Shown: piece by piece, positions 1-64,000 of the stretch | Layout: each line of letters opens with the position of its first letter | Numbering within the stretch: the stretch's first letter is position 1 | Notes under the pieces: generated by a model | What the model was told of the DNA's origin: nothing | The model's input: only the letters and a program-made list of their open reading frames with translations | Databases searched by the model: none | Source: Candidatus Binatia bacterium | Lineage (GTDB): Bacteria > Desulfobacterota > Binatia > UBA9968 > JAJDTQ01 | Assembly: GCA_963664535.1 (NCBI GenBank) | Contig: OY761465.1 | Location: 3,565,178 to 3,629,177, forward strand | Length of the DNA stretch: 64,000 nt | Reading direction: 5' to 3' | Program-made: the position numbers and the translations under genes

Positions 1-695
1 CTCGTCGCAGCCCTGGGGCAGCACCACGTAGTCGAAGCCGGCGCCCGCCAGCAGCGTGCAGGAAGGCGGGACCCCGAAGCACATGGTGATGGGTACGGGC
101 TTGTCGGCCTGGTAGTACTTGGACACCACCTGCCACATGTGCGATCCGGGCGAGATCTGGAAGGTCGCCACGTTGCCCCAGCGGAAGTTCATGCGGTTGT
201 AGCCGAGGTCGGTGCCGCCGTCGAAGTGCTCGCCGGAGATGAGCCGGTTGCCCGAGCCCACGGTCAGTTCCGGCTCGTACTCGGTGTGGCGGATGGGCAG
301 CATGTACTCGTTGACGTCCTTGGGGTCCTTGATGATCTCCTCGTGGACCGGCGCCTCCTCGGAGCTTACCTCCACCGGCGGAATCTGGTTCTTGATGGCG
401 TCCGCCAGCTTGCGCGTGCGGTCGGTGTGGTTCTCCCACCCGAACATCTTGTTGATGACGCCCATGTCACCGAACAGGTTGGTCACCGCCCGGTGATAGG
501 GCTTGTCCTTGACGTTGTTGAACAGGATCGGACAGCCGCCGTCGAGGTTCTTCTGGATCGCGGTGATCTCAAGGTCGGGATCGACCTCCTTGTCCGTCTC
601 GATCAGATCGCCTTCGGACTTGAGCCACTCCAGCGCATTGCGCAGATCGTGGATCTGCTCGGCGGGCGCCCCGAGTTTCTTTGCTGCTTTGGCCA
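1..695 (-). CDS. UbiD-family (non-oxidative aromatic acid) decarboxylase, N-terminal ~231 aa; 3' end runs off window
   Basis: Reverse-strand translation from ATG (rc of cat 693-695) reads MAKAAKKLGAPAEQIHDLRNALEWLKSEGDLIETDKEVDPDLEITAIQK...GNRLISGEHFDGG..., a typical UbiD N-terminus. RBS aggag lies upstream. There is no stop before position 1. Confidence 0.8.
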
Positions 696-865
696 TTTGC
701 TACTCCTCTTGTGTGATTTGGCGGTTGTTTCGCGGCCAACGGCCGCCGCTCCCCGCGTGATGGTGACCCCTCCGGCGTCATCGGGGCCGATGACAGAAAA
801 CGCTTCCTCAAGTCTACAAAGGAACTCGTCGAACAGGGTAATGCACTCACGAACGGAGTCCGACA

Positions 866-894
866 ACATTAGCCAAGAGAACTGGCCGTGTCAA
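866..894 (-). promoter_or_regulatory. putative sigma70 promoter (TTGACA-17bp-TAATGT) for the UbiD-like gene, leaving a ~160-nt 5' UTR
   Basis: The reverse complement reads ttgacacggccagttctcttggctaatgt: a near-consensus -35, a 17-bp spacer and a -10 hexamer. Confidence 0.3.
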
Positions 895-1036
895 CCTTTA
901 GACGTCCCTTCGTCCCTTTGACCTCACGCCGGGTCGGGCCGGAACCGGCGCCTCCAGGTCAGGGCGGCGCGGATGCTCGCGTGGAGGCATGGCAGCCGTA
1001 TGGGCCGCGTGGCGGCTTTTCGGGTCGCCCACCGCC

Positions 1037-2338
1037 TCACCGCGTCTCGGGCTGGAACCGCCGTTTCCACGTCATGCTCAACTGAATGCTCACGTAGGCC
1101 AGCGTATACGACAGCAGCCCCAGCATCCAGGCGTATTGGTACGAGCCGGTGACGTCGTAGACAAACCCGCCGAACCAGGGTCCCAAAGCGATTCCGAACC
1201 CGTAAAAGATTTCCAGCAGTCCGATGATGGTGGCGACGTGCCGGCCCCAGAAAATATCCGTGAGGGTGGCGCCGAAGGTGGCGTTGGCGGCGCTGTGACC
1301 GACGCCATAGAGGACGGCGAACGCCACGAACCACCACGCGGGGGATTCGGGACCCGCGGCCATGAGCAGTCCGATGCCGCCGAGGGCCATGACGGTGGCG
1401 ACGCCATAGGCACGGTCACGCCCGATGCGGTCCGAGGCGAAGCCCCAGAGGGCCGTTCCGGGAATCCGCACCACCCCGGCCAGACCGAAGACCGTGGCGG
1501 CGCCGAGCTTGTCCAGGCCGACGTGGACCAGGTGGGCGACGGTGTGGGTATTCATGAGAGACAAGCCGGTGCCCGCCGTCAGGTGGCCCAGCGCCATGGA
1601 CCAGAAAGGAAACGAGGACAGCGCCGTTGCCGGCGTCCATTCGTGGACGGCGGGTCGCGCCGTCGCGGCGGTCCTCGAAGGACCCGGCGTCCCCGCGGTT
1701 TCGGTGCCCGGTGCCGTGGCTTCGAACGACGCGCCGTCCGGGAGCTGCCCGATGTCCTCGGGCCGGCGCCGCTGGAGCAACGCGTTCAGCGGCACCTGCG
1801 ACGCCAGCACGCCGATCCCCATCAACACCATCGACGCGCGCCAGCCGTGCCGGGTGACCAGGAACTGCACGCCGGGCACGATCACGATGCCGACGCCCAA
1901 GCCCATGGCGGCGAAACCGAGGGCCGTGGCCCGGCGGCGGCGGAACCAGCGGGAGAGCAGGGTGGTGGTGCCGACGAAGTCGAGGCAGATGATGCCGACG
2001 CCCGCCAGGAGGCCGTACCAGAGGTAGAACTGCCACAGCGCCGTGCTCCGCCCGGACAGCACGAGCCCGGCGCCGATCAGGAGCCCGCCCAGGGGCATGA
2101 TGATGCGCGGCCCCAACCGGTCGTAGGCCCACCCCACCAGCGGCGCCAGGGCGATCACCGCGATGCCGTTGACAGAGGCAATGGCGGCCGTGGCGGCGCG
2201 AGACCACCGGAACGCCTCCAGCAGCGCGACGTTGAACACCCCGAACGACGCCATGAAGCCCCCCACCAGCACCAAGTTGAGGAAGCAGAGGGAGAGGATG
2301 ACGTGTCCGTAGAAAAGCCGGGGAGCGTGGGGTTCCAT
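1037..2338 (-). CDS. MFS transporter, oxalate/formate-antiporter-like family (paralog 2)
   Basis: C-terminal 434 aa of the listed 818-aa ORF, starting MEPHAPRLFYGHVILSLCFLNLV. It has a 12-TM MFS pattern and about 60% identity to the adjacent upstream MFS. The N-terminal part of the listed ORF is an out-of-frame overlap with the upstream gene. Confidence 0.85.
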   Translation of the reverse strand: MEPHAPRLFYGHVILSLCFLNLVLVGGFMASFGVFNVALLEAFRWSRAATAAIASVNGIAVIALAPLVGWAYDRLGPRIIMPLGGLLIGAGLVLSGRSTALWQFYLWYGLLAGVGIICLDFVGTTTLLSRWFRRRRATALGFAAMGLGVGIVIVPGVQFLVTRHGWRASMVLMGIGVLASQVPLNALLQRRRPEDIGQLPDGASFEATAPGTETAGTPGPSRTAATARPAVHEWTPATALSSFPFWSMALGHLTAGTGLSLMNTHTVAHLVHVGLDKLGAATVFGLAGVVRIPGTALWGFASDRIGRDRAYGVATVMALGGIGLLMAAGPESPAWWFVAFAVLYGVGHSAANATFGATLTDIFWGRHVATIIGLLEIFYGFGIALGPWFGGFVYDVTGSYQYAWMLGLLSYTLAYVSIQLSMTWKRRFQPETR

Positions 2339-2340
2339 GC

Positions 2341-3618
2341 TCACCGCGTCTCGTGGCGGGAGCGCCGCTTCCACATGATGCACACCTGGACGCTCAGGTA
2401 GGCTACCGTGAAAGAGACGAGCCCCAGGATCCAGGCGTACTGGTAGGAGCCGGTCACGTCGAACGCGTAGCCGCCGAACCACGATCCGAGCGCCACCCCG
2501 ATGCCGAAGGTGACCTCCAGCCAACCGAGGATTTTGCCGACGTTTCTGCCGCCGAAGATGTCGGTGATGGTGGCGCCGAAGGTGGGGTTGCCGGAGCTGT
2601 GGCCGATGCCGTAAAGGACGGCGAAGGCCACGAACCACCACGCCGGCGCGTCCGCGCTCAGGGCCATGAGCACCCCGATCCCGCCAAGGGTGAAGAGGGT
2701 GCCGAGGAGGTAGGCGCGGTCGCGCCCCAGGCGGTCCGAGATGAAACCCCAGAAGGCCGTGCTCGGGATCCGCGCCACCCCCACCAGGCTGAAGGCGTTG
2801 GCGGCCACCTGTTTCGCCAGTCCGATGTGGACCAGATGGGCGACCGCGTATGTGTACATGAGGGCAAGGCCGGTGCCGAGCCCCAGGTGCCCCACGGCAA
2901 TGGACCAGAACGGGAACGAGCGGAACGCTTCCGCGAGCGTCCAGTCCCGCGGCGGCACGGGCTTTTCGGCGGCGGGTTCCGCCGTCACCGGGGCGGCATC
3001 CGCGGCGCCCGGCGAATCGCCGTCCGGCAGTTGTCCGACATCTTCGGGCCGGCGTCGCTGGAACACGGCGTTCAGAGGCACGATGGTTGCCAGAACCACG
3101 ATCCCCAGCAGCGCCATGGCCGCGCTCCACCCGTATCGGGTGATCAGGACCTGAACCACGGGCACGATCAGGATGCCGAAGCCCAGTCCCATGGTGGCCA
3201 GGCCGAGGGCCATTCCCCGCCGCCGGCGGAACCAGTGGGACAACAGGGCGGTGTTGCTGACGAAGCCGATGCAGCCGATGCCCAGCCCCACGAGCAGGCC
3301 GTACGCGAGGTAGAAGTGCCAAAGCGACGTGCCGGCCCCCGACAGCAGCATCCCGCAGCCGATGAGGAAGGCCCCGAAAGGCATGAGGATGCGCGGCCCC
3401 AGCCGGTCGTAGGCCCAGCCCACCAGCGGCGAGGAGGCGCTGTAGAAAAAGCCGTTCACCGAGGCGATGGAGCCGGTGACCGCGCGGGACCACGGAAACG
3501 TTTCCTGCAACGCGATGTAGAAGACGCTGTAGGAGGCCAGGATCCCCCGCATCAGCACCATGTTGAGGAAACAGAGGGCGACGATGACGTAGCCGTAGAA
3601 GAAGGAGCGTCGGGCCAT
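2341..3618 (-). CDS. MFS transporter, oxalate/formate-antiporter-like family (paralog 1)
   Basis: 425-aa ORF starting MARRSFFYGYVIVALCFLNMV... with typical MFS TM segments. Its stop lies 2 bp from the start of paralog 2. Confidence 0.85.
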   Translation of the reverse strand: MARRSFFYGYVIVALCFLNMVLMRGILASYSVFYIALQETFPWSRAVTGSIASVNGFFYSASSPLVGWAYDRLGPRILMPFGAFLIGCGMLLSGAGTSLWHFYLAYGLLVGLGIGCIGFVSNTALLSHWFRRRRGMALGLATMGLGFGILIVPVVQVLITRYGWSAAMALLGIVVLATIVPLNAVFQRRRPEDVGQLPDGDSPGAADAAPVTAEPAAEKPVPPRDWTLAEAFRSFPFWSIAVGHLGLGTGLALMYTYAVAHLVHIGLAKQVAANAFSLVGVARIPSTAFWGFISDRLGRDRAYLLGTLFTLGGIGVLMALSADAPAWWFVAFAVLYGIGHSSGNPTFGATITDIFGGRNVGKILGWLEVTFGIGVALGSWFGGYAFDVTGSYQYAWILGLVSFTVAYLSVQVCIMWKRRSRHETR

Positions 3619-3623
3619 GGGAT

Positions 3624-4550
3624 TCAGATATGCGGCAGGGTTTCCTCGGCGAACCGCTGCATTTGCTCGAGGCGGTCGGGCCAGCGCGGCACCATGAACT
3701 GGAGCGCCAGGTGTTCCACTCCCGCCCCGCGGTAGCGCGCGATGGCCTCCACGAGTTGGGCGGGGGTGCCGGCCAAGCGGTCCGGCTCCTGCGTCACCGG
3801 TTCCCGCGTGACCTCGATGGGGAGGCAGCAGTTGAGCCGCAGGCTCTCCGGTGAGCGCCCGGCTTCTTCGGCGTGTCGCCGGGCGTTGTCGAACCGCGCG
3901 GCCAGTTCATCGGGCTCGATGCGCACGAAGTAGGGGAACCACGCGTCGCCGTAGCGTCCGGCGCGCCGCTGGGCCCGGCGTCCCTCGCCGCCGATCCAGA
4001 CCGGGATACCCTGGGGCCTGCGGGATTTGGGCAGGAAGCTGACGTCGTCGAACCGGTAGAACTCTCCGGCAAAGCTCGAATGCTCGGTGCTCAGGACTTC
4101 TCTCAGTACCTCGATCTGCTCGTCGGTCCTGCGGCCCCGGTCCCCGAACGGCGCCTGCAGCGCCCGGAACTCTTCTTCCATCCATCCCACGCCCACGCCC
4201 AGAATGAAGCGGCCCTCGGACAGGTGGTCGAGGGTCGCGGCGATCTTGCCCCAGACCAGCGGCTGACGGTAAGGCAGCACCAGCACGCTGATGCCCAGCT
4301 CGACACGGCTGGTGCACGCCGCCAGGAACGTCAGGCACGTCAGGGAATCCAGGAAGGGACGGTCCGGCGGCACGATGAACGCGCCTTCGTTGGCGTAGGG
4401 GTAAGGTGTGTCGATGCGCCAGGGGATGATGATGCGGTCCGCCGCCCAGATGGAGTCGAAGCCCCAAGCCTCGGCGCTCCGGGCTGCCTGACGCAAGGTC
4501 TCGGCAGTGGCTGCGCGTCCTGAAATGGGCAGGAAGACTCCGGTTTTCGT
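3624..4550 (-). CDS. LLM-class F420-dependent / luciferase-like oxidoreductase; probable non-canonical or mutated start (ACG at 4548-4550)
   Basis: The listed ORF 3624..4496 starts at TTG inside the conserved N-terminal segment. The in-frame upstream sequence reads TKTGVFLPISGRAATAETLRQAARSAEAWGFDSIWAADRI, an LLM N-terminus. A gaagggag RBS lies 8 nt before the ACG. There is no ATG/GTG/TTG between the upstream stop (4617-4619) and 4496. Confidence 0.75.
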   Translation of the reverse strand, partial: TKTGVFLPISGRAATAETLRQAARSAEAWGFDSIWAADRIIIPWRIDTPYPYANEGAFIVPPDRPFLDSLTCLTFLAACTSRVELGISVLVLPYRQPLVWGKIAATLDHLSEGRFILGVGVGWMEEEFRALQAPFGDRGRRTDEQIEVLREVLSTEHSSFAGEFYRFDDVSFLPKSRRPQGIPVWIGGEGRRAQRRAGRYGDAWFPYFVRIEPDELAARFDNARRHAEEAGRSPESLRLNCCLPIEVTREPVTQEPDRLAGTPAQLVEAIARYRGAGVEHLALQFMVPRWPDRLEQMQRFAEETLPHI

Positions 4551-4767
4551 GGTGCGGCTCCCTTCGAAGGGAATGCGGTCGGTGGTTGAACTACTAGCCG
4601 AACACCGGCGGGAGTGTCAAACTACGTCCGGTTGACGCGGGCCGTGCAAAGGGGCTATGGCATCCTACGTCAAGGGGCGGATGGAAGCGGGAAGTCCCTG
4701 CCGAGGTCCGTCTCACGAAGGCGTATCGCAACAGTATCGCAACATTCAGCGAGGGGAGAACACCACT

Positions 4768-6537
4768 ATGGCAAAGGCCGCTAGGGCGGAGAAGAAGCAG
4801 GCGGAGTACGGCTCGGACGTCGTCGTCGACATGCTGAAGGCGTTCGATATCGAATACACGGCTTTCAACCCGGGGGCGAGCTTCCGCGGCATCCATGACT
4901 CCATCGTGAACTACGGCGGCAACCATCACCCGGAGGTGATCTTTTGCTGCCACGAGGAGATCTCGGTGGCCATCTCCCACGGTTACGCCAAGGCCACGGG
5001 CAAGCCCATGGTGGCGATCCTGCACGACGTGGTGGGCCTCCAGCACGGCAGCATGGGGATCTTCAACGCGTGGTGCGACCGTGTCCCGGTGATCTGCCTC
5101 GGCGGTACCGGCCCGGTGGATACCACCATCCGCCGCCCCTGGATCGACTGGATCCATACCGCGCTGACGCAGGGCAACCAGGTGCGCGACTACACCAAGT
5201 GGGACGACCAGCCGGCCACGCTGGAGAGCATTCCGGAATCTTTCATCCGCGGTTACCGTCTTGCCGTCACCGAGCCCACGGCGCCGGTGTACATCAACTA
5301 CGACGCCGGCCTCCAGGAGATGGAGGTGGCGAAACAGATCGAGGTACCCGACGTCAGCCGGTTCGCCCCCCAGGCTCCGGTGCAGGGGAACCCCGAGGCC
5401 ATGCGGCGGGCGGCGGAGCTTCTGGTGGGCGCCAAGGCGCCTCTCATCGTCGCGGACTTCATGGGCCGCAAGCCCGCGGCGGTGGCGGCCCTGGCCGAGC
5501 TGGCCGAGCTGCTGGCGATTCCGGTCGTCGACAAGGGCAACCGGCACAACATCGCCAACACGCATCCGCTCGACGTGACCAACGTCGCCGGCGACTTCCT
5601 GAAGAAGGCCGACGTGGTGCTGGGGCTGGACGTCCAGGACCTCTATGGCTCGCTGACCACGGTGGACCGCACCACCCGGGAGATGGGCTACGTCATCCAG
5701 CCCGGAACCAAGATCATTCACATCAACCTGAACGACATGCTGGTGCACAGTTGGGCCACGGACGTCCAGCCGCTGCAGGCGGTGGACGTTCCCATCAGCG
5801 CCGATACGGCCATCGCTCTGCCCGAATTGACCCGCCTGTGCCGGGAGCTGATGGGTTCGGACAGGTCGGCCATCGAGGCCCGGGCCAGGGAAGTCAAGGC
5901 GGTGCACGACGCGGCCCGCGCCCGCTGGCAGGAGGAGGCGCGGCAGACCCTCACCCGCAACGACATCTCCACCGCCTGCCTCGGCTACGAGATCGGCGAG
6001 GCGGTCAAGAACGAGGACTGGGTGCTGGCCAACGGCAGCGCCAACGGCTGGGCCCGGAAGCTGTGGGACTGGACCAAGCCGGGTCAATACCTGGGCCGCA
6101 GCGGCGGCGCCGGCGTGGGCTACGGCATGAGCGCCGCCATCGGCGTGGCCCTGGGGCACATGGGGACGGACAAGTTCTGCGTCGACATCCAGTCGGACGG
6201 CGACCTGCTGATGACCTCCAGCGCCTTGTGGACCGCGGCGCACCACAAGATCCCGCTGCTGATCGTCATCCACAACAACCAGTCCTTCTACAACTCCGAG
6301 GAACACGGCATCAAGCTGGCGGAGTTCCGCAACCGCCCCGTCGAGAATGCCGGCATCGGCACCCACGTGAGCGACCCGCTGGTGGACTACGCCAAGATGG
6401 CCGAGTGCTTCGGGGTCTGGGGCGAGGGGCCGATCCGCACGCCGGCGGAGCTGGGTCCCGCGCTGGAACGGGCCTGCAAGGTGGTGAAGGAGCAGCGGCT
6501 GCCGGCCGTGCTGGACGTGGTTTCCGATCCCCGGTGA
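4768..6537 (+). CDS. thiamine-pyrophosphate-dependent enzyme (acetolactate synthase / benzoylformate decarboxylase family)
   Basis: The ORF contains the TPP-enzyme GDG...NN motif region (IQSDGDLLMTSSALWTAAHHKIPLLIVIHNNQSF) and an N-terminal Pyr domain. Start chosen at MAKAARAEKKQ, preceded by gaggggag. Confidence 0.8.
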   Translation: MAKAARAEKKQAEYGSDVVVDMLKAFDIEYTAFNPGASFRGIHDSIVNYGGNHHPEVIFCCHEEISVAISHGYAKATGKPMVAILHDVVGLQHGSMGIFNAWCDRVPVICLGGTGPVDTTIRRPWIDWIHTALTQGNQVRDYTKWDDQPATLESIPESFIRGYRLAVTEPTAPVYINYDAGLQEMEVAKQIEVPDVSRFAPQAPVQGNPEAMRRAAELLVGAKAPLIVADFMGRKPAAVAALAELAELLAIPVVDKGNRHNIANTHPLDVTNVAGDFLKKADVVLGLDVQDLYGSLTTVDRTTREMGYVIQPGTKIIHINLNDMLVHSWATDVQPLQAVDVPISADTAIALPELTRLCRELMGSDRSAIEARAREVKAVHDAARARWQEEARQTLTRNDISTACLGYEIGEAVKNEDWVLANGSANGWARKLWDWTKPGQYLGRSGGAGVGYGMSAAIGVALGHMGTDKFCVDIQSDGDLLMTSSALWTAAHHKIPLLIVIHNNQSFYNSEEHGIKLAEFRNRPVENAGIGTHVSDPLVDYAKMAECFGVWGEGPIRTPAELGPALERACKVVKEQRLPAVLDVVSDPR

Positions 6538-6603
6538 GGCAGACCGCGACGCGGACCGGCGGATCGCCCGCGGAGCAGCGCCACGGTTCGCTCTGGAGGT
6601 GAT

Positions 6604-7434
6604 ATGGACGAGAGCGCCCAGTACCTTGCCTTTGCCGAAGCAGTTTCCGAGCCCGATATGGATCTGGCCCGGGTGGCCCTGACCATCGCCGTGCCGGAGT
6701 ATCCCGAGCTCGATATCGAAGGGTACCTTGCCCGACTGGACCGGATGGCGGAGAGGGTGAGCGAGGCGGCCGGCGCCGAGGAAGGCGCCTATCGCCGGCT
6801 CGCCTGCGTTGAATACGTGTTGTTCCAGCAGGAAGGTTTCCAAGGCAACGACGAGGACTATTACGACCCCGAGAACAGCTTCCTGAACCGGGTCATGGAC
6901 CGCAAGAGCGGCATCCCCATCACCCTGTCGGTGCTCTACATGGAGGTGGCCCGGCGGGTGGGCCTGGAAGCCGGGGGCGTGGGCTTCCCGGGTCACTTCC
7001 TGGTCAAGACGGCCTGCGAAGGCCAGGAGGTCTTCGTCGACCCCTTCAACGGCGGCCGCATCCTGTCGGCGCCGGACTTTCAGGGGTTGCTGGACAGGCT
7101 CTACGGCGGCCGGCTGGAGGTCCAGCCCGAGTACCTTTCCCCCGTGTCCAACAGACAGATCGTTCAGCGAATGCTCAACAACATCAAGCTGATCTACGCC
7201 AACCGGCAGGATCTGAAGCGATGCCTCCGGGTAGTGGAGCAGCTCGTGATCCTGAACCCGCGCGACCCCGATCAGATCCGGGACCGTGGCCTTTTACGTT
7301 TGCGGCTGGAGGACGGCGCGGGCGCGCTGACGGACTTGGAGAGGTATCTGGAACTGGCGCCGGATTCCGACGGCGCCGCGACGGTGCGGGAACAGATCGA
7401 GAAGATCCGGAAACACTCGCGCGCGTTTCACTGA
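6604..7434 (+). CDS. transglutaminase-like / SirB1 (UPF0162) family protein with C-terminal TPR-like region
   Basis: 276-aa ORF with the pattern FLNRVMDRKSGIPITLSVLYMEVARRVGLEAGGVGFPGHFLVK, typical of the SirB1/YchA family. Confidence 0.6.
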   Translation: MDESAQYLAFAEAVSEPDMDLARVALTIAVPEYPELDIEGYLARLDRMAERVSEAAGAEEGAYRRLACVEYVLFQQEGFQGNDEDYYDPENSFLNRVMDRKSGIPITLSVLYMEVARRVGLEAGGVGFPGHFLVKTACEGQEVFVDPFNGGRILSAPDFQGLLDRLYGGRLEVQPEYLSPVSNRQIVQRMLNNIKLIYANRQDLKRCLRVVEQLVILNPRDPDQIRDRGLLRLRLEDGAGALTDLERYLELAPDSDGAATVREQIEKIRKHSRAFH

Positions 7435-7470
7435 CGGTGACGGGTTTCGAACCCGTCACCGTTCCTTGTT

Positions 7471-9498
7471 CTATTGAAAGGCCCTGACGTAGGCCCGTTG
7501 CACCCGCTCCACGCGGCCCGTGTACAGCAGGCCGAGGCGGGCGAACGCCTCCAGGGCGGCGCCGTCTCCCTGGTCCATGGGGAAGTGGATCACCTTGCGG
7601 AAACGCTTGATTTCCTTCTGGGACTCCTCGGTCAGGTGCTCCACCGCCTGCTGCAGCTCCTCGCGGCCCTTCAGCACCTTGTTGAGGATGGGAAGCACCA
7701 GCACGTCGGCCTTGTCCTGGATGCGTGACAGGGCCGCGCTCGCCACCGGCACCACGTCGATGCCGAGGTCGGAGAGGAAGTGGCTCAGCCTCTGCCCCAC
7801 GTTGTCCTTGAGGAACGCTTCCGGCACCGCCACGGCGTGCCGCAGCCGACGCCGCATCCACACCCAGCGCATGGCGCCGGGATAGACCTCGCGTTTCAGC
7901 TTTCTCAGGTATTCCTTGCTCAGCTCGCCCCAGGTCTGCTCCACCGCGGCGCTTTCCACGAACGGCCCGTCGGCCACCGTCTCGGGGTCGCCGTGGGCCT
8001 TGTCCACATAGTCGTGGAAGTGTTTTTCCGAGATCATGTAGCTGATGGCGTAGTCCAGCTTCTCGAAGCTGGGGTGGGGCCACATGATCTGCCGCAGGGT
8101 CTTAAGGAAGAAGCGGCGCCGGACGCTGTCGGTGGTGAAGATGTAGTGCCGGAAAGTGTTGGCCAGTATGCCGAGGACCTCCCGATCGATCTTGCTTCCC
8201 CGGCCCCGGCGCACGTACTCCGGCCGGAATGCCCTCACCCCGGTGGCCAGCCGCGCGCCGTAGTTTTCGTACTTGTAGAGGCTCCGGATCAGCCAGTTGT
8301 AGCCCTGCTGGACCTGCTCGACGGTCATCAGCTTGGGCACGAAGTTCAGGTCCGCGGAGCCGTGCCCCTTCATCTGCGCGGAGTCGTAGGGGATCAGCCG
8401 GCCTTCCTTCTCCAGGCGTTCGTAGAGCGGCGTCTTCTCGATGGCGGTCAGCACGCCGCTGGTGGTGAAGGCGATGCCGGCTTCCTGGAGGAAGTCGAAC
8501 TGCTCCTTGAAGATGTCGGTGTCGTCGTTGTCGAAGCCGACGATCATGCCCGCGAGGATCGCCATGTTGTGGGACTGGATCTTGCGGACGCTCTCCATCA
8601 GCGGCGAGGTGGTGTTCTGCCGCTTCTGGGTCTCGGTGAGGCTCGCCACCCGCGGCGACTCGATGCCCAGGAACATGCTGGTGAAGTTGGCGTCGTGCAG
8701 CAACTGGAGCAGCCTGGGCTTCTCCGCCACGTTGATGGTCATCTCCGCCGAGAAATTGATGGGATAGTTGTTGGCGCGGCCGTATTCCGACACTGCGGTG
8801 AGCAACTCCTCGGCGTAGCGCATGTTGCCGATGAGATTGGCATCCGAGAAGCTGATGTGTATGCCGCCGACGGACTCCACCGCCCGGATCTCCGCCAGCA
8901 CCTGCTCCACGCTCTTGGTGCGCGGCACCCGTCCGTCGGTAATGATGATGTCGCAGAACTCGCACTTGAAGGGACAGCCCCGAGTGGTCTGAAGGAAGTA
9001 GTAGAGGTAGTCGTCACGGGAAGCCAGGTCCACCCGCGGCACCGGCGAGAGCGAAATGTCGACGTTGCCCTCCTGCTTGTAGAGCGGCTTGTAAGTGCCG
9101 GTCCGGAGGTCGTCGCAGAACTGCGGCCAGGTGATCTCCACTTCGCCGTCAAAGACCACGTCGAAGAGCCCGTCGGTGAAGCGCTCGGGACACAGGGAGG
9201 GGTACGGGCCGCCCGCCACCACCATCTTTCCGCGCTTCCGGAACGCTTCCGCGATGTGCCGGGCGCGGCCGTACTGGATGCTCCAGCAGGCAATGGCCAC
9301 CACGTCGGCGTCGGTGTCGAACTGGAGCGGCTTGACGTTCTCGTCCTGCAGCTCGACGTCGAAGTCCGGCGGCGTCAGGGCGGCCACGGTGAGGAGCCCC
9401 AGCGGCGTCTGGGCGCAACGCTGCGGAAGGATGTCGGTTATCCCGGTCAGGCGCCACAGGGAGTTCGGAAAGCGCGGATTGACGAACAGAATTTTCAT
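7471..9498 (-). CDS. B12-binding-domain radical SAM protein with DUF4070-like region and ~170-aa extra C-terminal extension
   Basis: Has an N-terminal cobalamin-binding fold (MKILFVNPRF...) and a CxxxCxxC radical SAM motif (TTRGCPFKCEFCD). At 675 aa it is longer than the typical ~500 aa. Confidence 0.8.
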   Translation of the reverse strand: MKILFVNPRFPNSLWRLTGITDILPQRCAQTPLGLLTVAALTPPDFDVELQDENVKPLQFDTDADVVAIACWSIQYGRARHIAEAFRKRGKMVVAGGPYPSLCPERFTDGLFDVVFDGEVEITWPQFCDDLRTGTYKPLYKQEGNVDISLSPVPRVDLASRDDYLYYFLQTTRGCPFKCEFCDIIITDGRVPRTKSVEQVLAEIRAVESVGGIHISFSDANLIGNMRYAEELLTAVSEYGRANNYPINFSAEMTINVAEKPRLLQLLHDANFTSMFLGIESPRVASLTETQKRQNTTSPLMESVRKIQSHNMAILAGMIVGFDNDDTDIFKEQFDFLQEAGIAFTTSGVLTAIEKTPLYERLEKEGRLIPYDSAQMKGHGSADLNFVPKLMTVEQVQQGYNWLIRSLYKYENYGARLATGVRAFRPEYVRRGRGSKIDREVLGILANTFRHYIFTTDSVRRRFFLKTLRQIMWPHPSFEKLDYAISYMISEKHFHDYVDKAHGDPETVADGPFVESAAVEQTWGELSKEYLRKLKREVYPGAMRWVWMRRRLRHAVAVPEAFLKDNVGQRLSHFLSDLGIDVVPVASAALSRIQDKADVLVLPILNKVLKGREELQQAVEHLTEESQKEIKRFRKVIHFPMDQGDGAALEAFARLGLLYTGRVERVQRAYVRAFQ

Positions 9499-9694
9499 GG
9501 CGTGAAACTCCTCATGGTGCCGGTGTCCCTGTTTCTCTCCGTGGTTTCGCTTTTGTTCCTGGGGCGGTTTAGTGATAACCTGCGCCGAAGGGCCGTTAAA
9601 TCGGACAATTGACCGTATTTACGCCACGTTAACAGCCGCCCGATGGCGATGTCAAGATCGATTTGCCGTTTCTCCCTCAACGCCGTCGATATCC

Positions 9695-10377
<683 letters not shown>

Positions 10378-10381
<4 letters not shown>

Positions 10382-11274
10382 AGTCCACCCACGTCGTTTT
10401 CGTGGCCGGCCGCGTGGCCAGGAGTCTGCGGGGGCTGTTCTGGACGCACCTCATGACCGCCGGCATCATGACCATGACGCTCTCCGTGTTCGGCGGTTTC
10501 CTGCTGGTTGAGGGCAATGTCCGCGAGCTGGTGAGGGGCTGGAGCGAGGATGTCCAGGTGTTCGTCTACCTGGGCGACGGCCTCGACCCGTCCGCCGGGG
10601 AGGCCCTCCGGGCCAGGTTGGCGGCATACCCGGAGGTGAAGTCCGCGCGCTACGTCTCCAAGGCGCGGGCTTGGGAAGAGTTCGGAAACACGCTTGGATC
10701 ACAGTCCGGAATCCTGGAGGGTCTGGACCCGGGGACGCTGCCGGCGTCCGTGGACCTGGAGTTGCGGTCCGGTCACCGCTCGCGCGAAGCCGTGCTTGCG
10801 CTGGTGCGACGTCTGGCGGTCCTGGAAGGCGTCCAGGATGTGGAGTACCCGGAGACGTGGCTGGAGAAGATGCGGCTCCTCATGACGGGCATCGAATGGC
10901 TGAAGTGGACGGTCGGCGGTTTTCTTTTCCTGGTGGCCTTCCTGATCGTCGGCGGCACCATCAAGCTCGCCATCGTTGCGCGGCAGGACGAGATCGAGAT
11001 CATGCAGTTGGTGGGGGCCCCCGACGGCCTGATCAAGGCCCCTTTCGTCATCGAGGGAATGGTTCAGGGATTGGTGGGGGCGGGTTTGGCCCTGGCATTG
11101 CTGCGGGCGGCGTTCTCGCTTCTGACCGCGGACCTCCTGGCCCCTTTCGGCGCACTGATCGCGGGCGAGCAGTTCGTGTTCCTGGGCGCCGCCCAGCACG
11201 TCCATCTCGTTCTCATCGGCTGGCTTTTGGGGACCGCCGGGAGCATGCTGTCGGTGAAGCGGCACTTGGCGTGA
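10378..11274 (+). CDS. ftsX: cell division permease FtsX
   Basis: 298 aa, with an N-terminal TM segment, a periplasmic domain and three C-terminal TM segments; translationally coupled to ftsE. Confidence 0.85.
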
Positions 11275-11307
11275 CGCGGTCGCAGGAAGGTTCTCGCGAA
11301 CACGGTC

Positions 11308-12465
11308 ATGAACTCCAATCGTAACAGCCGTCGTATCGTGGCCGTGGCAGGTCTGTGCCTCTGTCTCACGTATCCCGGACCCGCCGGGGCGGAAGAGGCC
11401 GATGACCTAGCGGAGTTGAAACAGCGTATCCGGCAGGGTCAGGCGACGCTCGAAAGAGTACGGCGCGGGGAGTCCTCGGTCCTGGAGGTCCTGGACGAGA
11501 TCGATGTGGCGCTGGACCGCAAGGCCAGACGGCTCGAGACCCTGAATTCGCGTCTGCGGCAGCGCCGCCGGGATGAGGAGGCGGCGGAAGGAGCCGCCGG
11601 CAAGGCCGCGGCGGCGTTCGAGGAGGGGCGGCAAGCCCTTGCCGGACGAGTGCGGGCGCTCTACCGGTGGCAGCGGGCGGGGACGCCGTTCGTGCTTCTC
11701 AACGGCGAGTTTTCGGTGGCCGAGTTGATGCGGCGCAAACGGCACCTGGAGAACGTGCTGGCCCGGGACCAGGCGCTCATCCGGCGACTTTCGCGCAATC
11801 TCCGCCGAAGCCGGGGCCTCCGAGGGGCGCTCGAGGCCAGGCGGCGGGAGCTTGCGGAGGAGCGTGACGCCGTTGCGGCCTTGCGCGGCGAGCTCACGGA
11901 GGAGCGGGCGCGCAAGCAGCAGACCCTCGACAGCCTGCGGCGGGAGCGCGAGTTTCAGGCACGGGCGTTGAAGGAGCTGGAGCAGGCCGCCCGCCGCCTC
12001 GAGGGGATCATCGACGTTTCCGAGAAGAACCGCGGGCCGGCCTTGAGACCGGCGCCGGGCCTCCCGGCGGCGGGCCGGTGGCTGGAACTTCCGGTGATGG
12101 GCAGGATCGTAAGCGGCTTCGGCATCCACAAGCACCCGGATCTGAACGTCGACGTACACCGTCCGGGGATCGACATCGCGGCGCCCGCGGGCGCCGCGAT
12201 CCGGGCCGTGGAGCGCGGCAGGGTGCTCTTTGCCGACCGGCTCCCGGGTTACGGGCAGATGCTCATCATCGATCACGGCAAGCGACACTACACGGTCTAC
12301 GGGCACCTGTCGAAGCTCGACAAGGCGGTCGGGGACCGAGTGGAGCGGGGCGAGCGGATCGCCTGGGTGGGGGACGGCTCGGCGTCCGGCCAGTCCCGGC
12401 TCTACTTCGAGGTCAGAAAGAACGGCAAGCCGGTGGACCCTGTTCCCTGGTTCCGCCGGTCCTAG
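11308..12465 (+). CDS. envC: murein hydrolase activator EnvC-like (coiled-coil + M23/LytM peptidase domain)
   Basis: Signal peptide, a long R/E-rich coiled coil, and a C-terminal M23 motif (HPGIDIAAPAGAAIRAV...GHLSKL...G..GDGSASGQSRLYFEVR). Confidence 0.8.
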   Translation: MNSNRNSRRIVAVAGLCLCLTYPGPAGAEEADDLAELKQRIRQGQATLERVRRGESSVLEVLDEIDVALDRKARRLETLNSRLRQRRRDEEAAEGAAGKAAAAFEEGRQALAGRVRALYRWQRAGTPFVLLNGEFSVAELMRRKRHLENVLARDQALIRRLSRNLRRSRGLRGALEARRRELAEERDAVAALRGELTEERARKQQTLDSLRREREFQARALKELEQAARRLEGIIDVSEKNRGPALRPAPGLPAAGRWLELPVMGRIVSGFGIHKHPDLNVDVHRPGIDIAAPAGAAIRAVERGRVLFADRLPGYGQMLIIDHGKRHYTVYGHLSKLDKAVGDRVERGERIAWVGDGSASGQSRLYFEVRKNGKPVDPVPWFRRS

Positions 12466-12550
12466 GGCTTCCCGGGGGCGTTCGCGCCCGCGCCGGTTTG
12501 CGGAGAGCGTTCCAGGGCACTAGAATCAATCAGCCGGAGGAAACCATACG

Positions 12551-13861
12551 ATGAAGCTGTGGAATGGAAAACACCGGGCGCTCGGCTGGTTCCTGGTCCT
12601 GGGGTGGGTGCTGTTCGTCGCCGGGCTGCTGGTGCCGCGGGTTTCCGCGGTGGGGCCCGCCGGCTACCAGAGCCTGGAGACCTTCGCCAATATCCTCGCC
12701 ATCGTTCAGAAGAACTATGTCAAGGAGGTCGAAACGGAGAAGCTCGTCACCGGCGCCATCAAGGGCATGCTGACCTCGCTGGATCCCCACAGCGGCTACT
12801 TGACCGAGGCCGCGTACCAGGAACTCCAGACCGAGACCGAGGGTCGTTTCGGCGGCCTGGGACTCGAGATCACCATGCGCAACGGCGTGCTGACCGTGGT
12901 GTCGCCCATCGAGGGCACCCCGGCCTCCCGGGCCGGCGTGCAGCCGGGCGATCAGATCGTCGGCATCGACGATCGGTCCACCGAAGAAATGAGCCTCACC
13001 GACGCCGTCAAGCGGCTCCGGGGCGCCCGCGGCTCCAGCGTGACGATCCTGGTGCGGCGAAAGGACCAGGACAAGCTCCTGACTTTCACCATCGTCCGCG
13101 ACGTCATCGAGATCAGCAGCGTGCGCGCCTACGTCCTGGAGCCCGGGTTCCTTTACGTGCGCATCGCGCAGTTCCAGGACCGCACCGGCGATAACCTCGT
13201 CGCCGCCGTAATCGGGAACCAGCCCGCCGCCGGATCCTTCAAGGGTCTCGTGCTCGACCTGCGCAACAACCCGGGAGGCCTGCTGAGCCAGGCCGTGCGC
13301 GTCTCGGATCTCTTTCTGGACTCCGGCCTGATCGTCTACACCGACGGCCGTCTGGACCAGCAGAAACAGAAGTTCTCCGCCAGCCGCCCCAACTCCAGGA
13401 CCGATTTTCCGATGGTGGTGCTGGTGAACGGCGGCAGCGCGAGCGCCTCCGAGATCGTGGCGGGGGCGCTCCAGGACCACAAGCGGGCGCTGATATTGGG
13501 CACGAAGACCTTCGGCAAGGGGTCCGTGCAGACGATCCTTCCGCTGGACAACCGTTCGGCGCTTCGGCTGACCACGGCGGAGTATTTCACGCCCAACGGC
13601 CGGTCGATACACGAGACCGGCATCCAGCCGGACATCGTCATGGAAGGAAGCGCGCCGGCTCCGCAGGCCGCGAACGCGGAGGGGACGCAGGAGAAAAGCC
13701 CCGGGGAAAGCCCGCCGCCGGCGGTCCCGGGCGGCAAGACCGAGCCGCCGGACAGCGTCGCGCAGAGGGTCAAGAACGATCCCCAGGTGGCGCGGGCGCT
13801 GGAGTTGCTCAAGGGTTGGGAGATGTTCCGCGGGCTGGCCGGGTCGGGCAAGGCCACCTGA
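12551..13861 (+). CDS. ctpA: carboxyl-terminal processing protease (S41 family, PDZ domain)
   Basis: GGLGLEI PDZ region and the S41 catalytic region VVLVNGGSASASEIVAGALQD...TFGKGSVQT. Confidence 0.9.
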   Translation: MKLWNGKHRALGWFLVLGWVLFVAGLLVPRVSAVGPAGYQSLETFANILAIVQKNYVKEVETEKLVTGAIKGMLTSLDPHSGYLTEAAYQELQTETEGRFGGLGLEITMRNGVLTVVSPIEGTPASRAGVQPGDQIVGIDDRSTEEMSLTDAVKRLRGARGSSVTILVRRKDQDKLLTFTIVRDVIEISSVRAYVLEPGFLYVRIAQFQDRTGDNLVAAVIGNQPAAGSFKGLVLDLRNNPGGLLSQAVRVSDLFLDSGLIVYTDGRLDQQKQKFSASRPNSRTDFPMVVLVNGGSASASEIVAGALQDHKRALILGTKTFGKGSVQTILPLDNRSALRLTTAEYFTPNGRSIHETGIQPDIVMEGSAPAPQAANAEGTQEKSPGESPPPAVPGGKTEPPDSVAQRVKNDPQVARALELLKGWEMFRGLAGSGKAT

Positions 13862-13874
13862 GGCGGACGGTCCT

Positions 13875-15101
13875 ATGTCCCGTCTGTTCGTTCGCGAACC
13901 CGAAGCCGGCCCGTCCTCGGTGCTTACGGTCAGCGAGCTGAACGAGATCGTCCGGGACCGGCTGGAGACGGGACTCGGTGCGCTGTGGGTGACGGGCGAG
14001 CTCTCCAACGTGCGTTTTCCTCCCTCCGGACACGTCTACTTCACCCTCAAGGACGCGCAGTCGCAGATGTCCGCGGTGCTGTTCCGCCGTCACGCCGAGG
14101 GCCTGCGGTTCCGGCTGGAAGACGGCATGGAGGTGGTCTGCTCCGGGCGCGTGGGGCTGTACACGGTGCGGGGGGCGCTCCAGTTCTACGCCGTGGAGAT
14201 GGAAGCCCGCGGCAAGGGCGCGCTGACGGTCGCGTTCGAGCAGTTGAAGAAGCGGCTCCTGCAGGAGGGGTTGTTCGACCAGGACCGCAAGAAGCCGCTG
14301 CCGTTCCTGCCGCGGACCGTGGGGATCGTCACGTCGCTTCGAGGCGCGGCCGTGCGGGACATGCTGCGCATCATCGGCGACCGGTTCCCGGACCGGCGGG
14401 TCGTCGTTCGGCCCGTGCGGGTGCAGGGGCCGGGGTCCGCCGAAGAGATCGCCCGGGCGATCCGGGAGCTCGACGAGAGCCGCATGATCGACGTCATGAT
14501 CGTGGGCCGCGGCGGCGGCTCGCTGGAGGACCTCTGGGCCTTCAACGAGGAAGCGGTGGCCCGTGCCATGCACGCCGCGGCGGTTCCCATCGTTTCGGCG
14601 GTGGGACACGAGATCGACGTCACCATCGCGGACTTCGTTGCGGACCGGCGCGCGGCCACCCCCACGGCGGCGGCCGAGATGATCCTGCCGGAGAAAAGTG
14701 GACTGGTGGAGCACGTGGGGTTGCTCGCGCGGCGCCTGCGCCGGGGCACGGACGGCCGGCTGGAACGCCGGCGGGAGAGCCTGCGGCATTGGGCCGGCCG
14801 GCTGGCCGATCCCAGCCGGGGCCTGCGCCAGGGGCAGATGCGCCTGGACGATCTTTCGCTGCGCTTGTGGCGCCGCCAGGAGGATTCGGCGGCGAGGCTG
14901 AGGGAGCGCCTGGGCCATCTCGCGGGAAGACTGGAAAGCGTGAACCCGCTGGCGGTCCTGAGGCGCGGCTACAGTATCGTGTACCGGGTTTCCGACGGCA
15001 GCATCGTCACGGACGCCGCCGCGCTTCGCCGGGGAAATCAAGTGAGGCTGGACTTCGCGGCCGGCCGGGCCGTATGCCGGGTGGAGGAGGTGGACGAATA
15101 G
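13875..15101 (+). CDS. xseA: exodeoxyribonuclease VII large subunit
   Basis: OB-fold N-terminus (LTVSELNEIVRDRLE...VWVTGELSN) and the XseA catalytic core. Confidence 0.9.
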   Translation: MSRLFVREPEAGPSSVLTVSELNEIVRDRLETGLGALWVTGELSNVRFPPSGHVYFTLKDAQSQMSAVLFRRHAEGLRFRLEDGMEVVCSGRVGLYTVRGALQFYAVEMEARGKGALTVAFEQLKKRLLQEGLFDQDRKKPLPFLPRTVGIVTSLRGAAVRDMLRIIGDRFPDRRVVVRPVRVQGPGSAEEIARAIRELDESRMIDVMIVGRGGGSLEDLWAFNEEAVARAMHAAAVPIVSAVGHEIDVTIADFVADRRAATPTAAAEMILPEKSGLVEHVGLLARRLRRGTDGRLERRRESLRHWAGRLADPSRGLRQGQMRLDDLSLRLWRRQEDSAARLRERLGHLAGRLESVNPLAVLRRGYSIVYRVSDGSIVTDAAALRRGNQVRLDFAAGRAVCRVEEVDE

Positions 15102-15146
15102 GCTGGCGCAGGTCGCCGGCGACGTCGCCGTCAGGGGGGATTCAGC

Positions 15147-15404
15147 ATGTCGGAGCAGGACAGGACGCATGACGACAAGAGCTTCGAGGAATGTCTTCGG
15201 GCCCTCGAAGCCGTGGTGGAACGCATCGAGAGCGGAGAACTGAACCTCGAAGAGTCGCTGGCGACCTTCGAAGAGGGAGTGGGGCTGGTCCAGTCCTGCA
15301 ACCGCAAGCTGAGCGAGGTCGAGCGCCGGATCGAGGTGCTGACCAAGGACCCGGACGGCCGCCCCAGGCTGCAGGAATGGACGGAGGAGGAGTCTCCCGA
15401 CTAG
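15147..15404 (+). CDS. xseB: exodeoxyribonuclease VII small subunit
   Basis: 85 aa, FEECLRALEAVVERIESGELNLEESLATFEEGVGLVQSC, the typical XseB sequence. Confidence 0.85.
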   Translation: MSEQDRTHDDKSFEECLRALEAVVERIESGELNLEESLATFEEGVGLVQSCNRKLSEVERRIEVLTKDPDGRPRLQEWTEEESPD

Positions 15405-15434
15405 ACCGCCGGGACCGGGCGGCGAGAGAACGTC

Positions 15435-16253
15435 ATGGCCGTCGCGAAAGGACCGGGGGCGCGAAAGGCTTCGCGCAAGGAACGTCTCGACCGCGTGCTG
15501 GTGGACGCGTCGCTGTGCCGAAGCCGCGAGGAGGCCCAACGGTACATCCTGGCGGGAGCCGTGCTGGTGGACGACGTGCCCGTCACCAAGGCGGGCGCGC
15601 TGGTAAGACGGGATTCCCGGGTGCGCGTCAAGGCTTCCTCGCGTTACGCCAGCCGCGGAGGAGAGAAGCTCGAGGCGGCCCTGGAGCATTACGGCGTGAA
15701 GGCGGCGGGCAGGGCGGCGCTGGACGTGGGAGCGTCCAGCGGCGGTTTCACCGATTGTCTCCTGGCCCGCGGCGCGGCGCGTGTCCACGCCGTGGACGTG
15801 GGTTACGGGCAACTGGATTGGCGGCTCCGGCAGGACCCCCGCGTGGTGGTGCTGGAGCGGACCAATATCCGCCGTCTCGAGCCCGGCGCGTTGGGGGAGA
15901 TGCCGGATCTGGCCGTCGTGGACGTCTCCTTCATCTCGCTGCGGCTGGTCCTCCCGCGGGTGTGCGGCCTGCTGTCCCGTCCGTTCGATATCGTGGCGCT
16001 CATCAAGCCGCAGTTCGAGGTGGGCAAAGGCAAGGTCGGCAAGGGGGGCGTGGTGCGTTCGGAACAGGAACACCGGCGCGTCATCGGCGAGATCGAGGAG
16101 GCGGTGGACGCGCTGGGGCTGACGCGGCGGCCGGTTTTCCGGTCGCCGCTGCTGGGGCCCAAGGGCAACAGGGAGTTCTTCATCCACTGCCGTTCGCGGG
16201 CCGTCCCGGGCCCCGATTCAAATGCCGTTGACGGGGTTGACTTGGATGACTGA
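15435..16253 (+). CDS. tlyA: TlyA-family rRNA 2'-O-methyltransferase (S4 domain + FtsJ-like MTase)
   Basis: RLDRVLVD S4-like N-terminus and LDVGASSGGFTDCLLARGA SAM-binding motif. Confidence 0.85.
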   Translation: MAVAKGPGARKASRKERLDRVLVDASLCRSREEAQRYILAGAVLVDDVPVTKAGALVRRDSRVRVKASSRYASRGGEKLEAALEHYGVKAAGRAALDVGASSGGFTDCLLARGAARVHAVDVGYGQLDWRLRQDPRVVVLERTNIRRLEPGALGEMPDLAVVDVSFISLRLVLPRVCGLLSRPFDIVALIKPQFEVGKGKVGKGGVVRSEQEHRRVIGEIEEAVDALGLTRRPVFRSPLLGPKGNREFFIHCRSRAVPGPDSNAVDGVDLDD

Positions 16254-16293
16254 TTGGCTATAGTTCGACTGACTCAAGGAGTGAACAAAGCCT

Positions 16294-16494
16294 ATGACAG
16301 GGGTTCGAATCAAGGACAACGAGTCCATCGAGAGCGCCATCCGGCGTTTCAAGAAACAGTGCGAGAAAGCCGGAATCCTGGCGGAGCTGCGCAAGCGGGA
16401 ACACTACGAAAAGCCTAGCGTCAAGCGGAAGAGGAAAGCCATCGCAGCCAAGAAGCGTGCCATGAAGCGGGCCCGAAGCCACCAGTGGTATTAG
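16294..16494 (+). CDS. rpsU: 30S ribosomal protein S21
   Basis: 66 aa, [42 protein letters not shown]..., with an aaggagtg RBS. Confidence 0.9.
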
Positions 16495-16604
16495 CTGCGA
16501 CCGTGTCCGGGTGGCCATCAAGGCGGTGACCGGCCGAGTTTGATCCGAGACGGGAACGGCGGATTCGCATCGAATCCATAGGCCCGAGAGCGTTCAACTC
16601 CCTA

Positions 16605-17180
16605 TTGGCCGTTGTGAATAGCGTCGACGCAGTGTTGGCAGCAGTCCTGTGCGTGTTCGCCGCAAGGGGGTACGTGAAGGGACTGTTTCGGGAGGTATTC
16701 ACCTTGCTGGGCCTTTCGGCCGGCTTTATCTTTTCCCTGAGTTGCTACCAACAGGTTTCCCTATGGGCGATGGATTCCTGGCCCTATTCTCCGCTCATCC
16801 TGCAAGGCATCGTCTTCGCCGTCCTGTTCCTCTTCGTTTACATCGGGTTCCATTGGGTTGGCCTGATGCTCCACATGTCCGCCAACCTCTTGCATTTTGG
16901 CGGGTTCAACCGTCTTGGGGGCTTGCTGGTGGGCGGCGCCAAGGGTGCCGCTTTGCTGGGCGTGGGGCTGTTCGTCGCCACCGCCCAGGCGTGGATTCCA
17001 CCCAATGTCCAGCGGCACCTTGACGAGGCCGCGATCGTCGAGCCTCTCCACCGCCTCGGCGCCGCGACGGCGGTGTTGGGCCGTTCCCTGAACTGGCCCG
17101 GGGTGTCCATACCGGAAGCACCGGATTTGACCGCGGACGGCCCGCAACCGACGGCTGACCGGCTGCAGGTCGGCGAATGA
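16605..17180 (+). CDS. cvpA: CvpA-family membrane protein (colicin V production protein homolog)
   Basis: N-terminus DAVLAAVLCVFAARGYVKGLFREVFTLLGLSAGF parallels E. coli CvpA. TTG start. The stop overlaps the dnaG ATG. Confidence 0.75.
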   Translation: MAVVNSVDAVLAAVLCVFAARGYVKGLFREVFTLLGLSAGFIFSLSCYQQVSLWAMDSWPYSPLILQGIVFAVLFLFVYIGFHWVGLMLHMSANLLHFGGFNRLGGLLVGGAKGAALLGVGLFVATAQAWIPPNVQRHLDEAAIVEPLHRLGAATAVLGRSLNWPGVSIPEAPDLTADGPQPTADRLQVGE

Positions 17181-18891
17181 TTTCCGACCAGACCACCCAA
17201 GAGGTTCGCACACGGGCCTCCATCGTGGAGGTTGTCTCCGATTACGTCACGCTCAAGAAGGCCGGCCGGAACTACTCCGGGCTGTGCCCCTTCCATTCCG
17301 AAAAGACACCGTCCTTCACGGTCAACGAGGAAAAGGGAATATTCTACTGCTTCGGATGCCAGGCAGGGGGTGACGTCTTCAAGTTCCTGATGCTGTACGA
17401 CGGGCTCACCTTCCCGGAGTCCATCGAACGGCTGGCGGAACGGTACGGCATCCGCGTGGTGTTCTCGGGCCCCGCCGCCGGCGGGCGCGAGACGCGGCGC
17501 GGAGACTTCTACCGGTTGAACGAAAGGGCGGCGGAGCTTTACCATGGGCTGCTGCTGGACCCCTCCAGGGGCGCCCGGGCCAGGGCCTACCTCAACGACC
17601 GCGGGGTGGACGAAGCCCTGTGGCGGCGTTTTCGTCTCGGCTTCGCGCCGGGGGGAGACGTTCTCGCCGGCCGGTTCCGGCACGAAGGCGTTGCGCCGGC
17701 GGACGCGGCGGAGGCGGGGTTGTTGGCGGAGAAGGGGCCGGGCAACTACCGGGACCGGTTTTTCGAGCGCGTCGTCTTCCCCATCACCGAACCGGGCGGC
17801 AAGATCACGGGCTTCGGCGGCCGGGTCATCGGAGAGGGCAGGCCCAAGTACCTCAATTCCCCGGAAACGCCGCTCTTCCACAAGGGCTCGCAGGTCTACG
17901 GCCTGGCGCAGGCCCGGGACGGCATCCGCTCCAACGACCGGGTGGCGGTGGTGGAAGGCTACCTGGACGTGTTGGCCCTGGCGCAGTTCGACGTGACCCA
18001 CGTGGTGGCCACCCTGGGCACGGCTCTGACGGCGGATCATCTGCGGCTTCTGGGGCGCTACACCGGGAATGTCGTGGCGCTGTTCGACGGCGATACTGCG
18101 GGGCGCAACGCCGCGGCCCGGAGCTTCGAGGTCTTTCAGCAGGCCGGTCTCTGGGGGCAGGCCGCGTTCCTGCCGGAGGGCGCGGATCCGGACACGTTCG
18201 TCCGGACCCAGGGCAAGGCGGCGCTGGAACAGGTCCTGGAGCGGGCTGTGCCGATCGTGGACTTCTACCTGAACTGGCTGCGGGACAACCACGGGACCAG
18301 CTTCGCCGGCAAGAGCCGTTTGGCGAGCGAGGTGAGCCGGATGCTCGCCAAGGTGACGAATCCCCTGGATCGGGACCAGTTGGCGCGGCGGGCGGCGGAT
18401 CTCCTGGGTATCCGCGAAGAGTCGCTGCGGCGTCACGCCGGCGGCGCGGGAACCCCGGCGAGCGGCGGGGATGCGGGCCGCCGGGCCCGCGGCGTGGCCA
18501 ACCGTGGGTCCCTCGGCGAAGACCGCGCGGAGTCCGTGCTGGTGACGCTGATGCTGCGGTTCCCGTCGGTGGTGGAGACGCTGCGCGGCCAGAAGATGGA
18601 AAAGCTTGTGACGGAGAAGTGGCGGGAGGTGATCCGGCGGATGCTCGAGGACGGGCAGCCGGAGGTGGGCGTGCTGACCGAGGGTCTGCCTCCCGAGCGC
18701 GTGTCGGAGATCAGTGCGCTGGTGCTGGAAGGACAGGAGATCGACGAGGATGAGCGGGACCGGATGACTGCGGACTGTCTGTTCTTTCTGCAACGACGAT
18801 ACTTGAGGGGGCTCCAGCAGGAACTGCGGAGAGCCATCCGGATCGCGGAAGAGACCAGCGACGATGAGGTCAAGAAAGAGAGGATGCGGCA

Positions 18892-20745
<1,854 letters not shown>

Positions 20746-20796
20746 CGGCCCGTGCGGCCTCGGCGCGCTTCCATCGACCAAACCCGACGCCTTTTC

Positions 20797-20873
20797 GGGC
20801 CCATAGCTCAGTTGGTTAGAGCCACCGGCTCATAACCGGTAGGTCCCTGGTTCGAGTCCAGGTGGGCCCACCA
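20797..20873 (+). tRNA. tRNA-Met (CAT anticodon), CCA encoded
   Basis: gggcccatagctcagttggttagagc...ggCTCATAAcc...ggttcgagtcc...tgggccca + cca. Cloverleaf with a 7-bp acceptor stem GGGCCCA/TGGGCCC and anticodon loop CT-CAT-AA. Confidence 0.85.
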
Positions 20874-20932
20874 TTTCCCCCAAGCAGGAATCCTCACCGG
20901 GACGCAGCAGGAGCGAACTGGTTCGGGAGCCG

Positions 20933-21396
20933 TTGCTCGGCTATATTGAGGAATGTGAGCGGCAGCGACGAAGTCCCAAGCCAGCCGCCCACGCCGACAA
21001 ACTCGATCCCATCCTGGACGCATGCGTTGCGGTGACGTTCCTCGTTCCGAGTTGCCCGCTCCGATTGAGGACGACCTATCGAAGGGGATTCTCGAAACCA
21101 TCGACATGGACAGCTACCGGGTGGAGAAGCAGGCGGTGAGGGACATCCGGCTTCCCGACGAGGACGCGGAGATCGAGCCCGTAATCGCCGACGGCGGTGG
21201 TCAGAAGCCGGAACCCGAGATGGACCGGCCCTCCAGTATCATCCGGGACTTCAATGACCGGTTCGGCAACGTCGAATGGAAGGACCAGGACAAGATCGAG
21301 AAGATAATCTCCGAAGAACTGCCTTTCGCTGCCACCTACGTTGAATCGGCCGCGGCCTCTGATGCCCCGGTGCAGGAGCAGCGGTCACCAGAATGA
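20933..21396 (+). pseudogene. hsdR: remnant of type I restriction enzyme R subunit (HsdR) C-terminal region (~120 aa retained, upstream part lost or frameshifted)
   Basis: ORF 21022..21396 encodes ...ILETIDMDSYRVEKQAVRDIRLPDEDAEIEPVIADGGGQKPEPEMDRPSSIIRDFNDRFGNVEWKDQDKIEKIISEELP, matching the conserved extreme C-terminus of HsdR. There is no helicase or nuclease body upstream. It lies immediately downstream of the tRNA. Confidence 0.5.
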
Positions 21397-21422
21397 CGCA
21401 GCGAACACAGGAGGCACCATAA

Positions 21423-22457
21423 ATGGCCGAGAACTTCGAAGCGGGCATCGAGAACTGCGTGGCGACCTGCGCCAGCGTCGAACGCGGCCAGAGCGTCTAC
21501 ATCGTCACCGAGGAAGGGGTCGCCGACGAGGCGGTGGTGGAGGCGCTGACCGAGTCGGCGCGGGAACGGGGGGCGGATGTCCGTGTCGTGAGCGGCCCCG
21601 TCATCCCCAGGGACCGGCCCGAGGCGATTCCGCCCGCCGTCCTGGACGCCTACGACCGGGCGGACGTGCTGTTCGCCCACTACCCCTCGCTCCAGCGGGA
21701 GGTCCTGCACCCCCATTTCCCCGGAGAGTCGCGGGTGCGTGTTCCGAACCGGGCGCGGACCGTTTCGCTCATGTCCTCGGAGTGGGCGGGCTTTCCCTAC
21801 TCCGTGCAGAGGGCGCTCGCGACGACCCTCGATACCTTGTCGGCGCCGGGAAAGTCGTGGCGCATCACCAGCCCCAACGGCACCGACGTCAAGGGAAGCT
21901 TCGGTTCGCGCGAGAGCACGGTGGCACAGGCCTATTTCGTCGAGGACGAAGGCGGCCGCGCCCGCCGCAACTTCCCCGGCGGCGTGCACAGCCCGGTGGT
22001 GGCGGTGGCCACGGAAGGAGTGATCGTGGCGGACCATATCGCGGGTTTCGGCGGAATGCCGGAATCCGTGCGGTTGGAGCTGAAGGATGGACGCGTGGTC
22101 TCGTTGCAGGGCGGCGACCCGCTGATGCACCAATCGCTTGGCGGCACCGACGGTTTCATCGACTCCTGGCACGCCGGCGTCAATCCCAAGACCATCGTGC
22201 CCATCGCCCGGGCCAAGAACCCCGGGCAGTGGTACAGCTATTCCCACTGCAGCCCGGCGATCGTGCACTTCCACGTGGGACGCTCCCACGATCCCGCGGA
22301 CGTCGCCTGTTTCGACCAGACCATCGAGATCGACGGCCGCACCGTCTACGACGGGGGAGGGCTGACCATCTGGGACGAGCCGGAGGTCGACAACGCCGTC
22401 AAAACCTCCGGGATGGTCGGCTCGATGATGGTGAATACGCCCATGACGCTGAGCTGA
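21423..22457 (+). CDS. M29 aminopeptidase-like / NicX (2,5-dihydroxypyridine dioxygenase)-like family protein
   Basis: 344-aa ORF with good codon bias and an aggcaccataa RBS-like sequence. The family call is from overall resemblance only. Confidence 0.4.
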   Translation: MAENFEAGIENCVATCASVERGQSVYIVTEEGVADEAVVEALTESARERGADVRVVSGPVIPRDRPEAIPPAVLDAYDRADVLFAHYPSLQREVLHPHFPGESRVRVPNRARTVSLMSSEWAGFPYSVQRALATTLDTLSAPGKSWRITSPNGTDVKGSFGSRESTVAQAYFVEDEGGRARRNFPGGVHSPVVAVATEGVIVADHIAGFGGMPESVRLELKDGRVVSLQGGDPLMHQSLGGTDGFIDSWHAGVNPKTIVPIARAKNPGQWYSYSHCSPAIVHFHVGRSHDPADVACFDQTIEIDGRTVYDGGGLTIWDEPEVDNAVKTSGMVGSMMVNTPMTLS

Positions 22458-22500
22458 CCGTCGCGGTAATCCGGGGGTGGGAGGGGTAGTGGCTCCGCCC

Positions 22501-22690
22501 TCACGCCTCCCCCAGGTAGAGTCTCCTGGCGTTGTCCCGGGTGATCTTGCGCACCACCGCCTCGTCGATGCCGGCCATCTCGCGCTCGACCGTTTCATGT
22601 GAATACGGCCATACCGAATCACCGTGCGGATAGTCCGATGCCCATAGGACGGTGTCCGCGCCCAGCTCGTCCAACAGCTTCAGCCCCGTG
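22501..22690 (-). pseudogene. C-terminal remnant (~60 aa) of an amidohydrolase-2 family gene
   Basis: LKLLDELGADTVLWASDYPHGDSVWPYSHETVEREMAGIDEAVVRKITRDNARRLYLGE is the conserved C-terminus of PF04909 amidohydrolases. The upstream part of the listed ORF has no homology or coherent frame. Confidence 0.45.
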
Positions 22691-22844
22691 CCGGATGACC
22701 CTTCGTCAATCCGGCCTACGGCGTTCCGGGACGCCCTGTCCCGATCACCGCCGCATTGCCCGAAAGGTCGCCGGCTGGTAGCCTCGGCTCCCGGACAGAA
22801 CGCCGGCGGATCCATCCGGCGCGGCCGCGCACAACCAAGGAGGC

Positions 22845-23741
22845 ATGATGGTCATCGACATACACCGGCATTTCTGGCGCGGGATTCAGCGCTACTACGA
22901 CGCGCAGGCATCCCCGGAAGCCCCTCCGCCCGCCAAGCCGGACTGGGAGGAGACGGCACGCGAGCATGTCGCGGAGATGGACGCCTCGGGCGTGGACGCG
23001 TCCGTGATGCTGATAGCCGACTACGGCGACCGCCTCGGTACGCCGCACTTCCCCATCGACCAGGAGAACTGGATCCTTGCGCAGGCCCAGGAGCGTCACC
23101 GGGAGTACATCATCGCCTTCTACGGCATCGATCCGCGGCGCCCAAGCGCGCCCGAGAAGTTCGAACGGGCCATCGAGGAGTGGGGCATGAACGGCATCAA
23201 GCTGCACGCCACCGCCGGCTACTTCCCCCACGACCGGGTCTGCTATCCAATCTACGAGATCTGCATCAAGCACGACGTGCCGGTGCTGCATCACTCCGGC
23301 GAGCGCTTCCACCCGCTGCTGTACAGCCGTTTCACCCACCCGCTGGAATTCGACCAAGTGGCCGTGGACTTCCCGCGCCTGAAGATGATCATGGGCCACG
23401 CCGGCGGCCAGTGGTGGGCCGACTGCGCCACCATCGCGCGCACCCACGAGAACGTGGTGGTGGATCTGGCCGAGTGGCAGACCAAGCTGCGGGACAAACC
23501 CGGGGAGACGCTCGCCGCCCTGGACCACATGCGCGACTTCCTGGGCGCCGAACGGATACTCTGGGGCACCGACTTCCCGCACATGCGCCAACAGATGTCT
23601 CTCAAGGACACCGTGGATATCTACCGCCAGCTCCCCGCCCTGGCGCGGGAGCACGGCTACCGGTTCACCGACAGCGAGGTCGAAGCCATGTTGGGCGGGA
23701 ACGCCGCGAGGATACTCGGGCGGGGCGGGTGCCTTGGCTGA
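22845..23741 (+). CDS. amidohydrolase family 2 (PF04909-like metal-dependent hydrolase/decarboxylase)
   Basis: IDIHRHF N-terminal metal-binding His pair and ILWGTDFPH C-terminal motif. Confidence 0.8.
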   Translation: MMVIDIHRHFWRGIQRYYDAQASPEAPPPAKPDWEETAREHVAEMDASGVDASVMLIADYGDRLGTPHFPIDQENWILAQAQERHREYIIAFYGIDPRRPSAPEKFERAIEEWGMNGIKLHATAGYFPHDRVCYPIYEICIKHDVPVLHHSGERFHPLLYSRFTHPLEFDQVAVDFPRLKMIMGHAGGQWWADCATIARTHENVVVDLAEWQTKLRDKPGETLAALDHMRDFLGAERILWGTDFPHMRQQMSLKDTVDIYRQLPALAREHGYRFTDSEVEAMLGGNAARILGRGGCLG

Positions 23742-23934
23742 GCGGAACGGAAGCAGTCTCGGGCGGGCTCTGTCGGAGCTTGCACGTCGCGGGTTCAAAG
23801 GGACAACCGTAGCCGGTGGTGTCGATGGCGGGGTGCCGGTGTTTCAGGTGGCCGTGGTCGCCGTGCCGATCACCAGCGAGGACGTCTACAGAGTGCTCAG
23901 CGAGTGGCCGTGACGGCGTTGCTTGATTTCAATG

Positions 23935-24744
23935 TCAGCCCAGCTCGGGGTAGCCCTGGGCCGTGGCGAGGCGTTTGAACTCGACAATCCGGTCGTATGC
24001 GGAAAGCGGTAGGATCTCCACGCCGTCGATGAACACGGCGGCGCCGGCGACGCGTACCTCCGGCTCGTCGAAGGCTTCCAGGAGCGCACTCTGTAATTGC
24101 CGGATTCGAGTCGAATCGCTGCCGGCCCGCGTCACAAAGGGTATGCCGGGGGCGTGCTCCGTGTAGCAGAGCGGGCGGGTCCCTTGGAGCAGGGAAGGGC
24201 GGTAGCGTTCGAGACAGGCATACGTAACGCAGTCGATGGCGGCGACATCGGCGTCGCCCCGCGCGACCGTGGCGACGCTCGCGGGGTGGGAGCCGCTGGT
24301 GGCGATCCGCGAGAAAAAGCGGCCCCGCTGGCTCAACGGCGCAACCAGCGCTTGGAGCGCGTTCGCCCCCGAGTGGGACTCGTGGCTGTTGACCACACAC
24401 ACCGTGTTGCGCAGGTCCGAGAGCGCCGCGGCTGGCGAATCCTCGGCGACCATGACCACGCTCGAGTACCGGCCCCCGTCGCAACCGGGCGCGGAGTAGA
24501 GCGGCGTGGCCACCAGGGCAAGGTTTCCGGCGTAGCGGCCGACGAGGTCGGCCCCGCAGCACTGGCTGAGCAGCAGCCCCGGATCGGTCCAGAACTCGTG
24601 GACGCTCCGGGATCGATCGAGGGCCGCGGGGACCCCCTCCACTCCCGCCTTTTCCAGCTTCCGCGCGACACGGTTCCAGATGACCTCGTGGGCGCCGCGC
24701 GCCTCCTCGAAGTCGTACATCGGGAAGCTCGCCGAGAGCGTCAT
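23935..24744 (-). CDS. PhnD/SsuA-like substrate-binding domain protein (phosphonate-ABC-type SBP fold) without obvious signal peptide; the start could alternatively be 24825
   Basis: MTLSASFPMYDFEEARGAHEVIWNRVARKLE...PLYSAPGCDGGRYSSVVMVAEDSPAAALSDL..., PhnD-family-like. Confidence 0.6.
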   Translation of the reverse strand: MTLSASFPMYDFEEARGAHEVIWNRVARKLEKAGVEGVPAALDRSRSVHEFWTDPGLLLSQCCGADLVGRYAGNLALVATPLYSAPGCDGGRYSSVVMVAEDSPAAALSDLRNTVCVVNSHESHSGANALQALVAPLSQRGRFFSRIATSGSHPASVATVARGDADVAAIDCVTYACLERYRPSLLQGTRPLCYTEHAPGIPFVTRAGSDSTRIRQLQSALLEAFDEPEVRVAGAAVFIDGVEILPLSAYDRIVEFKRLATAQGYPELG

Positions 24745-24860
24745 CGGGTGAGTTCGCAATCGGTGCTCGAAGTCGTCAGGGGGCAATGGTCTGGTCTCTG
24801 GGAGGTGAAATCGATGCGGCGTCATCTACCCTATACCTGCCCGTGAGCCTCGGCATCAAC

Positions 24861-25025
24861 CTAGTGTCCTGTCCCACGTAATTCATTACCAATCTGCTTG
24901 TCTTTCTTGTCGTCGACTGCGTTGCTCTTCCTCGTGTGGTGCCCGCCACTGCTCGTCATCGCGCCTTGCCGACAACAAGAAATCCTGCGCATCTTGGTAA
25001 AGAATTACGTGGGACAGGACACTAG
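24861..25025. mobile_element. MITE-like element copy 1 (165 bp) with 24-bp perfect terminal inverted repeats CTAGTGTCCTGTCCCACGTAATTC
   Basis: 24861-24884 is the exact reverse complement of 25002-25025. The internal ~115 bp is ~85% identical, in inverted orientation, to the internal part of the element at 28914-29079. The right terminus supplies the ureG stop codon. Confidence 0.6.
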
Positions 25026-25636
25026 AGCCCGCCCGTTTGCATGATGAAATCGACGACCTCTGCCAGCCCGGTTTGCTTGCGCAGGTTCGAGAACACGAAG
25101 GGCCGGTCGCCACGCATCTTGCGGGCGTCGCGGTCCATGATGTCCAGGCTCGCGCCCACCAGCGGGGCCAAGTCGATCTTGTTGATGATGAGCAGGTCCG
25201 AGCGCGTGATGCCGGGACCGCCCTTGCGCGGGATCTTGTCGCCGGCGGAAACGTCGATGACGTACAGCGTCAGGTCCGCCAGTTCCGGGCTGAATGTGGC
25301 GGCGAGGTTGTCGCCTCCGGATTCGATCAGGATGAGGTCGAGGCCCTCGAACCTTTCGTTCAGCTCCCGGACCGCGCCCAGGTTGATGGAGGCATCTTCG
25401 CGGATGGCCGTGTGCGGACAGCCGCCGGTCTCCACGCCGACGATGCGTTCCTCCGGTAGAGTGCCGGCGCGGACCAGGAAGCGGGCGTCCTCCTGCGTGT
25501 AGATGTCGTTGGTCACCGCGGCGATCTGGTAACGGTCCCGCATGGCCTTGCACAACGCGTTCATGAGGGCGGTCTTGCCCGACCCCACCGGGCCGCCAAT
25601 GCCCACCCGCAGGGGTCCGTGCGTACCGGCGGTCAT
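25022..25636 (-). CDS. ureG: urease accessory GTPase UreG
   Basis: [18 protein letters not shown]-loop and the CPHTAIRED metal-binding motif. Confidence 0.95.
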
Positions 25637-26322
25637 GAGCGGAACAGCCTCGTGTGTTGCGTTTCGTGTTTCATGGAACTCCAGTCCACCATGGGAGTCA
25701 TGGTCCCCATGTCCTCCGGGCTTGTCGTCAGGGAGTGTTGCGCCGCCTCCAACACCACGGGTTCGAGCCGCACCAGCACCGTCTGGCCGTCGCTCTGGCC
25801 CAACGGGATCAACCTCATTCCGGCGGAAACCAGGTTAGCCGCGAAGGCCTGGATATACGTCTGTAGCGCCGGTTCGAGCGGAATGCCATGGGCGCCGCAG
25901 GCCCATCCCACGGCGACGCAATAGGATGCGGGACACGACGGCTCGGTGAGCGGAGCGAGGCCGGCCGCGTCCCAGGCCTTCGCCACGGCGCTCACGAAAG
26001 CCTCCCCCTGGGCGCCGCTCTCCAGCGCCAGCTCATGGGTGCCGCGGGACGCCGCGGCGATTTCCGCCACTTCCCGCAGCCGCGCCCGGTCCCCGTCGCG
26101 GGCGGCGTGCCAAGCGTTGCGGAAGAGCACCGCGTCCACTTGGCAACTGCCGTGGACCAGGATTCCCCGGATCCATTCCTTGAGCCCGGCCCCGTCCAGG
26201 ACATGTTCCGCTTCCACCGCATACTCCAGGCCATGGCTGTAGGCAAAGGAACCCACCGGGAAGGCCGGTGACAGCCAACTCATGAGCCGGTACAGGTCGC
26301 TACTCCGGATGGATTCTCGCAT
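25633..26322 (-). CDS. ureF: urease accessory protein UreF (start uncertain: 26346, 26322 or 26283)
   Basis: [32 protein letters not shown] parallels the UreF N-terminus. The stop overlaps the ureG start. Confidence 0.85.
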
Positions 26323-26770
26323 GGTTCGTATGCTCCCGCGAAACATATGCGCCGGCCTCCGGATCGAACGGGGCCTCGACGATGCGGACTTGTCCGCCCA
26401 AGACCGCGGCCAGCCCGGTGATCACGTGGTCGTTGCGGATGCGCAGCCGACCATTCTCGATCTGCGTGGGCACGTGCCGGTTCCCCAGGTGCCAGGCGAT
26501 CCGCGTAAGTCTCCCCGGGTCATCGCAGGCAATCTCGGCGAGGATCTCGTCGGCCGCACGGACCAGGACCCAACCGCCGCTCTCCAACTGGAGGCCATCG
26601 CCGTCGTGCATCACGGCCGCCTCTCGCAGGTCCAGCATCACCCAACCGCCGCCGTCGGTCTTGAGCCGTGTCCGCCGCCGGTGCCGCCCGTCGTACGGAA
26701 GGGTCACCGTGCCGCGTGCCGAGTGTCTCGGCCACTGTCCCGCCGGGCGCGTTCTGATGGCTCGTTCCAT
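26300..26770 (-). CDS. ureE: urease accessory metallochaperone UreE (no His-rich tail)
   Basis: Hidden in the C-terminal part of the spurious 743-aa ORF. MERAIRT...WVLVRAADEILAEIACDDPGRLTRIAWHLGNRHVPTQIENGRLRIRNDHVITGLAAVLGGQVRIVEAPFDPEAGAY matches the UreE core (HLGNRH...PF.PEAGAY). Confidence 0.8.
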   Translation of the reverse strand: MERAIRTRPAGQWPRHSARGTVTLPYDGRHRRRTRLKTDGGGWVMLDLREAAVMHDGDGLQLESGGWVLVRAADEILAEIACDDPGRLTRIAWHLGNRHVPTQIENGRLRIRNDHVITGLAAVLGGQVRIVEAPFDPEAGAYVSREHTNHARIHPE

Positions 26771-26793
26771 GATCACGGGTGTCCGCCGGCGCG

Positions 26794-28503
26794 TCAGAAG
26801 AGAAAATACCGCTGCGCCATGGGCACGGTCCGCGCCGGTTCGCACGTCAGCAGCTCGCCGTCGGCGCGTACCTCGTAGGTTTCGGGGTCCACCTCCATGC
26901 GCAGGGTGGCGCCGTTGTGGATCAAGTCTTCCTTGCAGAGGTCTCGTGTTCGCTTCACTGGAAGGAGTGGCCTCCGGAGTTGCAGCGCGCCGGCGAGATC
27001 GGCGTCGAGCGCCGCGGCGCTCACGAAGGTGACAGTGTTCTCGCGTCGCGAGCCGCTGAAGGCGCCGAACATCGGCCGGTAGTGCACCGGCTGTGGGGTC
27101 GGGATGGAGGCGTTGGGGTCGCCCATGGGCGCGGCGACGATGACGCCGCCCTTGAGGATGACGTCTGGCTTGACGCCGAAGAAGGCCGGCGACCACAGCA
27201 TCAGGTCGGCGAGCTTCCCCGGTTCCACCGATCCGACGTATTCCGATATGCCGTGGGTGATGGCCGGGTTGATGGTGTACTTGGCCAGGTAACGCTTTGC
27301 CCGGACATTGTCGTTGTCCGCCGTCTCCGCGGAAAGCCGGCCGCGCTGGCGCTTCATCTTGTCCGCGGTCTGCCACGTGCGGATGATGACCTCGCCCACG
27401 CGGCCCATGGCCTGGCTGTCGGACGCCATCATGCTGAACGCGCCCAGGTCGTGCAGGATGTCCTCGGCCGCCATGGTCTCCTTGCGGATGCGGCTTTCCG
27501 CGAAGGCCACGTCCTCGGCGATGGCCGGGTCCAGGTGATGGCAGCACATGAGCATGTCGAGGTGCTCGTCCACGGTGTTGACGGTGAAGGGCCGCGTCGG
27601 GTTGGTGGAGGAGGGCAGCACGTGGGAAAGGCCGCAGAGCTTGATGATGTCGGGCGCATGGCCGCCGCCGGCGCCCTCGGTGTGGAATGTGTGGATGGTG
27701 CGGCCCTTGAACGCCCGCAGGGTGTCCTCCACGAAGCCCGATTCGTTCAGCGTGTCCGTGTGGATGAGCACCTGCACGTCGTAGGCGTCGCCCACGGACA
27801 GGCATGTGTCGATGGCGGCCGGTGTGGTGCCCCAGTCCTCGTGCAGCTTCAGGCCGCAGGCTCCCGCCCGGACCTGCTCCTCCAGAGCCGCGGGCCGGCT
27901 GGCGTTGCCCTTGCCGAAGAAGCCCAGGTTCACCGGGAACGCCTCCGCCGCCTGGAGCATGCGGCCCAGGTGCCAGGGTCCCGGCGTGCAGGTGGTGGCG
28001 TTGGTGCCCGCCGCCGGTCCCGTACCGCCGCCGAGCATGGTGGTGACGCCGCTGAAGAGTGCGTCTTCCACTTGTTGGGGACAGATGAAGTGGATGTGGA
28101 CGTCGAGCCCGCCCGCGGTGACGATCTTGCCCTCGCCGGCGATGACCTCGGTGCCCGGCCCGATGATGTTGTCCACCGCCGGTTGCGTGTCCGGATTGCC
28201 GGCTTTGCCGATGGCGTGGATACGGCCGTCCCGGATGCCGATGTCCGCCTTGACGATGCCCCAGTGGTCCAGCACCAGGGCGTTGGTGATGACCGTGTCG
28301 ATCGCGCCTTCCGCCCGGGTGGCCTGGCTCTGACCCATGCCGTCGCGGATGGTCTTGCCGCCGCCGAACTTCACCTCGTCGCCGTAGACCGTCCGGTCCT
28401 CCTCCACCTCGATAAAGAGCTCGGTGTCCGCCAGCCGGACCCGGTCCCCGACCGTTGGTCCGAACATGGCCGCGTAGGCCGCACGCTCGATCTTTCTTGC
28501 CAT
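26794..28503 (-). CDS. ureC: urease alpha subunit
   Basis: [27 protein letters not shown]..., the HxH metal ligands and the flap region. The start was chosen at an internal Met of the listed ORF. Confidence 0.95.
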
Positions 28504-28571
28504 GGGTCGCCTTTCTTGCTTCGCTCCGCATCGCCGCACGCGCGGTGGCGTGGGCGGGACGGCCGGACCGT

Positions 28572-28880
28572 TCAGTCCAACGGTCCGTCGACCTTGCCCT
28601 GGAACCCCACGACCGCGCGTTTGCCGGCGTAGCCCACCAGGGTGACGGTGCGGGTCTGTCCGGGTTCGAATCGCACCGCGGTGCCGGACGGGACGTCGAG
28701 CCGGAAGCCCCGGGCCTTGTCGCGGTCGAACACGAGGGCCTCGTTGGTCTCGTGGAAGTGGTAGTGGGAACCCACCTGCACCGGGCGGTCGCCGCTGTTG
28801 GCCACGTCCAGCGTTACCGTCTCGCGCCCGGCGTTGAGGGTGATGGGTGCCCCCTTGGTGAGAATCTCTCCCGGTATCAT
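28572..28880 (-). CDS. ureB: urease beta subunit
   Basis: [46 protein letters not shown], with an aggaggg RBS. Confidence 0.9.
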
Positions 28881-28913
28881 TGAAGTCCCTCCTGTCTTGT
28901 TGGTCCCCTCACG

Positions 28914-29079
28914 CTAGTGTGGTGTCTGGTTAATTCGCATAATAATATGCGGAGGATTTTTCGTTGTCGGCAAGGCGCGATGACGAGCAGTGGCCGGGTA
29001 CCACGCGAGGAAGAGTAACGCAGCCGACGGCGAAAAAGACCCGCAGATTATTATGCGAATTAACCAGACACCACACTAA
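28914..29079. mobile_element. MITE-like element copy 2 (166 bp) with ~33-bp terminal inverted repeats (CTAGTGTGGTGTCTGGTTAATTCGCATAATAAT), inserted between ureA and ureB
   Basis: 28914-28946 is the reverse complement of 29047-29079 (one terminal mismatch). The internal sequence is homologous to copy 1 in the opposite orientation. Confidence 0.6.
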
Positions 29080-29082
29080 CTG

Positions 29083-29385
29083 CTACCGGATCGGATCGTG
29101 GACGCTCACGAGTTTGGTCCCGTCGGGGAACGTAGCCTCCACCTGGATGACCTCGATCATTTCGGGAACGCCTTCCATCACCTGCCCGCGGGTGAGGACC
29201 GTGGCGCCGTCGCGCATCAGGTCCGCAACGCCCTTGCCGTCTCGCGCCCCCTCCACCACGAAGTCCGTGATCAACGCCACGGCCTCCGGGTGGTTGAGCT
29301 TGACGCGGCGCTCAAGCCTGCGTCGAGCAACCGTCGCGGCCATTGCCACCAGAAGCTTGTCCTTTTCCCTGGGCGTCAGGTTCAT
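29083..29385 (-). CDS. ureA: urease gamma subunit
   Basis: [51 protein letters not shown]... is close to canonical UreA. Confidence 0.95.
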
Positions 29386-29431
29386 GCTTCACTCTCCGTC
29401 TTGATTCAGGCGGTTTCCTTGCCTTCCCACC

Positions 29432-29447
29432 CTAGTGTCCACACTAG
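29432..29447. repeat. solo 16-bp palindrome CTAGTGTCCACACTAG (joined-termini footprint of the CTAGTGT MITE family) at the ureD/ureA junction
   Basis: It is a perfect palindrome, shares the CTAGTGTCC terminus with copy 1, and provides the ureD TAG stop. Confidence 0.4.
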
Positions 29448-30307
29448 CACTCCCATACGCGCGGCAGCCGCTCCGGCAGGCCCGCCACGGCATGACGAAA
29501 GGCGGTCCAGAAGCGCGCGTATTCGGTGCGCAGCACCCATGGGTCCCGTGCCAGGAACCGGGCCACGAGCACGCCGTTGACACAGGTGACGGCGCACCGG
29601 GACTGGTTCCCGTCGAGCAGGCCGCGGGCGGTTTCGAGGTGTTGCGCACCGTCGTCCGCGACGTACAAGGCGGTCGCCAACGATCGAGCGCCATCCATGC
29701 CGGCCCGGTGCTCAAGGAGAACGCTTTCCGGCGCGCCGTAGCGCAGCGCTTCCATCCACACCCGCCGGCCGTCGCGCTCGACGGTCCAGGCATCGCGCAA
29801 TGCGCCGTTGCGGAAAACCTCGCCGCGGGCCAGGCGGCCGAACACGAGGGTCTCGCCGGCCATGATGCGGGCGCCGTCCGTGGCGCGGACGGTGGTGGCG
29901 CGGCGCAGCCGGGCGCCGTCGAACAGGATGGTTTCCTGCGGCATCCATTCCATCCAGGTCTCCTTCCCGGCCGTGATCCGCACATCGACGGTGCAGGGTT
30001 CGCCCGCGGAGCGGTAGATTTTCTCGGCGGCCTGCGTCGTTATCACGGCCCGCGCGCCCTGGCGGACGGCGAGGTCCAACTCGATCCGGTCCCCGCCGGT
30101 GAGTCCTCCGGAGGTGGTCAGGACCACCGCGGTCGCGAGGTCGGTGGTGCCCGGGAAGAAGACCCGGCAGGGGTTCCTCTGGTACAGGTGCCGAAGCCGG
30201 GTCGCTCCGTGGACCGGGCCGAAGACGATCTCCGCGCGGCCGTCGCCGCGCGGCAGCCGCGCGTGCGCGCCTTCAGACGGTAAGGTGCTTGCGCACGTCA
30301 CGCTCAA
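29444..30307 (-). CDS. ureD: urease accessory protein UreD (UreH)
   Basis: 287 aa with UreD-family similarity (..LTTSGGLTGGDRIELDL...). It overlaps the urtE 3' end. Confidence 0.85.
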   Translation of the reverse strand: MSVTCASTLPSEGAHARLPRGDGRAEIVFGPVHGATRLRHLYQRNPCRVFFPGTTDLATAVVLTTSGGLTGGDRIELDLAVRQGARAVITTQAAEKIYRSAGEPCTVDVRITAGKETWMEWMPQETILFDGARLRRATTVRATDGARIMAGETLVFGRLARGEVFRNGALRDAWTVERDGRRVWMEALRYGAPESVLLEHRAGMDGARSLATALYVADDGAQHLETARGLLDGNQSRCAVTCVNGVLVARFLARDPWVLRTEYARFWTAFRHAVAGLPERLPRVWEC

Positions 30308-30968
30308 GGAGATCCCCCTTGTCGCCGGCGAGAACGCTCTCGCCGCGGTCCATGACCACGAGCTTGTCCGCCAGATCGTGGGCGAAGTCGAAATATTGCT
30401 CCACCAGCAGGATCGCCATGTGTCCTTCCCGGGCGAGCCCGTGGATGACCTGCTTGATGTCCTTGATGATGGAAGGCTGGATGCCTTCGGTGGGCTCGTC
30501 GAGTATCAGCAGCTTGGGCCGGAGCACCAGCGCCCGCGCGATGGCGAGCTGCTGCTGCTGGCCGCCGGAGAGGTCACCGCCCCGGCGGTGCAGCATGTCC
30601 TTGAGCACCGGGAACAGTTGAAAGACCTGGTCGGGAATGGTGCGCAGGGACCTGGGCAGGGCCGGGAAACCGGTGCGCAGGTTCTCCTCCACCGTCAGCC
30701 GGGGAAAGATCTCTCGTCCCTGGGGTACGTTGCCGAAGCCCAGCCGCGCGCGCCGGTGGGCGGGAAGGCCGGTAATGTCGTCTTTTTCCCAGCGGATGCG
30801 GCCCTTCCGCACCGGCCGCAACCCCAGGATCGCGCGCAGCAGCGATGTCTTGCCGACGCCGTTCCGCCCCAGCACGCAGGTCACCTGGCCCTTGTCCACG
30901 GAGAGGGTCACGCCGCGCAGCACGCGGCTGGCGCCGTATTGGAGGTGGATGTCGTCAACCTGGAGCAT
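30273..30968 (-). CDS. urtE: urea ABC transporter ATP-binding protein UrtE
   Basis: GRNGVGKTS Walker A and the LSGGQQQQLAIARAL signature. Confidence 0.9.
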   Translation of the reverse strand: MLQVDDIHLQYGASRVLRGVTLSVDKGQVTCVLGRNGVGKTSLLRAILGLRPVRKGRIRWEKDDITGLPAHRRARLGFGNVPQGREIFPRLTVEENLRTGFPALPRSLRTIPDQVFQLFPVLKDMLHRRGGDLSGGQQQQLAIARALVLRPKLLILDEPTEGIQPSIIKDIKQVIHGLAREGHMAILLVEQYFDFAHDLADKLVVMDRGESVLAGDKGDLLERDVRKHLTV

Positions 30969-30994
30969 GGGAATCTTCCGTCACCGCGGGCGGG

Positions 30995-31789
30995 TCAGCG
31001 ACCCAGGTACACGTCCGCCACCGTGGCGTTGCTCTCCACGGCGTCCATGGAACCTTCCATGAGCATGCGTCCTTCGTGCAGCACGGTGATGCGGCCCTCC
31101 AGCGAGCGCACGAACTGCATGTCGTGCTCCACCACCACGACGGTGCGCTCGCCGGCGATGCCGCGGATGAGCGCGGCGGTCTGCTCCCGTTCGCTGTCGG
31201 TCATGCCGGCCACGGGTTCGTCCAGGAGCAGCAGCTCCTGGTCCTGGACCAGCAGCATGCCGATCTCGAGCCACTGTTTCTGTCCGTGGCTGAGGTTCCC
31301 GGCCACGGTTTCGCGGCGCCCGGCCAGCCCGATGGTTTCCATCGCAGCTTCCATCAACTCCGACGGCGGCGTCACCGCCGGCGCGAGCAGCATGGGCAGG
31401 ATGCCGCGACGGGCCTTGCGGGCGAGCTCCAGGTTTTCGGCCACGGTCAGGTTGTCGAAGACCGTGGGCTTCTGGAACTTGCGCCCGATTCCGAGGTTGG
31501 CGATGGTGGCTTCGTCGAGCCGGGTGAGATCATGGGTGTCCTTGAAGAAGACAATCCCGTTGTCCGGTTTGGATTTCCCGGTGACGACGTCCAGCAACGT
31601 GGTTTTGCCCGCCCCGTTGGGGCCGATGACGGTGCGCAGCTCGCCTTCGTCGACGATGAGCGAGAGGCCGTCCAGCGCCTTGAATCCGTCGAAGCTGACG
31701 GTGACGTTGTCCAGGTAGAGGAGCGCGCGCGGCCGGCCGGCCCTGCCGGTGGCGGCCGCCGTCGGCCGTGCCATGGCGAGATCAGGCAT
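30995..31789 (-). CDS. urtD: urea ABC transporter ATP-binding protein UrtD
   Basis: GPNGAGKTT, LSHGQKQWLEIGMLL and LLLDEP motifs. Confidence 0.9.
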   Translation of the reverse strand: MPDLAMARPTAAATGRAGRPRALLYLDNVTVSFDGFKALDGLSLIVDEGELRTVIGPNGAGKTTLLDVVTGKSKPDNGIVFFKDTHDLTRLDEATIANLGIGRKFQKPTVFDNLTVAENLELARKARRGILPMLLAPAVTPPSELMEAAMETIGLAGRRETVAGNLSHGQKQWLEIGMLLVQDQELLLLDEPVAGMTDSEREQTAALIRGIAGERTVVVVEHDMQFVRSLEGRITVLHEGRMLMEGSMDAVESNATVADVYLGR

Positions 31790-32900
31790 GTTCGGCCTCC
31801 GGACTCTCGGCCGCGTCCTCCTCCTCCGCGTTGTCTCGCCGCAGCAGCCCCACCAATCCTTGAGGCAGCAACAGCGTGATCAGCACGAACAGGGCGCCCA
31901 GGAAGAACAACCAGAACTCGGGCGCCACGCCGGTAAACCAGGTCTTGGCCGCGTTCACCGCCAGTGCTCCGACGATGGCTCCGGTGAGATAGCCGCGTCC
32001 GCCCACGGCCACCCACACGGCGATCTCGATGGAGTGGGCGGGGGAGAACTCGCTCGGGTTGATGATGCCCACCTGCGGCACGTACAGGGCGCCGGCCAGC
32101 CCCGCCAGCACGCCGGATACGGAGAAGACGAAGAGCTTGGCGTAAGTGACCGAATAGCCGAGGAAGCGCACCCGTGCCTCCGCGTCACGGATGGCCGGGA
32201 GCAGCAGCCCGAGCTTGGAGCGGGTGATGAACCGGCACAGCAGGTAGCTCCCGCCCAGCGCCAGGACCGATGCCAGGTAAAGCCCGATGCGGGTTTCCGG
32301 CGCCTGAAGCGGGAAGCCGAGCACGTCCTTGAAGTCGGTAAGGCCGTTGTTGCCGCCGAATCCCATCTCGTTGCGGAAGAACGCCAGCATGAGCGCGAAG
32401 GTCAGAGCCTGGGTCATGATGGACAGGTAGACGCCGGTGATGCGGGACCGGAAGGCGAACCAGCCGAAGACGAAGGCGAGCACGCCCGGCACCAGCAGCG
32501 CCATGATGAGGGCGAAGGCAAGGTGGTCGAAACCCCACCAGTACCACGGCAACTCGCTCCAGTTGAGAAAGACCATGAAGTCGGGCAGCTCGGCATGGCC
32601 GTAGACCCCGCGTTCGCCGATGGAGCGCATGAGGTACATGCCGAAGGCGTAACCTCCCAGCGCGAAGAACGCGCCGTGGCCCAGGCTGAGGACGCCCACG
32701 TAGCCCCACACCAGGTCGAGGCTCAGGGCCAGGATCGCGTAGCAGATGTACTTGCCGAGCAGAGGCACCCAGTGATCCGGGACATGAAGCAGCGAGCCCG
32801 GCTCCACGCCCAGGTTCAGCGCGGGCAAGCCCACCATCAGCGTGAGGCCGGCGATGACGAGCGCGATGCGGCGTTGGCGCTCCGAAGTCGACAGGTTCAT
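31782..32900 (-). CDS. urtC: urea ABC transporter permease UrtC
   Basis: Starts at the internal Met MNLSTSERQRRIALV of the listed 571-aa ORF; the rest is a branched-chain-type permease fold. Confidence 0.85.
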   Translation of the reverse strand: MNLSTSERQRRIALVIAGLTLMVGLPALNLGVEPGSLLHVPDHWVPLLGKYICYAILALSLDLVWGYVGVLSLGHGAFFALGGYAFGMYLMRSIGERGVYGHAELPDFMVFLNWSELPWYWWGFDHLAFALIMALLVPGVLAFVFGWFAFRSRITGVYLSIMTQALTFALMLAFFRNEMGFGGNNGLTDFKDVLGFPLQAPETRIGLYLASVLALGGSYLLCRFITRSKLGLLLPAIRDAEARVRFLGYSVTYAKLFVFSVSGVLAGLAGALYVPQVGIINPSEFSPAHSIEIAVWVAVGGRGYLTGAIVGALAVNAAKTWFTGVAPEFWLFFLGALFVLITLLLPQGLVGLLRRDNAEEEDAAESPEAEHA

Positions 32901-32908
32901 GGCAGGGC

Positions 32909-34546
32909 TCACGTTTCCGCCGCGCGTCCGCGCAGTGCGAACAGTCCCTGGGGACGGCGTTGGATGAACAGGATGATGGCGACCATCACCACCACCTTCC
33001 CCAGCACCGCACCCGCTACGGGTTCGAGAAACTTGTTGACGACGCCCAGGGTCATGGCGCCCACCAGCGTGCCCGCGAGGTTGCCGACGCCGCCGAAGAC
33101 CACGACCATGAACGAATCGACGATATAGAGCTGACCCGGGTTCGGGCTGACGTTGCCTATTTGGCTCAGGGCCACGCCCGCCATGCCCGCGAGGCCCGAG
33201 CCGAGGCCGAAAGTGAGCGAGTCCACCCGGGCCGTGGGGATGCCCATGGTGGAGGCCATGGGGCGGTTCTGGGTGACCGCGCGGACGCTCAGGCCGAAGC
33301 CCGTATAACGCAGCAGCAGCGCCATGGCGCCCAGCACCAGGAAGCAGAAGACGATCAGGTAGAGGCGGTTGTAGGTCAGCACGAACCCGCCCGCGACCTC
33401 CAGCCCGCCGCTCATCCACGAGGGATTGGCCACTTCCTTGTTGGGCGCGCCGAAGATCGAGCGCACCAGTTGCTGAAGGATCAGGCTGATGCCCCACGTG
33501 GCCAGCAGCGTTTCCAGCGGCCGGCCGTAGAGCCAGCGGATCACGCCCTTCTCGAGCACCACGCCGACGATTCCCGCCGCCAGGAACGCGGCGGGAATCG
33601 CCACGGCCAGGTACCAGTCGAACAGCCCCGCGGGGAGGAACGCGCGAAACAGCTCCTGCACCACGAACGTCGAATAGGCGCCGAGCATGATCATCTCGCC
33701 GTGGGCCATGTTGATGACCCCCATGACCCCGAAGGTGATGGCGAGCCCGAGGGCCGCCAGCAGCAACACCGACCCCAGGCTGATGCCCTGGAACACGTTG
33801 AGGCCGAGGCCCAGGAAGAAGAGCGTGTCCTCGATGCGCTGGATGGCCGTGGCCGCGGCCTTGCGCACGGTTTCGTCCTGTTTCGGGTCGTTGGCAGTGG
33901 CGCCCAGCAGCGAGCGCACGTCGGCAGCCGTGGAGCCGGACAGCGCCGCGACGGCGGCTAGCCGTTCCGCCGTGGAGCCAGCCTTGAGGCGTGCGCCCAG
34001 CAGCGCGAACTCCATGGATTCGCGCACGGCAGCGTCGGTCTCCGCCGAAAGCGCGTTTTCAAGCAGCCCGATCATGCGCCCGGAGCCATGGCTCAAGGCC
34101 GACTGGGCGGCAGCCAGCCGCCGGTCGGGATCGGCGCTGAAGAGATCGAGCTGGCTCAGCGCCGCCTTGATGGCGCCGCGAACACGGTTATTGACCCTGA
34201 CCTTCTTGACCGCGTGCCGCTTCGCGCCCCCCAACAGCTCTCCGGTCAGGGGGTCGGTCAGGCGGTAGCCCTTGCCGGCCTTCTCGGTGATCACCAGCCT
34301 GCCGTCGGCCTTGCGGTGGTACAGCCGTCCGTCCCGCAGGGCTTCCAGCAAAGGGATGACCTTGGGGTCGCCGAGGTTGGCCAGCCTCCCCACGACGTCG
34401 GCCTTCTGCTTGAAACCGCCGGTCTTGAGCTCCGCCGCCACGTCGGTTATCTGCGCCGCTCGCACGCCGGCCGAAAGCGCGGGACTCAGGCACGCAAGCA
34501 CGAGAAGGACGAGGAGGGGTCGCCGCCCCTTTGGGTCAATGTCCAT
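32909..34546 (-). CDS. urtB: urea ABC transporter permease UrtB with long N-terminal periplasmic extension
   Basis: Signal peptide MDIDPKGRRPLLVLLVLACLSPALSAG, a ~240-aa periplasmic domain, then a LivH-type permease core. Confidence 0.85.
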   Translation of the reverse strand: MDIDPKGRRPLLVLLVLACLSPALSAGVRAAQITDVAAELKTGGFKQKADVVGRLANLGDPKVIPLLEALRDGRLYHRKADGRLVITEKAGKGYRLTDPLTGELLGGAKRHAVKKVRVNNRVRGAIKAALSQLDLFSADPDRRLAAAQSALSHGSGRMIGLLENALSAETDAAVRESMEFALLGARLKAGSTAERLAAVAALSGSTAADVRSLLGATANDPKQDETVRKAAATAIQRIEDTLFFLGLGLNVFQGISLGSVLLLAALGLAITFGVMGVINMAHGEMIMLGAYSTFVVQELFRAFLPAGLFDWYLAVAIPAAFLAAGIVGVVLEKGVIRWLYGRPLETLLATWGISLILQQLVRSIFGAPNKEVANPSWMSGGLEVAGGFVLTYNRLYLIVFCFLVLGAMALLLRYTGFGLSVRAVTQNRPMASTMGIPTARVDSLTFGLGSGLAGMAGVALSQIGNVSPNPGQLYIVDSFMVVVFGGVGNLAGTLVGAMTLGVVNKFLEPVAGAVLGKVVVMVAIILFIQRRPQGLFALRGRAAET

Positions 34547-34622
34547 GGATGGGATCCGTTGACGGTCCGGGCCCGCCACGTGGCGGCGGGCCCGACGTCA
34601 TCGAGTGAATTGACGGCAGCCG

Positions 34623-35924
34623 TCAGTTGGTGAACTTCGGGTTCTCGCAGTTGCCGCAGACCCAGGGGTAGGCCCAGTCGGCGGTGAGCTTGGCGCTCTC
34701 CGGAATGTACGGGCTCCAGGCGTCGGCCTTGATGGGACCCTCGGTCTCCCACACGACCTCGAACTGTCCGTCGGGCTGGATCTCCCCGATCATCACGGGC
34801 TTCGAGAGGTGGTGGTTGGTGTTCATGACGATGTCGAACCCGCTCGGGGACATGACCGCCTGGCCGTACATGGCCTGCCGGACCGCGTCCACGTTCGCCG
34901 TGCCTGCCTGCTTCACGGCCTGGGTCCACATGTTGAAGCCGATGGCAGTGGCTTCCATGGGATCGTTGGTGACCCGCTTGGTGTCCTTGATGTAGGCGTG
35001 CCACGTCTCGATGAAGGCCTCGTTCTCGGGCGAGTCCACGGACTGGAAGTAGTTCCACGCCGCGAGATGGCCCACCAGGTTGCTGGTGTCGATGCCGGCC
35101 AGCTCCTCCTCGCCCACGGAGAAGGCCACCACCGGAGTGTCGTCCGCGTTGATGCCTTGGTTGGCCAGCTCCTTGTAGAACGGCACGTTGGCGTCGCCGT
35201 TGATGGTCGAGACCACCGCGGTCTTCTTGCCGGCGGAGGCGAACTTCTTGATGTCCGCCACGATGGTCTGCCAGTCCGAGTGACCGAAGGGCGTGTAGTT
35301 GATCATGATGTCTTCGGACGCGACGCCCTTGGACGTCAGAAAGGCCTCCAGGATCTTGTTGGTGGTGCGCGGGTAGACGTAGTCGGTGCCCGCCAGGACC
35401 CAGCGCTCGACGCTGCCGCCGTCCTCGCTCATGAGGTACTCCACCGCCGGAATGGCTTGCTGGTTTGGCGCCGCGCCGGTGTAGAAGACGTTCCTGGAGC
35501 TTTCCTCGCCCTCGTACTGGACGGGGTAGAACAGCAACCCGTTCAACTCCTCGAAGACCGGAAGCACCGACTTCCGCGACACCGAGGTCCAGCAGCCGAA
35601 CACCACGTCCACCTTGTGCTTGGACAGCAGTTCGCGCGCCTTTTCCGCGAACAGCGGCCAGTTGGAGGCCGGATCCACCACCACCGCCTCCACCTTCTTG
35701 CCCAGAAGGCCGCCCTTCTTGTTGAGGTCGTCCACCATCATCAACACGGTGTCCTTCAGCGTGGTCTCGCTGATGGCCATGGTGCCGGACAGCGAATGCA
35801 GCACGCCGACCTTGATGGTGTCGGCGGCCTGGGCCGCGTGGCTCGCGAGCAGGGCCGCGGCGGCCAGCACCGGCAAGAGCCGGTACAAGAGTCGAAATGC
35901 GGGTTTGTTCAGAGACTTTCGCAT
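34623..35924 (-). CDS. urtA: urea ABC transporter substrate-binding protein UrtA
   Basis: Signal peptide followed by TIKVGVLHSLSGTMAISE... (Leu/Ile/Val-BP fold, UrtA family); ends ...CGNCENPKFTN. Confidence 0.9.
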   Translation of the reverse strand: MRKSLNKPAFRLLYRLLPVLAAAALLASHAAQAADTIKVGVLHSLSGTMAISETTLKDTVLMMVDDLNKKGGLLGKKVEAVVVDPASNWPLFAEKARELLSKHKVDVVFGCWTSVSRKSVLPVFEELNGLLFYPVQYEGEESSRNVFYTGAAPNQQAIPAVEYLMSEDGGSVERWVLAGTDYVYPRTTNKILEAFLTSKGVASEDIMINYTPFGHSDWQTIVADIKKFASAGKKTAVVSTINGDANVPFYKELANQGINADDTPVVAFSVGEEELAGIDTSNLVGHLAAWNYFQSVDSPENEAFIETWHAYIKDTKRVTNDPMEATAIGFNMWTQAVKQAGTANVDAVRQAMYGQAVMSPSGFDIVMNTNHHLSKPVMIGEIQPDGQFEVVWETEGPIKADAWSPYIPESAKLTADWAYPWVCGNCENPKFTN

Positions 35925-35963
35925 GGGGTCCTCCCTCGTGTGTGAATTTCTGCAAGGGGATGT

Positions 35964-35979
35964 GGCAACACGCGTGCCA
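35964..35979 (-). promoter_or_regulatory. sigma-54 (-24/-12) promoter upstream of urtA
   Basis: The reverse strand reads TGGCACGcgtgTTGCC, matching TGGCACG-N4-TTGCW. It lies ~38 nt upstream of the urtA ATG, with a gagggagg RBS in between. Confidence 0.5.
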
Positions 35980-36258
35980 AGTGCCGAATTGCCGCGCGCC
36001 GGGCGCTCGAACGGCCGTAAACAGGGGACTTGGTTGAGAAGAGGGGAGTACCGGCTCGCGCGATCCGGAAGCGTGTTCCGCTATCCAGAATCTAGGCAAC
36101 TGCGCAGAAGTTGGGCAGGCGGTCGGGGCTCATGAACCGGCGCCGGGGTCCCGAAGCCTCAGCCCCGACGAGATTCTCGGCCGGGTCAAGGAGAGTTGCT
36201 CACGCAAGACTACGCTTGACGGCTTGAGGCCCCGAATCGCCATTTCCGGTTCCCTCTC

Positions 36259-36359
36259 CGTCATTCCCGCGAAAGCGGGAATCCAGGGTTGGAGGGGACG
36301 CCACGGCCATACTTCCGCCGCTCCACCCCACCTGAATTCCCGCTTTCGCGGGAATGACG
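36259..36359. repeat. pair of inverted REP-like palindromic units (CGTCATTCCCGCGAAAGCGGGAATCCAGG...) in the urtA upstream region
   Basis: 36259-36300 and the reverse complement of 36326-36359 are near-identical. Each unit is itself a hairpin (ATTCCCGC-GAAA-GCGGGAAT). The same unit recurs at 46019 and 62365/62433. Confidence 0.55.
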
Positions 36360-36419
36360 ATACGGGCGTCGGCGCATTTCCGTACCCGAAGGGGAGACCA
36401 TGGCGGACCTTGCAAAGAG

Positions 36420-37628
36420 TCAGGGCCGCGCGGGCTCGGGGAGCGGGGCGTCGGGCGAACGGATGGCGATGTAGATCATCACGGCCGACGAGAGCAGGAT
36501 CAGGCTCATGATCTGCATGAAGCCGTCGTAGGTGCCGTAGACGTCGAAGTAGACGCCCGCCAGGAAGGGTCCTCCGGCGGAGCCCACCTGGTGGACGATG
36601 AAGCTCAGGCCCATGATCAGACCCGCGAGCCGCGGCCCCACCATCTCGAAGAACATGACGTTCTGAATCGCGATGGTGCCGAAGGTCGGCCCCATGGCCA
36701 GCGCCACCACGATGTAGAAGGCCAAAGGGTTCGAGAAGTCGAAGGACATGGCCAGGGTGCCGAAGCCGCGGAAAAGGTAGGAGAGGGCCAGCATCTGGGA
36801 GCGGCCGTAGCGGTCGGACAGCCAGCCGAAGCTGAGGGCGGAGACGGCGGCGGCGATGCCGAAGACGGACACGGCGATGGCTCCGGTGGCCGGGTCGAAG
36901 TCCTTGCTCAGTGCGATGCCCACCAGATGCACGCTCTGGAACAGCGCCACGCCGCAGGAGAACCGCGCCGCGAACAGCAGCAGCATGGTGCGGTCCCGCA
37001 GGTAGGGGAGGCAGCTTCCCCAGGTCGCGGCCTCGCGCCGGCTGGCGGAGGAGGGCGCCGGATCGCGGGCGCCGATCCACCCGAACGGAAACGCCACCAC
37101 CAGGAGCAGCACCCCGCACGCGATGGCGGCCACCCGCCAGTTGTAGCTGCCGATGAGGAAGTACAGCAGCGGCGCCAGGAAGAACGGGCTCAGGGGCGAC
37201 GCCGTCTGGACGATGCTCACCACGAAACCGCGGCGGTTGGCGTCGTAGTGCTTTGCCACCAGCAGCGAGATGATCACCAGCCCGCAGGCGCCCTTGGCCA
37301 TGCCGGTCATGATCCCGAAGGTCAGGCATAGCTGCCACAGGTTTTGCGACAGCCCCATGCCGAAGAAACCGGCGGCCATGAGGAGAATCCCGCCCAGGAT
37401 CACCGGACGGGTGCCGAGGTCGTCGGCCTTCTTGCCGAACAACACCCCGCCGATGCCCCAGCCCAGCATGGCGAAGACGTAGGGAATCGTCGCCGTGGCG
37501 CGGGACCAGCCGAAGGTGTCCTCGATGGGCGTCAGGAACAGGCTGAACGCGTTCATGCTGATGGACGTGATGACCACGACCGCGGCGGAGAAGAGCACGA
37601 TGAGGCTACGCGGGAGGTGCATTGCCAT
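36420..37628 (-). CDS. MFS transporter
   Basis: 402 aa with 12 predicted TM segments (MAMHLPRSLIVLFSAAVVVITSISMNAFSLFLTP...). Confidence 0.8.
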   Translation of the reverse strand: MAMHLPRSLIVLFSAAVVVITSISMNAFSLFLTPIEDTFGWSRATATIPYVFAMLGWGIGGVLFGKKADDLGTRPVILGGILLMAAGFFGMGLSQNLWQLCLTFGIMTGMAKGACGLVIISLLVAKHYDANRRGFVVSIVQTASPLSPFFLAPLLYFLIGSYNWRVAAIACGVLLLVVAFPFGWIGARDPAPSSASRREAATWGSCLPYLRDRTMLLLFAARFSCGVALFQSVHLVGIALSKDFDPATGAIAVSVFGIAAAVSALSFGWLSDRYGRSQMLALSYLFRGFGTLAMSFDFSNPLAFYIVVALAMGPTFGTIAIQNVMFFEMVGPRLAGLIMGLSFIVHQVGSAGGPFLAGVYFDVYGTYDGFMQIMSLILLSSAVMIYIAIRSPDAPLPEPARP

Positions 37629-37712
37629 CTCAGGAGCGGACGCCCGCCCCCGGGCGGGGCGCTGAGGGCGAGGTTCCCGGCGGCACGGAGAACACGGGGG
37701 TCCGCCCGTCGC

Positions 37713-38735
37713 TCATGCGAGGTACCCGCGTTCCCGGTAGAAGCGCCTGGCGCCCGGATGAAGGGGGACGTCGTAGGGCGCCTCCTCGTCGTTGGCGCAG
37801 AGCTGCGCGATGTCGAGGGGCTTGAAGTTGTCGGTGGGGATAGTCTTCTTCCGCAACTCGATGGCTTCGCAGAGAGCGTACGCCACGTCGTTGGGCATGT
37901 CCTTGCGCACCACCATGGGCCAGCCGCTGAAGTCGACGGTGGGAAGGTCCTCGGTCATGCCCTTGAAGTGGGTTCTGGGCAGGATGGCGCCGCGATACCC
38001 CAGTGCCTTGAGCCGCCGCAGCACCGGCCCGTCGATGGGCAGGTAGCGGAAGCCACTGTCCACCGCGGTCTGGCCCCAACTCTTGATCCCCTCGTCGAAG
38101 ACCGCGTTCACCGTTCCCTTCTCGATGGCCTCCCGCCGGTCCGGATGGCTTGGCCGTGTGACCGATTGGATCCGGCCGCCCCACTTGCGGATGCCGGCGA
38201 TCGTCATGCCGGCGGCCCCGAGGATGGACGCCACGGTAAACGCCACCGGCGTGTCCACCAGGCTGCGCTTGCCGGTGGGGCCGGTGGAGAGGTTCAGCGG
38301 GATTCGGTCCTTGGCGATCTGTTGCAGCGAGGTGATGCCGGTGGACTCGTGGACCGCGAAGCCCATGACGTCCCAGGACGGGAACACCGCGATGGTGCGC
38401 AGGGGCATGCGGCCCTCCAGCGGCCCTTTCCCCCTGTAGGCGAGGGTGACCGATGCGGACGGGTTGATCCAGGCCATGGAAATCTTGCCGTCGGCGAGCA
38501 TCTTGAGCTCTCGGAAGCTGTCGGCGCCGAAGGAAAGGGACACACAGTCGACCTGGCCGCCCCGCGGCAGCAGCGACAACTGCAGGTAGTACCCGAGCCG
38601 GGCGTCGGTCTGGAGCACGCCTTCCGCCGCCCGGCGGGTCTGGTGGGAGAGGGAGGTCTCGTAGAGGCCCGAGGCCACCTCGAGCATGCCCTTCACCCGT
38701 TGTATCGCCGCGTTGTAGCGCCGTCTGGTGGCCAT
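37713..38735 (-). CDS. TAXI-family TRAP-type solute-binding protein homolog, no signal peptide (orphan; no DctQM partner)
   Basis: Starts at the internal Met MATRRRYNAAIQRVKG. The C-terminal ...DVPLHPGARRFYRERGYLA matches the conserved TAXI terminus (LHPGAxKYYKExG). Confidence 0.65.
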   Translation of the reverse strand: MATRRRYNAAIQRVKGMLEVASGLYETSLSHQTRRAAEGVLQTDARLGYYLQLSLLPRGGQVDCVSLSFGADSFRELKMLADGKISMAWINPSASVTLAYRGKGPLEGRMPLRTIAVFPSWDVMGFAVHESTGITSLQQIAKDRIPLNLSTGPTGKRSLVDTPVAFTVASILGAAGMTIAGIRKWGGRIQSVTRPSHPDRREAIEKGTVNAVFDEGIKSWGQTAVDSGFRYLPIDGPVLRRLKALGYRGAILPRTHFKGMTEDLPTVDFSGWPMVVRKDMPNDVAYALCEAIELRKKTIPTDNFKPLDIAQLCANDEEAPYDVPLHPGARRFYRERGYLA

Positions 38736-38743
38736 GCCCGGTT

Positions 38744-39832
38744 CTAGAGAGCGTAGAGCGCCTTGGGATTGTGGTACAGGATGTTGTCCTTCCGCTCCTG
38801 GCTGATGTCGTCCATCTTCTTCAGGTCCAGAATGGCGTCCATCTCGCTGGACGGATCGGTGTGGCCGTAGTCGGTGCCGATGACCAGGTTGCCCTCGCCC
38901 GAGTACTTGAGCACGTAGGGGATGTCGTCGTTGGTCTGGCAGGTGACGTAGATGCCGTACTCGGCGAAGAGGTCCTTCGGGAACTCGCGCCTGGCCGCCT
39001 GATAACGGTTCTCGCTCTCCAGGTAGATCCACGGGACCCATTGGGAGGAGGCTTCGATGAAGCTCCAGCGGAGATCCGGGAAGACCTGGGGAATCTCGCT
39101 CATGATGAGTCCCAGGCACGAGGTGACCGTGGGCGCCCGGAACATGGCGAAGCGGCCCGCCGTGGTGGGGCGGTAGGTGTCGCAGTTGGCGGGGTTGCCG
39201 TTGGCGATGTGTACCGCGATGGCCAGGTCCAGGTCACTGGCCTGCTGGTAGATGGGGTAGAAGTACGGGTCGCACATGTCCCGGTCCCCCTCCAGGGGCC
39301 GCATGCACACGGCCACCGCGCCGTCCTCCTTGGCCTGCCTGATCTGCGCCGCGGCCTCGTCCAGCGCCAGCACCGGCACCACGCAGGACCACCGCAGCCG
39401 GCCTTCGCTCTGCCGGTAGATGTCGCCCAGCCACCGGTTCCAGCTCCGGCACAACGCCGCCTCCACGTCCGGCCGGGTGGTGATCTGCTCGATCCAGAAG
39501 GTGTTGTGGAGCACCTGGACGTCGACTCCCAGCTTTTCCATGTGGTCGAGCCTGAGCTGCACGTCGTCCAGCTCCCGGGCCGCCTGGGGCGACTCGACGT
39601 TCCGCCCGAACTGGTCCGACAGGTCCCTCAGTTGCTGTTCGCTGTAGGTGGGGAAGCGGAACCCGCGGATCTTCTCGTCGATGACCCAGTACTGGAGTGT
39701 AGGCTCCTGGGGCGACGAGAACAGCGTGGGCCGGAACTTCTGCTCCGACGGTTCCAGATAGTCCCACGTGTGTTCGGTTTCGATCACATGGGCATCCGCA
39801 TCGATGACGGGGAGTGTCTCTTGACTGGACAT
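38744..39832 (-). CDS. amidohydrolase family 2 (ACMSD/LigW-like decarboxylase/hydratase)
   Basis: MSSQETLPVIDADAHVIETEHTW...VIGTDYGHTD; paralog of 46093..47163. Confidence 0.8.
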   Translation of the reverse strand: MSSQETLPVIDADAHVIETEHTWDYLEPSEQKFRPTLFSSPQEPTLQYWVIDEKIRGFRFPTYSEQQLRDLSDQFGRNVESPQAARELDDVQLRLDHMEKLGVDVQVLHNTFWIEQITTRPDVEAALCRSWNRWLGDIYRQSEGRLRWSCVVPVLALDEAAAQIRQAKEDGAVAVCMRPLEGDRDMCDPYFYPIYQQASDLDLAIAVHIANGNPANCDTYRPTTAGRFAMFRAPTVTSCLGLIMSEIPQVFPDLRWSFIEASSQWVPWIYLESENRYQAARREFPKDLFAEYGIYVTCQTNDDIPYVLKYSGEGNLVIGTDYGHTDPSSEMDAILDLKKMDDISQERKDNILYHNPKALYAL

Positions 39833-39983
39833 GGCGCGACTCCTTGATACGATACGCGGCCGGGACATCCCGGCCACAACACCCGACGCTCATGGCCGGG
39901 CGGTGGGGGTTCCACTGTTTTAATTCGACCAACGGGCATCGTTTGTCAACCGCCGGACCGGTTGACAGACCCTCGACAACACG

Positions 39984-40748
39984 TCAGTGCAGGTTGGCGC
40001 CGCCGTTCACGAGAATGGACTGGCCGGTGACGAAGGCGCTCAGATCGGAAAGGAGATACAGCGCCGTCCCCACCACGTCGTCGGGCTTTTCGATGCGCTG
40101 CAGCAGGCGTTTGGCCGCGGATCGCTCGTAGTCCTGGAGAGCGGCCTCGGTGGGCTCTGGCTCGCTGGCGGTGGAGCCCGGCGCCAACGTGTTCACGCGG
40201 ATGTTGTCGGGTCCCAGCTCACGGGCGAGGACGCGGCTGAAGCCCACCACCGCCGCCTTCGACACCACGTAGTGCATCATGCCGCCGCCGCCGTTGTAGG
40301 CCATGTTGGAGGCGATGTTCACGATGCTTCCCTGCCGGCGCTCCTGCATGGCCGGCGCCACCGCGCGGCTGCTCAGCCACAGCCCCTTGACGTTCACGGC
40401 CATCACCCGGTCCCACTCGTCTTCGGCGATGTCCTGAAACCCGGAGCGCGTTACCGGCACGCTCAAGAAGACCGCGGCGTTGTTCACGAGCCCGTCGATC
40501 CTTCCGAACGCTTCCAGGGTGGCCTCGGCCATGGCCTGGCAGCTCGGGAAGTCCGCCACGTCCGTCTGCACCCCGAGGGCCTGGCCGCCTTCTCGAGCAA
40601 CCTCCCGGGCCACCGACTCGGCGGCATCCCCGTCGATATCCGCCGCCACGGGAATGCCACCCTCACGCGCGATCCCCAAGCAATAGGCCCGGCCGATGCC
40701 GTTGCCCCCTCCGGTGACGATGACGACTTTCTGATCCAGCAGACCCAT
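39984..40748 (-). CDS. SDR family NAD(P)-dependent oxidoreductase
   Basis: TGGGNGIGRAY Rossmann motif, the NNAAV region and YVVSKAAV catalytic YxxxK. Confidence 0.85.
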   Translation of the reverse strand: MGLLDQKVVIVTGGGNGIGRAYCLGIAREGGIPVAADIDGDAAESVAREVAREGGQALGVQTDVADFPSCQAMAEATLEAFGRIDGLVNNAAVFLSVPVTRSGFQDIAEDEWDRVMAVNVKGLWLSSRAVAPAMQERRQGSIVNIASNMAYNGGGGMMHYVVSKAAVVGFSRVLARELGPDNIRVNTLAPGSTASEPEPTEAALQDYERSAAKRLLQRIEKPDDVVGTALYLLSDLSAFVTGQSILVNGGANLH

Positions 40749-40934
40749 GATGGTTCCTTTCTTTGCGGACACGCCTGGAGAACTCTGCGGCAGGTTGCAA
40801 CCATCGGGATTCCTTGTCAAGGCGCCTCCCGCCGCGCGGACCTCCCCACCACTCCCGGGGGTCCAGAAAGAACACCGTCCGCCGCGTGCGCGGCCCTCTT
40901 CTACAACCGCTCCCCGATTGCTACGTTGACCCTA

Positions 40935-41342
40935 ATGGACCACCGCGCCAACCTCCTGGAACGGGACGACGACATTCAGGACCTGATCGCCTCGGTCCGC
41001 CGGATCGCCGTCCTCGGTATCAAGACCGAGGAGCAGGCCTCCCAGCCGGCGTTCTACGTGCCGCGGTACATGGACCGGGCGGGCTTCGACGTGATCCCCG
41101 TGCCCGTGTACTACCCGCAGGTGACGGAGATTCTCGGTAGGCCGGTGTACCGCCGGCTGGCGGACATCCCCGGCGCGGTGGACCTGGTGAACGTGTTCCG
41201 GCGCCCCCAAGACATCGAACCGCATCTCGACGACATGCTGGCCGCGAAACCCGCCGCGGTGTGGTTCCAGTCCGGCATCCGCCATCAGGCCGTGGCCGAG
41301 GCGCTGGCGCGGGCCGGCATCAAGGTGGTCCAGGACCGCTGA
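40935..41342 (+). CDS. CoA-binding domain protein (YccU/YneT-like)
   Basis: 135 aa, IAVLGIKTEEQASQPAFYVPRYMDRAGFDVIPVPV, typical of the CoA_binding_2 fold. Confidence 0.75.
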   Translation: MDHRANLLERDDDIQDLIASVRRIAVLGIKTEEQASQPAFYVPRYMDRAGFDVIPVPVYYPQVTEILGRPVYRRLADIPGAVDLVNVFRRPQDIEPHLDDMLAAKPAAVWFQSGIRHQAVAEALARAGIKVVQDR

Positions 41343-41400
41343 CTCATGGTGGAGCACCGGTCGCCGGCGGCGACCTTCCCGTAACCGCTCCCGGGTTGCC

Positions 41401-42279
41401 TCACCCGAGGGCGAGGACCCAACACAACAACACGGCCGCGGCAGCCAGAACGCCGATCTTGAGCTGCATGGGGGCATCGTCCGGCCGGTCCGCGGTGGCC
41501 GCCCGCAAGCCGCCCACGGCTCCGCCCGCGGCAAACCCCCAGAAATGCGCCCACAGGTCCGTCCGCTGGCCCCCGGTGCCGAGCATGGCGAGGATCGCCA
41601 GTCCGGCGGCCAGCGGCACCCAGGCGCGCCGTCCCCGGACGCCGATGCGCCGCCGCCGCGCTACCTGTGTCCCGCCCAGCACGCCGAGCGCGCCGAAGAC
41701 CGCGGTGGAGGCGCCGACCGAAATGTGGTCGAAGCCGTAGAACCAGGCATTGCAGAGGTTCCCCAGCGCGCCCGCGCCCAGCACCAGCGCGGCCCCGACC
41801 CCCGGCCCCTCGGAACGGCACACCGCGGTCAGGAAGAACAGCATGGCCACGGCGTTGGAGCCCACGTGGGGCAGATCGGCATGCAGGGTGAGGGCGGTGA
41901 TCGTGCGCCACAGCTCGCCGCCGAGGATGAGCTCGGCGGAGGCTCCGCCGTGGGCGACCCAGCGCACCGTCCCGTGGGTCCAGGCGGCGAAGACGTAGAA
42001 CGCCAGCAGGCCCGCGGCAACCGCCGCGCCCGTGTAAAGAGGCGCCTCGCCGGTCCACACCTCCTCTTCTGGAGCGGCGGCACGGGTCTCGCTCTCGTAG
42101 TCCCAGAGCTCCGTCACCGCCCGCTCCAGGTGTTGCGAGGGCACCGAGAGGACCCAACCCCCGGAAGTGTGCACCAGACGCGGGCGCAGGCCCTCCGCTT
42201 CCAGCACCAGGGCCCATTCCTCCGCCAGCCGGAGATCCGGCGTCCTGCGTACGATGATGTCCCTTCCTGCCTGGGTCAT
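41401..42279 (-). CDS. rhomboid-family intramembrane serine protease
   Basis: The TM core carries the catalytic GASTAVFGALG (GxSx) and AHFWGFAAG (His) motifs. The N-terminal cytoplasmic domain starts at MTQAGRD. Confidence 0.75.
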   Translation of the reverse strand: MTQAGRDIIVRRTPDLRLAEEWALVLEAEGLRPRLVHTSGGWVLSVPSQHLERAVTELWDYESETRAAAPEEEVWTGEAPLYTGAAVAAGLLAFYVFAAWTHGTVRWVAHGGASAELILGGELWRTITALTLHADLPHVGSNAVAMLFFLTAVCRSEGPGVGAALVLGAGALGNLCNAWFYGFDHISVGASTAVFGALGVLGGTQVARRRRIGVRGRRAWVPLAAGLAILAMLGTGGQRTDLWAHFWGFAAGGAVGGLRAATADRPDDAPMQLKIGVLAAAAVLLCWVLALG

Positions 42280-42386
42280 GGGCGTCGCTTCGAATCGGTC
42301 ATTTGCCGGCCCCGACCAGCCGGATCCGGCGCATGGGACGTAGATACAAGACACGAATAGCGGCTTCAACTACCGCCGCCGCGGTC

Positions 42387-43250
42387 TCACCGCCAGGTGA
42401 TGAGCACGATCCCGGTGACGATCAGGACTGCCCCGGCCGCCACCCGGGCGTTGACGGTCTCCAGGTCCCGCAGGAACAGCGCGCTGAAGAACACGATGAA
42501 GAGCGGGTTGGTGTTGATCAGCGGCACCACCACCGACACGTCCCCCTCGCTCAGGGCGATGTAGCCCAGCAGTTGAGCGGTGGCCGACACGACGGCCGCG
42601 GCGCCGTAGAACGGCAGGCACTTCCGGTCCCCCTGGAAGGTGGCGCGCAACTGGCCCGTGGCCGCCAGGCTGAGCGAGAAGACGACCAGGGAGGTGGTGA
42701 TGGTGACGGCGGTGGCGACGAACGGGTTGGGCATGATCCGCAACCCGGTCTTGCGGAAGTTCTGGGAGATGGCCGTAAGGAAGGCCGCGCCCAGCGGGTA
42801 CGCCAGGTGAATCGCCTTCCACTCGCTCTCGCCCTCCCGCCGGCTCGAGGTGAGCCAGACCCCGACGACGCTCAGGAGCGAACCCAGATAGACCCCGGCG
42901 TCGGGCCGTTCTCCCAGGAACGTGAACGCCAGGGCGATGGCGAAGAGCGGCGTGACGCTGCGCACCGGGCCGGCGCGGGAGGCCCCCAGGCGGACGATGC
43001 CGGTGTAGTGGAGAAAACGGACGATGGCGGGTTGGATCAGGCCGCTGATGATGAAGTACCAGGTTCCCTTGGTGTACAGCAGGCCCAGGGGGAAGAAGAC
43101 CCAGATGGCGCCCCACAGCGCCGCCGTGCTCAGCACGAACCCCATGAGCGCGGCCAGCGCCACGCTGGCGTAGCGCGAACCCCGGCGCACCAGGATCGCT
43201 TCGGAGCCCCAGGCCACCGCCGCTGTCAGGGCAAGAGACTCGGGGCCCAT
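42387..43250 (-). CDS. EamA/DMT-family transporter
   Basis: 287 aa, 10 TM segments, duplicated EamA-like halves. Confidence 0.75.
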   Translation of the reverse strand: MGPESLALTAAVAWGSEAILVRRGSRYASVALAALMGFVLSTAALWGAIWVFFPLGLLYTKGTWYFIISGLIQPAIVRFLHYTGIVRLGASRAGPVRSVTPLFAIALAFTFLGERPDAGVYLGSLLSVVGVWLTSSRREGESEWKAIHLAYPLGAAFLTAISQNFRKTGLRIMPNPFVATAVTITTSLVVFSLSLAATGQLRATFQGDRKCLPFYGAAAVVSATAQLLGYIALSEGDVSVVVPLINTNPLFIVFFSALFLRDLETVNARVAAGAVLIVTGIVLITWR

Positions 43251-43274
43251 GACGACCTGTGGTGAGGCGTGAGG

Positions 43275-44124
43275 CTCACTCCAGCACGAGCGGCGTGTCG
43301 TCGCGGTTGGCCCACTCGCCCATGGAGCCGTCGTAGTTGCGCGCCCGCTCGTAGCCCAGCAGTGTCAGGACGAAGACTCCGTGCGCCGCACGGATGCCGC
43401 CCTGTCAATAGGCGACCACTTCCTTGCCGGGCGGAACCCCCGCCCGCTCCAGCAGGCCGCGCAGCTCCCCGGCCTCCTTCAGGGTCTTGTAGGGGTTGTC
43501 CTGGAGGAAGTTGAGCCACTCCAGGTGCACCGCGCCCGGTATGCGGCCCGCCCGCTTGTTGCCGCGGTCGTTGGCGCCCGTCCACTCGCCGTCGGACCGC
43601 ACGTCCAGGTACACCACGTCCGGATTGTCGACGTTGGCCGTCCCGTAGTCCAGGGTGCACACGAGGTCCGGGTTGGCCTTGGGGTTGAAGACCGCGCCCT
43701 GGGGCTTCGGCACCTCCAGGGTCATGGGCCGCCCCTCGTCGAACCACTTCTTCCAGCCGCCGTTGAGCACGGTGACCTCGGTATGGCCGTAGTAGTTCAG
43801 CACCCACCACAGCCGGGCGGCCCACAAAGAGCCGTTGCTGTCGTAGGCCACCACCCGCGTGCCCTCGCCGATGCCCAGGCTCTCCATCACTTCCCTGGCC
43901 GTGTCCGGCGGCGCCACCAGAGGATACTTCCGGTTGTCCGTGTCGTACCCCGGCTGCTTGATGTAGTGGTGCACGCGTATGCCCACGGCGCCCTTGATGT
44001 GGGCGCGACGGTAGACGTCGAAGGGGTCGCAGTCCACGATGCGAATGTCCGGGTCATCGAGGTGCTGCTCCAGCCAGTCCGTCTCCACCAGCAGCTCCGG
44101 GCGAGCGTAGCCGTCCTCTGTCAT
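43275..44124 (-). pseudogene. tandem-rhodanese sulfurtransferase interrupted by an in-frame TGA at the catalytic-Cys codon (43405-43407) and a +1 frameshift 9 codons later; candidate selenoprotein or pseudogene
   Basis: Listed ORF 43405..44124 ends ...GKEVVAY*. Downstream the rhodanese C-terminus reads *QGGIRAAH / (extra C) / GVFVLTLLGYERARNYDGSMGEWANRDDTPLVLE*. This aligns residue-for-residue with C-[RQ]xGxR...YDGSWSEW active-site loops, placing TGA exactly at the Cys. Confidence 0.6.
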
Positions 44125-44250
44125 GGGTTTGCCTCCTGGTGTCCTGTCCGGCGCCCGCCGCTCCCGCGGTGGGAGGCCGCAAGCGGAGCCGGGCCGACGT
44201 GTCGAATCTCTACCAGATGAAACCGCGGCGCGCGAGAGCCGCCGGGAGCG

Positions 44251-45901
44251 TTGTCCAATGAGAACATGATGTTGAAGGAGGACTAGCGAGCGGGTCTAGT
44301 CAGCAGCGTGTTTTGGGTTGAGGCGGTATGTTGGCTGTTGTCGGCTTTTCTGTCAATCGGTGTAGCGCGGTAGCGCCCCCGCGTGGGGGGTGGTGAGGTG
44401 CGCCGACCCGGTTCCGAGGGTCTTGCAAAGACTTCCCCCCATACCTTGGAGTCACGGTTTATACGAGGCGGCCGGTGTCGACTCGATGGTCACACGGTAG
44501 AGGGGCAGCACAAACGCCTCGGTCCGGCGGCAGGCAATCGGCCACGAACGCGTCATCAGGCGGCATGGGGCGGAGCGAGGTCGATGGCGCGGAACAGGTC
44601 CCGGCGGGCGTCGTTGACTCGCCGGACGGCGTCGAGGTCGCTCATGGCGTAGGCGATCCGGTCCAGTTCGTCGAAGCTGGTGTTGTCCTTGAGGTGGCTC
44701 TTTGCGTCCGGGAGGGACTTCAGCTTCTCGTAGGGCGTGCTCACGTCCTCCCGCCGGTACTTGCGGCGCACCTTGCCGTGGTCGCGGTACTCGGCGGCGA
44801 ACAGGCACGGGCGGTGGAAGTTCAGGAACGGCGACAGTTCGCGCAGCGCGAACTCGTTGACGATCCCGGCGAAGCGCTGCGGGATGTGGTCGTGGCCGAA
44901 CCACTTGCGCACGATGTGTGCGTTCTTACCCTCCACCAGCGCGTTGTCGTTCGAGTGCCGCGCCCGCGACTTGGTGAACTTCCGGATGTGCAGCTTGTTC
45001 AGCAGCGCCGCTACGCGGTGGTTGATGTACTCGGACCCGTTGTCCGCGTGGAATGCGGCCACCGTGAACGGGAACAGCGACAGCACGGCTTCAAGCAGCG
45101 GTACCAGGAACCTCTCCGAGATGCCCCGTACAGCCCCCACGTATTCGTACTGCGTGACCTCGTCAACGAGGTTGACCAAGTACAGGCCCTTCACGCCGTT
45201 CCGGTCGCCCTGGTGGACCGTGTCCACGCGCAGGTGCCCCGGCTTCCCCTGCGGGTCCGGCGCCTGGCGCAGCGCGATGCCCACCGTCGCCGCACGCGTC
45301 TTCGTCCACACCGTGCGCTTGGTCACGTACGTTTTCGACGCCCGGAGGTTGTAGACGTGGCTGTTCGAGATGCCCGCCAGCCGCTCGAAACGCTCGTCCC
45401 CGAACACCTCGTGCTGCCGGCGCAGCAACTCGCAAGTGGCCAGCCCCGACATCTGCCCGAACGCCTCGTCCACCTCCGCCAATAGCCGGATGTCCACTCC
45501 CGTGTACCGGCGCTCGAACGGCCGACCGCGGTTGCCCCCGCGCCGATCCTCGATCCTGCCGCTCTCCCGCCATTGCCGGATCAGGCGGTCGATCTGCACC
45601 GCCGAAATCCCGGTCGCCTTGGCCAGAAAGCGGCGCACGATGCCCTTGTCGCGCTTGCCCAACGTCCTGTAGCGGAGCCGGCCAAGCAGTTCGCCGACAA
45701 AGCCGTAGGCGCTCTCCCGATCCCGGTGTCCGTAGTCCACAGCCTCGTTGCCTTCCACGAAGGCCCGAACCTGCTCAATGCTGCGTAGCCGCCGCGTCTG
45801 TAGTGTCACAATCATCCCTCCATGTTCTACGACACGCCGGCTTCAGCATCACTTCGCCTTGGATTCACCTCCCTCCTTCAGCATCATGCCGCGTTGGACA
45901 G
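44251..45901. mobile_element. IS element (ISNCY/IS1202-like) with imperfect ~30-bp terminal inverted repeats
   Basis: 44251-44281 (ttgtccaatgagaacatgatgttgaaggagg) is approximately the reverse complement of 45872-45901 (cctccttcagcatcatgccgcgttggacag), about 22/30 matches. A single DDE transposase gene lies inside. Confidence 0.5.
44556..45815 (-). CDS. DDE-type integrase/transposase (rve core), ISNCY-family-like
   Basis: 419 aa with an N-terminal HTH region and an integrase core (...HADNGSEYINH...VEGKNAHIVRKWFGHDHIP...). Confidence 0.85.
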   Translation of the reverse strand: MIVTLQTRRLRSIEQVRAFVEGNEAVDYGHRDRESAYGFVGELLGRLRYRTLGKRDKGIVRRFLAKATGISAVQIDRLIRQWRESGRIEDRRGGNRGRPFERRYTGVDIRLLAEVDEAFGQMSGLATCELLRRQHEVFGDERFERLAGISNSHVYNLRASKTYVTKRTVWTKTRAATVGIALRQAPDPQGKPGHLRVDTVHQGDRNGVKGLYLVNLVDEVTQYEYVGAVRGISERFLVPLLEAVLSLFPFTVAAFHADNGSEYINHRVAALLNKLHIRKFTKSRARHSNDNALVEGKNAHIVRKWFGHDHIPQRFAGIVNEFALRELSPFLNFHRPCLFAAEYRDHGKVRRKYRREDVSTPYEKLKSLPDAKSHLKDNTSFDELDRIAYAMSDLDAVRRVNDARRDLFRAIDLAPPHAA

Positions 45902-46018
45902 TTCTACGGGTTGAAGTGTCGCCGCTACTTGGGCGAGAATGGCACCGCAGGCCGTAACCTGCACGCGGAAGGCAAGCAACGCGCATTCACCTCTGTGTCC
46001 TTCCCGCTTCCACCTCGA

Positions 46019-46056
46019 CGTCATCCCCGCGAAAGCGGGAATCCAGGGGTGGGGAG
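46019..46056. repeat. single REP-like unit CGTCATCCCCGCGAAAGCGGGAATCCAGGGGTGGGGAG
   Basis: Same hairpin core as the 36259 and 62365 units. Confidence 0.5.
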
Positions 46057-46092
46057 GCGGCACGGGGCCATGAATCGATCGGAGGGAACGAC

Positions 46093-47163
46093 ATGTCCAT
46101 GTTCATCGACGCCGACGCCCATGTGATCGAGAACGAGCAGACCTGGGAGTTCATGGAAGAGGAGGACAAGCGTTTCGCGCCGGACCTGCTGGTCTCCCAG
46201 CGCAGCGGCCTGCGCTACTGGCGCATCGACGAGCGGGTGGTGCCCAACACCAACATCGGCCTCAACACCACCGCCGAGTCCCGCGAGCTGGCTGACGTGT
46301 CGGCGCGCATCGCCCACATGGACGAGCTGTCGGTGGACGTCCAGGTGATCTATCCGACGCTGTTCCTGCGGCCCCTGACCGCCCGGGCCGACGTGGAGCG
46401 GGCGCTCTGCCGGGGCTACAACCGCTGGCTCGCGGAGATCTGGAAGCAGGGAGGCGGCCGCATCCGCTGGGTGGTGCTGGCGCCGGTGCGGTCCCTGGAC
46501 CGCTGCATCGAGGAGATCCGCTTCGGCAAGGCCAACGGCGCCTGCGGGGTCTTCATGCACGGCTTCGAAGGGGAGCGGCTGCTCTCCGACGACACCTTCT
46601 TCCCCATCTACCAGGAGGCCAGCGACCTCGACATGCCGGTGTGCATCCACGCCGGCGGCGGCAACCTCGACCACTACGACCTGTTCGCCCAGGACGTCTT
46701 CTCGCGCTTCAAGCTGCCGGCCGTGGGGGCGTTCAACAACCTCGTCTACAAGGGCGTCCCCGACCGGTTCCCGAAGCTCCGCTGGTGCTTCGTGGAGACC
46801 ACCTCCCAGTGGGTCCCCTACGCGCTCAACGACCTTCAGATCCGCACCACCGCCGAGCTGGCCTTCCGGCGGAAACACGCCGACAGCCCGTTTGCGGCGG
46901 TGCGCGGCGCGCCGCGCGAGTTGGAGGACCGCAACCTGTTGAAGGACAACCGCATCTACGTGGCCTGCCAGACCACCGACGACCTGCCGTACGTCATCGA
47001 GCACGCCGGCGAGGACAACATCATCGTCGGCACCGACTACGGCCACGCGGACTACTCCAACGACATGGAGGCCATCGCCAAACTGGCCAAGGAGGGCGTG
47101 CTCGCCGAGGGCGTGGGCGACAAGATCCTGAGCGACAACCCCAGGCGGCTCTACAGCCTTTGA
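46093..47163 (+). CDS. amidohydrolase family 2 (ACMSD/LigW-like)
   Basis: MSMFIDADAHVIENEQTWEF...IIVGTDYGHAD; about 45% identical to the 38744..39832 product. Confidence 0.85.
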   Translation: MSMFIDADAHVIENEQTWEFMEEEDKRFAPDLLVSQRSGLRYWRIDERVVPNTNIGLNTTAESRELADVSARIAHMDELSVDVQVIYPTLFLRPLTARADVERALCRGYNRWLAEIWKQGGGRIRWVVLAPVRSLDRCIEEIRFGKANGACGVFMHGFEGERLLSDDTFFPIYQEASDLDMPVCIHAGGGNLDHYDLFAQDVFSRFKLPAVGAFNNLVYKGVPDRFPKLRWCFVETTSQWVPYALNDLQIRTTAELAFRRKHADSPFAAVRGAPRELEDRNLLKDNRIYVACQTTDDLPYVIEHAGEDNIIVGTDYGHADYSNDMEAIAKLAKEGVLAEGVGDKILSDNPRRLYSL

Positions 47164-47225
47164 GGAAACCCTTGTCCCCGTTCGTCCTGAGCGAAGCGAA
47201 GTCGAAGGCCGCAAGGAGGCCACCC

Positions 47226-48236
47226 ATGTCCAAAGTTTCCTTCGGCCTGGAGGTCCACCCCTACTACGACGTCCCCGCCCTGATGCGCGAGGTCACGCTG
47301 GCCGAAGAGCTGGGCTACGACCAGGTCTGGTTCGGCGATTCACAGCTCATCTGGCGGGAGATGTACGTGCTCCTGGGCGCCGCGGCCCAAGCCACCTCCC
47401 GGATCCTCCTCGGAACCGGTGTGACGAACCCCGTTACGCGGGTGACCGCGGTCACCGCCAGCGCGGCGGCGACCCTGCAGGAGCTGTCCGGCGGCCGGCT
47501 GACCCTGGGCATCGGCAACGGCTTCACCTCGGTCAACACCATGGGCAGGAAGCCGGCCACCCTGGCCCGGCTGGAGCGGACCGTCGACGAGATCCGCGCC
47601 TTGTGCCGCGGCGACCGCGTGCCCGCGGGTTCCGAGGAAATGCGGCTGATGTTCGGCGCGCCGGAGAAGTGCCCGCCCATCGCGGTGGCTGCCAGCGGAC
47701 CGAAGATGCTGCGGCTGGCGGGCCGCATCGGCGACGGGGTGATCATGGCCCGGGTGGCCATGGAAGGGGACATGCTGGCGCGGATGCTCGAGTGCGTGGA
47801 CGACGGACGGCGGGAAGAGGGCCGGGACGGCGAGCCGTTCCAGCGGTTTCTTTCCGTCTCCGCCGCCGTGGCCGGGGACGGTTCCAAGGCGGTGGCCGCG
47901 GTGCGTCCGCACGTGGCCCGAAGCATTCTCAAGCCGTTCTGGGGACTGAGCCCCGCGGCCGCCGCTGCGGCGGAAAGGATGACCGGCCGCTACGACAACT
48001 ACCAGCATCTCAACCCCAACGCCGCCCACGCCGACTCCGTGCCCGACGAGGTGGGGCCCGAGTTCGCCCTGGCCGGCACCCCCGCCCGGTGCATCGACAC
48101 GGCCCGGCGCATGTTCGACAATGGCATCGACCAGATCACCATCCGTCCCTACGCGGTGGACGGCCTGCCCCGGGTCAGCATGATCCGCGCCTTCGCCGAG
48201 CAGGTCATGCGGCCCATGCTGCGCGGTGACCGATGA
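47226..48236 (+). CDS. LLM-class F420-dependent oxidoreductase
   Basis: MSKVSFGLEVHPYYDVPALMREVTLAEELGYDQVWFGDSQ... with an aaggagg RBS. The internal start was chosen within the listed 531-aa ORF. Confidence 0.85.
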   Translation: MSKVSFGLEVHPYYDVPALMREVTLAEELGYDQVWFGDSQLIWREMYVLLGAAAQATSRILLGTGVTNPVTRVTAVTASAAATLQELSGGRLTLGIGNGFTSVNTMGRKPATLARLERTVDEIRALCRGDRVPAGSEEMRLMFGAPEKCPPIAVAASGPKMLRLAGRIGDGVIMARVAMEGDMLARMLECVDDGRREEGRDGEPFQRFLSVSAAVAGDGSKAVAAVRPHVARSILKPFWGLSPAAAAAAERMTGRYDNYQHLNPNAAHADSVPDEVGPEFALAGTPARCIDTARRMFDNGIDQITIRPYAVDGLPRVSMIRAFAEQVMRPMLRGDR

Positions 48237-49432
48237 ACCTCGCGTTCCTCGCCGCCGCGCATTTCCTCGATCATCTCTTCATGCTGATCTTCGCGACGGT
48301 GGCCGCGTTGCGCCTTGCCCACGAGTGGGACATGAGCTACGCGGCGCTGATCCCTTACGCCACGCCCGGGTTCGTGGCCTTCGGGGTCGGCGCGGTCGCG
48401 GCCGGGTGGATCGGCGACAAGTGGAGCCGGCCCGGCATGATCACCATCTTCTTCATCGGCATCGGCGTGAGCTCGATCCTCACTGCCCTGGCCGACTCGC
48501 CGTTCGAGATCGCGCTGGGACTGCTGGCCGTCGGCGTGTTCGCCGCCATCTACCACCCCGTCGGCATCGCCATGGTCATACAGGGACGGCAAAAGACCGG
48601 GATCCCCATCGCCGTCAACGGCGTGTTCGGCAACCTCGGGGTCGCCGCTGCCGCGCTGCTCACCGGCTATCTCATCGACACCGGCGGCTGGCGCAACGCC
48701 TTTGTCCTGCCCGGTGCGATCTCCATTGCCCTCGGCATGGTCTACGGGGTCCTGGTGTGGGGACGCCAGGGGAGCGGGACCGCCGGCCCCGGAGACGACG
48801 CCGGCGATGGGAAGTCCGCCGTCGACACACCGTCCATCGCGCGCCCCACGTTCGTGCGCGTCCTCTGCATCATCGTGTTCACCACCGCCATCGGCGGCCT
48901 GATCTTCCAGAGCACGACGTTCGCGCTCCCGAAGATATTCGACGAGCGCCTCGGCGACCTCGCCGGCTCCGCCACCGCCGTGGGTGGCTACGCGTTCCTG
49001 GTGTTCGCCATCGCGGCGATGGCCCAACTCGTGGTGGGTTATCTCGTCGACCGCCACTCGGTGCGCACCGTGTTCGCCTTCGTCGGCGGGCTGCAGGCGC
49101 TCTTCTTCGCGCTCATGTACCAGCTCACCGGCGTAGCCGCCCTGTTGGTCGCCGTCGCCTTCATGCTCGTCGTCTTCGGACAGATCCCCATCAACGACGT
49201 GCTCATCGGCCGCATCACCAAGAGCGAGTGGCGCAGCCGCGTCTTCTCCCTGCGCTACATTGTGACCTTCTCGGTCATGGCCTCCACCTTGCCCGTGGTT
49301 GCCGGCGTCCACGCGAGCTGGGGCTTCGGCGCGCTGTTCGTGGTGATGGCCGTGGCGGCCGGGGGCGTCCTTGTCGCCGCCCTGATGCTGCCGCGCACGG
49401 CAGCGGTGGTCGCGCAGCCCGCGGCCGCGTGA
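48233..49432 (+). CDS. MFS transporter
   Basis: 399 aa, 12 TM segments; its start overlaps the LLM stop (ATGA). Confidence 0.8.
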   Translation: MNLAFLAAAHFLDHLFMLIFATVAALRLAHEWDMSYAALIPYATPGFVAFGVGAVAAGWIGDKWSRPGMITIFFIGIGVSSILTALADSPFEIALGLLAVGVFAAIYHPVGIAMVIQGRQKTGIPIAVNGVFGNLGVAAAALLTGYLIDTGGWRNAFVLPGAISIALGMVYGVLVWGRQGSGTAGPGDDAGDGKSAVDTPSIARPTFVRVLCIIVFTTAIGGLIFQSTTFALPKIFDERLGDLAGSATAVGGYAFLVFAIAAMAQLVVGYLVDRHSVRTVFAFVGGLQALFFALMYQLTGVAALLVAVAFMLVVFGQIPINDVLIGRITKSEWRSRVFSLRYIVTFSVMASTLPVVAGVHASWGFGALFVVMAVAAGGVLVAALMLPRTAAVVAQPAAA

Positions 49433-49462
49433 AACCGCGAGCAGGATGACCGCCGAGGCGAC

Positions 49463-50683
49463 TTGATTTGCCGCCCTCGATACACAAGAGCAACTGAGAC
49501 GATTGGACGAACCTTGGAGCGTGAACCCCCAAAACCCAATAGTGTACTTCGAAGCTCCCTGGAACTTCCCTGTGGCGCGATCCTGAAAAATCGACTGGCA
49601 AAGTCAGCCATGTCGGATTCGCTTGGGAACGGCGAAGGTGATCCCACCGAGGCTCAGATCCGACTCTACGAAAGATGGGCGGAAGGCGGAGTCGCCGTGT
49701 CGATCATTGGTGAGGTTCAAGGTGATCCTCGCTATCCGGAGAAGCCTGGAAATCTGGTGTTCGGAGCACACACCGATCGGCAGGCGATGAAGTCCCTGGT
49801 CAGCCGTGCCACGATCGAGGGCGCTCATGTTTGGCCGCAACTCGGTCATGCCGGTGCTCTTTCGCACCTGCCGATCAGTCGGCCGAAAGGGCCGTCGGCG
49901 CTGGATATCCAAGGTCTTCAATGTGCAGGAATGTCAGTCCAGGACGTTCAGGAACTACCTAGCATGTACGCAAGGACCGCGGCCTATGCAAAGAACGCAG
50001 GATTTGGCGGCGTTCATGTTCACGCCGGGCACGGATTTCTGCTCAGTCAATTCCTGTCGCCATTGTTCAACCGCCGGGACGACGGTTACGGCGGTTCGAT
50101 CGAGGCACGATGCCGAATAGTGCTCGAAGTGATCGACGAAGTGCGCCGTGCGGTCGGTCGGCCGTTTCCCGTCGGGATCAAGATCAACTCGACGGACAAA
50201 CTGGAAGGCGGATTGACAGAGGCTGATGCTTTGGAGGTGGTCCGCCTTCTCGATCGAACCTCGGTCGATCTAATCGACATCAGCGGCGGGACCTATTTCC
50301 CCGGAGCGAAGGCAAGCTCCGAGGGGTCGTCGAACGACGGACCCTGTTTTCTTGAGTTTGCCAGACGCGCCAAAGAGGTAACCGATGTGCCGCTAATGTT
50401 GACGGGAGGCTTTGAACGGCGTGAGCAGGGGGTGGATGCGGTGGCTGGCGGTGCTGTCGACATGGTGAGTTTGGCGCGTGCCATGGTTCTTGAGCCGCGG
50501 CTCGCGGAGGTCTGGTTGACCGAGGAAGGTGGTGATCCCGAGTTTCCGATATTCGAATCCCCGCCCCGGGAAATGGGTCGTCAGTTTGTCAGCGGTATTG
50601 CGCGTCGGACTGCTAGCACCTTGTCTTGGCTGAGACACCGTTCCCTTCACACTAAGGATAACACGGAAATTCTAAGAAGCTGA
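49463..50683 (+). CDS. Old Yellow Enzyme-family NADH:flavin oxidoreductase (start uncertain; possible upstream TTG)
   Basis: LKNRLAKSAM...HVHAGHGFLLSQFLSPLFNRRDDGYGGSIEARCR...GGF motif pattern of the OYE/2,4-dienoyl-CoA reductase FMN domain. GC content drops to about 55% from here. Confidence 0.8.
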   Translation: MICRPRYTRATETIGRTLEREPPKPNSVLRSSLELPCGAILKNRLAKSAMSDSLGNGEGDPTEAQIRLYERWAEGGVAVSIIGEVQGDPRYPEKPGNLVFGAHTDRQAMKSLVSRATIEGAHVWPQLGHAGALSHLPISRPKGPSALDIQGLQCAGMSVQDVQELPSMYARTAAYAKNAGFGGVHVHAGHGFLLSQFLSPLFNRRDDGYGGSIEARCRIVLEVIDEVRRAVGRPFPVGIKINSTDKLEGGLTEADALEVVRLLDRTSVDLIDISGGTYFPGAKASSEGSSNDGPCFLEFARRAKEVTDVPLMLTGGFERREQGVDAVAGGAVDMVSLARAMVLEPRLAEVWLTEEGGDPEFPIFESPPREMGRQFVSGIARRTASTLSWLRHRSLHTKDNTEILRS

Positions 50684-51258
50684 TAACTGCCGGCGATTTC
50701 TAGACTAAGGCCAGTGGCATCCTTCTCCGCGGCCAACGTTTCTGCCCGCTCCGTGGCTGGATCGAGATTGATTTGGCGGGTGTGAGCCTCGAGTCCCTCC
50801 AATTCAGCCCTCTGTCCGCTGAGGTCTTTGAGAGCACGCCATACCTGTTGACCCGTTCTTGGCGGAAGCGTTCGGAAATCAATCCCGAAGTCGCGAAGAA
50901 GGTGTTCGACAGACTTCTCCGGGATGTTTTCCATCAACTGGCGGTAGGAAACGTCCGAGACCCGAACGAAGTTGGTTAGGGTCAGATGACGTTGAGCCGT
51001 TGTGACTTTGCGCCCAGAATCGGCGATACAAGCGTAAAGTGAACCCCAGATCCCGCGATCGATGTATTCGTACCCGATCACCTGAATCAGGCAGAGTTGC
51101 TTCTTGATCGTTTGGCCGACAACGTAGGGAATCGCATATGAGAAATGACGTCCCGCAGAGACAACCTCTTCAAGGTAATCCAACGTATCCTCAGGGTAGA
51201 CGTCCAAGACGCAGGAAACGCGTGCATCACTGTCCGCTGGTTGAACGCTAGATGACAT
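50647..51258 (-). CDS. hypothetical protein (203 aa) translationally overlapping the PIN gene
   Basis: The start overlaps the PIN stop by 11 nt. It has a C-terminal coiled-coil-like region. No recognisable family. Confidence 0.5.
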   Translation of the reverse strand: MSSSVQPADSDARVSCVLDVYPEDTLDYLEEVVSAGRHFSYAIPYVVGQTIKKQLCLIQVIGYEYIDRGIWGSLYACIADSGRKVTTAQRHLTLTNFVRVSDVSYRQLMENIPEKSVEHLLRDFGIDFRTLPPRTGQQVWRALKDLSGQRAELEGLEAHTRQINLDPATERAETLAAEKDATGLSLEIAGSYQLLRISVLSLV

Positions 51259-51817
51259 CCTTGTGATTCCAAAGAACTGAGGCCGTTCGAGCGAGCCCCA
51301 GTCTCTCGAGCGCGGTTAGATGTTCCATGGATGACCGCGGAGGGTTCCTCAATGCGGCACGATGGCCGCGGACGGCGGCAAGAACGGCTTTGGGCTGAGA
51401 TTCAAGAAGACCGCCAATGAAGTCATCGGGATGTTGTGCTTCCAGCCCATGTGGTGCCAGCCGGTCCGCGGGAAAATCCCGCAGGTTGAGGGTCACGATT
51501 ACGCTGGCACAACCGTGGATCGCCGCCGCCAGAACATGGCGGTCGTGGACATCAGGGAGGTCGAGTTCCGCGATGAGAGTTTCGTAACCGGAAACGACCG
51601 CCTCGGGAAAGTGCTCGTCCATGATCGAACGGGTGCGCTCCAGCCTGGCGACTGTGAGATCGGGCCGGTCGGCGAGAAGGTTGGCGATCCATTCTTCATG
51701 AATCGCGATGCTCCAAAGCGGTTGGTACAAGTATTGATCCGCCAGGCGCAGAAGAAAGTCTCGAAGGCCACCGGGATACAGGACGTTGGCGTCGAGTAAC
51801 GCCGTCAATCGGTTCAT
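51248..51817 (-). CDS. PIN-domain nuclease (type II toxin, TIGR00305-like)
   Basis: MNRLTALLDANVLYPGGLRDFLLRLA...VHDRHVLAAAIHGCASVIVTLNLRDFP has the acidic PIN signature residues (D9, D/H...). Confidence 0.7.
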   Translation of the reverse strand: MNRLTALLDANVLYPGGLRDFLLRLADQYLYQPLWSIAIHEEWIANLLADRPDLTVARLERTRSIMDEHFPEAVVSGYETLIAELDLPDVHDRHVLAAAIHGCASVIVTLNLRDFPADRLAPHGLEAQHPDDFIGGLLESQPKAVLAAVRGHRAALRNPPRSSMEHLTALERLGLARTASVLWNHKDVI

Positions 51818-51820
51818 CGG

Positions 51821-52294
51821 CTATTGCAAGCCGAGTTTCTGATCCTGGGCAGTCAACTCGTCCAGCGCATCTCGGCGACGAGACTCCGTATCCCGACGAT
51901 AGGCGAGAATGTCTTCGGTCCGCACACGCCGATGTGAGCCGACCTTACGGCATGGGATTCGTCCCTCGTCGAGCAACCGTACCAGGAACGTCCTCGAAAC
52001 CTGCAGGAGATCGGCCGCTTGCCGTGTGGTCAACTCGGCCTGAACCGGTGTCAACGCAACTGTATTGCCACGCGCCATCTGATCCAGAATCTCGCGCAGA
52101 AGCCGTAGCGCTTGGACGGGAATCTCGACCGTTTCCTCGCCGGCCGCGCCAAATCGAACCGGAACCGGCTCAGTCCCATCCGGCAACTCTGCCAGTTTCC
52201 TGCCGATATGGTCGGCAAGAAATGCGTCCCGGCCGCTCGCAAACCCAGTCTCTCCGTCCTTCATGGCTCGATTTCCCATTGGCACCGCCTCCAT
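51821..52294 (-). CDS. excisionase-family HTH (HTH_17/MerR-like) DNA-binding protein, putative antitoxin
   Basis: LTTRQAADLLQVSRTFLVRLLDEGRIPCRKVGSHRRVRTEDILAY is the excisionase-family HTH. Its stop lies 3 nt before the PIN start. Confidence 0.65.
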   Translation of the reverse strand: MEAVPMGNRAMKDGETGFASGRDAFLADHIGRKLAELPDGTEPVPVRFGAAGEETVEIPVQALRLLREILDQMARGNTVALTPVQAELTTRQAADLLQVSRTFLVRLLDEGRIPCRKVGSHRRVRTEDILAYRRDTESRRRDALDELTAQDQKLGLQ

Positions 52295-53030
52295 TTCGAC
52301 AACGGCAATACTTACTCAACTAACATAAATACCATATTCGCTGCAAACGACACGTTTCAGGCTCCCATAGGTCTAGGAGTCTGCGCCGTAGAAAAATGTC
52401 GTGGGACAAAGCCCCACATTCGCACCAAAATCGCACCCATCATGGGACACGCAACCAAATTGCCGCCACTTTGGACGGAAACTTGGTCGTGCGATCCCGC
52501 CGTCCACGTCCAGAAGCGTTCTGCAGCGCAGACTCCTAGGTCACTTGAACTGTTCCCCTTGAATGGTGTGTCCTTCTTAACCTTCTTTCCGTGCCATTAA
52601 ACACAGAGAGGAGGGAGTCGTGGTCCGGCTGGGACACAGCCGAAAGGCAGTCCCAAACGAGACGCGGCTGACGAGGTAGCAGTCTATCGCTGGCGGATTG
52701 GATCAAGGATGTGGCGCTGGAGCATCCGGCCTAGGCAACCGACCGGAAACGATAGCAATGTTTGAGGGCCGGCGTGTGTCGTGGATGGCGATCCGAAGAT
52801 TCTCAACGACAGCGGCCCGGGCCCACGCCCGGGTCGCGGCCGACGCTGGAGAAGTGGACCGCGGACATGCACTGGAGTTGACTGCGGAGAGAGGCGGTGT
52901 TTCCCGAGAAGTTCAATCCGTGAAGTAGCGCGCGCGAGCACCCCAACAGTCGGTGAGTCGCAGCCGAGCAAAACTTGTCCGTTGCACGCGAACAGTACTG
53001 AGCGATCCTACCACCGACAGTGGTGCCGTG

Positions 53031-56000
53031 TTAACTCCGAAGCCTCTTGGCGATCTTCGCTCTCGAATCTTGCCAGTTGGCATCGTGGTCGTAGGTAACG
53101 GCAATATCCTCGAGGATTCCACCGACGTAAGGATAGTCGAAGTGGAGCTGCTCGGCCCAAGCACGATATCTTGCGGCGAGCTCCCGCTCCTGCTGGCCCC
53201 CTTCGCCCCGCCAGTGAACGCCGCGAGAGTTGCAAGCACCGATGACGAGTCCTCTGCCGATCTCCGAGGACGCTACCTCCTCCATTGCCTCGCAGACTGC
53301 TTTGCACGGCCATAAGCCGTCTTCGTCCTTGGGCGCCTTGGCAAGGAGTTGACCGAGCCAAAGATCGCCAGCCTCGACGCGGCCGTACTCGCGACAAAGG
53401 CGCCGCACCCCATCAAGCCACTTTGATAGTGCCACCGCGTCAATTTTACCGTTCTCGTCTTTGCCGGGAATCACTTCCAATCGATCGAGAAGGCGATAGG
53501 CTGCCCTTCTGACTGAAGCTCGCTGTTCTGGGTCTTCGACCAGCCATTCCGGCGGGTCTTCTTCTTCGTCACTTCGCTCGTATGTGAGGGCAATCGCCTG
53601 GACGAACGATATCGGTGACTGCGCAATCATGCGTTCGAGATTCGGAATCCCGTGCTTGCTGTGATCGAGGACATCGATGTAGAGGAATTCCAATTCAGCC
53701 ATTTCACCACGGGTGATACCCGCACGACCATCAAGCACCTCGAATGCTTCGGAAATAAAGTGCCCGTCGATCTTGAAATGGCCTGCTGGTTCGGCGTTGC
53801 CCGTGGCGACGTCACGCAGCAGCCGCTTGAGGCGGGACGTCTCGACATGCTCAATATTCATGTGGACGGCGCGGAAAGCTGCGCGTGGCCGGGCAGCGTC
53901 CAGAAGGCCATCCATGAGTTCGGAGAGTTCGGCGGGCGTGTGTCGGTGGCAGACAGGGTACACTTGCTTCCAGTATCCAACGCGGATGTCCTCTCCTTCA
54001 CCGTCGAGCAGACGCCACGTCGAGTCTCGGAACGGCGCATTTACAAACAGGCGCGTACGTTCGTCGGGGGGCATTACTCTGGCTGCGGCCTGTAGCACCT
54101 TGGTGCGAGAGTCGTCTTCAATGGCCCAAAGGGCACCCTGTAGACACGACTCGGCTTCATCTCGAAGGTCTTCATCAAGAGAAAGGCAGCGCCGGATGAA
54201 CTCAACTCGTTCATCAACGTTGGGAACGCACGATATCGCATATTGGCCAACCGTGTGGGCGGCACCGGTGGCAGTCAGCAGTTCCTTGACACCTTCGAAA
54301 CCATACTCTGCCCAGATGTCGTTCATCGCTTCCCGGCGCAGCCTGTCGATACGGTCGTCGCGTTTTTGCCAGTCGAAGTCCTCGTCATCGAATTCGTCAG
54401 CGGATTCCTGTACCCACTGATTGGCGAACAGCCAACGATGCCGGGCAACCGGATCTTGGGGTTGGAGTTTTTCGTAGGTCTCCCGCGCGCGGTCGCGGGC
54501 TGTTTCTCCGATCTTCAGGTGGCGGGCACGCCGGGTGAGGGCAAACCGTCTGATGCGTTCGCGTAACGCGGCCTTGGCAGATTCGCTGGCGTTAATGGAC
54601 CATCCGTCGATCAAATCCCAGACCTTGGTCTGTTCGTCCTCGGGAATGCCTTCGAGTGATTCGACGAGGTCGCCAAGAGTCGTTTCATCGTGGGACGGCC
54701 ACGCGACTATGAGGTCTAGCGCCTCTCGAGTGAAGTGATGAAGTTCCTTGTAAGTGACTACCTGCCCGGCCCCGGAGGCGTCACTACGCCAACGGGGCCT
54801 GTAGCTGTCGTGCCCGAACCGTGGACCGCGCTTGATTTGCTCGATACAGATCTCCCAACCGACATTGGGAAAATTCCTGACGAGCGCTTTCAACGCTTTG
54901 ATCCTCTGTTCCAATGTCGCTGCTGTCTGTGGCATCCAAGATCTGAAAATGGCCTGCAGGCTGGCGTCCGGTTTGTTAACCCAGTTGTCGTCGATTTCTT
55001 GCCTGGAAAGGCGAGCGAGGATTTTGGTTACCCGCGAGAGGTTGCTGGGGTTCCATGCAAGGCACTCCATGGCCCAGAGCAGACCAGTCCGTGAAGGAGA
55101 CAAGAATATCGAGCCGCTGTCGACCGGCTTGAGAAGGCCGAAGACCACGGGTTCGTCTTGGCGTAGGTCACCTTCGATGATCTTTAGGAATTCGTCGGGT
55201 GCGGCCTCTGCAAAGTACGGCAGGTTTTGGTCGTGCGAGAGCAGCTTCTCAAGTGCCAAAGGCGTCAAGAGTTTAAGGATCAGACCAGAAACTCTGGCTT
55301 CAGCATCGAGCCCGATACGGTCCCGGAGCAGGTTGTTTCCATGTACTGACAGGATCACGAGTGTCTCGCAGATTCCCTTACGTAGAGCGTCGGAGTGCTC
55401 ATGGGTCTTGTCATAAAACACTGCAGCCCACCTGTCGTCTTCCGGCAGGTCAAGGGCAGGATCAGTCTCGGAAAGCACAATTGCGGCGGCGGAGAAGAAC
55501 CGATCGAGGTCTGCTGGTGTGATCATCCTGGCAATAGCGAACAAAGCATCGATTTTTGAGACGACCCCCCGGTGGCTACCGGCGGACCACGCTGGGCTGT
55601 CATCGAGCTGAAGCAAGGGCATGACGTTACCTTCGACCGCCTCGTATTTCCGATCCGCCACATAGGCCAATATCTTGCGGTCCGCTTCCCGCTTAGTGTT
55701 CCAGGCTCCGATCAGGGCCATAGGTACGAGGGCTTTCGCGGTATCGTCATCGCCTGCCCAGACCGGCGTTCTGATCGCGGCGTTCTTTGAGAGGCGGCGA
55801 CGAAGGATTGTCGGCGAGCAACCGGATTCCCTTGCCAGCCGATCCATTTGGTCCCGTGCAACTCCGGCGGCATTTAGGGCCTTCCTAAAGGCCTCATGAC
55901 CGAGAAGATCAAGTGTGATATCCGCATTAACATTCACGTCATTGCGAGGTCGGAAAACGATGCCGTGAAGTCGGCGATAGGCGTCGGCAAGCTCGCGCTC

Positions 56001-57098
56001 GACATCCTCGGAGACAACGATCGGAATGAACGGTACTGACGACGAAATCAGAGTTCGAAGAGTCGGAGGAGATGTGAAAATCGCGGTAAGGTCTTTGGAT
56101 TGATGGAACTCTTGCACATCAAACAGGCAAGCAAGGAAGGCGAGTGCTTCGTCCCGTGAGTCAGCCGAGACGACAAATGGCTTGTTGCTCGGGTTGGTGA
56201 GCCACTTCTTGAAAGTGCCTTGGTACGCTGCGATCGAAGGTGCGAAGATTTCGGGTGTCAGATGTGGCTCGCTGGCATTCGCCCATCGATTCCATGCTTG
56301 CTCAAGAGTCTCGTACCCGTTGACCGGCAATCCAACTTGCTCGGCAAACCAGATCTGCGCTGGCACGGACTGCTCCAGCCACTGCTCGATGTCGCTCGCA
56401 TCGAATACTCTGACTGCCTTCCAGTCTCCAGCCTCATTTTTCAGTTTTTCCCAAGTCGTCTTGCCTGCCCAGTTGCGGGGGGTGACAAAAACGAAGGTGC
56501 TCTTGGCACGTTCGGGGCGGCCAACCGAGATCAGGCGGGAGGAATAGTCGTTCTCTGCTTTGACACGGGACTCTTTGTTGGTGCCGAACTCCCAATGGGA
56601 CAGCCCTTCGGGAACCCAGGGGGTGGCGGCGGACGCTTCGACAAAACCATCGTCGCCTTTGCGTTGGGCGTTGTCGTAACCGGGGAAGTCGACCCTGAGA
56701 AGTCCGTTGCCCGTTGATTGCACCAACTTTCGCAGCAACACGGGTAGGTGAGTGCGCGCATCAATTTGGCCGGCCCAATCCTCGATCTGTCTTGCGGTGA
56801 TGGTCAGGAAACTGGGCACGAAGGCGCGTACCGCGACGGCCCTTTCCCCAACCTGTCGCTCTTGCAGGTCGTGCGCTGACTGCATGTCCAGCAGTCTCTG
56901 ACGGTCGGCGCCAAACGCCTTCTCCAATCTGACCGCCATCTCCGGGGACAGGGCAGATCTCCCGTTTAGGAAGTTCGACAGCGCTGGGCGGCCTATGCCG
57001 AGTCGGTTGGCCGCGTCTTTGACTGTCATGCCAGACGGAATGACGTTTTGCCGGACAAAGGTGCCTGGATGCTGGTGTAAATCCGGATGAGCTTTCAT
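53031..57098 (-). CDS. 1355-aa protein: N-terminal HigA/XRE-type HTH domain fused to a ~1250-aa region of unknown function
   Basis: N-terminal MTVKDAANRLGIGRPALSNFLNGRSALSPEMAVRLEKAFG is a HigA-family antidote HTH. The rest has no recognisable P-loop, nuclease or protease motif. It is a single long ORF in a lower-GC island. Confidence 0.7.
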   Translation of the reverse strand: MKAHPDLHQHPGTFVRQNVIPSGMTVKDAANRLGIGRPALSNFLNGRSALSPEMAVRLEKAFGADRQRLLDMQSAHDLQERQVGERAVAVRAFVPSFLTITARQIEDWAGQIDARTHLPVLLRKLVQSTGNGLLRVDFPGYDNAQRKGDDGFVEASAATPWVPEGLSHWEFGTNKESRVKAENDYSSRLISVGRPERAKSTFVFVTPRNWAGKTTWEKLKNEAGDWKAVRVFDASDIEQWLEQSVPAQIWFAEQVGLPVNGYETLEQAWNRWANASEPHLTPEIFAPSIAAYQGTFKKWLTNPSNKPFVVSADSRDEALAFLACLFDVQEFHQSKDLTAIFTSPPTLRTLISSSVPFIPIVVSEDVERELADAYRRLHGIVFRPRNDVNVNADITLDLLGHEAFRKALNAAGVARDQMDRLARESGCSPTILRRRLSKNAAIRTPVWAGDDDTAKALVPMALIGAWNTKREADRKILAYVADRKYEAVEGNVMPLLQLDDSPAWSAGSHRGVVSKIDALFAIARMITPADLDRFFSAAAIVLSETDPALDLPEDDRWAAVFYDKTHEHSDALRKGICETLVILSVHGNNLLRDRIGLDAEARVSGLILKLLTPLALEKLLSHDQNLPYFAEAAPDEFLKIIEGDLRQDEPVVFGLLKPVDSGSIFLSPSRTGLLWAMECLAWNPSNLSRVTKILARLSRQEIDDNWVNKPDASLQAIFRSWMPQTAATLEQRIKALKALVRNFPNVGWEICIEQIKRGPRFGHDSYRPRWRSDASGAGQVVTYKELHHFTREALDLIVAWPSHDETTLGDLVESLEGIPEDEQTKVWDLIDGWSINASESAKAALRERIRRFALTRRARHLKIGETARDRARETYEKLQPQDPVARHRWLFANQWVQESADEFDDEDFDWQKRDDRIDRLRREAMNDIWAEYGFEGVKELLTATGAAHTVGQYAISCVPNVDERVEFIRRCLSLDEDLRDEAESCLQGALWAIEDDSRTKVLQAAARVMPPDERTRLFVNAPFRDSTWRLLDGEGEDIRVGYWKQVYPVCHRHTPAELSELMDGLLDAARPRAAFRAVHMNIEHVETSRLKRLLRDVATGNAEPAGHFKIDGHFISEAFEVLDGRAGITRGEMAELEFLYIDVLDHSKHGIPNLERMIAQSPISFVQAIALTYERSDEEEDPPEWLVEDPEQRASVRRAAYRLLDRLEVIPGKDENGKIDAVALSKWLDGVRRLCREYGRVEAGDLWLGQLLAKAPKDEDGLWPCKAVCEAMEEVASSEIGRGLVIGACNSRGVHWRGEGGQQERELAARYRAWAEQLHFDYPYVGGILEDIAVTYDHDANWQDSRAKIAKRLRS

Positions 57099-57550
57099 TG
57101 TGTTGCCTCCCCTAAACTGGCCGATTCCTAATAAGCTACATTAGCGTGTAGCGCGATACGCAACACAATGCAGTCGCTTGTCTCGAATTTCTGGAAACTG
57201 ACGCAGCCACGCCACCGAGAAGGCCTACGTGCTTCAGCGGCGCTGTTCCCTTTGGTGGCTAGCCAGTGGTGCCGGAGCAACAGATTCGTCGACGCGGTTG
57301 ATCTCGTATGCTAGGTAGACTTGGATGCGCATGTCCGAAAAGCGGAGCCACTACCGGGGCCAAAATTGAGTTTCCAGAACGTCGTTGTTGGGAGTCCGGG
57401 GGGTACCTAGACAGAGGACGGAGCGACAGAGCCGCGTTGCAGCGCGCACAGACCAGAGTGAATCTGCTTACGATATGCTTACGACAAGGACCACGGCGCT
57501 CAGCGATCCACAGTTCATGATCCAATAAATGACAAGTATATCAAATAGTT

Positions 57551-59674
57551 ATGAGTGACTCCCGAGATCGGTACATGGTCGGGGTGGACGTCGGCGGCAC
57601 CTTCATCGACTTGATGGTGTCCGGCAACGGGCACCGCCTCATCCTCAAGATCCTGTCCGATCCCGCTGACCGCGCCGGCGCACTTCTGGCCGGCTTGGCG
57701 CTCGCGGGCGAGGAACTGGGGCTCACCCTGAAGGAACTGTTGGCGCGCACCGAAAGGATCATTCACGGCAGCACCATCGCCACCAATGCCTTGCTGACGC
57801 GCGGCGGCACGCGCACGGCGTTGCTTGCCACCGCTGGTTTCCGGGACGTGCTCAACATGCGCCGCGGGGTGCGTTCGAACCTGTACGATCCCAAGCAGGC
57901 GCCTCCCGACCCGCTCATTCCCAGACAGCGAATTCATCCCATCGCGGAGCGCATGGACAGTGATGGCGCGGTGTTGGAGGCGGTGGGCGAGGAATCCGTT
58001 GCGGAGGCCGTGGCGGGGCTCCGCCAGGCCGGGGTGGAAAGCGTCGCCGTGGGTTTCCTGTTCTCTTTCGCCAATGATGCCCATGAGTGCGCGGTGGGGC
58101 AGCGGCTCCGCGAAAGCCTGCCGGATGTGCACGTGTCTCTCTCCAGCGAGGTGCTGCCCGAGGTAAGGCTCTACGAGCGCCTCAGCACCACCGCGGTCAA
58201 CGCCTATGTGACGCCGGTGCTGGCGGCCTACCTCGGCGGGCTTGAGCGGCGTTTGTCGGACAACGGGTTCCGCGGCCGGCTGCTGGTCATGCAGTCCAGC
58301 GGCGGGGTCATGGGGCTGGACTCGGCCGCCCGGTTCGGCGTCCGGAGCATCCTGTCCGGCCCTGCCGCCGGGCCGGTTGCGGGGCTTTGGTACGCCGGCC
58401 TCCACGGCATTGCCAACGCCATCACCACCGACATGGGCGGCACGAGCTTTGACGTCTGCCTGGTCAACCGAGGCGAGGTGGAGGTGACCAAGGAGATGGA
58501 GATCTCGGGACACCGGATCGCTTTGCCCATGGTGGCGGTGCACACCATCGGCGCCGGCGGCGGCAGCATCGTGACCGTGGACGGCCGGGGTCTGCTGCAG
58601 GTGGGGCCCGAGAGCGCGGGCGCGACCCCCGGACCGGTGTGCTACGGCCGTGGCGGCGTCCGGCCCACCGTGACCGACGCGGACCTGCTTATCGGGTACC
58701 TGAGCCCGGACCGGTTCTGGGGTGGACGTCTCCGGCTCGACGAGGATACCGCCCGGGAGGCGTTCCGCCGGCATGTGGCCGAGCCCCTGGGCATGGACGT
58801 GGTACGGGCCGCCTACGGCGCCCATCAGGTGGTGAACGCCAACATGGTGGACGCCATCCGGGAGGTATCCGTGCGGCGCGGCCACGACCCGCGCGGGTTC
58901 GTGCTGGTGGCGGCGGGCGGCGCCGGCCCCATCCACGCCTGCGCCATCGCCCGGGAGTTGAACATCGGCTTGATCCTGGTGCCTCGGGAGGCGTCGGTCA
59001 TGTGCGCCGCGGGACAGCTCCTGTCCGACCTGCGCCACGACTTCGTGCGGAGCTGCGTGGTGCCTCTGGAACGGCTCGATCGGGACACGGTGGAGGGGCA
59101 TTTCCGGGACCTCCGGCGCGCGGCCGTGGAGGCCCTCCTGGCCGAGGGTGTTTCGCGTGATCGCATTGCGGTAAGCTGCGCGGTGGACATGCGTTACGTA
59201 GGGCAGTTCAGCGAGGTCGAGGTGCCCGTGCCCGAGGCCGAGCTCACTGAGGCCGTGGTCGCGAGACTGGCCGGCGACTTCCATCGGATCCACGAGTCGT
59301 TGAACGGTTACGGTATGCCGGACGCGGCCGCCGAGATCGTCAACCTGCGGGCGGTAGGAAGGGGGCTCGCCGACACCGAGCTCATGTCCGAGCGAAACGG
59401 TACCCCCGCCACGGCGTTGACGGGCCGCCGGAGGGCGTTTATCGAGGACGGATTCCGCGAGGTGCCGGTCTACGACGGCCACCGCCTGGCCTCGGGCGAG
59501 GATATCGCCGGCCCCGCCATCGTCGAGCAGGAGACCACCACGGTGGTGGTGACGCCGGAGTATCGGCTCACTTGCGACGCTTTCGGGAACTATCTCGTAT
59601 ACCTCGGGGAGCGCGGCCTGGCCGGGAGCCTGGCGCGGGTGAAGCGGGAAACGGCAGAGAAGGGCGGGGAGTAG
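57551..59674 (+). CDS. hyuA: hydantoinase/oxoprolinase family A subunit (HyuA-like)
   Basis: MVGVDVGGTFIDL ATPase N-terminus and full-length family similarity. Confidence 0.9.
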   Translation: MSDSRDRYMVGVDVGGTFIDLMVSGNGHRLILKILSDPADRAGALLAGLALAGEELGLTLKELLARTERIIHGSTIATNALLTRGGTRTALLATAGFRDVLNMRRGVRSNLYDPKQAPPDPLIPRQRIHPIAERMDSDGAVLEAVGEESVAEAVAGLRQAGVESVAVGFLFSFANDAHECAVGQRLRESLPDVHVSLSSEVLPEVRLYERLSTTAVNAYVTPVLAAYLGGLERRLSDNGFRGRLLVMQSSGGVMGLDSAARFGVRSILSGPAAGPVAGLWYAGLHGIANAITTDMGGTSFDVCLVNRGEVEVTKEMEISGHRIALPMVAVHTIGAGGGSIVTVDGRGLLQVGPESAGATPGPVCYGRGGVRPTVTDADLLIGYLSPDRFWGGRLRLDEDTAREAFRRHVAEPLGMDVVRAAYGAHQVVNANMVDAIREVSVRRGHDPRGFVLVAAGGAGPIHACAIARELNIGLILVPREASVMCAAGQLLSDLRHDFVRSCVVPLERLDRDTVEGHFRDLRRAAVEALLAEGVSRDRIAVSCAVDMRYVGQFSEVEVPVPEAELTEAVVARLAGDFHRIHESLNGYGMPDAAAEIVNLRAVGRGLADTELMSERNGTPATALTGRRRAFIEDGFREVPVYDGHRLASGEDIAGPAIVEQETTTVVVTPEYRLTCDAFGNYLVYLGERGLAGSLARVKRETAEKGGE

Positions 59675-59678
59675 GACC

Positions 59679-61469
59679 ATGGACCCCATTCTCCTCACCG
59701 TCATCGCCAACCGTCTCGAAGGGGTCACCCGGGAGATGGGCGCGGGCATGCTGCGGAGCTCGCGCTCGCCCATCTTCGCCGAGAACAAGGACTTCGTCAC
59801 CGCGGTGTTCGACCGCCAACTCAGGCTGGTGGCCCAGACCGCCTACATCCCGGTGCTGATGGGGGCGAGTCCGTTTGCGGTGAAGTCGGTCAGCGAGCAC
59901 TTCGGGGACGACGTGGAGCCGGGGGACGTGATGATCCTCAACGACCCCTACCGCGGCAACAACCACGCGCCGGACATCTCCGTCCTGAAACCGGTGTTCT
60001 ACGAGGGCCGGCTTCGGTTCTGGGTCCTCAGCCGGGGCCACCACGCAGACATCGGCGGCGGCGGAGCGGCGGGACGGAACCCCCACGCGGCCACTGCCTG
60101 GGAAGAGGGTCTGCGGATCCCTCCGGCGAAGCTCTACCGGGGCGGCGCCTACAACCGCGACGTATGGGAGATCATCCTGCTGAACGTGCGCCTGCGCAAC
60201 TCGGTGGAGGGCGACCTCCAGTGCCAGGTGGGCGCCTGCAACGTGGGCGAGAAGTCGCTGGGGCAGATGCTCGATCGGTACGGCTGCGACAGCGTCGAAG
60301 GCGCCATGGAGGAGGTGCTGGACCGGAGCGAGGCGCAGATGCGGGAGCGCATCGCCGCCGTCCCCGACGGGGTCTACCACGCGTTCCGGCAGCTCGATCA
60401 CGTGCTGGAGGACGTCCCCGGCGGACGGCCGACCATCCGGGTGCGGCTCGAGGTGGAAGGGGAGGATCTGCGTTTCGATTTCGCCGGCTCCGATCCGCAG
60501 ATCCCGGTCTACTACAACAGCTCCTACGCCAACACGGTTTCGTCCTGCTACATCGGGCTCTTTTCCACCATCGCGGCCGACGTGGGCGTAAACGAGGGCT
60601 GCATGCGCCCGGTGGAGGTGCTTGCGCCGGAGGGGTCGCTGGTGAATCCCCGGGAAGGCGCCCCCACCACCCAGTGCACCGTGGCCACCTGCGCCACCAT
60701 CGTGGAGGCCGTGTGGATGGCCTTGTCCCAGGCGGTGCCGGAACGGGTGCAGGCGGGCTGGGCGCGCACCAACGCGGGCGCCGGCACCGCCCTGAACCGG
60801 CGGACCGGCCGGCCGGCGGCCTTCATCCTCCATTTCGCCAAGGGAGGCGGCGGCGCCACCCAGGGCTTCGACGGCTGGAACCACATCAGCCCGGTGTCGT
60901 CCATGGGCGGCAGCCGGGTGCCGGATCCGGAGCTCTACGAGATGACCTTCCCGCACCGGATACTGAACTATGAACTCCGCCCGGACAGCGCCGGCGCCGG
61001 CAAGTGGCGCGGCGGCTACGGGGCGCTCTTCTCCCTGCGCTTCAACGAGGACGGCAGCGCGCTCTCGGTGCAGATCGGCAGCGGCGCCGAGGAGACCGCG
61101 CCGTTCGGGCTGGCCGGGGGCTCTTCCGCCGCCGCCGGGACGGTGCGGGTGCACTCGGAAAGCGGCGAAGCACTGGAGTTCCACCGCGCCGCCATGCACC
61201 ACCCCCGAGGCGGCGACGTGGCCGAGATCCGCTCCGCCGGGGGCGGTGGATACGGCGATCCCTGTGAGCGGCCGGTGGAGGCCGTTCTGGAAGACGTGGC
61301 CGCCGAGCTGCTGTCGCCGGAGAACGCGCGGCTGCAGTACGGAGTGGTGGTGGACCCGGAGACGGGCGCCGCGGACATGGACGCGACCCGGAGGTTGCGG
61401 CAGGCGCGCCGCTCGGAGCACCCGGCCTCGGGCAACCGCTTGACCCGCATACCCCACGAAGGGGCATAA
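59679..61469 (+). CDS. hyuB: hydantoinase B/oxoprolinase family subunit (HyuB-like)
   Basis: MDPILLTVIANRLEGVTREMG...DPYRGNNHAPDISV is the conserved HyuB N-terminus. Confidence 0.9.
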   Translation: MDPILLTVIANRLEGVTREMGAGMLRSSRSPIFAENKDFVTAVFDRQLRLVAQTAYIPVLMGASPFAVKSVSEHFGDDVEPGDVMILNDPYRGNNHAPDISVLKPVFYEGRLRFWVLSRGHHADIGGGGAAGRNPHAATAWEEGLRIPPAKLYRGGAYNRDVWEIILLNVRLRNSVEGDLQCQVGACNVGEKSLGQMLDRYGCDSVEGAMEEVLDRSEAQMRERIAAVPDGVYHAFRQLDHVLEDVPGGRPTIRVRLEVEGEDLRFDFAGSDPQIPVYYNSSYANTVSSCYIGLFSTIAADVGVNEGCMRPVEVLAPEGSLVNPREGAPTTQCTVATCATIVEAVWMALSQAVPERVQAGWARTNAGAGTALNRRTGRPAAFILHFAKGGGGATQGFDGWNHISPVSSMGGSRVPDPELYEMTFPHRILNYELRPDSAGAGKWRGGYGALFSLRFNEDGSALSVQIGSGAEETAPFGLAGGSSAAAGTVRVHSESGEALEFHRAAMHHPRGGDVAEIRSAGGGGYGDPCERPVEAVLEDVAAELLSPENARLQYGVVVDPETGAADMDATRRLRQARRSEHPASGNRLTRIPHEGA

Positions 61470-61521
61470 TGGTTGCGCAGAATGGCGTCATGAAAGAATG
61501 AAGGGTTGGCAGGAGGGGACC

Positions 61522-62262
61522 ATGTCGAAGATCATCACTCGCGCACTGACGCAGGAGCAGGACGGGGTGCCCGGCTTCATCGCTTCGCCGGAGCGGTCGG
61601 CGCCGGGCCCGGCGCTCCTTATCGTCCATCACCACTACGGGGTCACGGGCCACATAAAGCACATGGCCTGCGAGTTCGCCGAGGCGGGCTACACCACCAT
61701 GGTGCCCGCCCTCTACGACATGCTGGGCTTCTCCGACTTCCACGACGTCCAGAAGAAGACCGCCGACGGGCGGTTCGTGGAGGTCATCGGCCAAGGCTGG
61801 CAATACCTCTGCGGACGCGACGACGTGGACGAGAAGCGGGTAGCGGTCATGGGTCTGTGCATGGGCGGACGCATCGGCATCCATTTCGTCGCCGCGACGC
61901 CCCAGGCCGCCGCGTTCCTGGGCTACTACCCCTCGGTGCGGGAAGAGGGGCCCAGCGAGCTCAGGCCGCGCCATCCCAACGAGGCCGCCCGGGAGATCCA
62001 CTGCCCGTCCATGATGCTGTTCGGAGGGCATGACCGGGTGGCGCCGGTGCCGGTGCAGGAGGAGCTTCGGGCGGCGTTCCTGGAAGGCACCCCGGACGTC
62101 GAGTGGCACTTCTTCCCGCCGGCCGGCCACGGCTTCGCCCTGGCAGACGGCGACGCCTACGATCCGGCGCTGGCGAGGCTCACATGGCCGCTGTCCATCA
62201 ACTTCCTGGACCGCGTGCTGGGAGCGGAAGCCGTGGCCGCGAAGATGCGCTCGGTCGCTTGA
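61522..62262 (+). CDS. dienelactone hydrolase family protein
   Basis: MSKIITRALTQEQDGVPGFIASP... GLCMGGR nucleophile elbow, with an aggaggg RBS. Confidence 0.8.
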   Translation: MSKIITRALTQEQDGVPGFIASPERSAPGPALLIVHHHYGVTGHIKHMACEFAEAGYTTMVPALYDMLGFSDFHDVQKKTADGRFVEVIGQGWQYLCGRDDVDEKRVAVMGLCMGGRIGIHFVAATPQAAAFLGYYPSVREEGPSELRPRHPNEAAREIHCPSMMLFGGHDRVAPVPVQEELRAAFLEGTPDVEWHFFPPAGHGFALADGDAYDPALARLTWPLSINFLDRVLGAEAVAAKMRSVA

Positions 62263-62486
62263 CGTTCCCACTCACTTCTCCGTCATCCCCACTCACCTCT
62301 CCGTCATTCCCACTTACCTCTCCGTCATTCCCACTTACCTCTCCGTCATTCCCACTTACTTTTCCGTCATTCCCGCGGAAGCGGGAATCCAGGAAGAGTG
62401 CGGCGGGTGAACAGACTCGTTACAGCGCCTCCCCACCCCTGGATTCCCGCTTCCGCGGGAATGACGGAGAAGTGAGCGGGAATGAC
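62261..62486. repeat. composite palindromic repeat: 5 tandem 21-bp units (CGTCATTCCCACTYACYTCTC), a REP unit, a 32-bp spacer, an inverted REP unit and an inverted 21-bp unit
   Basis: Units at 62261, 62281, 62302, 62323 and 62344. REP 62365-62400. Inverted REP 62433-62465. gagaagtgagcgggaatgacg at 62466-62486 is the reverse complement of the 21-mer. The array lies between convergent genes. Confidence 0.6.
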
Positions 62487-62613
62487 GATTCGAACGGTTC
62501 CTGCCTCATGAGTTTGACACAGCCTGGAAAGCGGGAACTTGCGGAGTGAGGGTGGAACCGGCCCGTTCCACCCGCGGCGGCCTTGGTGCGGGGACAATGA
62601 GAATGGGCGTCGC

Positions 62614-64000
62614 TCAGCCTCCCACCGGAGGCCTCCGCCGATACCACCCGGCCGCCTGCTCGTAGGCGTGGGCCGCGCGCAGCACCCGTTCCTCCCGGAA
62701 ACGCGGCCCCACCAGTTGGAGCCCGATGGGGAGCCCCCCGGCCGAGAACCCGCAGTTGACGCTCAGGGCCGGCAGCCCGGTGAGGTTGAACGGCGTGGTG
62801 AAGAGCGAACGGAAGTTCACGCCCGGGCTTTCCAGCCGGATCTCCTCTCCGTCCACCAGCATGACCGCCCGCTCCGATTCCTCGATGGTGGGCGCCGGCA
62901 CCGCCGCCGTGGGCGCGGCGATGAGGTCCACCTGCTCGAATACTTCGTCGAACTCCCGGCATAGCAGACGCCGGATGCGCTGAGCGGTGACGTAGGCGTC
63001 GGCGGGGATCAGCATCGCGCCGATGTTCTGGCGCAGCAGCCGCGGACTGTAGTCCCGAGGCCTGGCCGTGAGGTAGGGCAGGTTCTCCACCACGTTCTCC
63101 GGCCGCGTGATGCAGGGCCAAGCCACCCGCGTCGCGTCCAGGTGCGGAACCTCCACTTCCGCCAGCTCGGCCCCCAGGGACTCGAGCTGGCCCTGCGCCT
63201 CCACGAACGCCTCCCGGACCGCCCGTGTCATGTACCGGTCGAAGTAGTCCTTGACGATCCCCACCCGGAGGCCGTCGATACCCCTGTCCAGGCCGTCCTC
63301 GTAGTCCGGCACCGACTTGTCCGCGCTGTTGGGGTCCTTCGGATCCTGGCCTGCGATGGCCTGCAGGATCAACGCGCAGTCCCGCACCGTCTTGCTGAAC
63401 GCCCCCACGTGGTTGGTGCTGAAGCCGCCGTCGCCGGGCACGTGGCCGAACCGGCTGACGCGCCCGTAGGTGGGTTTGAGCCCCACGATGCCGCACAGGG
63501 AAGCCGGGTTTCGCACCGAGCCGCCATTGTCCGTGCCCAAGGAGCCCAGTCCCAGGCTCGCGGCCACTCCCGCCGCCGACCCGCCGCTGGACCCCCCGGC
63601 GATGCGCTCCGTGTCCCAGGGGTTGCGGGTGGTGCCGTAGAACGGGTTGATGGTGGTGCCGCCGTTGGCCCACTCGTGCATGTTGGTCTTGCCCAGGATC
63701 ACCGCCCCCGCCTCCCTCAGCCGCGCCACCACCGTGGCGTCGTAATCCGGGACGCACTCCTCCAGTACCTTGGACCCCGCCGTCGTGCGGATTCCCTTCG
63801 TGGCGATGTTGTCCTTGATGGACAGGGGGATGCCGTGCAGCGGCCCGCGATACCTGCCGTCGCGTATCTCCGCCTCCGCCGCACGGGCGTCCGCCAGCGC
63901 CTCGTCCCGTGATACCGTTACGTAGGCCACCAACTGGGGATTGAGTCGCTCGATCCGCGCCAGCATGAGCTCGGTCAGTTCTACCGGGGACAGCTCCTTG
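62614..64000 (-). CDS. amidase (amidase-signature family, GatA-like); 5' end beyond the window
   Basis: The GGSSGGSAAGVAASLG...GTDNGGSVRNPA amidase signature. In-frame sequence continues upstream of the listed Met to the window edge (KELSPVELTELMLARIERLNP). Confidence 0.85.
   Translation of the reverse strand, partial: KELSPVELTELMLARIERLNPQLVAYVTVSRDEALADARAAEAEIRDGRYRGPLHGIPLSIKDNIATKGIRTTAGSKVLEECVPDYDATVVARLREAGAVILGKTNMHEWANGGTTINPFYGTTRNPWDTERIAGGSSGGSAAGVAASLGLGSLGTDNGGSVRNPASLCGIVGLKPTYGRVSRFGHVPGDGGFSTNHVGAFSKTVRDCALILQAIAGQDPKDPNSADKSVPDYEDGLDRGIDGLRVGIVKDYFDRYMTRAVREAFVEAQGQLESLGAELAEVEVPHLDATRVAWPCITRPENVVENLPYLTARPRDYSPRLLRQNIGAMLIPADAYVTAQRIRRLLCREFDEVFEQVDLIAAPTAAVPAPTIEESERAVMLVDGEEIRLESPGVNFRSLFTTPFNLTGLPALSVNCGFSAGGLPIGLQLVGPRFREERVLRAAHAYEQAAGWYRRRPPVGG

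Follow-up and report, generated by a model that had tools for sequence, protein, structure and literature searches.

Among the repeats described so far, the Correia elements (CREE) of Neisseria are ~100-160 bp long, target TA and have a conserved, oriented core flanked by inverted repeats; they are present in hundreds of copies near genes, are co-transcribed with them as hairpins that are RNase III substrates, can have promoter-like ends, and have no known transposase (PMC2649163). In pneumococci, the 107-bp miniature inverted-repeat transposable element (MITE) RUP has terminal inverted repeats (TIRs) resembling those of IS630-Spn1, while the BOX repeat encodes the stop codon of 36 genes (PMC3049150). 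IS630 itself prefers a TA within 5'-CTAG-3' (Tenzen and Ohtsubo, 1991, as cited in PMC2170065). The related literature on ISY100 reports that it needs only its 24-bp TIRs, the whole of which is protected by the transposase, and that the IS630-type excision footprint is 2 nt, with a predicted product of the form TA + 2 nt + TA (PMC2170065). Below, we compare these systems with a family of small repeats that we encountered in a urease operon of a Candidatus Binatia bacterium.

Two elements in the spacers of a urease operon

The window, i.e., the whole 64,000-nucleotide stretch of DNA that was analysed, contains a urease operon (ure gene identities confirmed with Pfam) with two elements, E1 (24861-25025) and E2 (28914-29079), and a further 16-mer in its gaps. 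The features are as follows:

25022-30307, minus strand: host operon ureD-ureA-ureB-ureC-ureE-ureF-ureG, with the elements in its intergenic gaps
24862-24863, no strand: left TA target-site duplication of E1, with the flanking C at 24861
24864-25022, plus strand (core in plus orientation): E1 proper (GTGT...ACAC), arm type CC/CCACGTA
25023-25024, no strand: right TA duplication of E1, forming with element base 25022 the ureG TAG stop on the minus strand
28915-28916, no strand: TA duplication of E2 on the ureB side, 33 nt from the ureB ATG (28878-28880)
28917-29076, minus strand (core in minus orientation): E2 proper, arm type GG/TGGTTAA
28942-28970, minus strand: promoter-like match CCGACA-17-TATTAT in E2, facing ureB (consensus match only)
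29077-29078, no strand: TA duplication of E2 on the ureA side, 4 nt downstream of the ureA stop (29083-29085)
29432-29447, no strand: mini-palindrome CTAGTGTCC/ACACTAG, with both element termini and both TAs, overlapping the ureD stop (29444-29446)

The first-pass annotation had described two ~165-bp elements with ~85% identical internal parts in opposite orientation, and this is borne out: the E1 and E2 cores are 86% identical and lie on opposite strands, where they share a 31-nt exact match (chance expectation 0), whereas the arms are merely 52% identical. Inverted arms are likewise present but are longer than the 24-33 bp given there, viz., 37 nt in E1 (24861-24897 and 24989-25025, 92% complementary) and 38 nt in E2 (28915-28952 and 29041-29078, 97% complementary). 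Of the proposed CTAGTGT element start, the CTAG context stands, with all five occurrences of CTAGTGT in the window falling within E1, E2 or the 16-mer (expected 1.43; a count of 5 was reached in 2/100 shuffles), but the true ends are GTGT...ACAC and the TA is duplicated target. E2 has a 1-nt insertion in its apical region and leaves the adjacent ureB Shine-Dalgarno sequence intact; 35 nt separate the left TA of E1 from the start of a downstream substrate-binding-protein gene (23935-24825, minus strand). The predicted folding is very stable, both as RNA (-99.6 kcal/mol, z = -12.3) and as DNA (-46.8 kcal/mol, z = -8.5). The closest copies of E1 are in loci L088 and L033 (92-93%), and those of E2 in L067, L048 and L005 (94.6%).

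Uniqueness to this locus would sit poorly with the MITE-like family that had been suggested; instead, a core 22-mer recurs in 18 species-representative MAGs, each of the Ca. Binatia type, where it matches at least 100 genome blocks, and 816 kb of fetched locus DNA yields 120 nhmmer hits, 90 of which are full-length copies. Copy length is 163-166 bp in 63/74 copies, and in one 3.97-Mb genome 10 aligned copies (from 15 seed-containing blocks) are mutually 91.5-98.8% identical. The copies adjoin unrelated genes in the 18 genomes, and many contigs break off inside them. We found no published description of this repeat family. With its terminal inverted repeats, small size, noncoding nature, dispersed multicopy occurrence, and TA duplication with empty orthologous sites (see below), it presents the features of a MITE. 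Motif, long-range TIR and repeat searches of the 816 kb of loci and the window recovered no autonomous element with matching ends, i.e., no partner IS sharing the termini.

Insertion sites, stop codons and remnants

The family is mobile, as attested by empty orthologous sites. The relatives' urease operons, to which the first-pass annotation had pointed for comparison, supply one at the ureA-ureB junction: E2 is exactly absent from two metagenome contigs (L102 and L103) with 98%-identical UreD. The junction reads ...GCAGT-TA-[E2]-TA-GCGTGAGG in the window, GCAGTTCGTGTGAGG in L103 and GCAGCAAGCGTGACGG in L102, with T-TA-G as the original target of E2. Comparably, L056 is filled at a site where L067 has ATTCCAGCGCC, with the converse at another site, and L084 is filled at a site empty in the window. 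The TA is found at both ends in 74/74 copies, usually preceded by C (position -1, 67/74) and followed by G (position +1, 66/74), with no preference further out. Because the TA is invariant, the outer C and G vary independently, and element positions 4 and 163 are fixed, the duplicated target is TA, not CTAG, and usually (about 90%) lies inside C-TA-G. All copies end in TAGTGT...ACACTA, and the members of three tandem pairs share a single TA.

A stop codon had been said to coincide with or abut the terminal CACTAG in all three urease cases. This holds for ureG (25022-25024) and ureD, whose stops lie inside that terminus, but the ureA stop is 4 nt outside E2, where the element ends in CACTAA. 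Across the family, 33/148 element ends coincide with a stop codon, versus 5-6 in control frames, and ~39% of copies provide the stop codon of the neighboring gene. The association is thus real, yet there is no dedicated stop-codon targeting, because the coincidence matches CTAG availability: stop codons account for 26% of free CTAG sites. Hence, of the suggested CTAG/stop-codon targeting, the CTAG preference survives, refined to TA in C-TA-G, and the separate stop-codon rule falls away. As the element has a G at both ends, a TAG stop into which it inserts is restored, and the host protein stays the same. The likeness to the BOX repeat is in the supply of stop codons, here the neighbor's TAG, with the difference that the overlap in this family is mechanical (TA target plus terminal G). 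In these genomes (65% G+C), CTAG shows a ~13-fold depletion, and one in four of the sites left is a stop; copies therefore build up where genes end and in operon spacers, and the same TA is struck repeatedly.

The 16-mer CTAGTGTCCACACTAG is an imperfect palindrome of 7-bp arms and a CC spacer, previously interpreted as two joined termini and as a possible excision footprint. The former interpretation gains support from L101, where the same TA is occupied by an element of which the contig, ending inside it, shows at least the left arm and some of the core, and from L102, with an arm relic there. Mini-palindromes keeping both termini also occur in L012 and L034, and ~45-bp relics in L056, L067 and L088. 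A canonical footprint is contradicted by the 6-8 nt kept per end, which exceed the 2 nt of IS630-type excision (PMC2170065); correspondingly, the 14-23-nt mini-palindromes of this family are unlike TA + 2 nt + TA. Hence, the 16-mer looks like a collapsed remnant, derived from an older, GG-type copy at the ureD stop whose interior would have been lost, probably by hairpin-promoted deletion.

Conserved core and co-varying arms

The arms have a mean pairwise identity of 60%, the core is ~91% conserved, and 97.8% of outer-stem cells are paired (82% in shuffles, 29-48% when slid), with core conservation and pairing both inflated by the seeding of copies with an exact 22-mer and their filtering at ≥22/30 arm complementarity. 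Changes on both sides are seen at 25/32 outer-stem pairs, and G-T intermediates are nearly absent. The 31-bp arms are perfect in 26/62 copies and have one mismatch in 22/62; 1-4 mismatches are seen in 36/62. More than 20 arm types, common to different genomes, coexist, their modules show a four-gamete pattern, and chimeric copies exist (L070). The conserved arm positions are TGTC at 10-13, AA at 19-20 and AATCTGC at 31-37. There is neither an orientation bias relative to the upstream gene (13 vs 19), nor coding constraint on the element, nor a T-tract after the hairpin.

The short, abundant intergenic hairpins known as REPINs (paired REPs moved by RAYT) resemble this family in that their stems pair via compensatory change. 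REPINs are not known to make a TA duplication, and what they conserve is the REP arm, which has a GTAG/CTAC motif. The present family differs from REPs and REPINs in having a TA duplication, variable arms and a conserved loop region. Separate REP-like GC hairpins ending in CTAC are nested inside some copies. Neither do the elements match integron attC sites (R''/R' RYYYAAC...GTTRRRY ends), as all copies have the termini noted above, nor any curated structured RNA family in Rfam, where there was no hit at the gathering threshold or at E-values up to 10. The Correia elements, compared by architecture only (PMC2649163), are alike in size, inverted repeats, oriented core, TA target, hairpin formation and multicopy occurrence near genes. 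They differ in host phylum and in that their end variants combine independently (symmetric or asymmetric), whereas the Binatia arms co-vary strictly; the CTAG context and regeneration of TAG stops belong to the Binatia family, no such features being described for CREE in PMC2649163.

Mobilization of the family

We consider it likely that E1 and E2 are copies of a ~160-bp, TA-inserting, non-autonomous DNA transposon (a MITE) with GTGT...ACAC ends, probably mobilized by an IS630/Tc1-mariner-type enzyme. Such an element would insert into TA with a strong preference for C-TA-G and duplicate the TA, its mobilizer most likely being a DDE transposase of this type acting in trans. The 2-bp TA duplication is as in IS630, ISY100 and RUP, and the CTAG preference is that of IS630 itself. 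Moreover, the single IS630-family transposase fragment recovered (30 aa, LPAYSPELNLDEFVW...NALG) abuts a half copy in L057; its best matches on plasmids carry the annotation IS630 family transposase. The TIR of its Burkholderiaceae IS630 relatives agrees with the arms at 14/24 positions in register, equalled by 72/5000 shuffles; a protein search with the fragment returned no match. This junction may be a rearrangement, because the right half of the MITE encodes no recognizable IS630 C-terminus in the frames read. Counting against this explanation, the arms are the most variable part, unlike ordinary transposase-binding TIRs: the family is mostly free to vary at the TIR-equivalent positions of IS630/ISY100 and conserves its internal core instead. 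Protection of the full 24-bp TIR, as in ISY100 (PMC2170065), fits ill with >20 coexisting arm types, and no autonomous element with matching ends was found in the 816 kb of loci or the window.

These difficulties would be eased if the enzyme read folded DNA (a hairpin or cruciform), along the lines of REPIN/RAYT or integron attC systems and unlike an IS630 transposase binding double-stranded TIRs, such that the invariant TA-GTGT termini and the ~90-nt conserved core were recognized and ~25 variable positions needed only to pair. Arm sequences could then drift or be exchanged provided that complementarity was restored, in keeping with the strict Watson-Crick covariation at 25 outer-stem pairs, the contrast between arm and core identity, the sharing of arm types between genomes, the four-gamete modules (suggesting exchange followed by restoration), and the lack of a cognate IS in the loci and window. 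Nevertheless, we regard this as rather unlikely. Symmetric TA duplication with CTAG preference is a hallmark of IS630/Tc1 DDE chemistry, and we know of no such case among RAYT, IS200/IS605 or integrases. Further, the conserved arm positions are about one helical turn apart, as a bipartite helix-turn-helix on duplex DNA would contact, the mismatched copies indicate that complementarity is unenforced after insertion, and the chimeric copies are a further point against it. An IS5-family (IS5/IS427 group) MITE with TGT...ACA as the element proper, duplicating a 4-bp CTAG, is improbable: although IS5-group elements target YTAR/CTAG and CTAG is present at both ends in ~80% of copies, a 4-bp duplication predicts identical tetramers, whereas the outer bases differ (TTAG...CTAG, CTAG...CTAA, CTAG...CTAC, GTAG...CTAG), the inner G and C are invariant in 62 copies, and the loci showed no IS5-type gene.

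The stable predicted RNA hairpin, the conserved core, the location in operon spacers and the promoter-like motif toward ureB could alternatively speak for a host-selected structure (an RNase III site, attenuator/terminator or small RNA gene) setting urease stoichiometry, and Correia elements do modulate neighboring genes (PMC2649163). As the origin of the elements this is refuted by the empty sites, E2 being absent from close relatives. As a reading of the locus in general it is very improbable, given that E1 and E2 put different core strands into the ure mRNA, the family has no orientation bias and accompanies unrelated genes in 18 genomes, the covariation avoids G-U pairs, and the hairpin has neither a T-tract nor an Rfam match. 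Least credible of all is an encoded small protein. In 52/62 copies the minus-core strand has an ORF of 32 codons (MTSSGGYHARKSN...) that starts with ATG, runs uninterrupted to the terminal TAG and is preceded by an AAGG motif, but its C-terminal third derives from the hypervariable arm without amino-acid conservation, core substitutions are non-synonymous and follow base-pairing, the E2 copy is frameshifted (MTSSGRVPREEE*), and a mirror-image open frame on the other strand is expected from palindromy.

Returning to the transposon reading, the elements would ride in the urease operon as selfish passengers. Were they transcribed along with it, the mRNA would contain a long double-stranded stretch, from perfect stems of at least 31 bp, both between ureA and ureB and beyond ureG, a potential RNase III substrate as for the Correia elements; for urease itself, the consequences probably go no further than a possible alteration of mRNA processing in the ureA-ureB spacer. 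Selfish elements of this kind are ordinary; what is unusual here is the pattern of a conserved core with co-varying arms. Ca. Binatia and relatives, an uncultured lineage, harbor the family in abundance, and there it can mislead the annotation of gene ends and operon spacers and breaks short-read assemblies, as many contigs end within its copies. It supplies a mechanical reason why small repeats overlap stops, a TA target in CTAG plus a terminal G rebuilding TAG, and shows how, in a CTAG-depleted genome, the few target sites are used again and again. Its hypervariable complementary arms around a conserved core reverse the textbook MITE, making it a natural data set on what an IS630-type or other enzyme reads at transposon ends. 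Should the folded-DNA alternative prove true, this would be a transposon that duplicates TA and has its ends recognized by structure instead of by sequence, a pairing of traits that, to our knowledge, is known in no bacterial MITE.

Inverted-repeat elements in the urease operon and their family

The urease operon of the window is complete and, by Pfam matches, is preceded by an ABC ATPase gene and followed by one for a periplasmic binding protein. It is associated with two hairpin elements, E1 and E2, and a 16-bp palindrome.

Urease operon and associated elements
30307 down to 25022, minus strand: ureD-ureA-ureB-ureC-ureE-ureF-ureG (Pfam)
29432-29447: 16-bp palindrome CTAGTGTCCACACTAG at the ureD/ureA junction
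28914-29079: E2, between ureA and ureB
24861-25025: E1, between ureG and the gene downstream

The arms, shared core and CTAGTGT termini described in the first-pass annotation are all present: the inverted arms span 37 nt in E1 (92% complementary) and 38 nt in E2 (97%), and the cores share a 31-nt exact match on opposite strands where chance would produce none. Identity between the two is 86% in the core and only 52% in the arms. All five CTAGTGT sites of the window fall within E1, E2, or the 16-bp palindrome, and the elements fold at -99.6 kcal/mol as RNA (z = -12.3 vs shuffled sequence) and at -46.8 kcal/mol as DNA (z = -8.5). The proposal of a multicopy family was likewise borne out, with copies beyond the urease locus: a search seeded with an exact 22-mer from the core recovered at least 100 genome blocks, with 18 species-representative metagenome-assembled genomes (MAGs) among the matches listed, labeled Candidatus Binatia or, under older names, Deltaproteobacteria, Thermodesulfobacteriota, and Syntrophobacterales. 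One 3.97-Mb genome accounts for 15 of these blocks among the matches listed. Given that the window is syntenic with two core-bearing genomes (85-92% identical), it comes from the same lineage as these.

An HMM search of 816 kb of fetched loci returned 120 matches, 90 of them full length; 63 copies measure 160-169 bp between their TAGTGT and ACACTA ends, and a further 11 measure 174-190 bp from flanking C to G, each with a nested GC-rich hairpin. These REP-like hairpins (GGGGCGACC-NNN-GGTCGCCCC and GGGCGGGTTTCAAACCCGCCC, often with TAC next to them) occupy the same core spot just past the apical hairpin in 11/74 copies of differing arm types (L014, L031, L040, L049, L058, L064, L074, L080, and L101), and stem either from repeated insertion at a hot spot or from an old variant of the core. 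Many short-read contigs terminate within a family copy. The core had no match in viral contigs, nor E2 in plasmids; Rfam returned nothing for the elements, either across the window at the gathering threshold or in the region with the E-value cutoff relaxed to 10, and our literature search found nothing connecting Binatia with inverted repeats. Elsewhere in the window Rfam recognizes a tRNA gene (20797-20870, plus strand, 71.7 bits).

Target site, stop codons, and the host operon

A metagenome search with UreD as the query yielded two contigs, L102 and L103, with a 98%-identical UreD and reaching into ureA-ureB, whose spacer has the length of the window's minus the element and one TA.

The ureA-ureB junction with and without E2
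Window: GGTAGCAGT-TA-[E2]-TA-GCGTGAGGGG
L103, without E2: GGTAGCAGTTCGTGTGAGGGG
L102, without E2: GGTAGCAGCAAGCGTGACGGC

Comparable differences occur between other relatives: locus L056 is occupied where L067 has ATTCCAGCGCC (one base different from ATT-CTAG-CGCC), a reciprocal site holds an element in L067 and is empty in L056, and a site filled in L084 is empty in the window. An arm-like relic, CGTTCTGTCCGGGAG, lies at 22788-22802 (minus strand) of the window; at the orthologous spot of L084 a similar relic adjoins a full element (436-600) absent from the window.

In an alignment of 62 copies, the TA is invariant at both ends and the inner G and C next to it never vary, whereas the outer bases vary independently of one another, with C or T (and a single G) before the left TA and any of the four bases after the right TA. 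It follows that the duplication is the 2-bp TA and that the proper ends are GTGT...ACAC; a 4-bp CTAG duplication does not fit this pattern of end-base variation. In each of three tandem pairs, the two copies have one TA in common. Reconstruction gives C-TA-G as the target, with C in 67/74 copies and G in 66/74, and positions further out show no preference; for IS630, insertion at the TA of 5'-CTAG-3' is documented (Tenzen and Ohtsubo 1991, listed in PMC2170065). We consider it well established that the family is a TA-duplicating MITE.

The first-pass annotation had placed a CACTAG terminus in contact with the TAG stop codons of the ure genes and suggested targeting of CTAG or of stop codons. 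The contact holds for ureG, whose stop consists of the TA at 25023-25024 and the last element base, 25022; at ureA the end of E2 reads CACTAA and the stop lies 4 nt outside the element. Both element ends start with G, such that TA + G restores TAG. Of 148 element ends, 33 fall on the stop of a high-GC3 ORF (80 codons or longer), as against 5-6 in control frames, with a sharp peak of the end-to-stop distance at 0; 29/74 elements give at least one neighbor its stop, and the core shows no orientation bias toward the gene (13 vs 19). CTAG is ~13-fold depleted in the 816 kb (203 sites outside elements vs ~2600 expected), and 26% of the free sites are stop codons. The stop-codon association thus results from target preference combined with harmless insertion: the proposed CTAG preference stands, but a dedicated stop rule is superseded by the share of stops among free sites. 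In the same 816 kb, element termini supply nearly as many CTAGs as the remaining DNA, and TAG makes up ~43% of stop codons under crude ORF calling, unusually high for bacteria.

With E2 inserted, the ureA-ureB spacer measures 206 nt instead of 41, and the ureB ribosome-binding site is untouched; E2 contains one promoter-like match, facing ureB. The UreG and UreD proteins are unchanged by E1 and the 16-bp remnant, respectively. If transcribed, the stems of at least 31 bp would plausibly be candidate RNase III substrates, as Correia elements are (PMC2649163). Antisense to ureC, a strong Rfam match to 5_ureB_sRNA (28062-28351, plus strand, 117.8 bits) most likely reflects conserved urease alpha coding sequence and not a conserved antisense RNA.

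Co-varying arms and collapsed copies

The alignment, of copies seeded by the exact core 22-mer and selected for arm complementarity of 22/30 or more, resolves into invariant termini (positions 2-7), conserved arm positions (TGTC 10-13, AA 19-20, AATCTGC 31-37), otherwise highly variable arms (mean pairwise identity 60%, minimum 22%), and a core that is 91% identical leaving aside the seeding 22-mer and a variable apical tetraloop. Despite arm divergence, 97.8% of cells are complementary, vs 82% in shuffles and 29-48% with partners slid; 25 of the 32 outer-stem pairs have changed on both sides, and doubly changed cells number 475 vs 160 in shuffles. As G-T pairs are less frequent than other mismatches (7/57), pairing is kept at the DNA level and not for an RNA. 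The family comprises over 20 coexisting arm types, shared by several genomes, and all four combinations of the arm modules at positions 8-9 and 14-20 are found. One to four arm mismatches are seen in 36/62 copies; the chimeric copy in L070 (686-828), whose arms do not match each other, looks like a product of recombination among copies, and an orthologous site (L052 578-741, L068 3582-3746) carries unrelated arms in two genomes, each resembling others of its own genome, which looks like site reuse. Chimeras, mismatches, and own-genome likeness together indicate that complementarity is set in the transposing lineages and not restored post-insertion. Arms as guides to other genomic sites were rejected (one 2-mismatch match in 880 kb), as was a small-ORF hypothesis for the MITE.

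The ureD stop region in the window and in relatives
Window, sense strand: GAGTGC-TA-GTGTGG/ACAC-TA-GGGTGG
L103: the window palindrome with two substitutions
L102: GAGTGCTAGCGTGGTGTCCGGTTAGG, recognizable as ~20 nt from the start of a GG-type arm
L101 (UreD 96%): occupied at the identical TA by an element of another arm type

The L101 contig stops within this element and shows at least its left arm and some of its core; we infer that the ureD-stop site was struck at least twice. Mini-palindromes comparable to that of the window, keeping 8-13 nt of each end, adjoin full copies in L012 and L034, and L056, L067, and L088 hold relics of ~45 bp. The earlier suggestion of excision footprints does not hold for canonical ones: ISY100, an IS630-family element, is cut 2 nt inward from its 5' ends, so that TA-2nt-TA is left at the junction (PMC2170065), and the remnants retain too much of each end. 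The 16-bp palindrome probably arose when an older copy lost its interior through a hairpin-promoted deletion.

Mobilizing enzyme, other repeats, and known relatives

An autonomous IS was sought in the fetched loci and the window by a YSPELN-type motif in six frames (only a fragment in L057), by long-range TAGTGT/ACACTA inverted repeats within 4 kb (which yielded just the clustered MITEs of L080), and by all-vs-all blastn for repeats of at least 400 bp (only orthologous synteny); inspected truncated copies had no transposase genes. The L057 fragment comprises 30 residues of an IS630-type transposase (…LPAYSPELNLDEFVWNDWKNNALG) joined to the right-hand 100 bp of a copy. In plasmids, it best matches proteins annotated as IS630 family transposases; a 56-aa query from it had no match in a protein database search. 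The MITE right half shows no similarity to the tail of the Paraburkholderia homolog and was rejected as an IS630 C-terminus; lacking the expected tail, the junction may be a rearrangement. The terminal inverted repeat of the Paraburkholderia/Ralstonia relatives, TA-CTGACGTGTGCACCAAATAGTGCG, agrees with several arm types at 14/24 positions in register (equaled by 72/5000 shuffles), a likeness that is suggestive only. Most likely, a putative IS630-type enzyme acting in trans moves the family.

The window holds other repeats. E3 (52373-52539, 167 bp) has 21-nt inverted ends CTAGGAGTCTGCGCCGTAGAA, flanks C-TA...TA-G, and an interior unrelated to E1 and E2; its termini had no match in the fetched loci, and it probably represents another MITE family that targets TA. 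It lies in a low-GC island (50000-58000, 57-58% vs ~66%) with a PIN_3/HTH_17 gene pair and a 1355-aa protein (53031-57098, minus strand) matching only HTH_3, N-terminally; no transposase was found in the island around E3. A further family (36259-36359 and 62265-62487) consists of inverted pairs of CGTCATTCCCGCGAAAGCGGGAATCCAGG, each copy holding the palindrome ATTCCCGCG-AAA-CGCGGGAAT, and presumably resembles the Neisseria dRS3/NIME repeats. Alongside it is a tandem array of the 21-nt TTCCCACTTACCTCTCCGTCA (62265-62374, 5.2 copies).

The nearest known systems are the Neisseria Correia elements, which are of similar size, target TA, carry inverted repeats flanking a conserved core, and have no known transposase, and the IS630-linked MITEs such as RUP (PMC3049150). 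The Binatia family extends this kind of element into a new lineage and is set apart by its co-varying arms.

Follow-up and report, generated by a model that had tools for sequence, protein, structure and literature searches.

Rhodaneses that contain Sec form established families of predicted selenoproteins (PMC1088965, PMC13188914), as an initial annotation of the DNA described here had already stated. Among 15 new selenoprotein families found in the Sargasso Sea was the 'rhodanese-related sulfurtransferase' (COG2897), represented there by 3 sequences (Zhang, Fomenko and Gladyshev 2005, PMC1088965). A 2026 review describes five rhodanese selenoprotein forms, of which form 4 is the Sargasso family, with the motif UxxG (PMC13188914). 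In the literature on the Sec-rhodanese family, we found no protein-level or selenium-labelling data. Here, we analysed a 64-kb stretch of DNA from a Candidatus Binatia bacterium, hereafter referred to as the window, and compared one of its genes with related loci. Based on these comparisons, we estimate a probability of roughly 90% that the minus-strand gene 44124-43275 encodes a 282-residue tandem-domain rhodanese of the thiosulfate/3-mercaptopyruvate sulfurtransferase type (COG2897/SseA-like), in which the catalytic residue 240 is selenocysteine (Sec). Rhodaneses with Sec in place of Cys have been described since 2005, so the gene does not define a new category and its main value is for annotation. 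Every public record that we examined annotates the gene as a 239-residue truncated or hypothetical sulfurtransferase, and the family that is mislabelled in this way spans at least 80 species-level genomes from Binatia, SAR202/Dehalococcoidia and Entotheonella.

Gene structure and reading frame

The gene and its signals are the following.
43275..44124, minus strand: predicted Sec-rhodanese gene, complete two-domain coding sequence of 282 residues (single-frame translation, Pfam, alignment to 1UAR)
44132..44137, minus strand: Shine-Dalgarno-like AGGAGG, 7 nt 5' of the ATG at 44124-44122 (read from the sequence)
43405..43407, minus strand: in-frame UGA, codon 240, at the position of the catalytic Cys, putative Sec codon (alignment, and TGA in 82 of 82 sequences)
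43275..43277, minus strand: true stop (TGA) of the full-length protein (translation; orthologues end equivalently with TAA, TAG or TGA)

The open reading frame is present on the minus strand at 43275-44124, as first annotated. It is composed of 239 codons, a TGA, 42 further codons and a stop, all of which lie in one frame. The first 239 residues end in ...GKEVVAY and are followed by the TGA and by the 42-residue tail QGGIRAAHGVFVLTLLGYERARNYDGSMGEWANRDDTPLVLE. The initial annotation had placed a frameshift, 'one extra C', at 43377-43379, and had offered as one of two readings a doubly disabled pseudogene. This frameshift does not exist: translation in a single frame gives ...VVAY*QGGIRAAHGVFVLTLLGYERARNYDGSMGEWANRDDTPLVLE*, and the extra base was a counting error. 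The direct translation thus rules out a frameshifted, 'doubly disabled' gene, as the alleged second lesion is absent. The Pfam family Rhodanese (PF00581) matches the gene product in two stretches (E = 1.3e-36). GC3 is 0.93 both 5' and 3' of the TGA, and a scan of the 64-kb window shows that codon 240 is its only in-frame TGA with coding GC3 on both sides. UGA also terminates the same gene, which indicates that this codon is not reassigned genome-wide.

A single lesion could still make the gene a pseudogene, in which translation would truly end at the TGA and yield a dead protein of 239 residues, deprived of the active-site loop. Gene callers and public annotations do stop at 239 aa, and an rve-type transposase directly upstream (44556-45815) gives a hint of local genome disturbance. 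Against this, GC3 does not change across the TGA, and the comparative evidence described below also speaks against a pseudogene.

Comparison with homologues and solved structures

The TGA that follows ...VVAY (43407-43405) is real and, as initially annotated, it stands at the catalytic Cys. In a full-length alignment (E = 9e-47), in which residues 5-279 of the gene product align to residues 2-280 of the Thermus thermophilus rhodanese 1UAR, codon 240 aligns with the catalytic Cys of that enzyme (VVYCRIAERSSH). Full-length alignments were also obtained with Azotobacter RhdA (1E0C), Mycobacterium SseA (3HZU) and bovine rhodanese (1RHD), and E values for the four structures range from 9e-47 to 1e-32. 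All of them share with the predicted protein the tandem rhodanese domains and a catalytic residue that starts the six-residue loop of the C-terminal domain. They differ in that all four have Cys at this position, and their loops read CRIAERS, CQTHHRS or CRKGVTA, whereas the loop reads UQGGIRA here.

The protein database was queried with the read-through product, in which Cys was written for the TGA. Seven full-length homologues with 56-60% identity (P0062, P0067, P0078, P0092, P0101, P0103 and P0111) have a Cys aligned with the TGA. They read 'TYCQGGIRAAH' around it, in the context Y-C-QGGIRAAHG...NYDGSM.EWANRDDTPLVLE. Since these Cys enzymes have the same residues at the same place, what the window encodes after the TGA is simply how the enzyme normally continues. 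Of the 120 best database matches, about 105 (60-92% identity) were called at about 239 aa and cover 85% of the query, which means that they end at the same codon. One homologue, P0086 (Tectimicrobiota, 253 aa), follows the family up to about 20 residues short of the Sec position, where it switches to '...LPIDRAASVRRTDCSS'. This segment corresponds to the nucleotide sequence of the family translated in a different frame, and the TGA is masked by a frameshift that lies upstream in that assembly.

Active-site loop signatures of these sulfurtransferases are CRxGx[R/T] for TST and CG[S/T]GVT for MST. The loop U-Q-G-G-I-R agrees with the TST signature at positions 4 and 6; at position 2 it has Q, where the signature has R. 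With the NCBIfam 3-MST equivalog PRK11493 the product scores 114.8 against a cutoff of 250. Membership in NF041203 (rhodanese_LYCAU) was considered and rejected, as the product scores 35.3 bits where the cutoff is 115. The product stays below the cutoff of every NCBIfam model, so annotation pipelines will keep mislabelling the family.

Among the described selenoproteins, the gene fits form 4 by description, because of its UxxG motif (U-Q-G-G) and its two-domain COG2897 architecture. Common to the Sargasso form 4 and to this gene are the rhodanese fold, Sec (here predicted) in place of the catalytic Cys, the U-x-x-G motif and the two-domain SseA/COG2897 architecture. Both also have a bacterial SECIS, or a candidate for one, directly 3' of the codon, with a G in a small apical loop, and both have marine or uncultured carriers. 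Form 4, to which the gene is likened by motif and architecture (examples AACY01016424 and MCY3690685.1), comprised 3 sequences when it was described, compared with at least 80 species-level genomes here. The single-domain Sec-rhodaneses, i.e. forms 1-3 of the COG0607/PspE type and NF041203 with its CxU motif, likewise have a rhodanese domain with Sec. However, they consist of one domain and have other Sec motifs, while the motif here is Y-U-Q and not CxU.

Conservation of the TGA and of the tail

A scan of one genome per species yielded 80 loci, to which the Binatia locus L001 was added; with the window, the sample comprises 82 sequences. Judged by record names, the carriers are Candidatus Binatia, which are the closest (84-92% identity), Dehalococcoidia/SAR202/Chloroflexota, which form the majority, Entotheonella TSY1 and DD2, and a few bins with other labels. 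The catalytic position is TGA in 82 of the 82 sequences, i.e. in the window and in 81 loci from about 80 species-level genomes with 58-92% protein identity, and conservation extends across phyla. The comparison of Cys and Sec homologues that had been suggested with the initial annotation thus gave a uniform TGA in this sample, and an active-site loop that is shared with the seven full-length Cys homologues.

After the TGA, all loci have a conserved in-frame tail of 41-46 residues that ends with TAA, TAG or TGA. Over tail codons +10 to +36, pS is 0.74 and pN is 0.15 (pN/pS 0.20). With synonymous sites near saturation, this ratio shows that the tail is translated and is under purifying selection at the protein level.

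These data bear on the pseudogene and also on a second alternative, in which a sequencing or assembly error has changed a TGC or TGT codon of an ordinary Cys rhodanese. A change of one base could indeed make TGA from TGC, and there are genuine Cys forms that share the loop. However, the TGA is found in 82 of 82 independent assemblies, which include long-read closed chromosomes, and such an error has a next to negligible probability. The pseudogene is effectively refuted by conservation, since 81 loci of several phyla, with 58-92% protein identity, share the TGA and have an intact tail, and since pN/pS in the tail is 0.2 at near-saturated synonymous sites; we regard it as extremely improbable. 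A uniform TGA combined with purifying selection on the tail is a pattern that neither a pseudogene nor a sequencing error can yield. The Sec sulfurtransferase, which was the other reading offered by the initial annotation, is strongly supported by the TGA in 82 of 82 sequences, by selection on the tail, by the fit of the hairpin described below to the SECIS model, by the frozen synonymous sites of this hairpin and by the Cys forms with the same loop; the doubly disabled pseudogene did not stand.

A SECIS-like hairpin downstream of the UGA

The RNA features near the UGA are the following.
43378..43394, minus strand: apical SECIS-like hairpin UCCGUGC-GGC-GCACGGA with a 7-bp stem (folding, RNAalifold consensus, frozen synonymous sites)
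43397..43404, minus strand: 5' arm of the lower helix, CAGGGCGG (predicted fold, window and Binatia relatives)
43366..43373, minus strand: 3' arm of the lower helix, UCGUCCUG (predicted fold, window and Binatia relatives)

The apical hairpin is composed of the 5' arm UCCGUGC (43394-43388), the loop GGC (43387-43385) and the 3' arm GCACGGA (43384-43378). It overlaps the codons [Ile244-Gly249] of the active-site loop and begins 10 nt after the UGA. The hairpin CCGUGC-GGC-GCACGG had been noticed initially, and it exists, extended to 7 bp by a U-A pair. The spacing of 13 nt that was given for it is incorrect: the 6-bp stem starts 11 nt and the 7-bp stem 10 nt after the UGA.

The 71 nt that start at the UGA fold as an extended hairpin of -32.6 kcal/mol. 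In a shuffle test of this single sequence (z = -2.06, 9 of 200 shuffles), the local fold is only modestly unusual, so the case for a hairpin above chance is a comparative one. The consensus structure obtained with RNAalifold from 72 distinct orthologous sequences consists of the apical part only. Across the orthologues, pairing is kept in 96.8% of cells for the apical stem. For the lower helix the figure is only 77%, with no significant covariation among 71 sequences, and we therefore treat this helix as lineage-specific and not as part of the conserved element.

The apical hairpin agrees with the published model of bacterial SECIS elements (PMC13188914, Fig. 2) in all four of its criteria. 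The apical loop has 3 nt (GGC, which starts with GG) where the model has 3-9 nt, and the upper stem has 7 bp (model, 4-16 bp). The distance from the UGA to the loop is 17 nt (43404-43388), within the 16-37 nt of the model. The minimum free energy of the apical hairpin alone is -10.7 kcal/mol, while the model has -7.5 kcal/mol or lower, a value reached by 67 of the 72 orthologues. When the hairpin is compared with the SECIS of the Escherichia coli fdhF type, both lie inside the coding sequence a short way 3' of the UGA, and both have a small G-bearing loop and a spacing in the consensus range (PMC13188914). The two have no sequence resemblance, however; the loop is a GGC triloop here, no bulged U is evident, and recognition by SelB is only putative. 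A scan of the window against Rfam at gathering thresholds detected no SECIS family and no tRNA-Sec; its matches were a tRNA-Met and '5_ureB_sRNA'.

Selection on the hairpin nucleotides

The hairpin is located in the codons of the invariant peptide I-R-A-A-H-G, which makes synonymous sites the informative test. Third-position entropy in codons 244-249 is 0.45, 0.10, 0, 0, 0 and 0.71 bit, and these codons are exactly the hairpin, while four-fold sites elsewhere in the gene have 1.2-1.9 bits. The codons found are ATC in 75/81, CGT in 80/81, GCG in 81/81, GCG in 81/81, CAC in 81/81 and GGA in 65/81 sequences. Two Gly codons just 5' of these and the Val and Leu codons just 3' of them vary freely. 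The hairpin codons are frozen in low-GC SAR202 genomes and in 66%-GC Binatia genomes alike. The SECIS core CGUGCGGCGCACG coincides with the catalytic-loop codons Arg-Ala-Ala-His and hardly varies among Binatia, Chloroflexota and Entotheonella. Furthermore, the loop G, a synonymous site that is unpaired, is invariant in 81/81 sequences, which points to sequence-specific recognition. The hairpin is thus under selection at the RNA level. The codons that flank the UGA are also constrained (UAU in 77/81 and CAG in 77/81). This constraint on the flanking codons and on the hairpin is specific to the TGA forms, and it is a further point against the sequencing error discussed above.

Covariation in the hairpin is nearly nil, and changes on both sides are found only at the hairpin pair 18-32. 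Two Entotheonella loci have a double change from C-G to A-U (AUA...GUA), which keeps the pair at the cost of a Gly to Val replacement. Covariation is scarce because the hairpin is nearly invariant, and the evidence at the RNA level consists of the conservation of synonymous sites and not of compensatory changes.

The DNA of five Cys forms, a small and phylogenetically related sample, was used as a control. In three of the five, a CGC codon disrupts the U-A pair, and the Ala and Gly codons are variable. The remaining two, L083 and L085, have UGC at the catalytic position and nevertheless keep the complete hairpin (AUC CGU GCG GCG CAC GGA). This is compatible with a recent conversion from Sec to Cys, or with a hairpin that is older than the use of Sec. 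In these five sequences, the trend is in the direction that a SECIS would predict. It can also be imagined that the coding sequence of the active site is predisposed to act as a SECIS, and that Cys and Sec could thereby be exchanged repeatedly, or a self-contained Sec cassette be transferred across phyla, but we consider this unlikely. Equally doubtful, and separate from it, is a role of the enzyme in selenium trafficking, e.g. of Se to SelD, rather than in sulfur transfer, an idea prompted by the ability of rhodaneses to mobilise selenium in vitro.

If it functions as a SECIS, this very short conserved element, with its 7-bp stem and GGC triloop in an active-site loop, is a possible test case for SelB recognition outside Proteobacteria.

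Proposed mechanism

In the proposed mechanism, the UGA at 43407-43405 would be recoded in the way usual for bacteria. The hairpin that the mRNA forms 10 nt 3' of the UGA, with its 7-bp stem and GGC loop, would bind SelB-GTP-Sec-tRNA(Sec) and deliver Sec to the A site. Translation would then run on through the loop U-Q-G-G-I-R-A, complete the final helices of the catalytic domain and end at the stop (43277-43275). By analogy with known rhodaneses, the enzyme probably follows the ping-pong mechanism, in which a selenolate would do the work of the thiolate: it would take up a sulfane sulfur, forming an Se-S(H) adduct, and then hand the sulfur to an acceptor. We infer from the sequences Sec insertion itself, its dependence on SelB, the presence of selABCD in this genome and the substrates of the enzyme.

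A different way to read through the UGA would make no use of selenium: the hairpin could stimulate the incorporation of a standard amino acid, either Trp or, via a near-cognate or dedicated tRNA, Cys. This alternative draws on the fact that Sec at residue 240 is something we infer, as are the Sec genes of this genome, and on the leaky context of a UGA followed by C. We consider it very unlikely. The position needs a chalcogen nucleophile and Trp would kill the enzyme, while a Cys codon is a simpler solution that related lineages use. Moreover, the hairpin fits the SECIS model of the SelB type, including the invariant unpaired GG of the loop at a synonymous site, and at least one carrier lineage is reported with a full set of Sec genes (PMC11703216). 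The insertion of Sec is the reading that we retain.

Search for the Sec machinery

Neither selA, selB, selD nor a tRNA-Sec was found in the 64-kb window with ARAGORN, Rfam, Pfam and tblastn, or in about 1 Mb of flanking sequence of the 81 related loci with ARAGORN and tblastn. The tblastn queries were E. coli SelA, SelB and SelD from NC_000913.3, and the targets were the window and all the loci. The only SelB-like match, in L080, is a GTPase that we read as TypA/BipA from its sequence, and it was rejected. Pfam annotation of the 47 predicted genes of the window showed no Sec machinery and no other selenoprotein. The lack of Sec machinery in the window can be counted in favour of the pseudogene; however, linkage is not required, and the missing sel genes near the rhodanese are not evidence against Sec. 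A full set of Sec genes has been reported in Entotheonella, one of the carrier lineages (preprint, PMC11703216). A literature search on Sec in SAR202 or Binatia found nothing specific. The predicted Sec-rhodanese would identify its carriers, uncultured lineages that are often marine or associated with sponges, as users of selenium.

Neighbouring genes and other features of the window

Two genes located 3' of the rhodanese gene are given for context.
42387..43250, minus strand: EamA-family transporter, downstream neighbour (Pfam; same gene order in the Binatia locus L001)
41401-42369, minus strand: rhomboid gene, 3' of the EamA gene (Pfam; same gene order in the Binatia locus L001)

No universal operon partner of the rhodanese gene was found across the loci. 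In the Binatia loci and in the window itself, the genes 3' of the rhodanese gene on the same strand encode an EamA transporter and a rhomboid protease. In 27 Dehalococcoidia/SAR202 loci (among L012-L081), an ASST arylsulfotransferase gene (PF05935/PF14269) lies immediately after the stop of the Sec-rhodanese gene on the same strand, e.g. at 6875-7996 (plus strand) in L038; it has no counterpart in the Binatia loci. The two genes form a possible operon that would link the enzyme to organosulfur metabolism in SAR202. In L004, ARAGORN places a tRNA-Thr(GGT) at 6804-6877 (plus strand), where it overlaps with the final ~40 nt of coding sequence of the Sec-rhodanese; either the call is spurious or the tRNA gene is packed very tightly.

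Directly upstream of the rhodanese gene in the window, a 419-aa ORF (44556-45815, minus strand) has an integrase core (rve) and is likely an IS transposase. It looks like a recent insertion that has separated the rhodanese gene from its previous neighbour, because the syntenic Binatia locus L001 has an Amidohydro_2 gene at this place.

Farther away, segment 50600-57100 is a low-GC island, with a GC content of 0.58 compared with ~0.66 elsewhere and a GC3 of ~0.6. It holds an HTH_17 excisionase-like gene (51821-52294, minus strand) and the gene of a 1355-aa protein (53031-57098, minus strand), in which an N-terminal HTH_3 is the sole recognised domain. The island is probably horizontally acquired or a mobile element. 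The Rfam match '5_ureB_sRNA' (28062-28351, plus strand, 117.8 bits) is antisense inside the urease alpha-subunit gene (26794-28539, minus strand) of a ureABC-ureFG cluster, and it most likely reflects conserved urease coding sequence, not an antisense sRNA of the Helicobacter type. A 792-aa ORF at 13809-16187 (minus strand) has no Pfam match and an unusual composition (GC1 0.86, GC3 0.74); it may be a call on the wrong strand or in the wrong frame, or a low-complexity protein. The 104-aa ORF at 22501-22815 (minus strand) matches only the C-terminal 56 positions of Amidohydro_2, and it is probably a gene fragment that adjoins the intact paralogue at 22845-23741.

Follow-up and report, generated by a model that had tools for sequence, protein, structure and literature searches.

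What occupies the gap between the MFS gene and hyuA in this Candidatus Binatia bacterium, and does the giant protein encoded there serve in phage defence? The window, i.e., the whole stretch of 64,000 nucleotides (64 kb) that was analyzed, carries at 49440-57545 a block with a GC content of 57.5% against 66.8% in the rest, the lowest of any 8.1-kb segment of the 64 kb (mean 65.4%, sd 2.3%). The GC3 of its genes (OYE 0.59, third gene 0.57, PIN, HTH_17, and giant ORF 0.64 each) is likewise far from that of the flanking MFS (0.92), hyuA (0.87), and hyuB (0.91) genes, and both this and the sliding GC bear out the foreign composition proposed for the block in the original prediction. The step is sharp at the left and right edges; a fall from 70% to 55% had been proposed, which slightly overstates a real decrease from about 68% to 57.5%. 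All the elements listed in that prediction (an OYE gene, HTH_17 and PIN genes with an overlapping third gene, a gene-free stretch, and a 1355-aa ORF) are found, in the following arrangement:

49433-49462, no strand: left junction, with some 20 nt left of the ancestral spacer between MFS and hyuA (GGATGAC...), as read from the empty sites L019 and L023
49463-50683, plus strand: OYE/Oxidored_FMN, NADH:flavin oxidoreductase (Pfam Oxidored_FMN, E 9e-44, residues 41-348)
50690-52353, minus strand: three-gene toxin-antitoxin (TA) block, HTH_17 - PIN - third gene, delimited by nucleotide identity to copies elsewhere
50647-51258, minus strand: third TA gene, sharing 11 nt with the PIN gene
51248-51817, minus strand: putative PIN-domain toxin (PIN_3; RSP_2648/VapC50-like; Pfam PIN_3, E 2e-6)
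51821-52294, minus strand: putative VapB50-like antitoxin of the HTH_17 (excisionase) type (Pfam HTH_17, E 6e-13; TIGR01764 excise domain)
52354-53007, no strand: 654 bp separating the TA block from the giant-gene cassette, no match
53008-57339, minus strand: single-gene mobile cassette of 4.33 kb (giant ORF with 241 nt upstream and 23 nt downstream)
53031-57098, minus strand: giant ORF of 1355 aa, candidate Avs-like immune sensor (PHROG 18693, E 1e-143, residues 100-1352)
57410-57550, no strand: native hyuA upstream region, shared with relatives and outside the foreign DNA

Thirteen related Binatia genomes retain the MFS-hyuA neighborhood, and the comparison of empty sites that had been suggested for this locus found the block missing from all 13; neither the TA module nor the giant gene is present at the site in any of them. 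The junction is empty in two (L019 and L023, 59-61 bp), and the remaining relatives carry other cargo, 0.8-8.1 kb in nine, such as QueC-like/deoxyribosyltransferase/glycosylase genes (L014), HigB/DUF4238/IS3 remnants (L017), or metabolic or regulatory genes of native GC (L029, L015). The gap therefore appears to be a lineage-specific variable spot of the Candidatus Binatia chromosome. On the right, the 125-140 bp next to hyuA (about 57410-57550) are native DNA, with 77-79% nucleotide identity to the counterparts in L014, L017, and L024 and, from 57461 on, in L018. As had been noted before, the block borders show no integrase and no flanking direct repeat: searches with Pfam, NCBIfam, PHROG, and PADLOC profiles gave no integrase family match in the block, and at its borders we found no flanking repeats or att site and no tRNA, the nearest tRNA being at 20797. 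Nor does the window as a whole offer an integrase or att site to account for the acquisitions.

Judged from sequence comparison, the low-GC block was assembled from at least three segments acquired separately, and is a mosaic rather than one island. The first would be the OYE flavin reductase, an earlier arrival. Its real start probably lies some 25-30 codons 3' of the TTG at 49463, and a deletion-riddled OYE copy of 85.6% nucleotide identity is located at the same site in L027. The gene thus seems to have settled at the site earlier, and it is no defence gene; the pseudogene in L027 indicates that the site gathers and erodes cargo.

The second segment would be a VapBC50-type HTH_17/PIN module with a third gene, cut at the junction with the OYE block. 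Its 50690-52353 span matches copies in unrelated loci at exactly these coordinates, with 93.5% nucleotide identity to L010 and 94.7% to L012 and L013, and the gene order is kept in L010-L013. This conserved pairing, together with Pfam PIN_3 and HTH_17 scores that both exceed their cutoffs, confirms the PIN/HTH toxin-antitoxin pair recognized earlier. Like in VapBC50-type modules, the HTH_17 gene lies directly upstream of the PIN_3 gene, which starts 3 nt past the HTH_17 stop, the translational coupling expected of a VapBC pair, and near-identical PIN homologues (L011/L013) bear PIN_3 with VapC50_C. The PIN protein scores below the cutoff of the RSP_2648 PIN equivalog (NCBIfam NF046100, 146.2 bits against 170), and, in contrast to those modules, there is the additional overlapping gene, retained alongside the pair in L010-L013 and 3'-truncated here. 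Candidate acidic residues of the PIN protein are D9, E41/E42, D91, and D114, as read by eye in the translation and not from a PIN-profile alignment. For the third gene only five homologues were found (117-281 aa); the homology stops at about residue 190, where the alignment diverges after ...DATGLSLEIAG, the last 13 or so residues are read-through of the junction, and Pfam, NCBIfam, PHROG, and PADLOC gave no match.

Between this module and the giant gene, 736 bp (52295-53030) contain no credible ORF, in agreement with the gene-free stretch of about 735 bp described before. The 654 bp at 52354-53007 hold no ORF with a family match, nothing above threshold in Rfam, and no similarity to the fetched loci or elsewhere in the window. 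They do include terminator-like hairpins on the minus strand (three at 52400-52478, one at 52976-52994) and a 21-nt inverted repeat at 52373-52393/52519-52539.

The third segment would be the 4.33-kb cassette, a single gene moving between loci and phyla. It shares 91% nucleotide identity with L147, from another Binatia genome, and the homology is confined to the span of the cassette. In L147 and L148, both from Binatia, copies of the giant gene with >90% identity occur at a locus other than MFS-hyuA, beside an Eco57I-like RM gene, and in L147 a RES toxin and an integrase are also nearby. Further neighbors of the gene include PDC-S37/Hhe-like genes, and plasmids, conjugative ones among them, as well as mobile islands carry members of the family. 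In L009 and L066, the closest relatives, a 667-aa gene follows immediately; in the window it is missing and no gene follows the giant ORF (52354-53030), and the system may therefore be incomplete in this copy. Across 86 loci, though, no conserved partner gene of the family was detected, suggesting that the giant gene normally acts alone.

These observations bear on a plain reading of the locus, in which the block would be nothing more than a variable or decaying stretch between genes that has taken up mixed horizontal genes and has no working defence, the giant gene being orphaned and the TA module damaged. The truncated third gene, 654 bp of apparently dead DNA, the OYE pseudogene of L027, the missing 667-aa gene, and the native-GC cargo of L029 and L015 are in line with it. 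The giant ORF, however, is intact through 4,065 nt, is preceded by a Shine-Dalgarno sequence, and has a dN/dS of about 0.2 in every domain relative to its nearest relatives; neither the PIN nor the HTH_17 gene is damaged, and both share 93-95% identity with their counterparts at other loci, and most family members at the 86 loci likewise have no conserved partner. We consider decay an unlikely account of the block as a whole.

If the giant gene is maintained, what does it encode? Its protein family is very large (2,886 50%-identity clusters at E<=1e-30). Profile matches and AF2 models, the latter with pLDDT of 93 and 91, place four regions along the polypeptide:

56814-57098, minus strand: HigA-type XRE HTH, residues 1-95 (TIGR02607, 59.7 bits against a cutoff of 47.7, residues 9-80)
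56364-56801, minus strand: PD-(D/E)XK restriction-endonuclease-like domain, residues ~100-245 (D150, E170, K180, D184)
55509-56213, minus strand: STAND/AAA+-like NOD, residues ~296-530 (alpha/beta NBD, helical domain, winged helix)
53034-55508, minus strand: all-alpha solenoid of ~825 residues, putative sensor, residues ~531-1355 (predicted structure, pLDDT 91)

The N-terminal domain had been taken to mark a giant HigA-HTH fusion. The first 80 or so residues indeed pass the HigA model and resemble HigA in the PDB (2icp, E 1.7e-6), but the HTH makes up 7% of the protein and there is no HigB: no plausible ORF for this RelE-like toxin exists upstream of the giant ORF (57099-57550), and no recurrent small upstream gene or HigB was found across the 86 homologous loci. 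Residues 9-80 are thus a bona fide HigA-family XRE HTH, whereas a classical HigA is a protein of about 100 aa beside HigB and this domain sits inside 1355 aa. Since the HTH is so small a part and HigB is lacking, the label "HigA family addiction module antitoxin" used in databases is misleading. The domain is also optional within the family, being present in 72 of the 86 loci, with HTH-less members of about 1260 aa, and the PHROG profile begins at residue 100, past the HTH.

In the nuclease-like domain, D150, E170, K180, and D184 do not vary in 142-143 of 143 homologues, an argument that the nuclease is catalytic. In the NOD, whose NBD is small (about 90 residues), a conserved A-D-S-x-x-E-A-L-A-F takes the P-loop position in place of Walker A; here, D-S-R-D-E-A-L-A-F comes after the strand FVVSA, S314 and E317 are kept in at least 138 of the 143 homologues, and residues 290-420 hold no conserved GK[ST]. 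The solenoid gave generic helical-repeat matches only, and no known Avs sensor was matched.

An addiction gene acting in cis could be built from such parts: the HigA-type domain would repress the promoter and neutralize the fused nuclease, stabilizing a plasmid or island with no phage sensing. The match to the HigA model, the invariant catalytic-type residues, and the spread of the single-gene cassette on plasmids and mobile islands agree with this, as does the lack of a HigB partner, by which any toxin must be in cis. Yet the roughly 1,000 residues of NOD and solenoid under purifying selection would be superfluous for simple addiction, some members are wholly without the HTH, and the architecture is collinear with that of Avs8A, Avs3, and Avs4. 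As addiction and phage sensing are not mutually exclusive, part of this proposal could hold alongside a sensor; as a full explanation, we find it improbable.

STAND regulators (MalT/LAL) combine an HTH, a NOD-like domain, and helical repeats, a set that the domains of the giant protein match; NCBI names distant plasmid homologues "helix-turn-helix transcriptional regulator", and high conservation with constant length is more regulator-like than phage-sensor-like. Even so, it is very doubtful that the protein is a STAND-class transcription regulator in the manner of MalT/LAL/AfsR, with the HTH as output, ligand-binding helical repeats, and a nuclease-like domain that is inactive or only binds DNA, as the four catalytic-type residues are invariant across 143 diverse homologues, the HTH is optional, no conserved adjacent target operon is seen in 86 loci, the gene moves on its own as a cassette and has RM, TA, and integrase genes around it, and the protein has an N-terminal HTH and no Walker motifs, unlike the known STAND regulators, in which the Walker motifs are retained and the HTH is C-terminal.

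The predicted fold (nuclease, STAND-like NOD, helical sensor) is nearest to that of Avs3/Avs4 (PDB 8dgc, 8dgf), antiviral STAND NTPases whose N-terminal effectors are nucleases of the PD-(D/E)XK type. As in Avs proteins, an N-terminal nuclease effector is fused to a sensor in one polypeptide, and the models suggest a NOD of STAND type in the middle (NBD, helical domain, and winged helix) and a long C-terminal helical putative sensor. In contrast to Avs proteins, neither the Walker A (GxxxxGK[ST]) nor the Walker B motif is found in the giant protein. It further differs from Avs3/Avs4 by the extra N-terminal HigA-type HTH, and has no detectable sequence similarity to them, the PDB profile search finding the HTH only.

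Among defence-system models, Avs8 alone shows reproducible sequence similarity to the giant protein. Residues 626-740 match positions 560-663 of the 1283-position PD-Lambda-4_A (Avs8A) profile (E 7e-6), and 24 of 35 diverse family members match it collinearly (best E 6e-8). Avs8A consists of an Mrr nuclease, a STAND NTPase, and a sensor, works with a partner, Avs8B, and recognizes the major capsid protein, and in at least one Avs8 (KpAvs8) the Walker motifs are degenerate. The nuclease - NOD - sensor architecture is held in common, but the similarity covers about 8% of the giant protein (~110 residues), too little for a PADLOC call, the HTH is added, and Walker A is missing family-wide and not in single members. 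An Avs8B-like partner is also absent, and the 667-aa gene of L066/L009 has no PD-Lambda-4_B match.

A defence protein that does without a STAND module is known in Upx, a single-protein system with a large sensor and a PD-(D/E)xK nuclease that senses terminase; its N-terminal sensor is modelled to bind the target by beta-augmentation, and its nuclease is C-terminal (PMC13601566). The giant protein is similarly a single large protein with a PD-(D/E)XK nuclease, a large unannotated sensor, and no working STAND NTPase, but has its nuclease at the N-terminus, a NOD-like fold, and an all-helical putative sensor, and PADLOC scans of the family gave no Upx match.

The search for known systems proposed with the original prediction was negative: PADLOC (2023) called none within the block or for the giant ORF. 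The defence island once suggested holds as regards the foreign DNA, the PIN/HTH_17 module, and a defence-like giant protein, but not as one unit, as several segments are present and OYE is unrelated to defence. The composition and segment borders of the block, its absence from relatives, and, for the giant gene, the folds of the domains, the invariance of catalytic-type residues, the purifying selection, and the mobility were established directly; a role of the giant protein in defence is one that we infer, rather than demonstrate, from its sequence and models. We found no experiment in the literature that links the family to phage defence, and a Paenibacillus copy with about 70% amino acid identity and the constant family length make the family look unusually conserved for a phage sensor, which counts against a defence role. 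On balance, we favor a mosaic block whose giant protein is, by architecture, probably an Avs/NLR-like single-protein immune sensor.

As such a sensor, the protein could bind a conserved phage protein or a different infection cue with its helical region. Binding would lift autoinhibition and allow oligomerization via the NOD, probably without ATP hydrolysis; the motifs for nucleotide binding by which STAND NTPases are defined are missing from the NOD, which makes the canonical route of oligomerization uncertain. Oligomers would bring the nuclease domains together, leading to DNA cleavage and an aborted infection, and the HTH might repress the cassette's own promoter and/or keep the protein on DNA.

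More tentatively, the family may be a very widespread, cross-phylum group of NLR-like receptors that dispense with nucleotide binding and use a HigA-type DNA-binding head, an infection signal driving nuclease assembly on DNA. If true, it would represent a nucleotide-independent STAND derivative in which the P-loop has been replaced family-wide by ADSxxEA, and an immune-receptor family concealed in databases as "HigA antitoxin".

The block at 49440-57545, between the genes for an MFS transporter and HyuA, has a GC content of 57.5%, compared to 66.8% for the remaining window, and a scan of the 64 kb identifies it as the lowest-GC stretch of 8.1 kb. The GC3 values of the five genes inside the block are 0.57-0.64, versus 0.92 for the MFS gene, 0.87 for hyuA and 0.91 for hyuB outside it. 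Thus, the GC, GC3 and gene calls bear out the low GC and the gene list of the original prediction:

49463-50683, + strand, OYE (Oxidored_FMN) gene
50647-51258, - strand, third ORF, with an 11-nt overlap with the PIN gene
51248-51817, - strand, PIN_3 gene
51821-52294, - strand, HTH_17 gene
52295-53030, stretch of 736 bp without a credible gene
53031-57098, - strand, giant ORF of 1355 aa, with an N-terminus above the cutoff of the HigA model (TIGR02607, 59.7 bits vs 47.7)

No tRNA, integrase or flanking direct repeat marks an insertion at the borders of the block, and a megablast search for the whole block on known plasmids gave no match. Elsewhere in the window, two shorter GC dips (~61-62%) are located at 16001-17000 and 20001-21500, the latter adjoining the sole tRNA (tRNA-Met, 20797-20873). 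An Rfam match to 5_ureB_sRNA (28062-28351, + strand, 117.8 bits with a gathering score of 40) most likely represents conserved ureB coding sequence, which would place urease genes ~28 kb into the window.

A HyuA scan identified orthologues with 82-88% amino acid identity in MAG chromosomes of Binatia/'Thermodesulfobacteriota', and in 13 orthologue-bearing chromosomes the MFS gene and hyuA are still neighbours. Their spacing is 59 bp (L019) and 61 bp (L023) in two of these relatives, which represent empty sites, and 0.8-8.1 kb elsewhere. The toxin-antitoxin (TA) module and the giant gene were found at this site in none of the 13 relatives, where the cargo differs or is absent; conservation and synteny of the block, the outcome that would have spoken against acquisition, were therefore not observed, and the reading as foreign DNA stands. 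In the relative L014, a low-GC cluster (6285-9617, 57% GC) carries QueC-like, PfkB/nucleoside-deoxyribosyltransferase, Ogg-HhH glycosylase-like and XRE-type HTH genes and one small gene of no named family, and is a possible cassette for 7-deazaguanine-type DNA modification or for defence. The cargo of L017 (58% GC) consists of an HTH_3 gene, a HigB-like toxin, an IS3 integrase fragment and a DUF4238 gene, and L029 and L015 carry metabolic or regulatory genes of native GC. In the window, ~20 nt of the ancestral spacer are kept at the left junction, and the final 125-140 bp ahead of hyuA are native DNA.

The block is a mosaic and not a single island. A copy of the OYE gene is present at the same site in the relative L027, 85.6% identical at the nucleotide level and riddled with deletions; as this divergence is about that of the flanking genes, the OYE gene has been at the site for longer and is decaying in one lineage. 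The TA module (50690-52353) is 93.5% identical in nucleotide sequence to L010 and 94.7% to L012 and L013, with the same HTH_17-PIN-third-gene order in otherwise unrelated loci; L012 is from the same MAG as the relative L026, where the module lies elsewhere in the genome, adjoining an nSTAND NTPase gene. The HTH_17 and PIN genes have a 3-nt spacer and are translationally coupled. Near-identical homologues of the pair contain PIN_3 and VapC50_C domains, and the PIN protein scores slightly below the cutoff of the NCBIfam RSP_2648 PIN model. For the third gene, just five relatives are known, every one beside the same HTH_17/PIN pair, and searches gave it no family assignment. Its homology ends at approximately residue 190, at a distance of 6 nt from the stop codon of the OYE gene, and the gene is therefore truncated at the junction. 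For the 654 bp that separate the TA module from the giant-gene segment (52354-53007), searches with Pfam (seven stop-to-stop frames), Rfam (E<=1) and blastn (146 loci as well as the window itself) were all negative. Three hairpins resembling terminators are present at 52400-52478 on the - strand, where 1.1 would be expected in the region scanned, and the stretch also contains a 21-nt inverted repeat (52373-52393/52519-52539).

The interval 53008-57339 shares 91% nucleotide identity with L147, and the homology breaks off abruptly 241 nt before and 23 nt after the giant ORF. In L147 and in L148 (L148 and L022 belong to one Binatia MAG), the giant gene is flanked by an HU gene on one side and by a small HTH gene with an Eco57I-like RM gene on the other; L147 also contains a RES toxin and an integrase. 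The sharp borders and the different locus thus define a single-gene cassette of 4.33 kb whose location has changed within the lineage. Between the window and the more distant L009 (86% nucleotide identity) homology is limited to the ORF. Many metagenome contigs of family members are just 4.2-6.5 kb, hardly exceeding the gene, which fits a cassette whose flanks vary by strain and break assemblies on both sides.

No conserved partner gene was found among 86 homologous loci. The commonest neighbour, and the only one in more than four loci, is a divergent DUF4172-Fic gene located 140-200 bp ahead of the start of the giant-gene homologue (6/86; L076, L085, L087, L091, L092, and L133). The nearest relatives outside the >90% cluster, L066 and L009 (82-83% amino acid identity), share a conserved 667-aa gene directly downstream (L066 11632-13635, with a 10-nt spacer; L009 ~4850-6856), for which there is no Pfam family and a weak CARF_PDDEXK hint from PADLOC. 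The window and most of the other loci lack this gene; tblastn revealed no remnants in the window of it or of the DACNV-DAC gene found downstream in the homologous locus L001.

Upstream of the giant gene, a 26-nt element (CATACGAGATCAACCGCGTCGACGAA, 57285-57310, - strand) is located ~190-210 nt from the start. It is 96% identical at L066 (7229-7254), where the rest of the upstream region is not alignable, and is kept in L147 too. The element contains the palindrome CGTCGACG and might serve as an operator for the HTH domain. The same region contains a 16-nt inverted repeat (57184-57199/57369-57384, 88% complementary, 169 nt apart, core TTCCAGAA/TTCTGGAA), with the outer arm just beyond the cassette border at 57339; this pair is a further candidate site for the HTH.

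The family of the giant gene is very widespread and mis-annotated, and its architecture is Avs-like (antiviral STAND) but lacks a P-loop. The family comprises more than 2,800 clusters at 90% identity; at 50% identity there are 6,881 clusters at E<=1e-3, 2,886 of these at E<=1e-30. Nearly all members are ~1,350 aa, with a minority of ~1,260 aa without the HTH. Members with ~70% amino acid identity occur in Syntrophobacteraceae, Paenibacillus, Paraburkholderia and Alphaproteobacteria, and 18 full-length copies are plasmid-borne, including one on the conjugative Shewanella baltica plasmid pS19502. PHROG 18693 (unknown function) spans residues 100-1352; despite this match, a phage origin was rejected, as tblastn against 50,697 phage records gave one partial match at 24% identity.

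Sequence searches (Pfam, NCBIfam, PDB) recognized the HTH alone, and the 1250-aa core has no sequence relative in the PDB, by single sequence or profile. AlphaFold2 models from 57-sequence alignments reached a pLDDT of 93.4 (residues 95-700) and 91.0 (residues 660-1355); fold comparison relates the models to MspJI, AspBHI and Can2. Foldseek against the PDB placed Avs3 at the top (E 8.9e-8, probability 1.0), followed by SAMD9, Avs4 (7.4e-5), Apaf-1 and NLRC4. The C-terminal ~825 residues consist entirely of helices, with generic repeat matches and no specific fold. Across 143 diverse homologues, the nuclease-domain residues D150, E170, K180 and D184 are invariant, a Walker A motif is absent, and the P-loop position is occupied by a conserved A-D-S-x-x-E-A-L-A-F.

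PADLOC called no system, and Upx, Gabija, CBASS and its other systems gave no meaningful matches; Upx is also ruled out by its N-terminal sensor and C-terminal nuclease, unlike the giant protein. The PD-Lambda-4_A model does show a local collinear match (residues 626-740 vs profile 560-663 of 1283), and 24 of 35 diverse members of the family share it (best E 6e-8). PD-lambda-4 has been renamed Avs8, in which Avs8A combines an Mrr-nuclease, a STAND NTPase and a sensor, senses major capsid proteins and has Avs8B as its partner (bioRxiv 10.1101/2025.07.02.662641; PMC13581612). The homologue KpAvs8 has degenerate Walker motifs. The giant protein shares the order nuclease, STAND/AAA+-like domain (NOD) and sensor with Avs3, Avs4 and Avs8A, but in contrast to these it has an added HigA-type HTH, and the two defining tests for Avs/Avs8, a nucleotide-binding motif and a full-length profile match, were both negative. 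It is probably a distant Avs8-like relative.

With moderate confidence, we read the giant gene as an Avs-like immune sensor. The helical sensor would bind an infection-specific protein, upon which the NOD-like module would relieve autoinhibition and mediate oligomerization, probably without ATP hydrolysis; the clustered PD-(D/E)XK domains would then cut DNA, aborting the infection. The HTH might autoregulate the cassette promoter or tether the protein to DNA. Observed here are the folds, the invariance of the residues, purifying selection, mobility and the neighbouring genes, whereas the activities themselves are inferred. A less likely alternative is a cis-acting toxin-antitoxin or addiction gene, to which the HigA-type N-terminus might point; a HigBA system was rejected, as there is no credible HigB ORF in 57099-57550 upstream and no conserved neighbour in the 86 loci. 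A STAND-type transcription regulator could likewise combine the HTH and the NOD, but would have to accommodate the invariant nuclease residues. That the block is a functionally dead assortment of acquired DNA would be in line with the missing 667-aa gene of the closest relatives and the truncated third TA gene, but dN/dS against the nearest relatives is ~0.2 in each domain (peak ~0.3 in the final 350 residues), and the giant gene is therefore intact and under selection. The original prediction of a defence island is partly borne out, as the DNA is foreign and mobile, with TA and defence-like cargo at a variable spot; against it, the block is a composite of separate acquisitions, among them the old, metabolic OYE gene, and no recognized defence system was called.

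The locus is a documented chromosomal hot spot in an uncultured phylum, at which a single-gene cassette of 4.3 kb and a TA module were exchanged with no recombinase visible in the window. If our reading of the giant gene is correct, thousands of genes named 'HigA family addiction module antitoxin' or 'HTH transcriptional regulator' in Binatia, Syntrophobacteraceae, Paenibacillus, Paraburkholderia, Rhizobium, Shewanella plasmids and others would be single-gene Avs/NLR-type immune sensors, adding a large family to the catalogues of defence systems. The ATP-binding loop believed to drive oligomerization of STAND proteins would be missing from these sensors, which would offer a natural test case for the activation of an NLR-like receptor without nucleotide exchange.

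Follow-up and report, generated by a model that had tools for sequence, protein, structure and literature searches.

A predicted autoregulated sensor-nuclease family related to Avs8A, with a HigA-type head and without ATP-binding motifs

The 1355-residue protein encoded in the window (the whole stretch of DNA analysed here, 64,000 nucleotides in length) appears to be a relative of the Avs8 lineage, a giant sensor nuclease without ATP-binding motifs. We consider it reasonably probable, from sequence and fold comparisons, that this member of the Avs8 (PD-lambda-4) lineage acts on its own against phages, as a sensor and nuclease in one protein that controls its own expression and needs no ATP. 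The database name of its family, 'HigA family addiction module antitoxin', covers only 6% of the protein. A whole Avs8-related family is hidden under this label and escapes standard annotation. The family is huge and unstudied, its members being solitary genes passed from one bacterial phylum to another, and a literature search found no paper on any of its members. The features of the gene and its surroundings are as follows.

53031-57098, minus strand: complete gene, 1355 codons and a stop (open reading frame list, translation, full-length homologues)
56844-57098, minus strand: HigA/Xre-type helix-turn-helix (HTH) head, residues 1-85, presumed autorepressor (TIGR02607, HTH_3, HigA/YbaQ/VapI structures)
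56331-56801, minus strand: restriction-endonuclease-fold domain (PD-(D/E)xK, Mrr/FokI-like), residues ~100-256, presumed effector
56547-56651, minus strand: candidate active-site residues D150, E170, K180 and D184 (alignment counts, DSSP strands)
55563-56255, minus strand: NOD-like module, residues ~282-512, with an AAA+/STAND-like alpha/beta domain, a helical lid and a winged helix
56142-56165, minus strand: degenerate Walker A, A312-D-S-R-D-E317-A318-L (hhalign register, column counts)
53034-55562, minus strand: HEAT/ARM-like alpha-solenoid, residues 513-1355, presumed trigger-binding sensor
54879-55223, minus strand: stretch matching PADLOC PD-Lambda-4_A profiles directly, residues 626-740 (query E 7.4e-6)
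57106-57112, minus strand: ribosome-binding site GGGGAGG, 7 nt upstream of the ATG (sequence)
57138-57168, minus strand: putative sigma-70 promoter around the operator (-35 TTGTGT at 57163-57168, -10 TAATGT at 57138-57143)
57146-57159, minus strand: operator, a 14-bp palindrome; this copy, GTATCGCGCTACAC, is two mismatches from GTGTAGCGCTACAC
57160-57166, minus strand: extra half-site GTGTTGC
53009-57339, minus strand: horizontally transferred unit, the gene with ~240 nt upstream and ~22 nt downstream (blastn against locus L036)

The reading frame runs uninterrupted from an ATG start to the stop codon at 53031-53033 (open reading frame list, translation), and its length is far beyond chance. 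An earlier, sequence-only reading of this DNA had given the frame correctly, with its strand (minus) unstated. A word-indexed search finds 2,811 homologues, the best 120 of which are 1,285-1,394 residues long (nearly all ~1,356) and 67-100% identical. At 50% identity clustering, 6,725 cluster representatives are related to the protein (E≤1e-3). Two AF2 models are confident (pLDDT 92.8 and 91.2), and they have the layout of an N-terminal effector-type domain and a C-terminal repeat sensor.

The head is a HigA-family HTH, as the sequence-only reading had recognised from the peptide TVKDAANRLGIGRPALSNFLNGRSALSPEMAVRLEKAFG (residues 25-63). It scores 59.7 bits against TIGR02607 (antidote_HigA; cut-off 47.7) over residues 9-80 and also matches Pfam HTH_3, and the structures of HigA, YbaQ and VapI match residues 1-85 only. 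In a rhizobial clade, the head matches the PADLOC 'Control_protein' model of restriction-modification (R-M) systems. That reading had also reported a missing HigB partner, and this holds: the sole same-strand open reading frame upstream (57259-57525, 88 residues) has no family match, and neither HigB (RelE fold) nor any other conserved partner is found across 73 loci.

Residues 86-1355 have no Pfam, NCBIfam or PDB-sequence match. This body had been called unrecognisable, which is true for simple sequence searches only, as profile comparison establishes its homology to Avs8A. The family profile aligns with the Avs8A-like profile in hhalign at 99.05% probability (E 2.2e-18, 986 columns), with family columns 99-1178 co-linear with Avs8A-like columns 3-1140; a single sequence against the family profile gives 97.5% probability (E 5.9e-12, 723 columns, also co-linear). 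The Avs8A reference for the comparison was a full-length PD-Lambda-4_A homologue (PADLOC E 8e-66). The identity in the hhalign alignment is only ~17%, and the family is therefore a sister of Avs8A rather than Avs8A proper. The PADLOC PD-Lambda-4_A model is matched by 20 of 35 diverse members (best E 1.4e-8). Standard annotation nevertheless misses the family, because the PADLOC matches reach only ~22 bits, over a stretch of ~105 residues. No sequence-profile match of the family to other Avs/STAND sensors was seen.

Behind the head lies a domain with the alpha-beta-beta-beta-alpha-beta core of the PD-(D/E)xK superfamily, the best fold matches of which are the nuclease domains of FokI, N.BspD6I, MspJI, AspBHI and LlaBIII. 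In sequence searches, the isolated domain from four divergent members has no Pfam match to a curated nuclease family, even at E≤10. In an alignment of 61 sequences (34-87% identity), D150, K180 and D184 are each present in 61/61 and E170 in 60/61. All four are also kept in relatives at 26-28% identity, and R123 is likewise invariant down to 26%. By DSSP, D150 starts β2, directly before the strand of residues 151-155. E170 sits on β3 (residues 165-171), with Gly or Ser at the +2 position, and K180 and D184 are in the next helix.

There is a clear difference here from Avs8A-like proteins, in which the Mrr signature D-G-G-x-D...Q-x-K is invariant. The corresponding residues of the 1355-residue family are G-W-D150-G and W-E170-F-G172, where position +2 is not a lysine, and hhalign places a gap opposite the QxK strand of Avs8A. 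The canonical motif is thus not literally kept, and K180 of the following helix would have to supply the lysine; the nuclease may therefore be inactive or altered. In a Shewanella relative the body is retained (hhalign 99.4%) behind another N-terminus with a D...QxK signature, which suggests that the N-terminal effector has been swapped.

Two short motifs singled out from the letters did not stand up. AGKTT (residues 211-215) was rejected as the degenerate P-loop of an NTPase, as it lies within the nuclease-fold domain and the P-loop equivalent is A312-L319. RAWAEQLH (residues 1312-1319) had been put forward as a HEPN-like Rx6H; R1312 is present in only 33 of the 61 sequences, H1319 is outside the five commonest residues at its position, and no HEPN structure is among the fold matches of the protein.

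The central module shows the order of nucleotide-binding, helical and winged-helix domains of STAND proteins, and it matches CED-4, Apaf-1, ZAR1, Avs4, Avs5 and RFC in fold comparison. In the hhalign register, G-A-S-G-L-G-K-S of Avs8A pairs with A-D-S-R-D-E-A-L. Column counts over the 61 sequences are 54 for A312, 57 for S314 and 61/61 for E317, with Ala (36) or Gly (19) at position 318. The Walker A lysine is found in none of the 61, and it is also absent in the relatives at 26-28% identity; in contrast, G256, S258, G259 and K262 are invariant in Avs8A-like proteins. For Walker B (hhhhD[DE]), the 'DE' of Avs8A falls opposite a gap or V362-S363. Acidic residues downstream of this lost motif are conserved only in part: position 365 is acidic in 47/61 and E367 is present in 50/61. 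The proposal that the body has no P-loop is therefore borne out, with Walker A and Walker B both absent throughout the family. The sole precedent found for a nucleotide-free NOD is KpAvs8, in which degenerate Walker motifs have been remarked (PMC13581612).

The remaining ~840 residues form a HEAT-like alpha-solenoid, as judged by fold comparison of the AF2 models, which is presumed, by analogy, to be the trigger-binding sensor. At ~70% identity between Firmicutes and Proteobacteria, the conservation of this sensor is higher than is usual in immune receptors.

Of 82 HigA-headed loci, 62 have a 14-bp palindrome (GTGTAGCGCTACAC) with at most two mismatches, as against 0 of 567 control windows. 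This presumed operator takes up, in most relatives, the 17-nt spacer between TTGACA/TTGTAT and TACACT/TACAAT. The spacer in the window is 19 nt, so the hexamers given above are a putative assignment. The copy in the window, with its two mismatches and longer spacer, is a weaker one; it is the one site at this threshold within the 64 kb. The operator is lacking in relatives whose head is of another kind or absent (L008, L009, L011, L093, L016 and L017, all with at least five mismatches). Its position in the promoter spacer and its tie to the HigA head point to autorepression: binding and repression by the head are predicted, and the gene is very probably autorepressed. The suggestion in the sequence-only reading of a self-regulating sensor/effector with a HigA-type head fits these observations. 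At all loci examined, that of the window included, the operator stands only before its own gene, and no regulon beyond this gene is visible.

The closest relative (L036) is 91.8% identical to the window over exactly 53009-57339 (blastn), while the flanks are unrelated; the homology ends inside the upstream open reading frame at 57259-57525. The unit sits in a low-GC island (~49.2-57.5 kb), and the GC content of the gene is compressed toward 0.58 regardless of that of the host. The family is found on plasmids, and in E. coli HS at the edge of an integrated element. Judging from these comparisons, the gene, promoter and operator are transferred as one portable unit between phyla. There is no conserved neighbour, the largest flanking cluster being common to 4 of 73 loci. 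The surroundings often contain defence or mobile-element genes, such as Abi, SIR2, RES-Xre and AbiEii; Abi and SieB; AbiEi/AbiEii; as well as type I R-M, GmrSD, Schlafen and TOTE. Some loci have an Avs8A-like paralogue in tandem. Toxin-antitoxin (TA) pairs are also nearby (PIN/HTH_17 in the window, PIN/Phd in L001-L004, PIN with HigA in E. coli HS). Since housekeeping genes make up many of the neighbours, the defence-island signal is only moderate.

In the proposed mechanism, the C-terminal solenoid would be the sensor and, by analogy to Avs8A, would wrap a conserved phage protein. The NOD-like module and winged helix would relay the signal, probably through oligomerisation or a change of conformation. 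As neither Walker A nor Walker B is present anywhere in the family, this step would need no ATP. The restriction-endonuclease-fold domain would be the effector, cleaving DNA once activated. The HigA-type HTH would bind as a dimer to the palindrome between the -35 and -10 elements of its own promoter and so keep down the amount of a protein that could be toxic, and gene, promoter and operator would travel as a portable cassette across phyla. A more far-reaching version, which is tentative and rather doubtful, is that a whole, very large lineage of NLR/Avs-type immune receptors has dispensed with nucleotide binding, transcriptional self-repression replacing this layer of control. At rest, the dimer would be held on its own operator by the HTH; a trigger bound to the solenoid would both free the nuclease and lift the repressor off the promoter, giving a feed-forward burst of receptor synthesis. 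If true, this would mean nucleotide-independent NOD signalling, on a promoter-operator-gene cassette that works across phyla.

Other readings share parts of this evidence. The protein could be a selfish addiction module within one polypeptide, in which a nuclease 'toxin' is joined to a HigA-like 'antitoxin/repressor' and a large regulatory body, and which stabilises the plasmids and islands that carry it instead of sensing phages. The bona fide HigA-family head, the cassette that has its own promoter and operator and moves alone, and the frequent occurrence on plasmids and next to TA pairs all agree with this, and conservation this high is less expected of an arms-race receptor than of a selfish element. 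However, a toxin and antitoxin fused in cis give no obvious post-segregational killing, since there are no two partners of differential stability. Such a module also gives no reason for the 840-residue solenoid and its homology to the sensor of Avs8A, and head-less or head-swapped relatives keep the body, so that we regard it as unlikely. It also seems improbable that the protein is a ligand- or protein-responsive STAND transcription factor of the MalT/LAL type, with the HTH as output and the nuclease fold as a relic or an extra DNA-binding surface. In favour of this, no functional element has better support than the HTH with the conserved operator, the canonical QxK lysine is missing, and the dead NTPase implies that catalytic motifs decay in this lineage. 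Yet the invariance of D150, E170, K180, D184 and R123 to 26% identity argues for a working site, the operator is seen only before its own gene with no regulon visible, and head-less relatives cannot regulate through a head. Moreover, among characterised proteins the nearest homologue acts as a nuclease effector (PMC12236752).

The top fold matches (FokI, N.BspD6I, MspJI, AspBHI, LlaBIII) and the R-M genes among the neighbours would be expected of a restriction-like enzyme, either type IIS/FokI-like or of a modification-dependent, type IV-like kind, in which the HTH and/or the solenoid recognise foreign DNA directly and the FokI/Mrr-like domain cuts. This is very unlikely, as the HTH has its target in the promoter of its own gene, there is no conserved methyltransferase partner, and the body shares homology with the sensor of Avs8A, which detects a protein, rather than with any target-recognition domain. 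Finally, the sequence-only reading had itself raised a frameshifted two-gene locus. Apart from the odd size for a 'HigA', nothing favours an annotation or assembly artefact in which a small higA gene is frameshift-fused to a large downstream gene. The more than 2,800 near-full-length homologues of ~1,356 residues exclude it, with an identical head-body junction in thousands of them across many phyla and independent assemblies (complete genomes among them), and its probability is vanishingly small.

Like the autoregulated sensor-nuclease proposed here, MalT/LAL-type STAND regulators have an HTH, a NOD-type module and a helical sensor on a single chain, but their HTH is C-terminal (LuxR-type), ATP binding is required and there is no nuclease domain. 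With HigA antitoxins the protein shares a true HigA-family HTH, and, as with these and with R-M controller (C) proteins, a palindromic operator is associated with it within its own promoter. HigA antitoxins, however, are stand-alone proteins of ~100 residues paired with a HigB toxin, whereas the head here is 6% of the length and has no HigB or other toxin partner. The tripartite arrangement of effector, NOD and repeat sensor is that of Avs1-5, Avs7, Avs10-21 and bNACHT; the fold of the central module is that of Avs4 and Avs5, and interchangeable N-terminal effectors are likewise known in other Avs/STAND sensors. Those proteins have an active or recognisable P-loop NTPase and most have TPR-like sensors, while this family has lost the NTPase motifs and has a HEAT-like sensor. 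Upx is a STAND-less defence protein, likewise large and single, in which a terminase sensor is coupled to a PD-(D/E)xK nuclease with no need of an NTPase (bioRxiv 10.64898/2026.04.30.721860). Its order is reversed, with the sensor N-terminal and the nuclease C-terminal, it senses by beta-augmentation in contrast to the all-alpha body here, and no homology between the two was detected.

The closest comparison is with Avs8A, an antiviral STAND protein with an Mrr nuclease, a P-loop NTPase and a repeat sensor, the DNase of which is triggered by the major capsid protein (PMC12236752, PMC13581612). Avs8B is dispensable, so Avs8A is a single-protein system (PMC12236752). The two share the order of an Mrr/REase-fold nuclease, a NOD-type module, a winged helix and a large helical sensor, over ~1,280 residues in Avs8A and 1,270 past the head here. 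Both are single-protein systems, highly conserved and horizontally spread, and their genes are sometimes in tandem. In comparison, Avs8A-like proteins keep GxSGxGKS and hhhhDE, both lost in this family, and Avs8A has DGGxD...QxK in place of the other invariant set D150, E170, K180 and D184. The extra N-terminal HTH and its cognate operator are carried by this family and not by Avs8A.

The gene is an uninterrupted, ATG-initiated open reading frame of 1355 codons. The features of the window that are referred to here are:

~49200-57500: low-GC island of ~8 kb (GC 0.56-0.60 vs 0.66-0.72 in the flanks)
49463-50683: OYE-type NADH:flavin oxidoreductase gene, inside the island
50647-51258: 203-aa ORF
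51248-52294, minus strand: HTH_17/excisionase-type gene (157 aa) and PIN_3 gene (189 aa)
52373-52393 and 52519-52539: 21-nt inverted repeat, 90% complementary, with arms 125 nt apart
52400-52478: three terminator-like hairpins
53031-57098, minus strand: the gene of the 1355-aa protein
57096-57106 and 57160-57170: 11-nt perfect inverted repeat (CATTGTGTTGC / GCAACACAATG), at the start codon and in the -35 region
57146-57159: operator GTATCGCGCTACAC, with 2 mismatches to the consensus palindrome
62265-62374: tandem array, 5.2 copies of the 21-nt TTCCCACTTACCTCTCCGTCA with 93% matches

The N-terminal head is a HigA-type HTH. Residues 9-80 match TIGR02607 with 59.7 bits (cut-off 47.7), Pfam HTH_3 is matched as well, and the solved structures of HigA, YbaQ and VapI align over residues 1-85 only. 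This confirms the assignment made in the sequence-only reading, which quoted residues 25-63, and the absence of a HigB partner reported there is also borne out. The one ORF that lies upstream on the same strand, of 88 aa, has no family match. A word-indexed search finds 2,811 homologues, and the best 120 of these (67-100% identity) are 1,285-1,394 aa in length, nearly all ~1,356 aa, from Paenibacillus, Paraburkholderia, Syntrophobacteraceae, Alphaproteobacteria and others. Homologues of matching length exclude a frameshifted two-gene locus, which had been raised as a concern, and an artefactual origin of the ORF is hardly conceivable. An exhaustive search with the body only gives 6,725 representatives of 50%-identity clusters at E≤1e-3 and 2,827 at E≤1e-30. 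Relatives are encoded in at least 591 species genomes of more than 10 phyla, and conservation in the family is even along the full length of the protein.

Residues 86-1355 have no match in Pfam, NCBIfam or the PDB sequences by protein and profile searches. The bodies of 35 divergent relatives likewise have none, only the HTH being matched, and the nuclease and NOD-like segments of 4 divergent members, searched in isolation, show no Pfam match at E≤10. The earlier description of the body as unrecognisable is correct for these searches, but not for profile-profile alignment, which reveals homology to the STAND nuclease Avs8A.

The PD-lambda-4 system has since been renamed Avs8. According to published descriptions, Avs8A combines an Mrr nuclease, a P-loop NTPase and a tandem-repeat sensor; once bound to HK97-fold major capsid proteins it degrades dsDNA, and Avs8B is not needed (PMC12236752, PMC13581612). 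PADLOC gives a weak match of residues 626-740 to PD-Lambda-4_A (E 7e-6), found again in 20 of 35 divergent family members (best E 1.4e-8). As a stand-in for Avs8A, the alignments used a full-length PADLOC PD-Lambda-4_A homologue adjoining a Rhizobium relative (E 8e-66, profile positions 3-1271 of 1283). This single sequence matches the family profile with 97.5% probability (E 5.9e-12, 723 columns). For a profile built from 32 Avs8A-like sequences the probability is 99.05% (E 2.2e-18, 986 columns), and family columns 99-1178 correspond to Avs8A-like columns 3-1140 of 1294. The homology is co-linear apart from the 85-residue head of the family. The two genes also occur in tandem on two Rhizobium plasmids:

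L008, 6656-14683: family member and Avs8A-like gene
L095, 5716-13676: family member and Avs8A-like gene

On both plasmids, the head of the family member is swapped for a C-protein-like HTH, and the Walker motifs of the Avs8A-like gene are intact. R. gallicum is among the hosts of the pairing. A RHE_PE00001-family gene precedes the L008 pair.

Two AlphaFold2 models were obtained from a 61-sequence alignment (34-87% identity), covering residues 84-480 (pLDDT 92.8, pTM 0.88) and 440-1355 (pLDDT 91.2, pTM 0.80). The body is made up of a nuclease-fold domain, a NOD-like module with a winged helix, and an alpha-solenoid of ~840 residues. In the nuclease domain, D150 is located before β2, E170 on β3, and K180 and D184 on the following helix. 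D150, K180, D184 and R123 are found in all 61 sequences and E170 in 60, and all five persist in relatives at 26-28% identity. The Mrr signature D-G-G-x-D...Q-x-K is invariant in the Avs8A-like proteins but is not literally retained in the family, where β3 reads W-E170-F-G172 and a gap faces the Avs8A-like QxK strand in the hhalign alignment. Activity of the family nuclease is plausible, judging from the invariance of D150, E170, K180 and D184. The AGKTT motif (residues 211-215), previously described as degenerate, lies in this domain and is rejected as a P-loop, with T214 in 14 and G212 in 31 of the 61 sequences. The HEPN reading of RAWAEQLH (residues 1312-1319) fails as well: R1312 is present in 33 of 61 sequences, H1319 is outside the top five residues at its position, and there is no fold match.

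In the Avs8A-like proteins, the Walker A residues G256, S258, G259 and K262 and the Walker B residues D316 and E317 are invariant. The Avs8A-like segment G-A-S-G-L-G-K-S is in register with A312-D-S-R-D-E317-A318-L of the family, and the Walker B 'DE' faces a gap or V362-S363. Among 61 diverse members, E317 is invariant in this segment, Ala or Gly occupies position 318 in 55, and lysine is never found; relatives at 26-28% identity read alike. The family has retained the NOD fold and lost the Walker motifs, and apparently the NTPase chemistry. The sole precedent found is a figure-legend remark on degenerate Walker motifs in KpAvs8 (PMC13581612). The family is a natural test of the role of the NTPase in NLR-like receptors: a whole lineage, conserved over the full length of the protein, keeps the NOD fold, yet its P-loop lacks the lysine and has an invariant glutamate.

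A 14-bp palindrome, GTGTA(A/G)CG(C/T)TACAC (GTGTAGCGCTACAC), is located 20-115 nt before the start codon in relatives of many phyla, and is the putative binding target of the head. For 82 HigA-headed loci, windows of 160 nt upstream of the gene were scanned together with 567 intragenic control windows. The best match has 0, 1, 2, 3, 4 and 5 mismatches in 17, 21, 24, 10, 7 and 3 loci, respectively; none of the control windows has fewer than 3 mismatches and two have 3. The operator is co-inherited with the head. Relatives with another Xre or C-protein-like head (Rhizobium, Thalassospira) and headless relatives (Adhaeribacter, Shewanella OS117 and two Latescibacteria with ~62% body identity) have background matches only (≥5 mismatches).

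In most loci the palindrome occupies the spacer between -35-like and -10-like hexamers, as in locus L028 (TTGACA-t-GTGTAGCGTTACAC-aa-TACACT), and in some a second copy lies immediately downstream. The E. coli HS operator, GTGTAACGTCACAC, is followed by TACATA. The operator of the window is the only site with ≤2 mismatches within the 64 kb, and its promoter has the hexamers TTGTGT and TAATGT at a separation of 19 nt, plus extra operator half-sites. A head paired with a promoter-embedded palindrome is what one would expect if a dimeric HTH represses its own gene, and the head probably binds this site. The 11-nt inverted repeat, also present in the closest relative, L036, carries operator-like half-sites (GTGTTGC / GCAACAC) in its arms. 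It would not be transcribed as an mRNA hairpin from the putative promoter, because its upstream arm precedes the -10; additional operator half-sites are the simpler reading. With conservation that reaches from Paenibacillus to Paraburkholderia and E. coli, the operator would make a compact, portable autoregulatory unit, a rare case of defence-gene regulation readable straight from sequence.

The gene has no obligate partner. When 2,887 flanking ORFs of 73 loci were clustered, no cluster was common to more than 4 loci, which rules out a conserved partner gene. L036 is a Ca. Binatia MAG locus with 91% protein identity, and its DNA homology to the window is confined to 53009-57339, the gene with 241 nt upstream and 22 nt downstream. 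The GC content of the family gene is compressed toward 0.58 (sd 0.049 vs 0.078 for the flanks), exceeding that of the host in low-GC hosts and falling below it in high-GC hosts. Relatives are present on 128 plasmid records. A member is found in 10 of 5,426 complete E. coli genomes; that of E. coli HS (ECHS_RS13060, WP_000128902.1) is at the cargo end of an integrated element:

NC_009800.1, 2653015-2668291 (L094): element of ~15 kb beside guaA, with the family copy as its last gene

This element has a tyrosine integrase, two IS1 copies, RepA and TraJ/TrbJ/TrbL remnants, together with genes for a 'HigA' of 185 aa and a PIN-domain protein of 335 aa. Taken together, these findings on the surroundings indicate that the family gene is a horizontally mobile single-gene cassette. 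In a phage collection the family is essentially absent, with one partial match, to an unannotated contig of 6.6 kb.

Across 57 loci the nearest neighbours are diverse and include type I R-M subunits, GmrSD, Schlafen/AlbA_2, TOTE primase, integrases and transposases as well as housekeeping genes. Plasmid contexts contain Abi, SIR2, two RES-Xre pairs and AbiEii; Abi and SieB; or AbiEi/AbiEii. Immune receptors typically exchange heads and effectors while the sensor stays constant. In a Shewanella relative, everything from the winged helix onward is retained (hhalign 99.4%, E 1.4e-21), and the first ~290 residues differ, containing 'TDDLIVFVEN...LLGQVK', which may be read as a D...QxK nuclease signature.

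Several loci have further features. In L036 (10069-16068), a second copy of the gene's final 81 nt is present 5.2 kb downstream (15290-15369). Between the repeats lie a HigA gene that stands alone and an Eco57I/MmeI-type IIG restriction-methylase of 1140 aa; an IS256-type transposase comes next, and the bracketed genes look like a cassette inserted at the 3' end of the family gene. On Sphingobium plasmid pCFD-2-1 (L010:7968-11151), a lone HigA-family gene is directly 5' of an N-6 DNA methylase and a BsuBI/PstI endonuclease, its HTH occupying the position of an R-M controller protein. Downstream of the relative in the Syntrophobacteraceae-related loci L001-L004 (L001:12283-13620) is a gene whose product, of 445 aa, combines a DACNV 'probable sensor' domain with a weak match to DisA-type diadenylate cyclases. 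The relative on Buttiauxella plasmid pBTX_57 (L092) adjoins a group II intron reverse transcriptase and is apparently truncated or disrupted, with residues ~409-1340 alone matched, split across two annotated ORFs.

In the window, hydantoinase A/B genes are on the upstream side of the gene, and the PIN/HTH_17 pair, the 203-aa ORF and the oxidoreductase gene are downstream. The HTH_17 gene, which also matches the PADLOC mad1 model, precedes the PIN_3 gene, and the two are likely a TA pair. PIN genes adjoin relatives in L001-L004 (PIN/Phd) and E. coli HS as well. The 203-aa ORF, overlapping the PIN_3 gene, has no family match. The 21-nt inverted repeat and the hairpins fall in the 730 nt of non-coding sequence that separate the HTH_17 gene from the 1355-aa gene, and the tandem array sits between dienelactone-hydrolase-like and amidase-like ORFs. 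No integrase, tRNA or convincing direct repeats were found at the island borders, and the 9-kb region around the gene has no near-identical plasmid match.

The best-supported reading, which we consider probable, is that the family comprises autoregulated, nucleotide-independent, single-protein sensor-nucleases of the Avs8 lineage. The solenoid would bind a phage protein, the nuclease would be active and serve as the effector, the head would repress the promoter of its own gene, and activation would proceed without nucleotide. The canonical lysine missing from the nuclease signature sits awkwardly with this reading, as do a degree of conservation unusually high for a supposed receptor and the large number of housekeeping genes among the neighbours. 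We regard it as unlikely that the protein is a sensor-type transcription factor whose nuclease is a relic. Equally unlikely is a selfish single-polypeptide addiction module. A DNA-reading restriction-like enzyme is more doubtful still.

On the sensor-nuclease reading, thousands of entries named as HigA antitoxins or HTH regulators are candidates for ~150-kDa Avs8-related sensor-nucleases. The database names are 'HigA family addiction module antitoxin', 'helix-turn-helix transcriptional regulator' and 'hypothetical protein', and the misnaming affects defence-system annotation and TA-system counts alike. No published account of the family, or of its E. coli HS member, was found; that member, in a tractable commensal, opens the features of the family to direct testing. 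The family does not form a wholly new category, since it shares its layout and ancestry with Avs8A. It is a distinct variant: its NOD is apparently dead, its nuclease signature is altered, and it has gained a putative autorepressor head with a portable promoter-operator.
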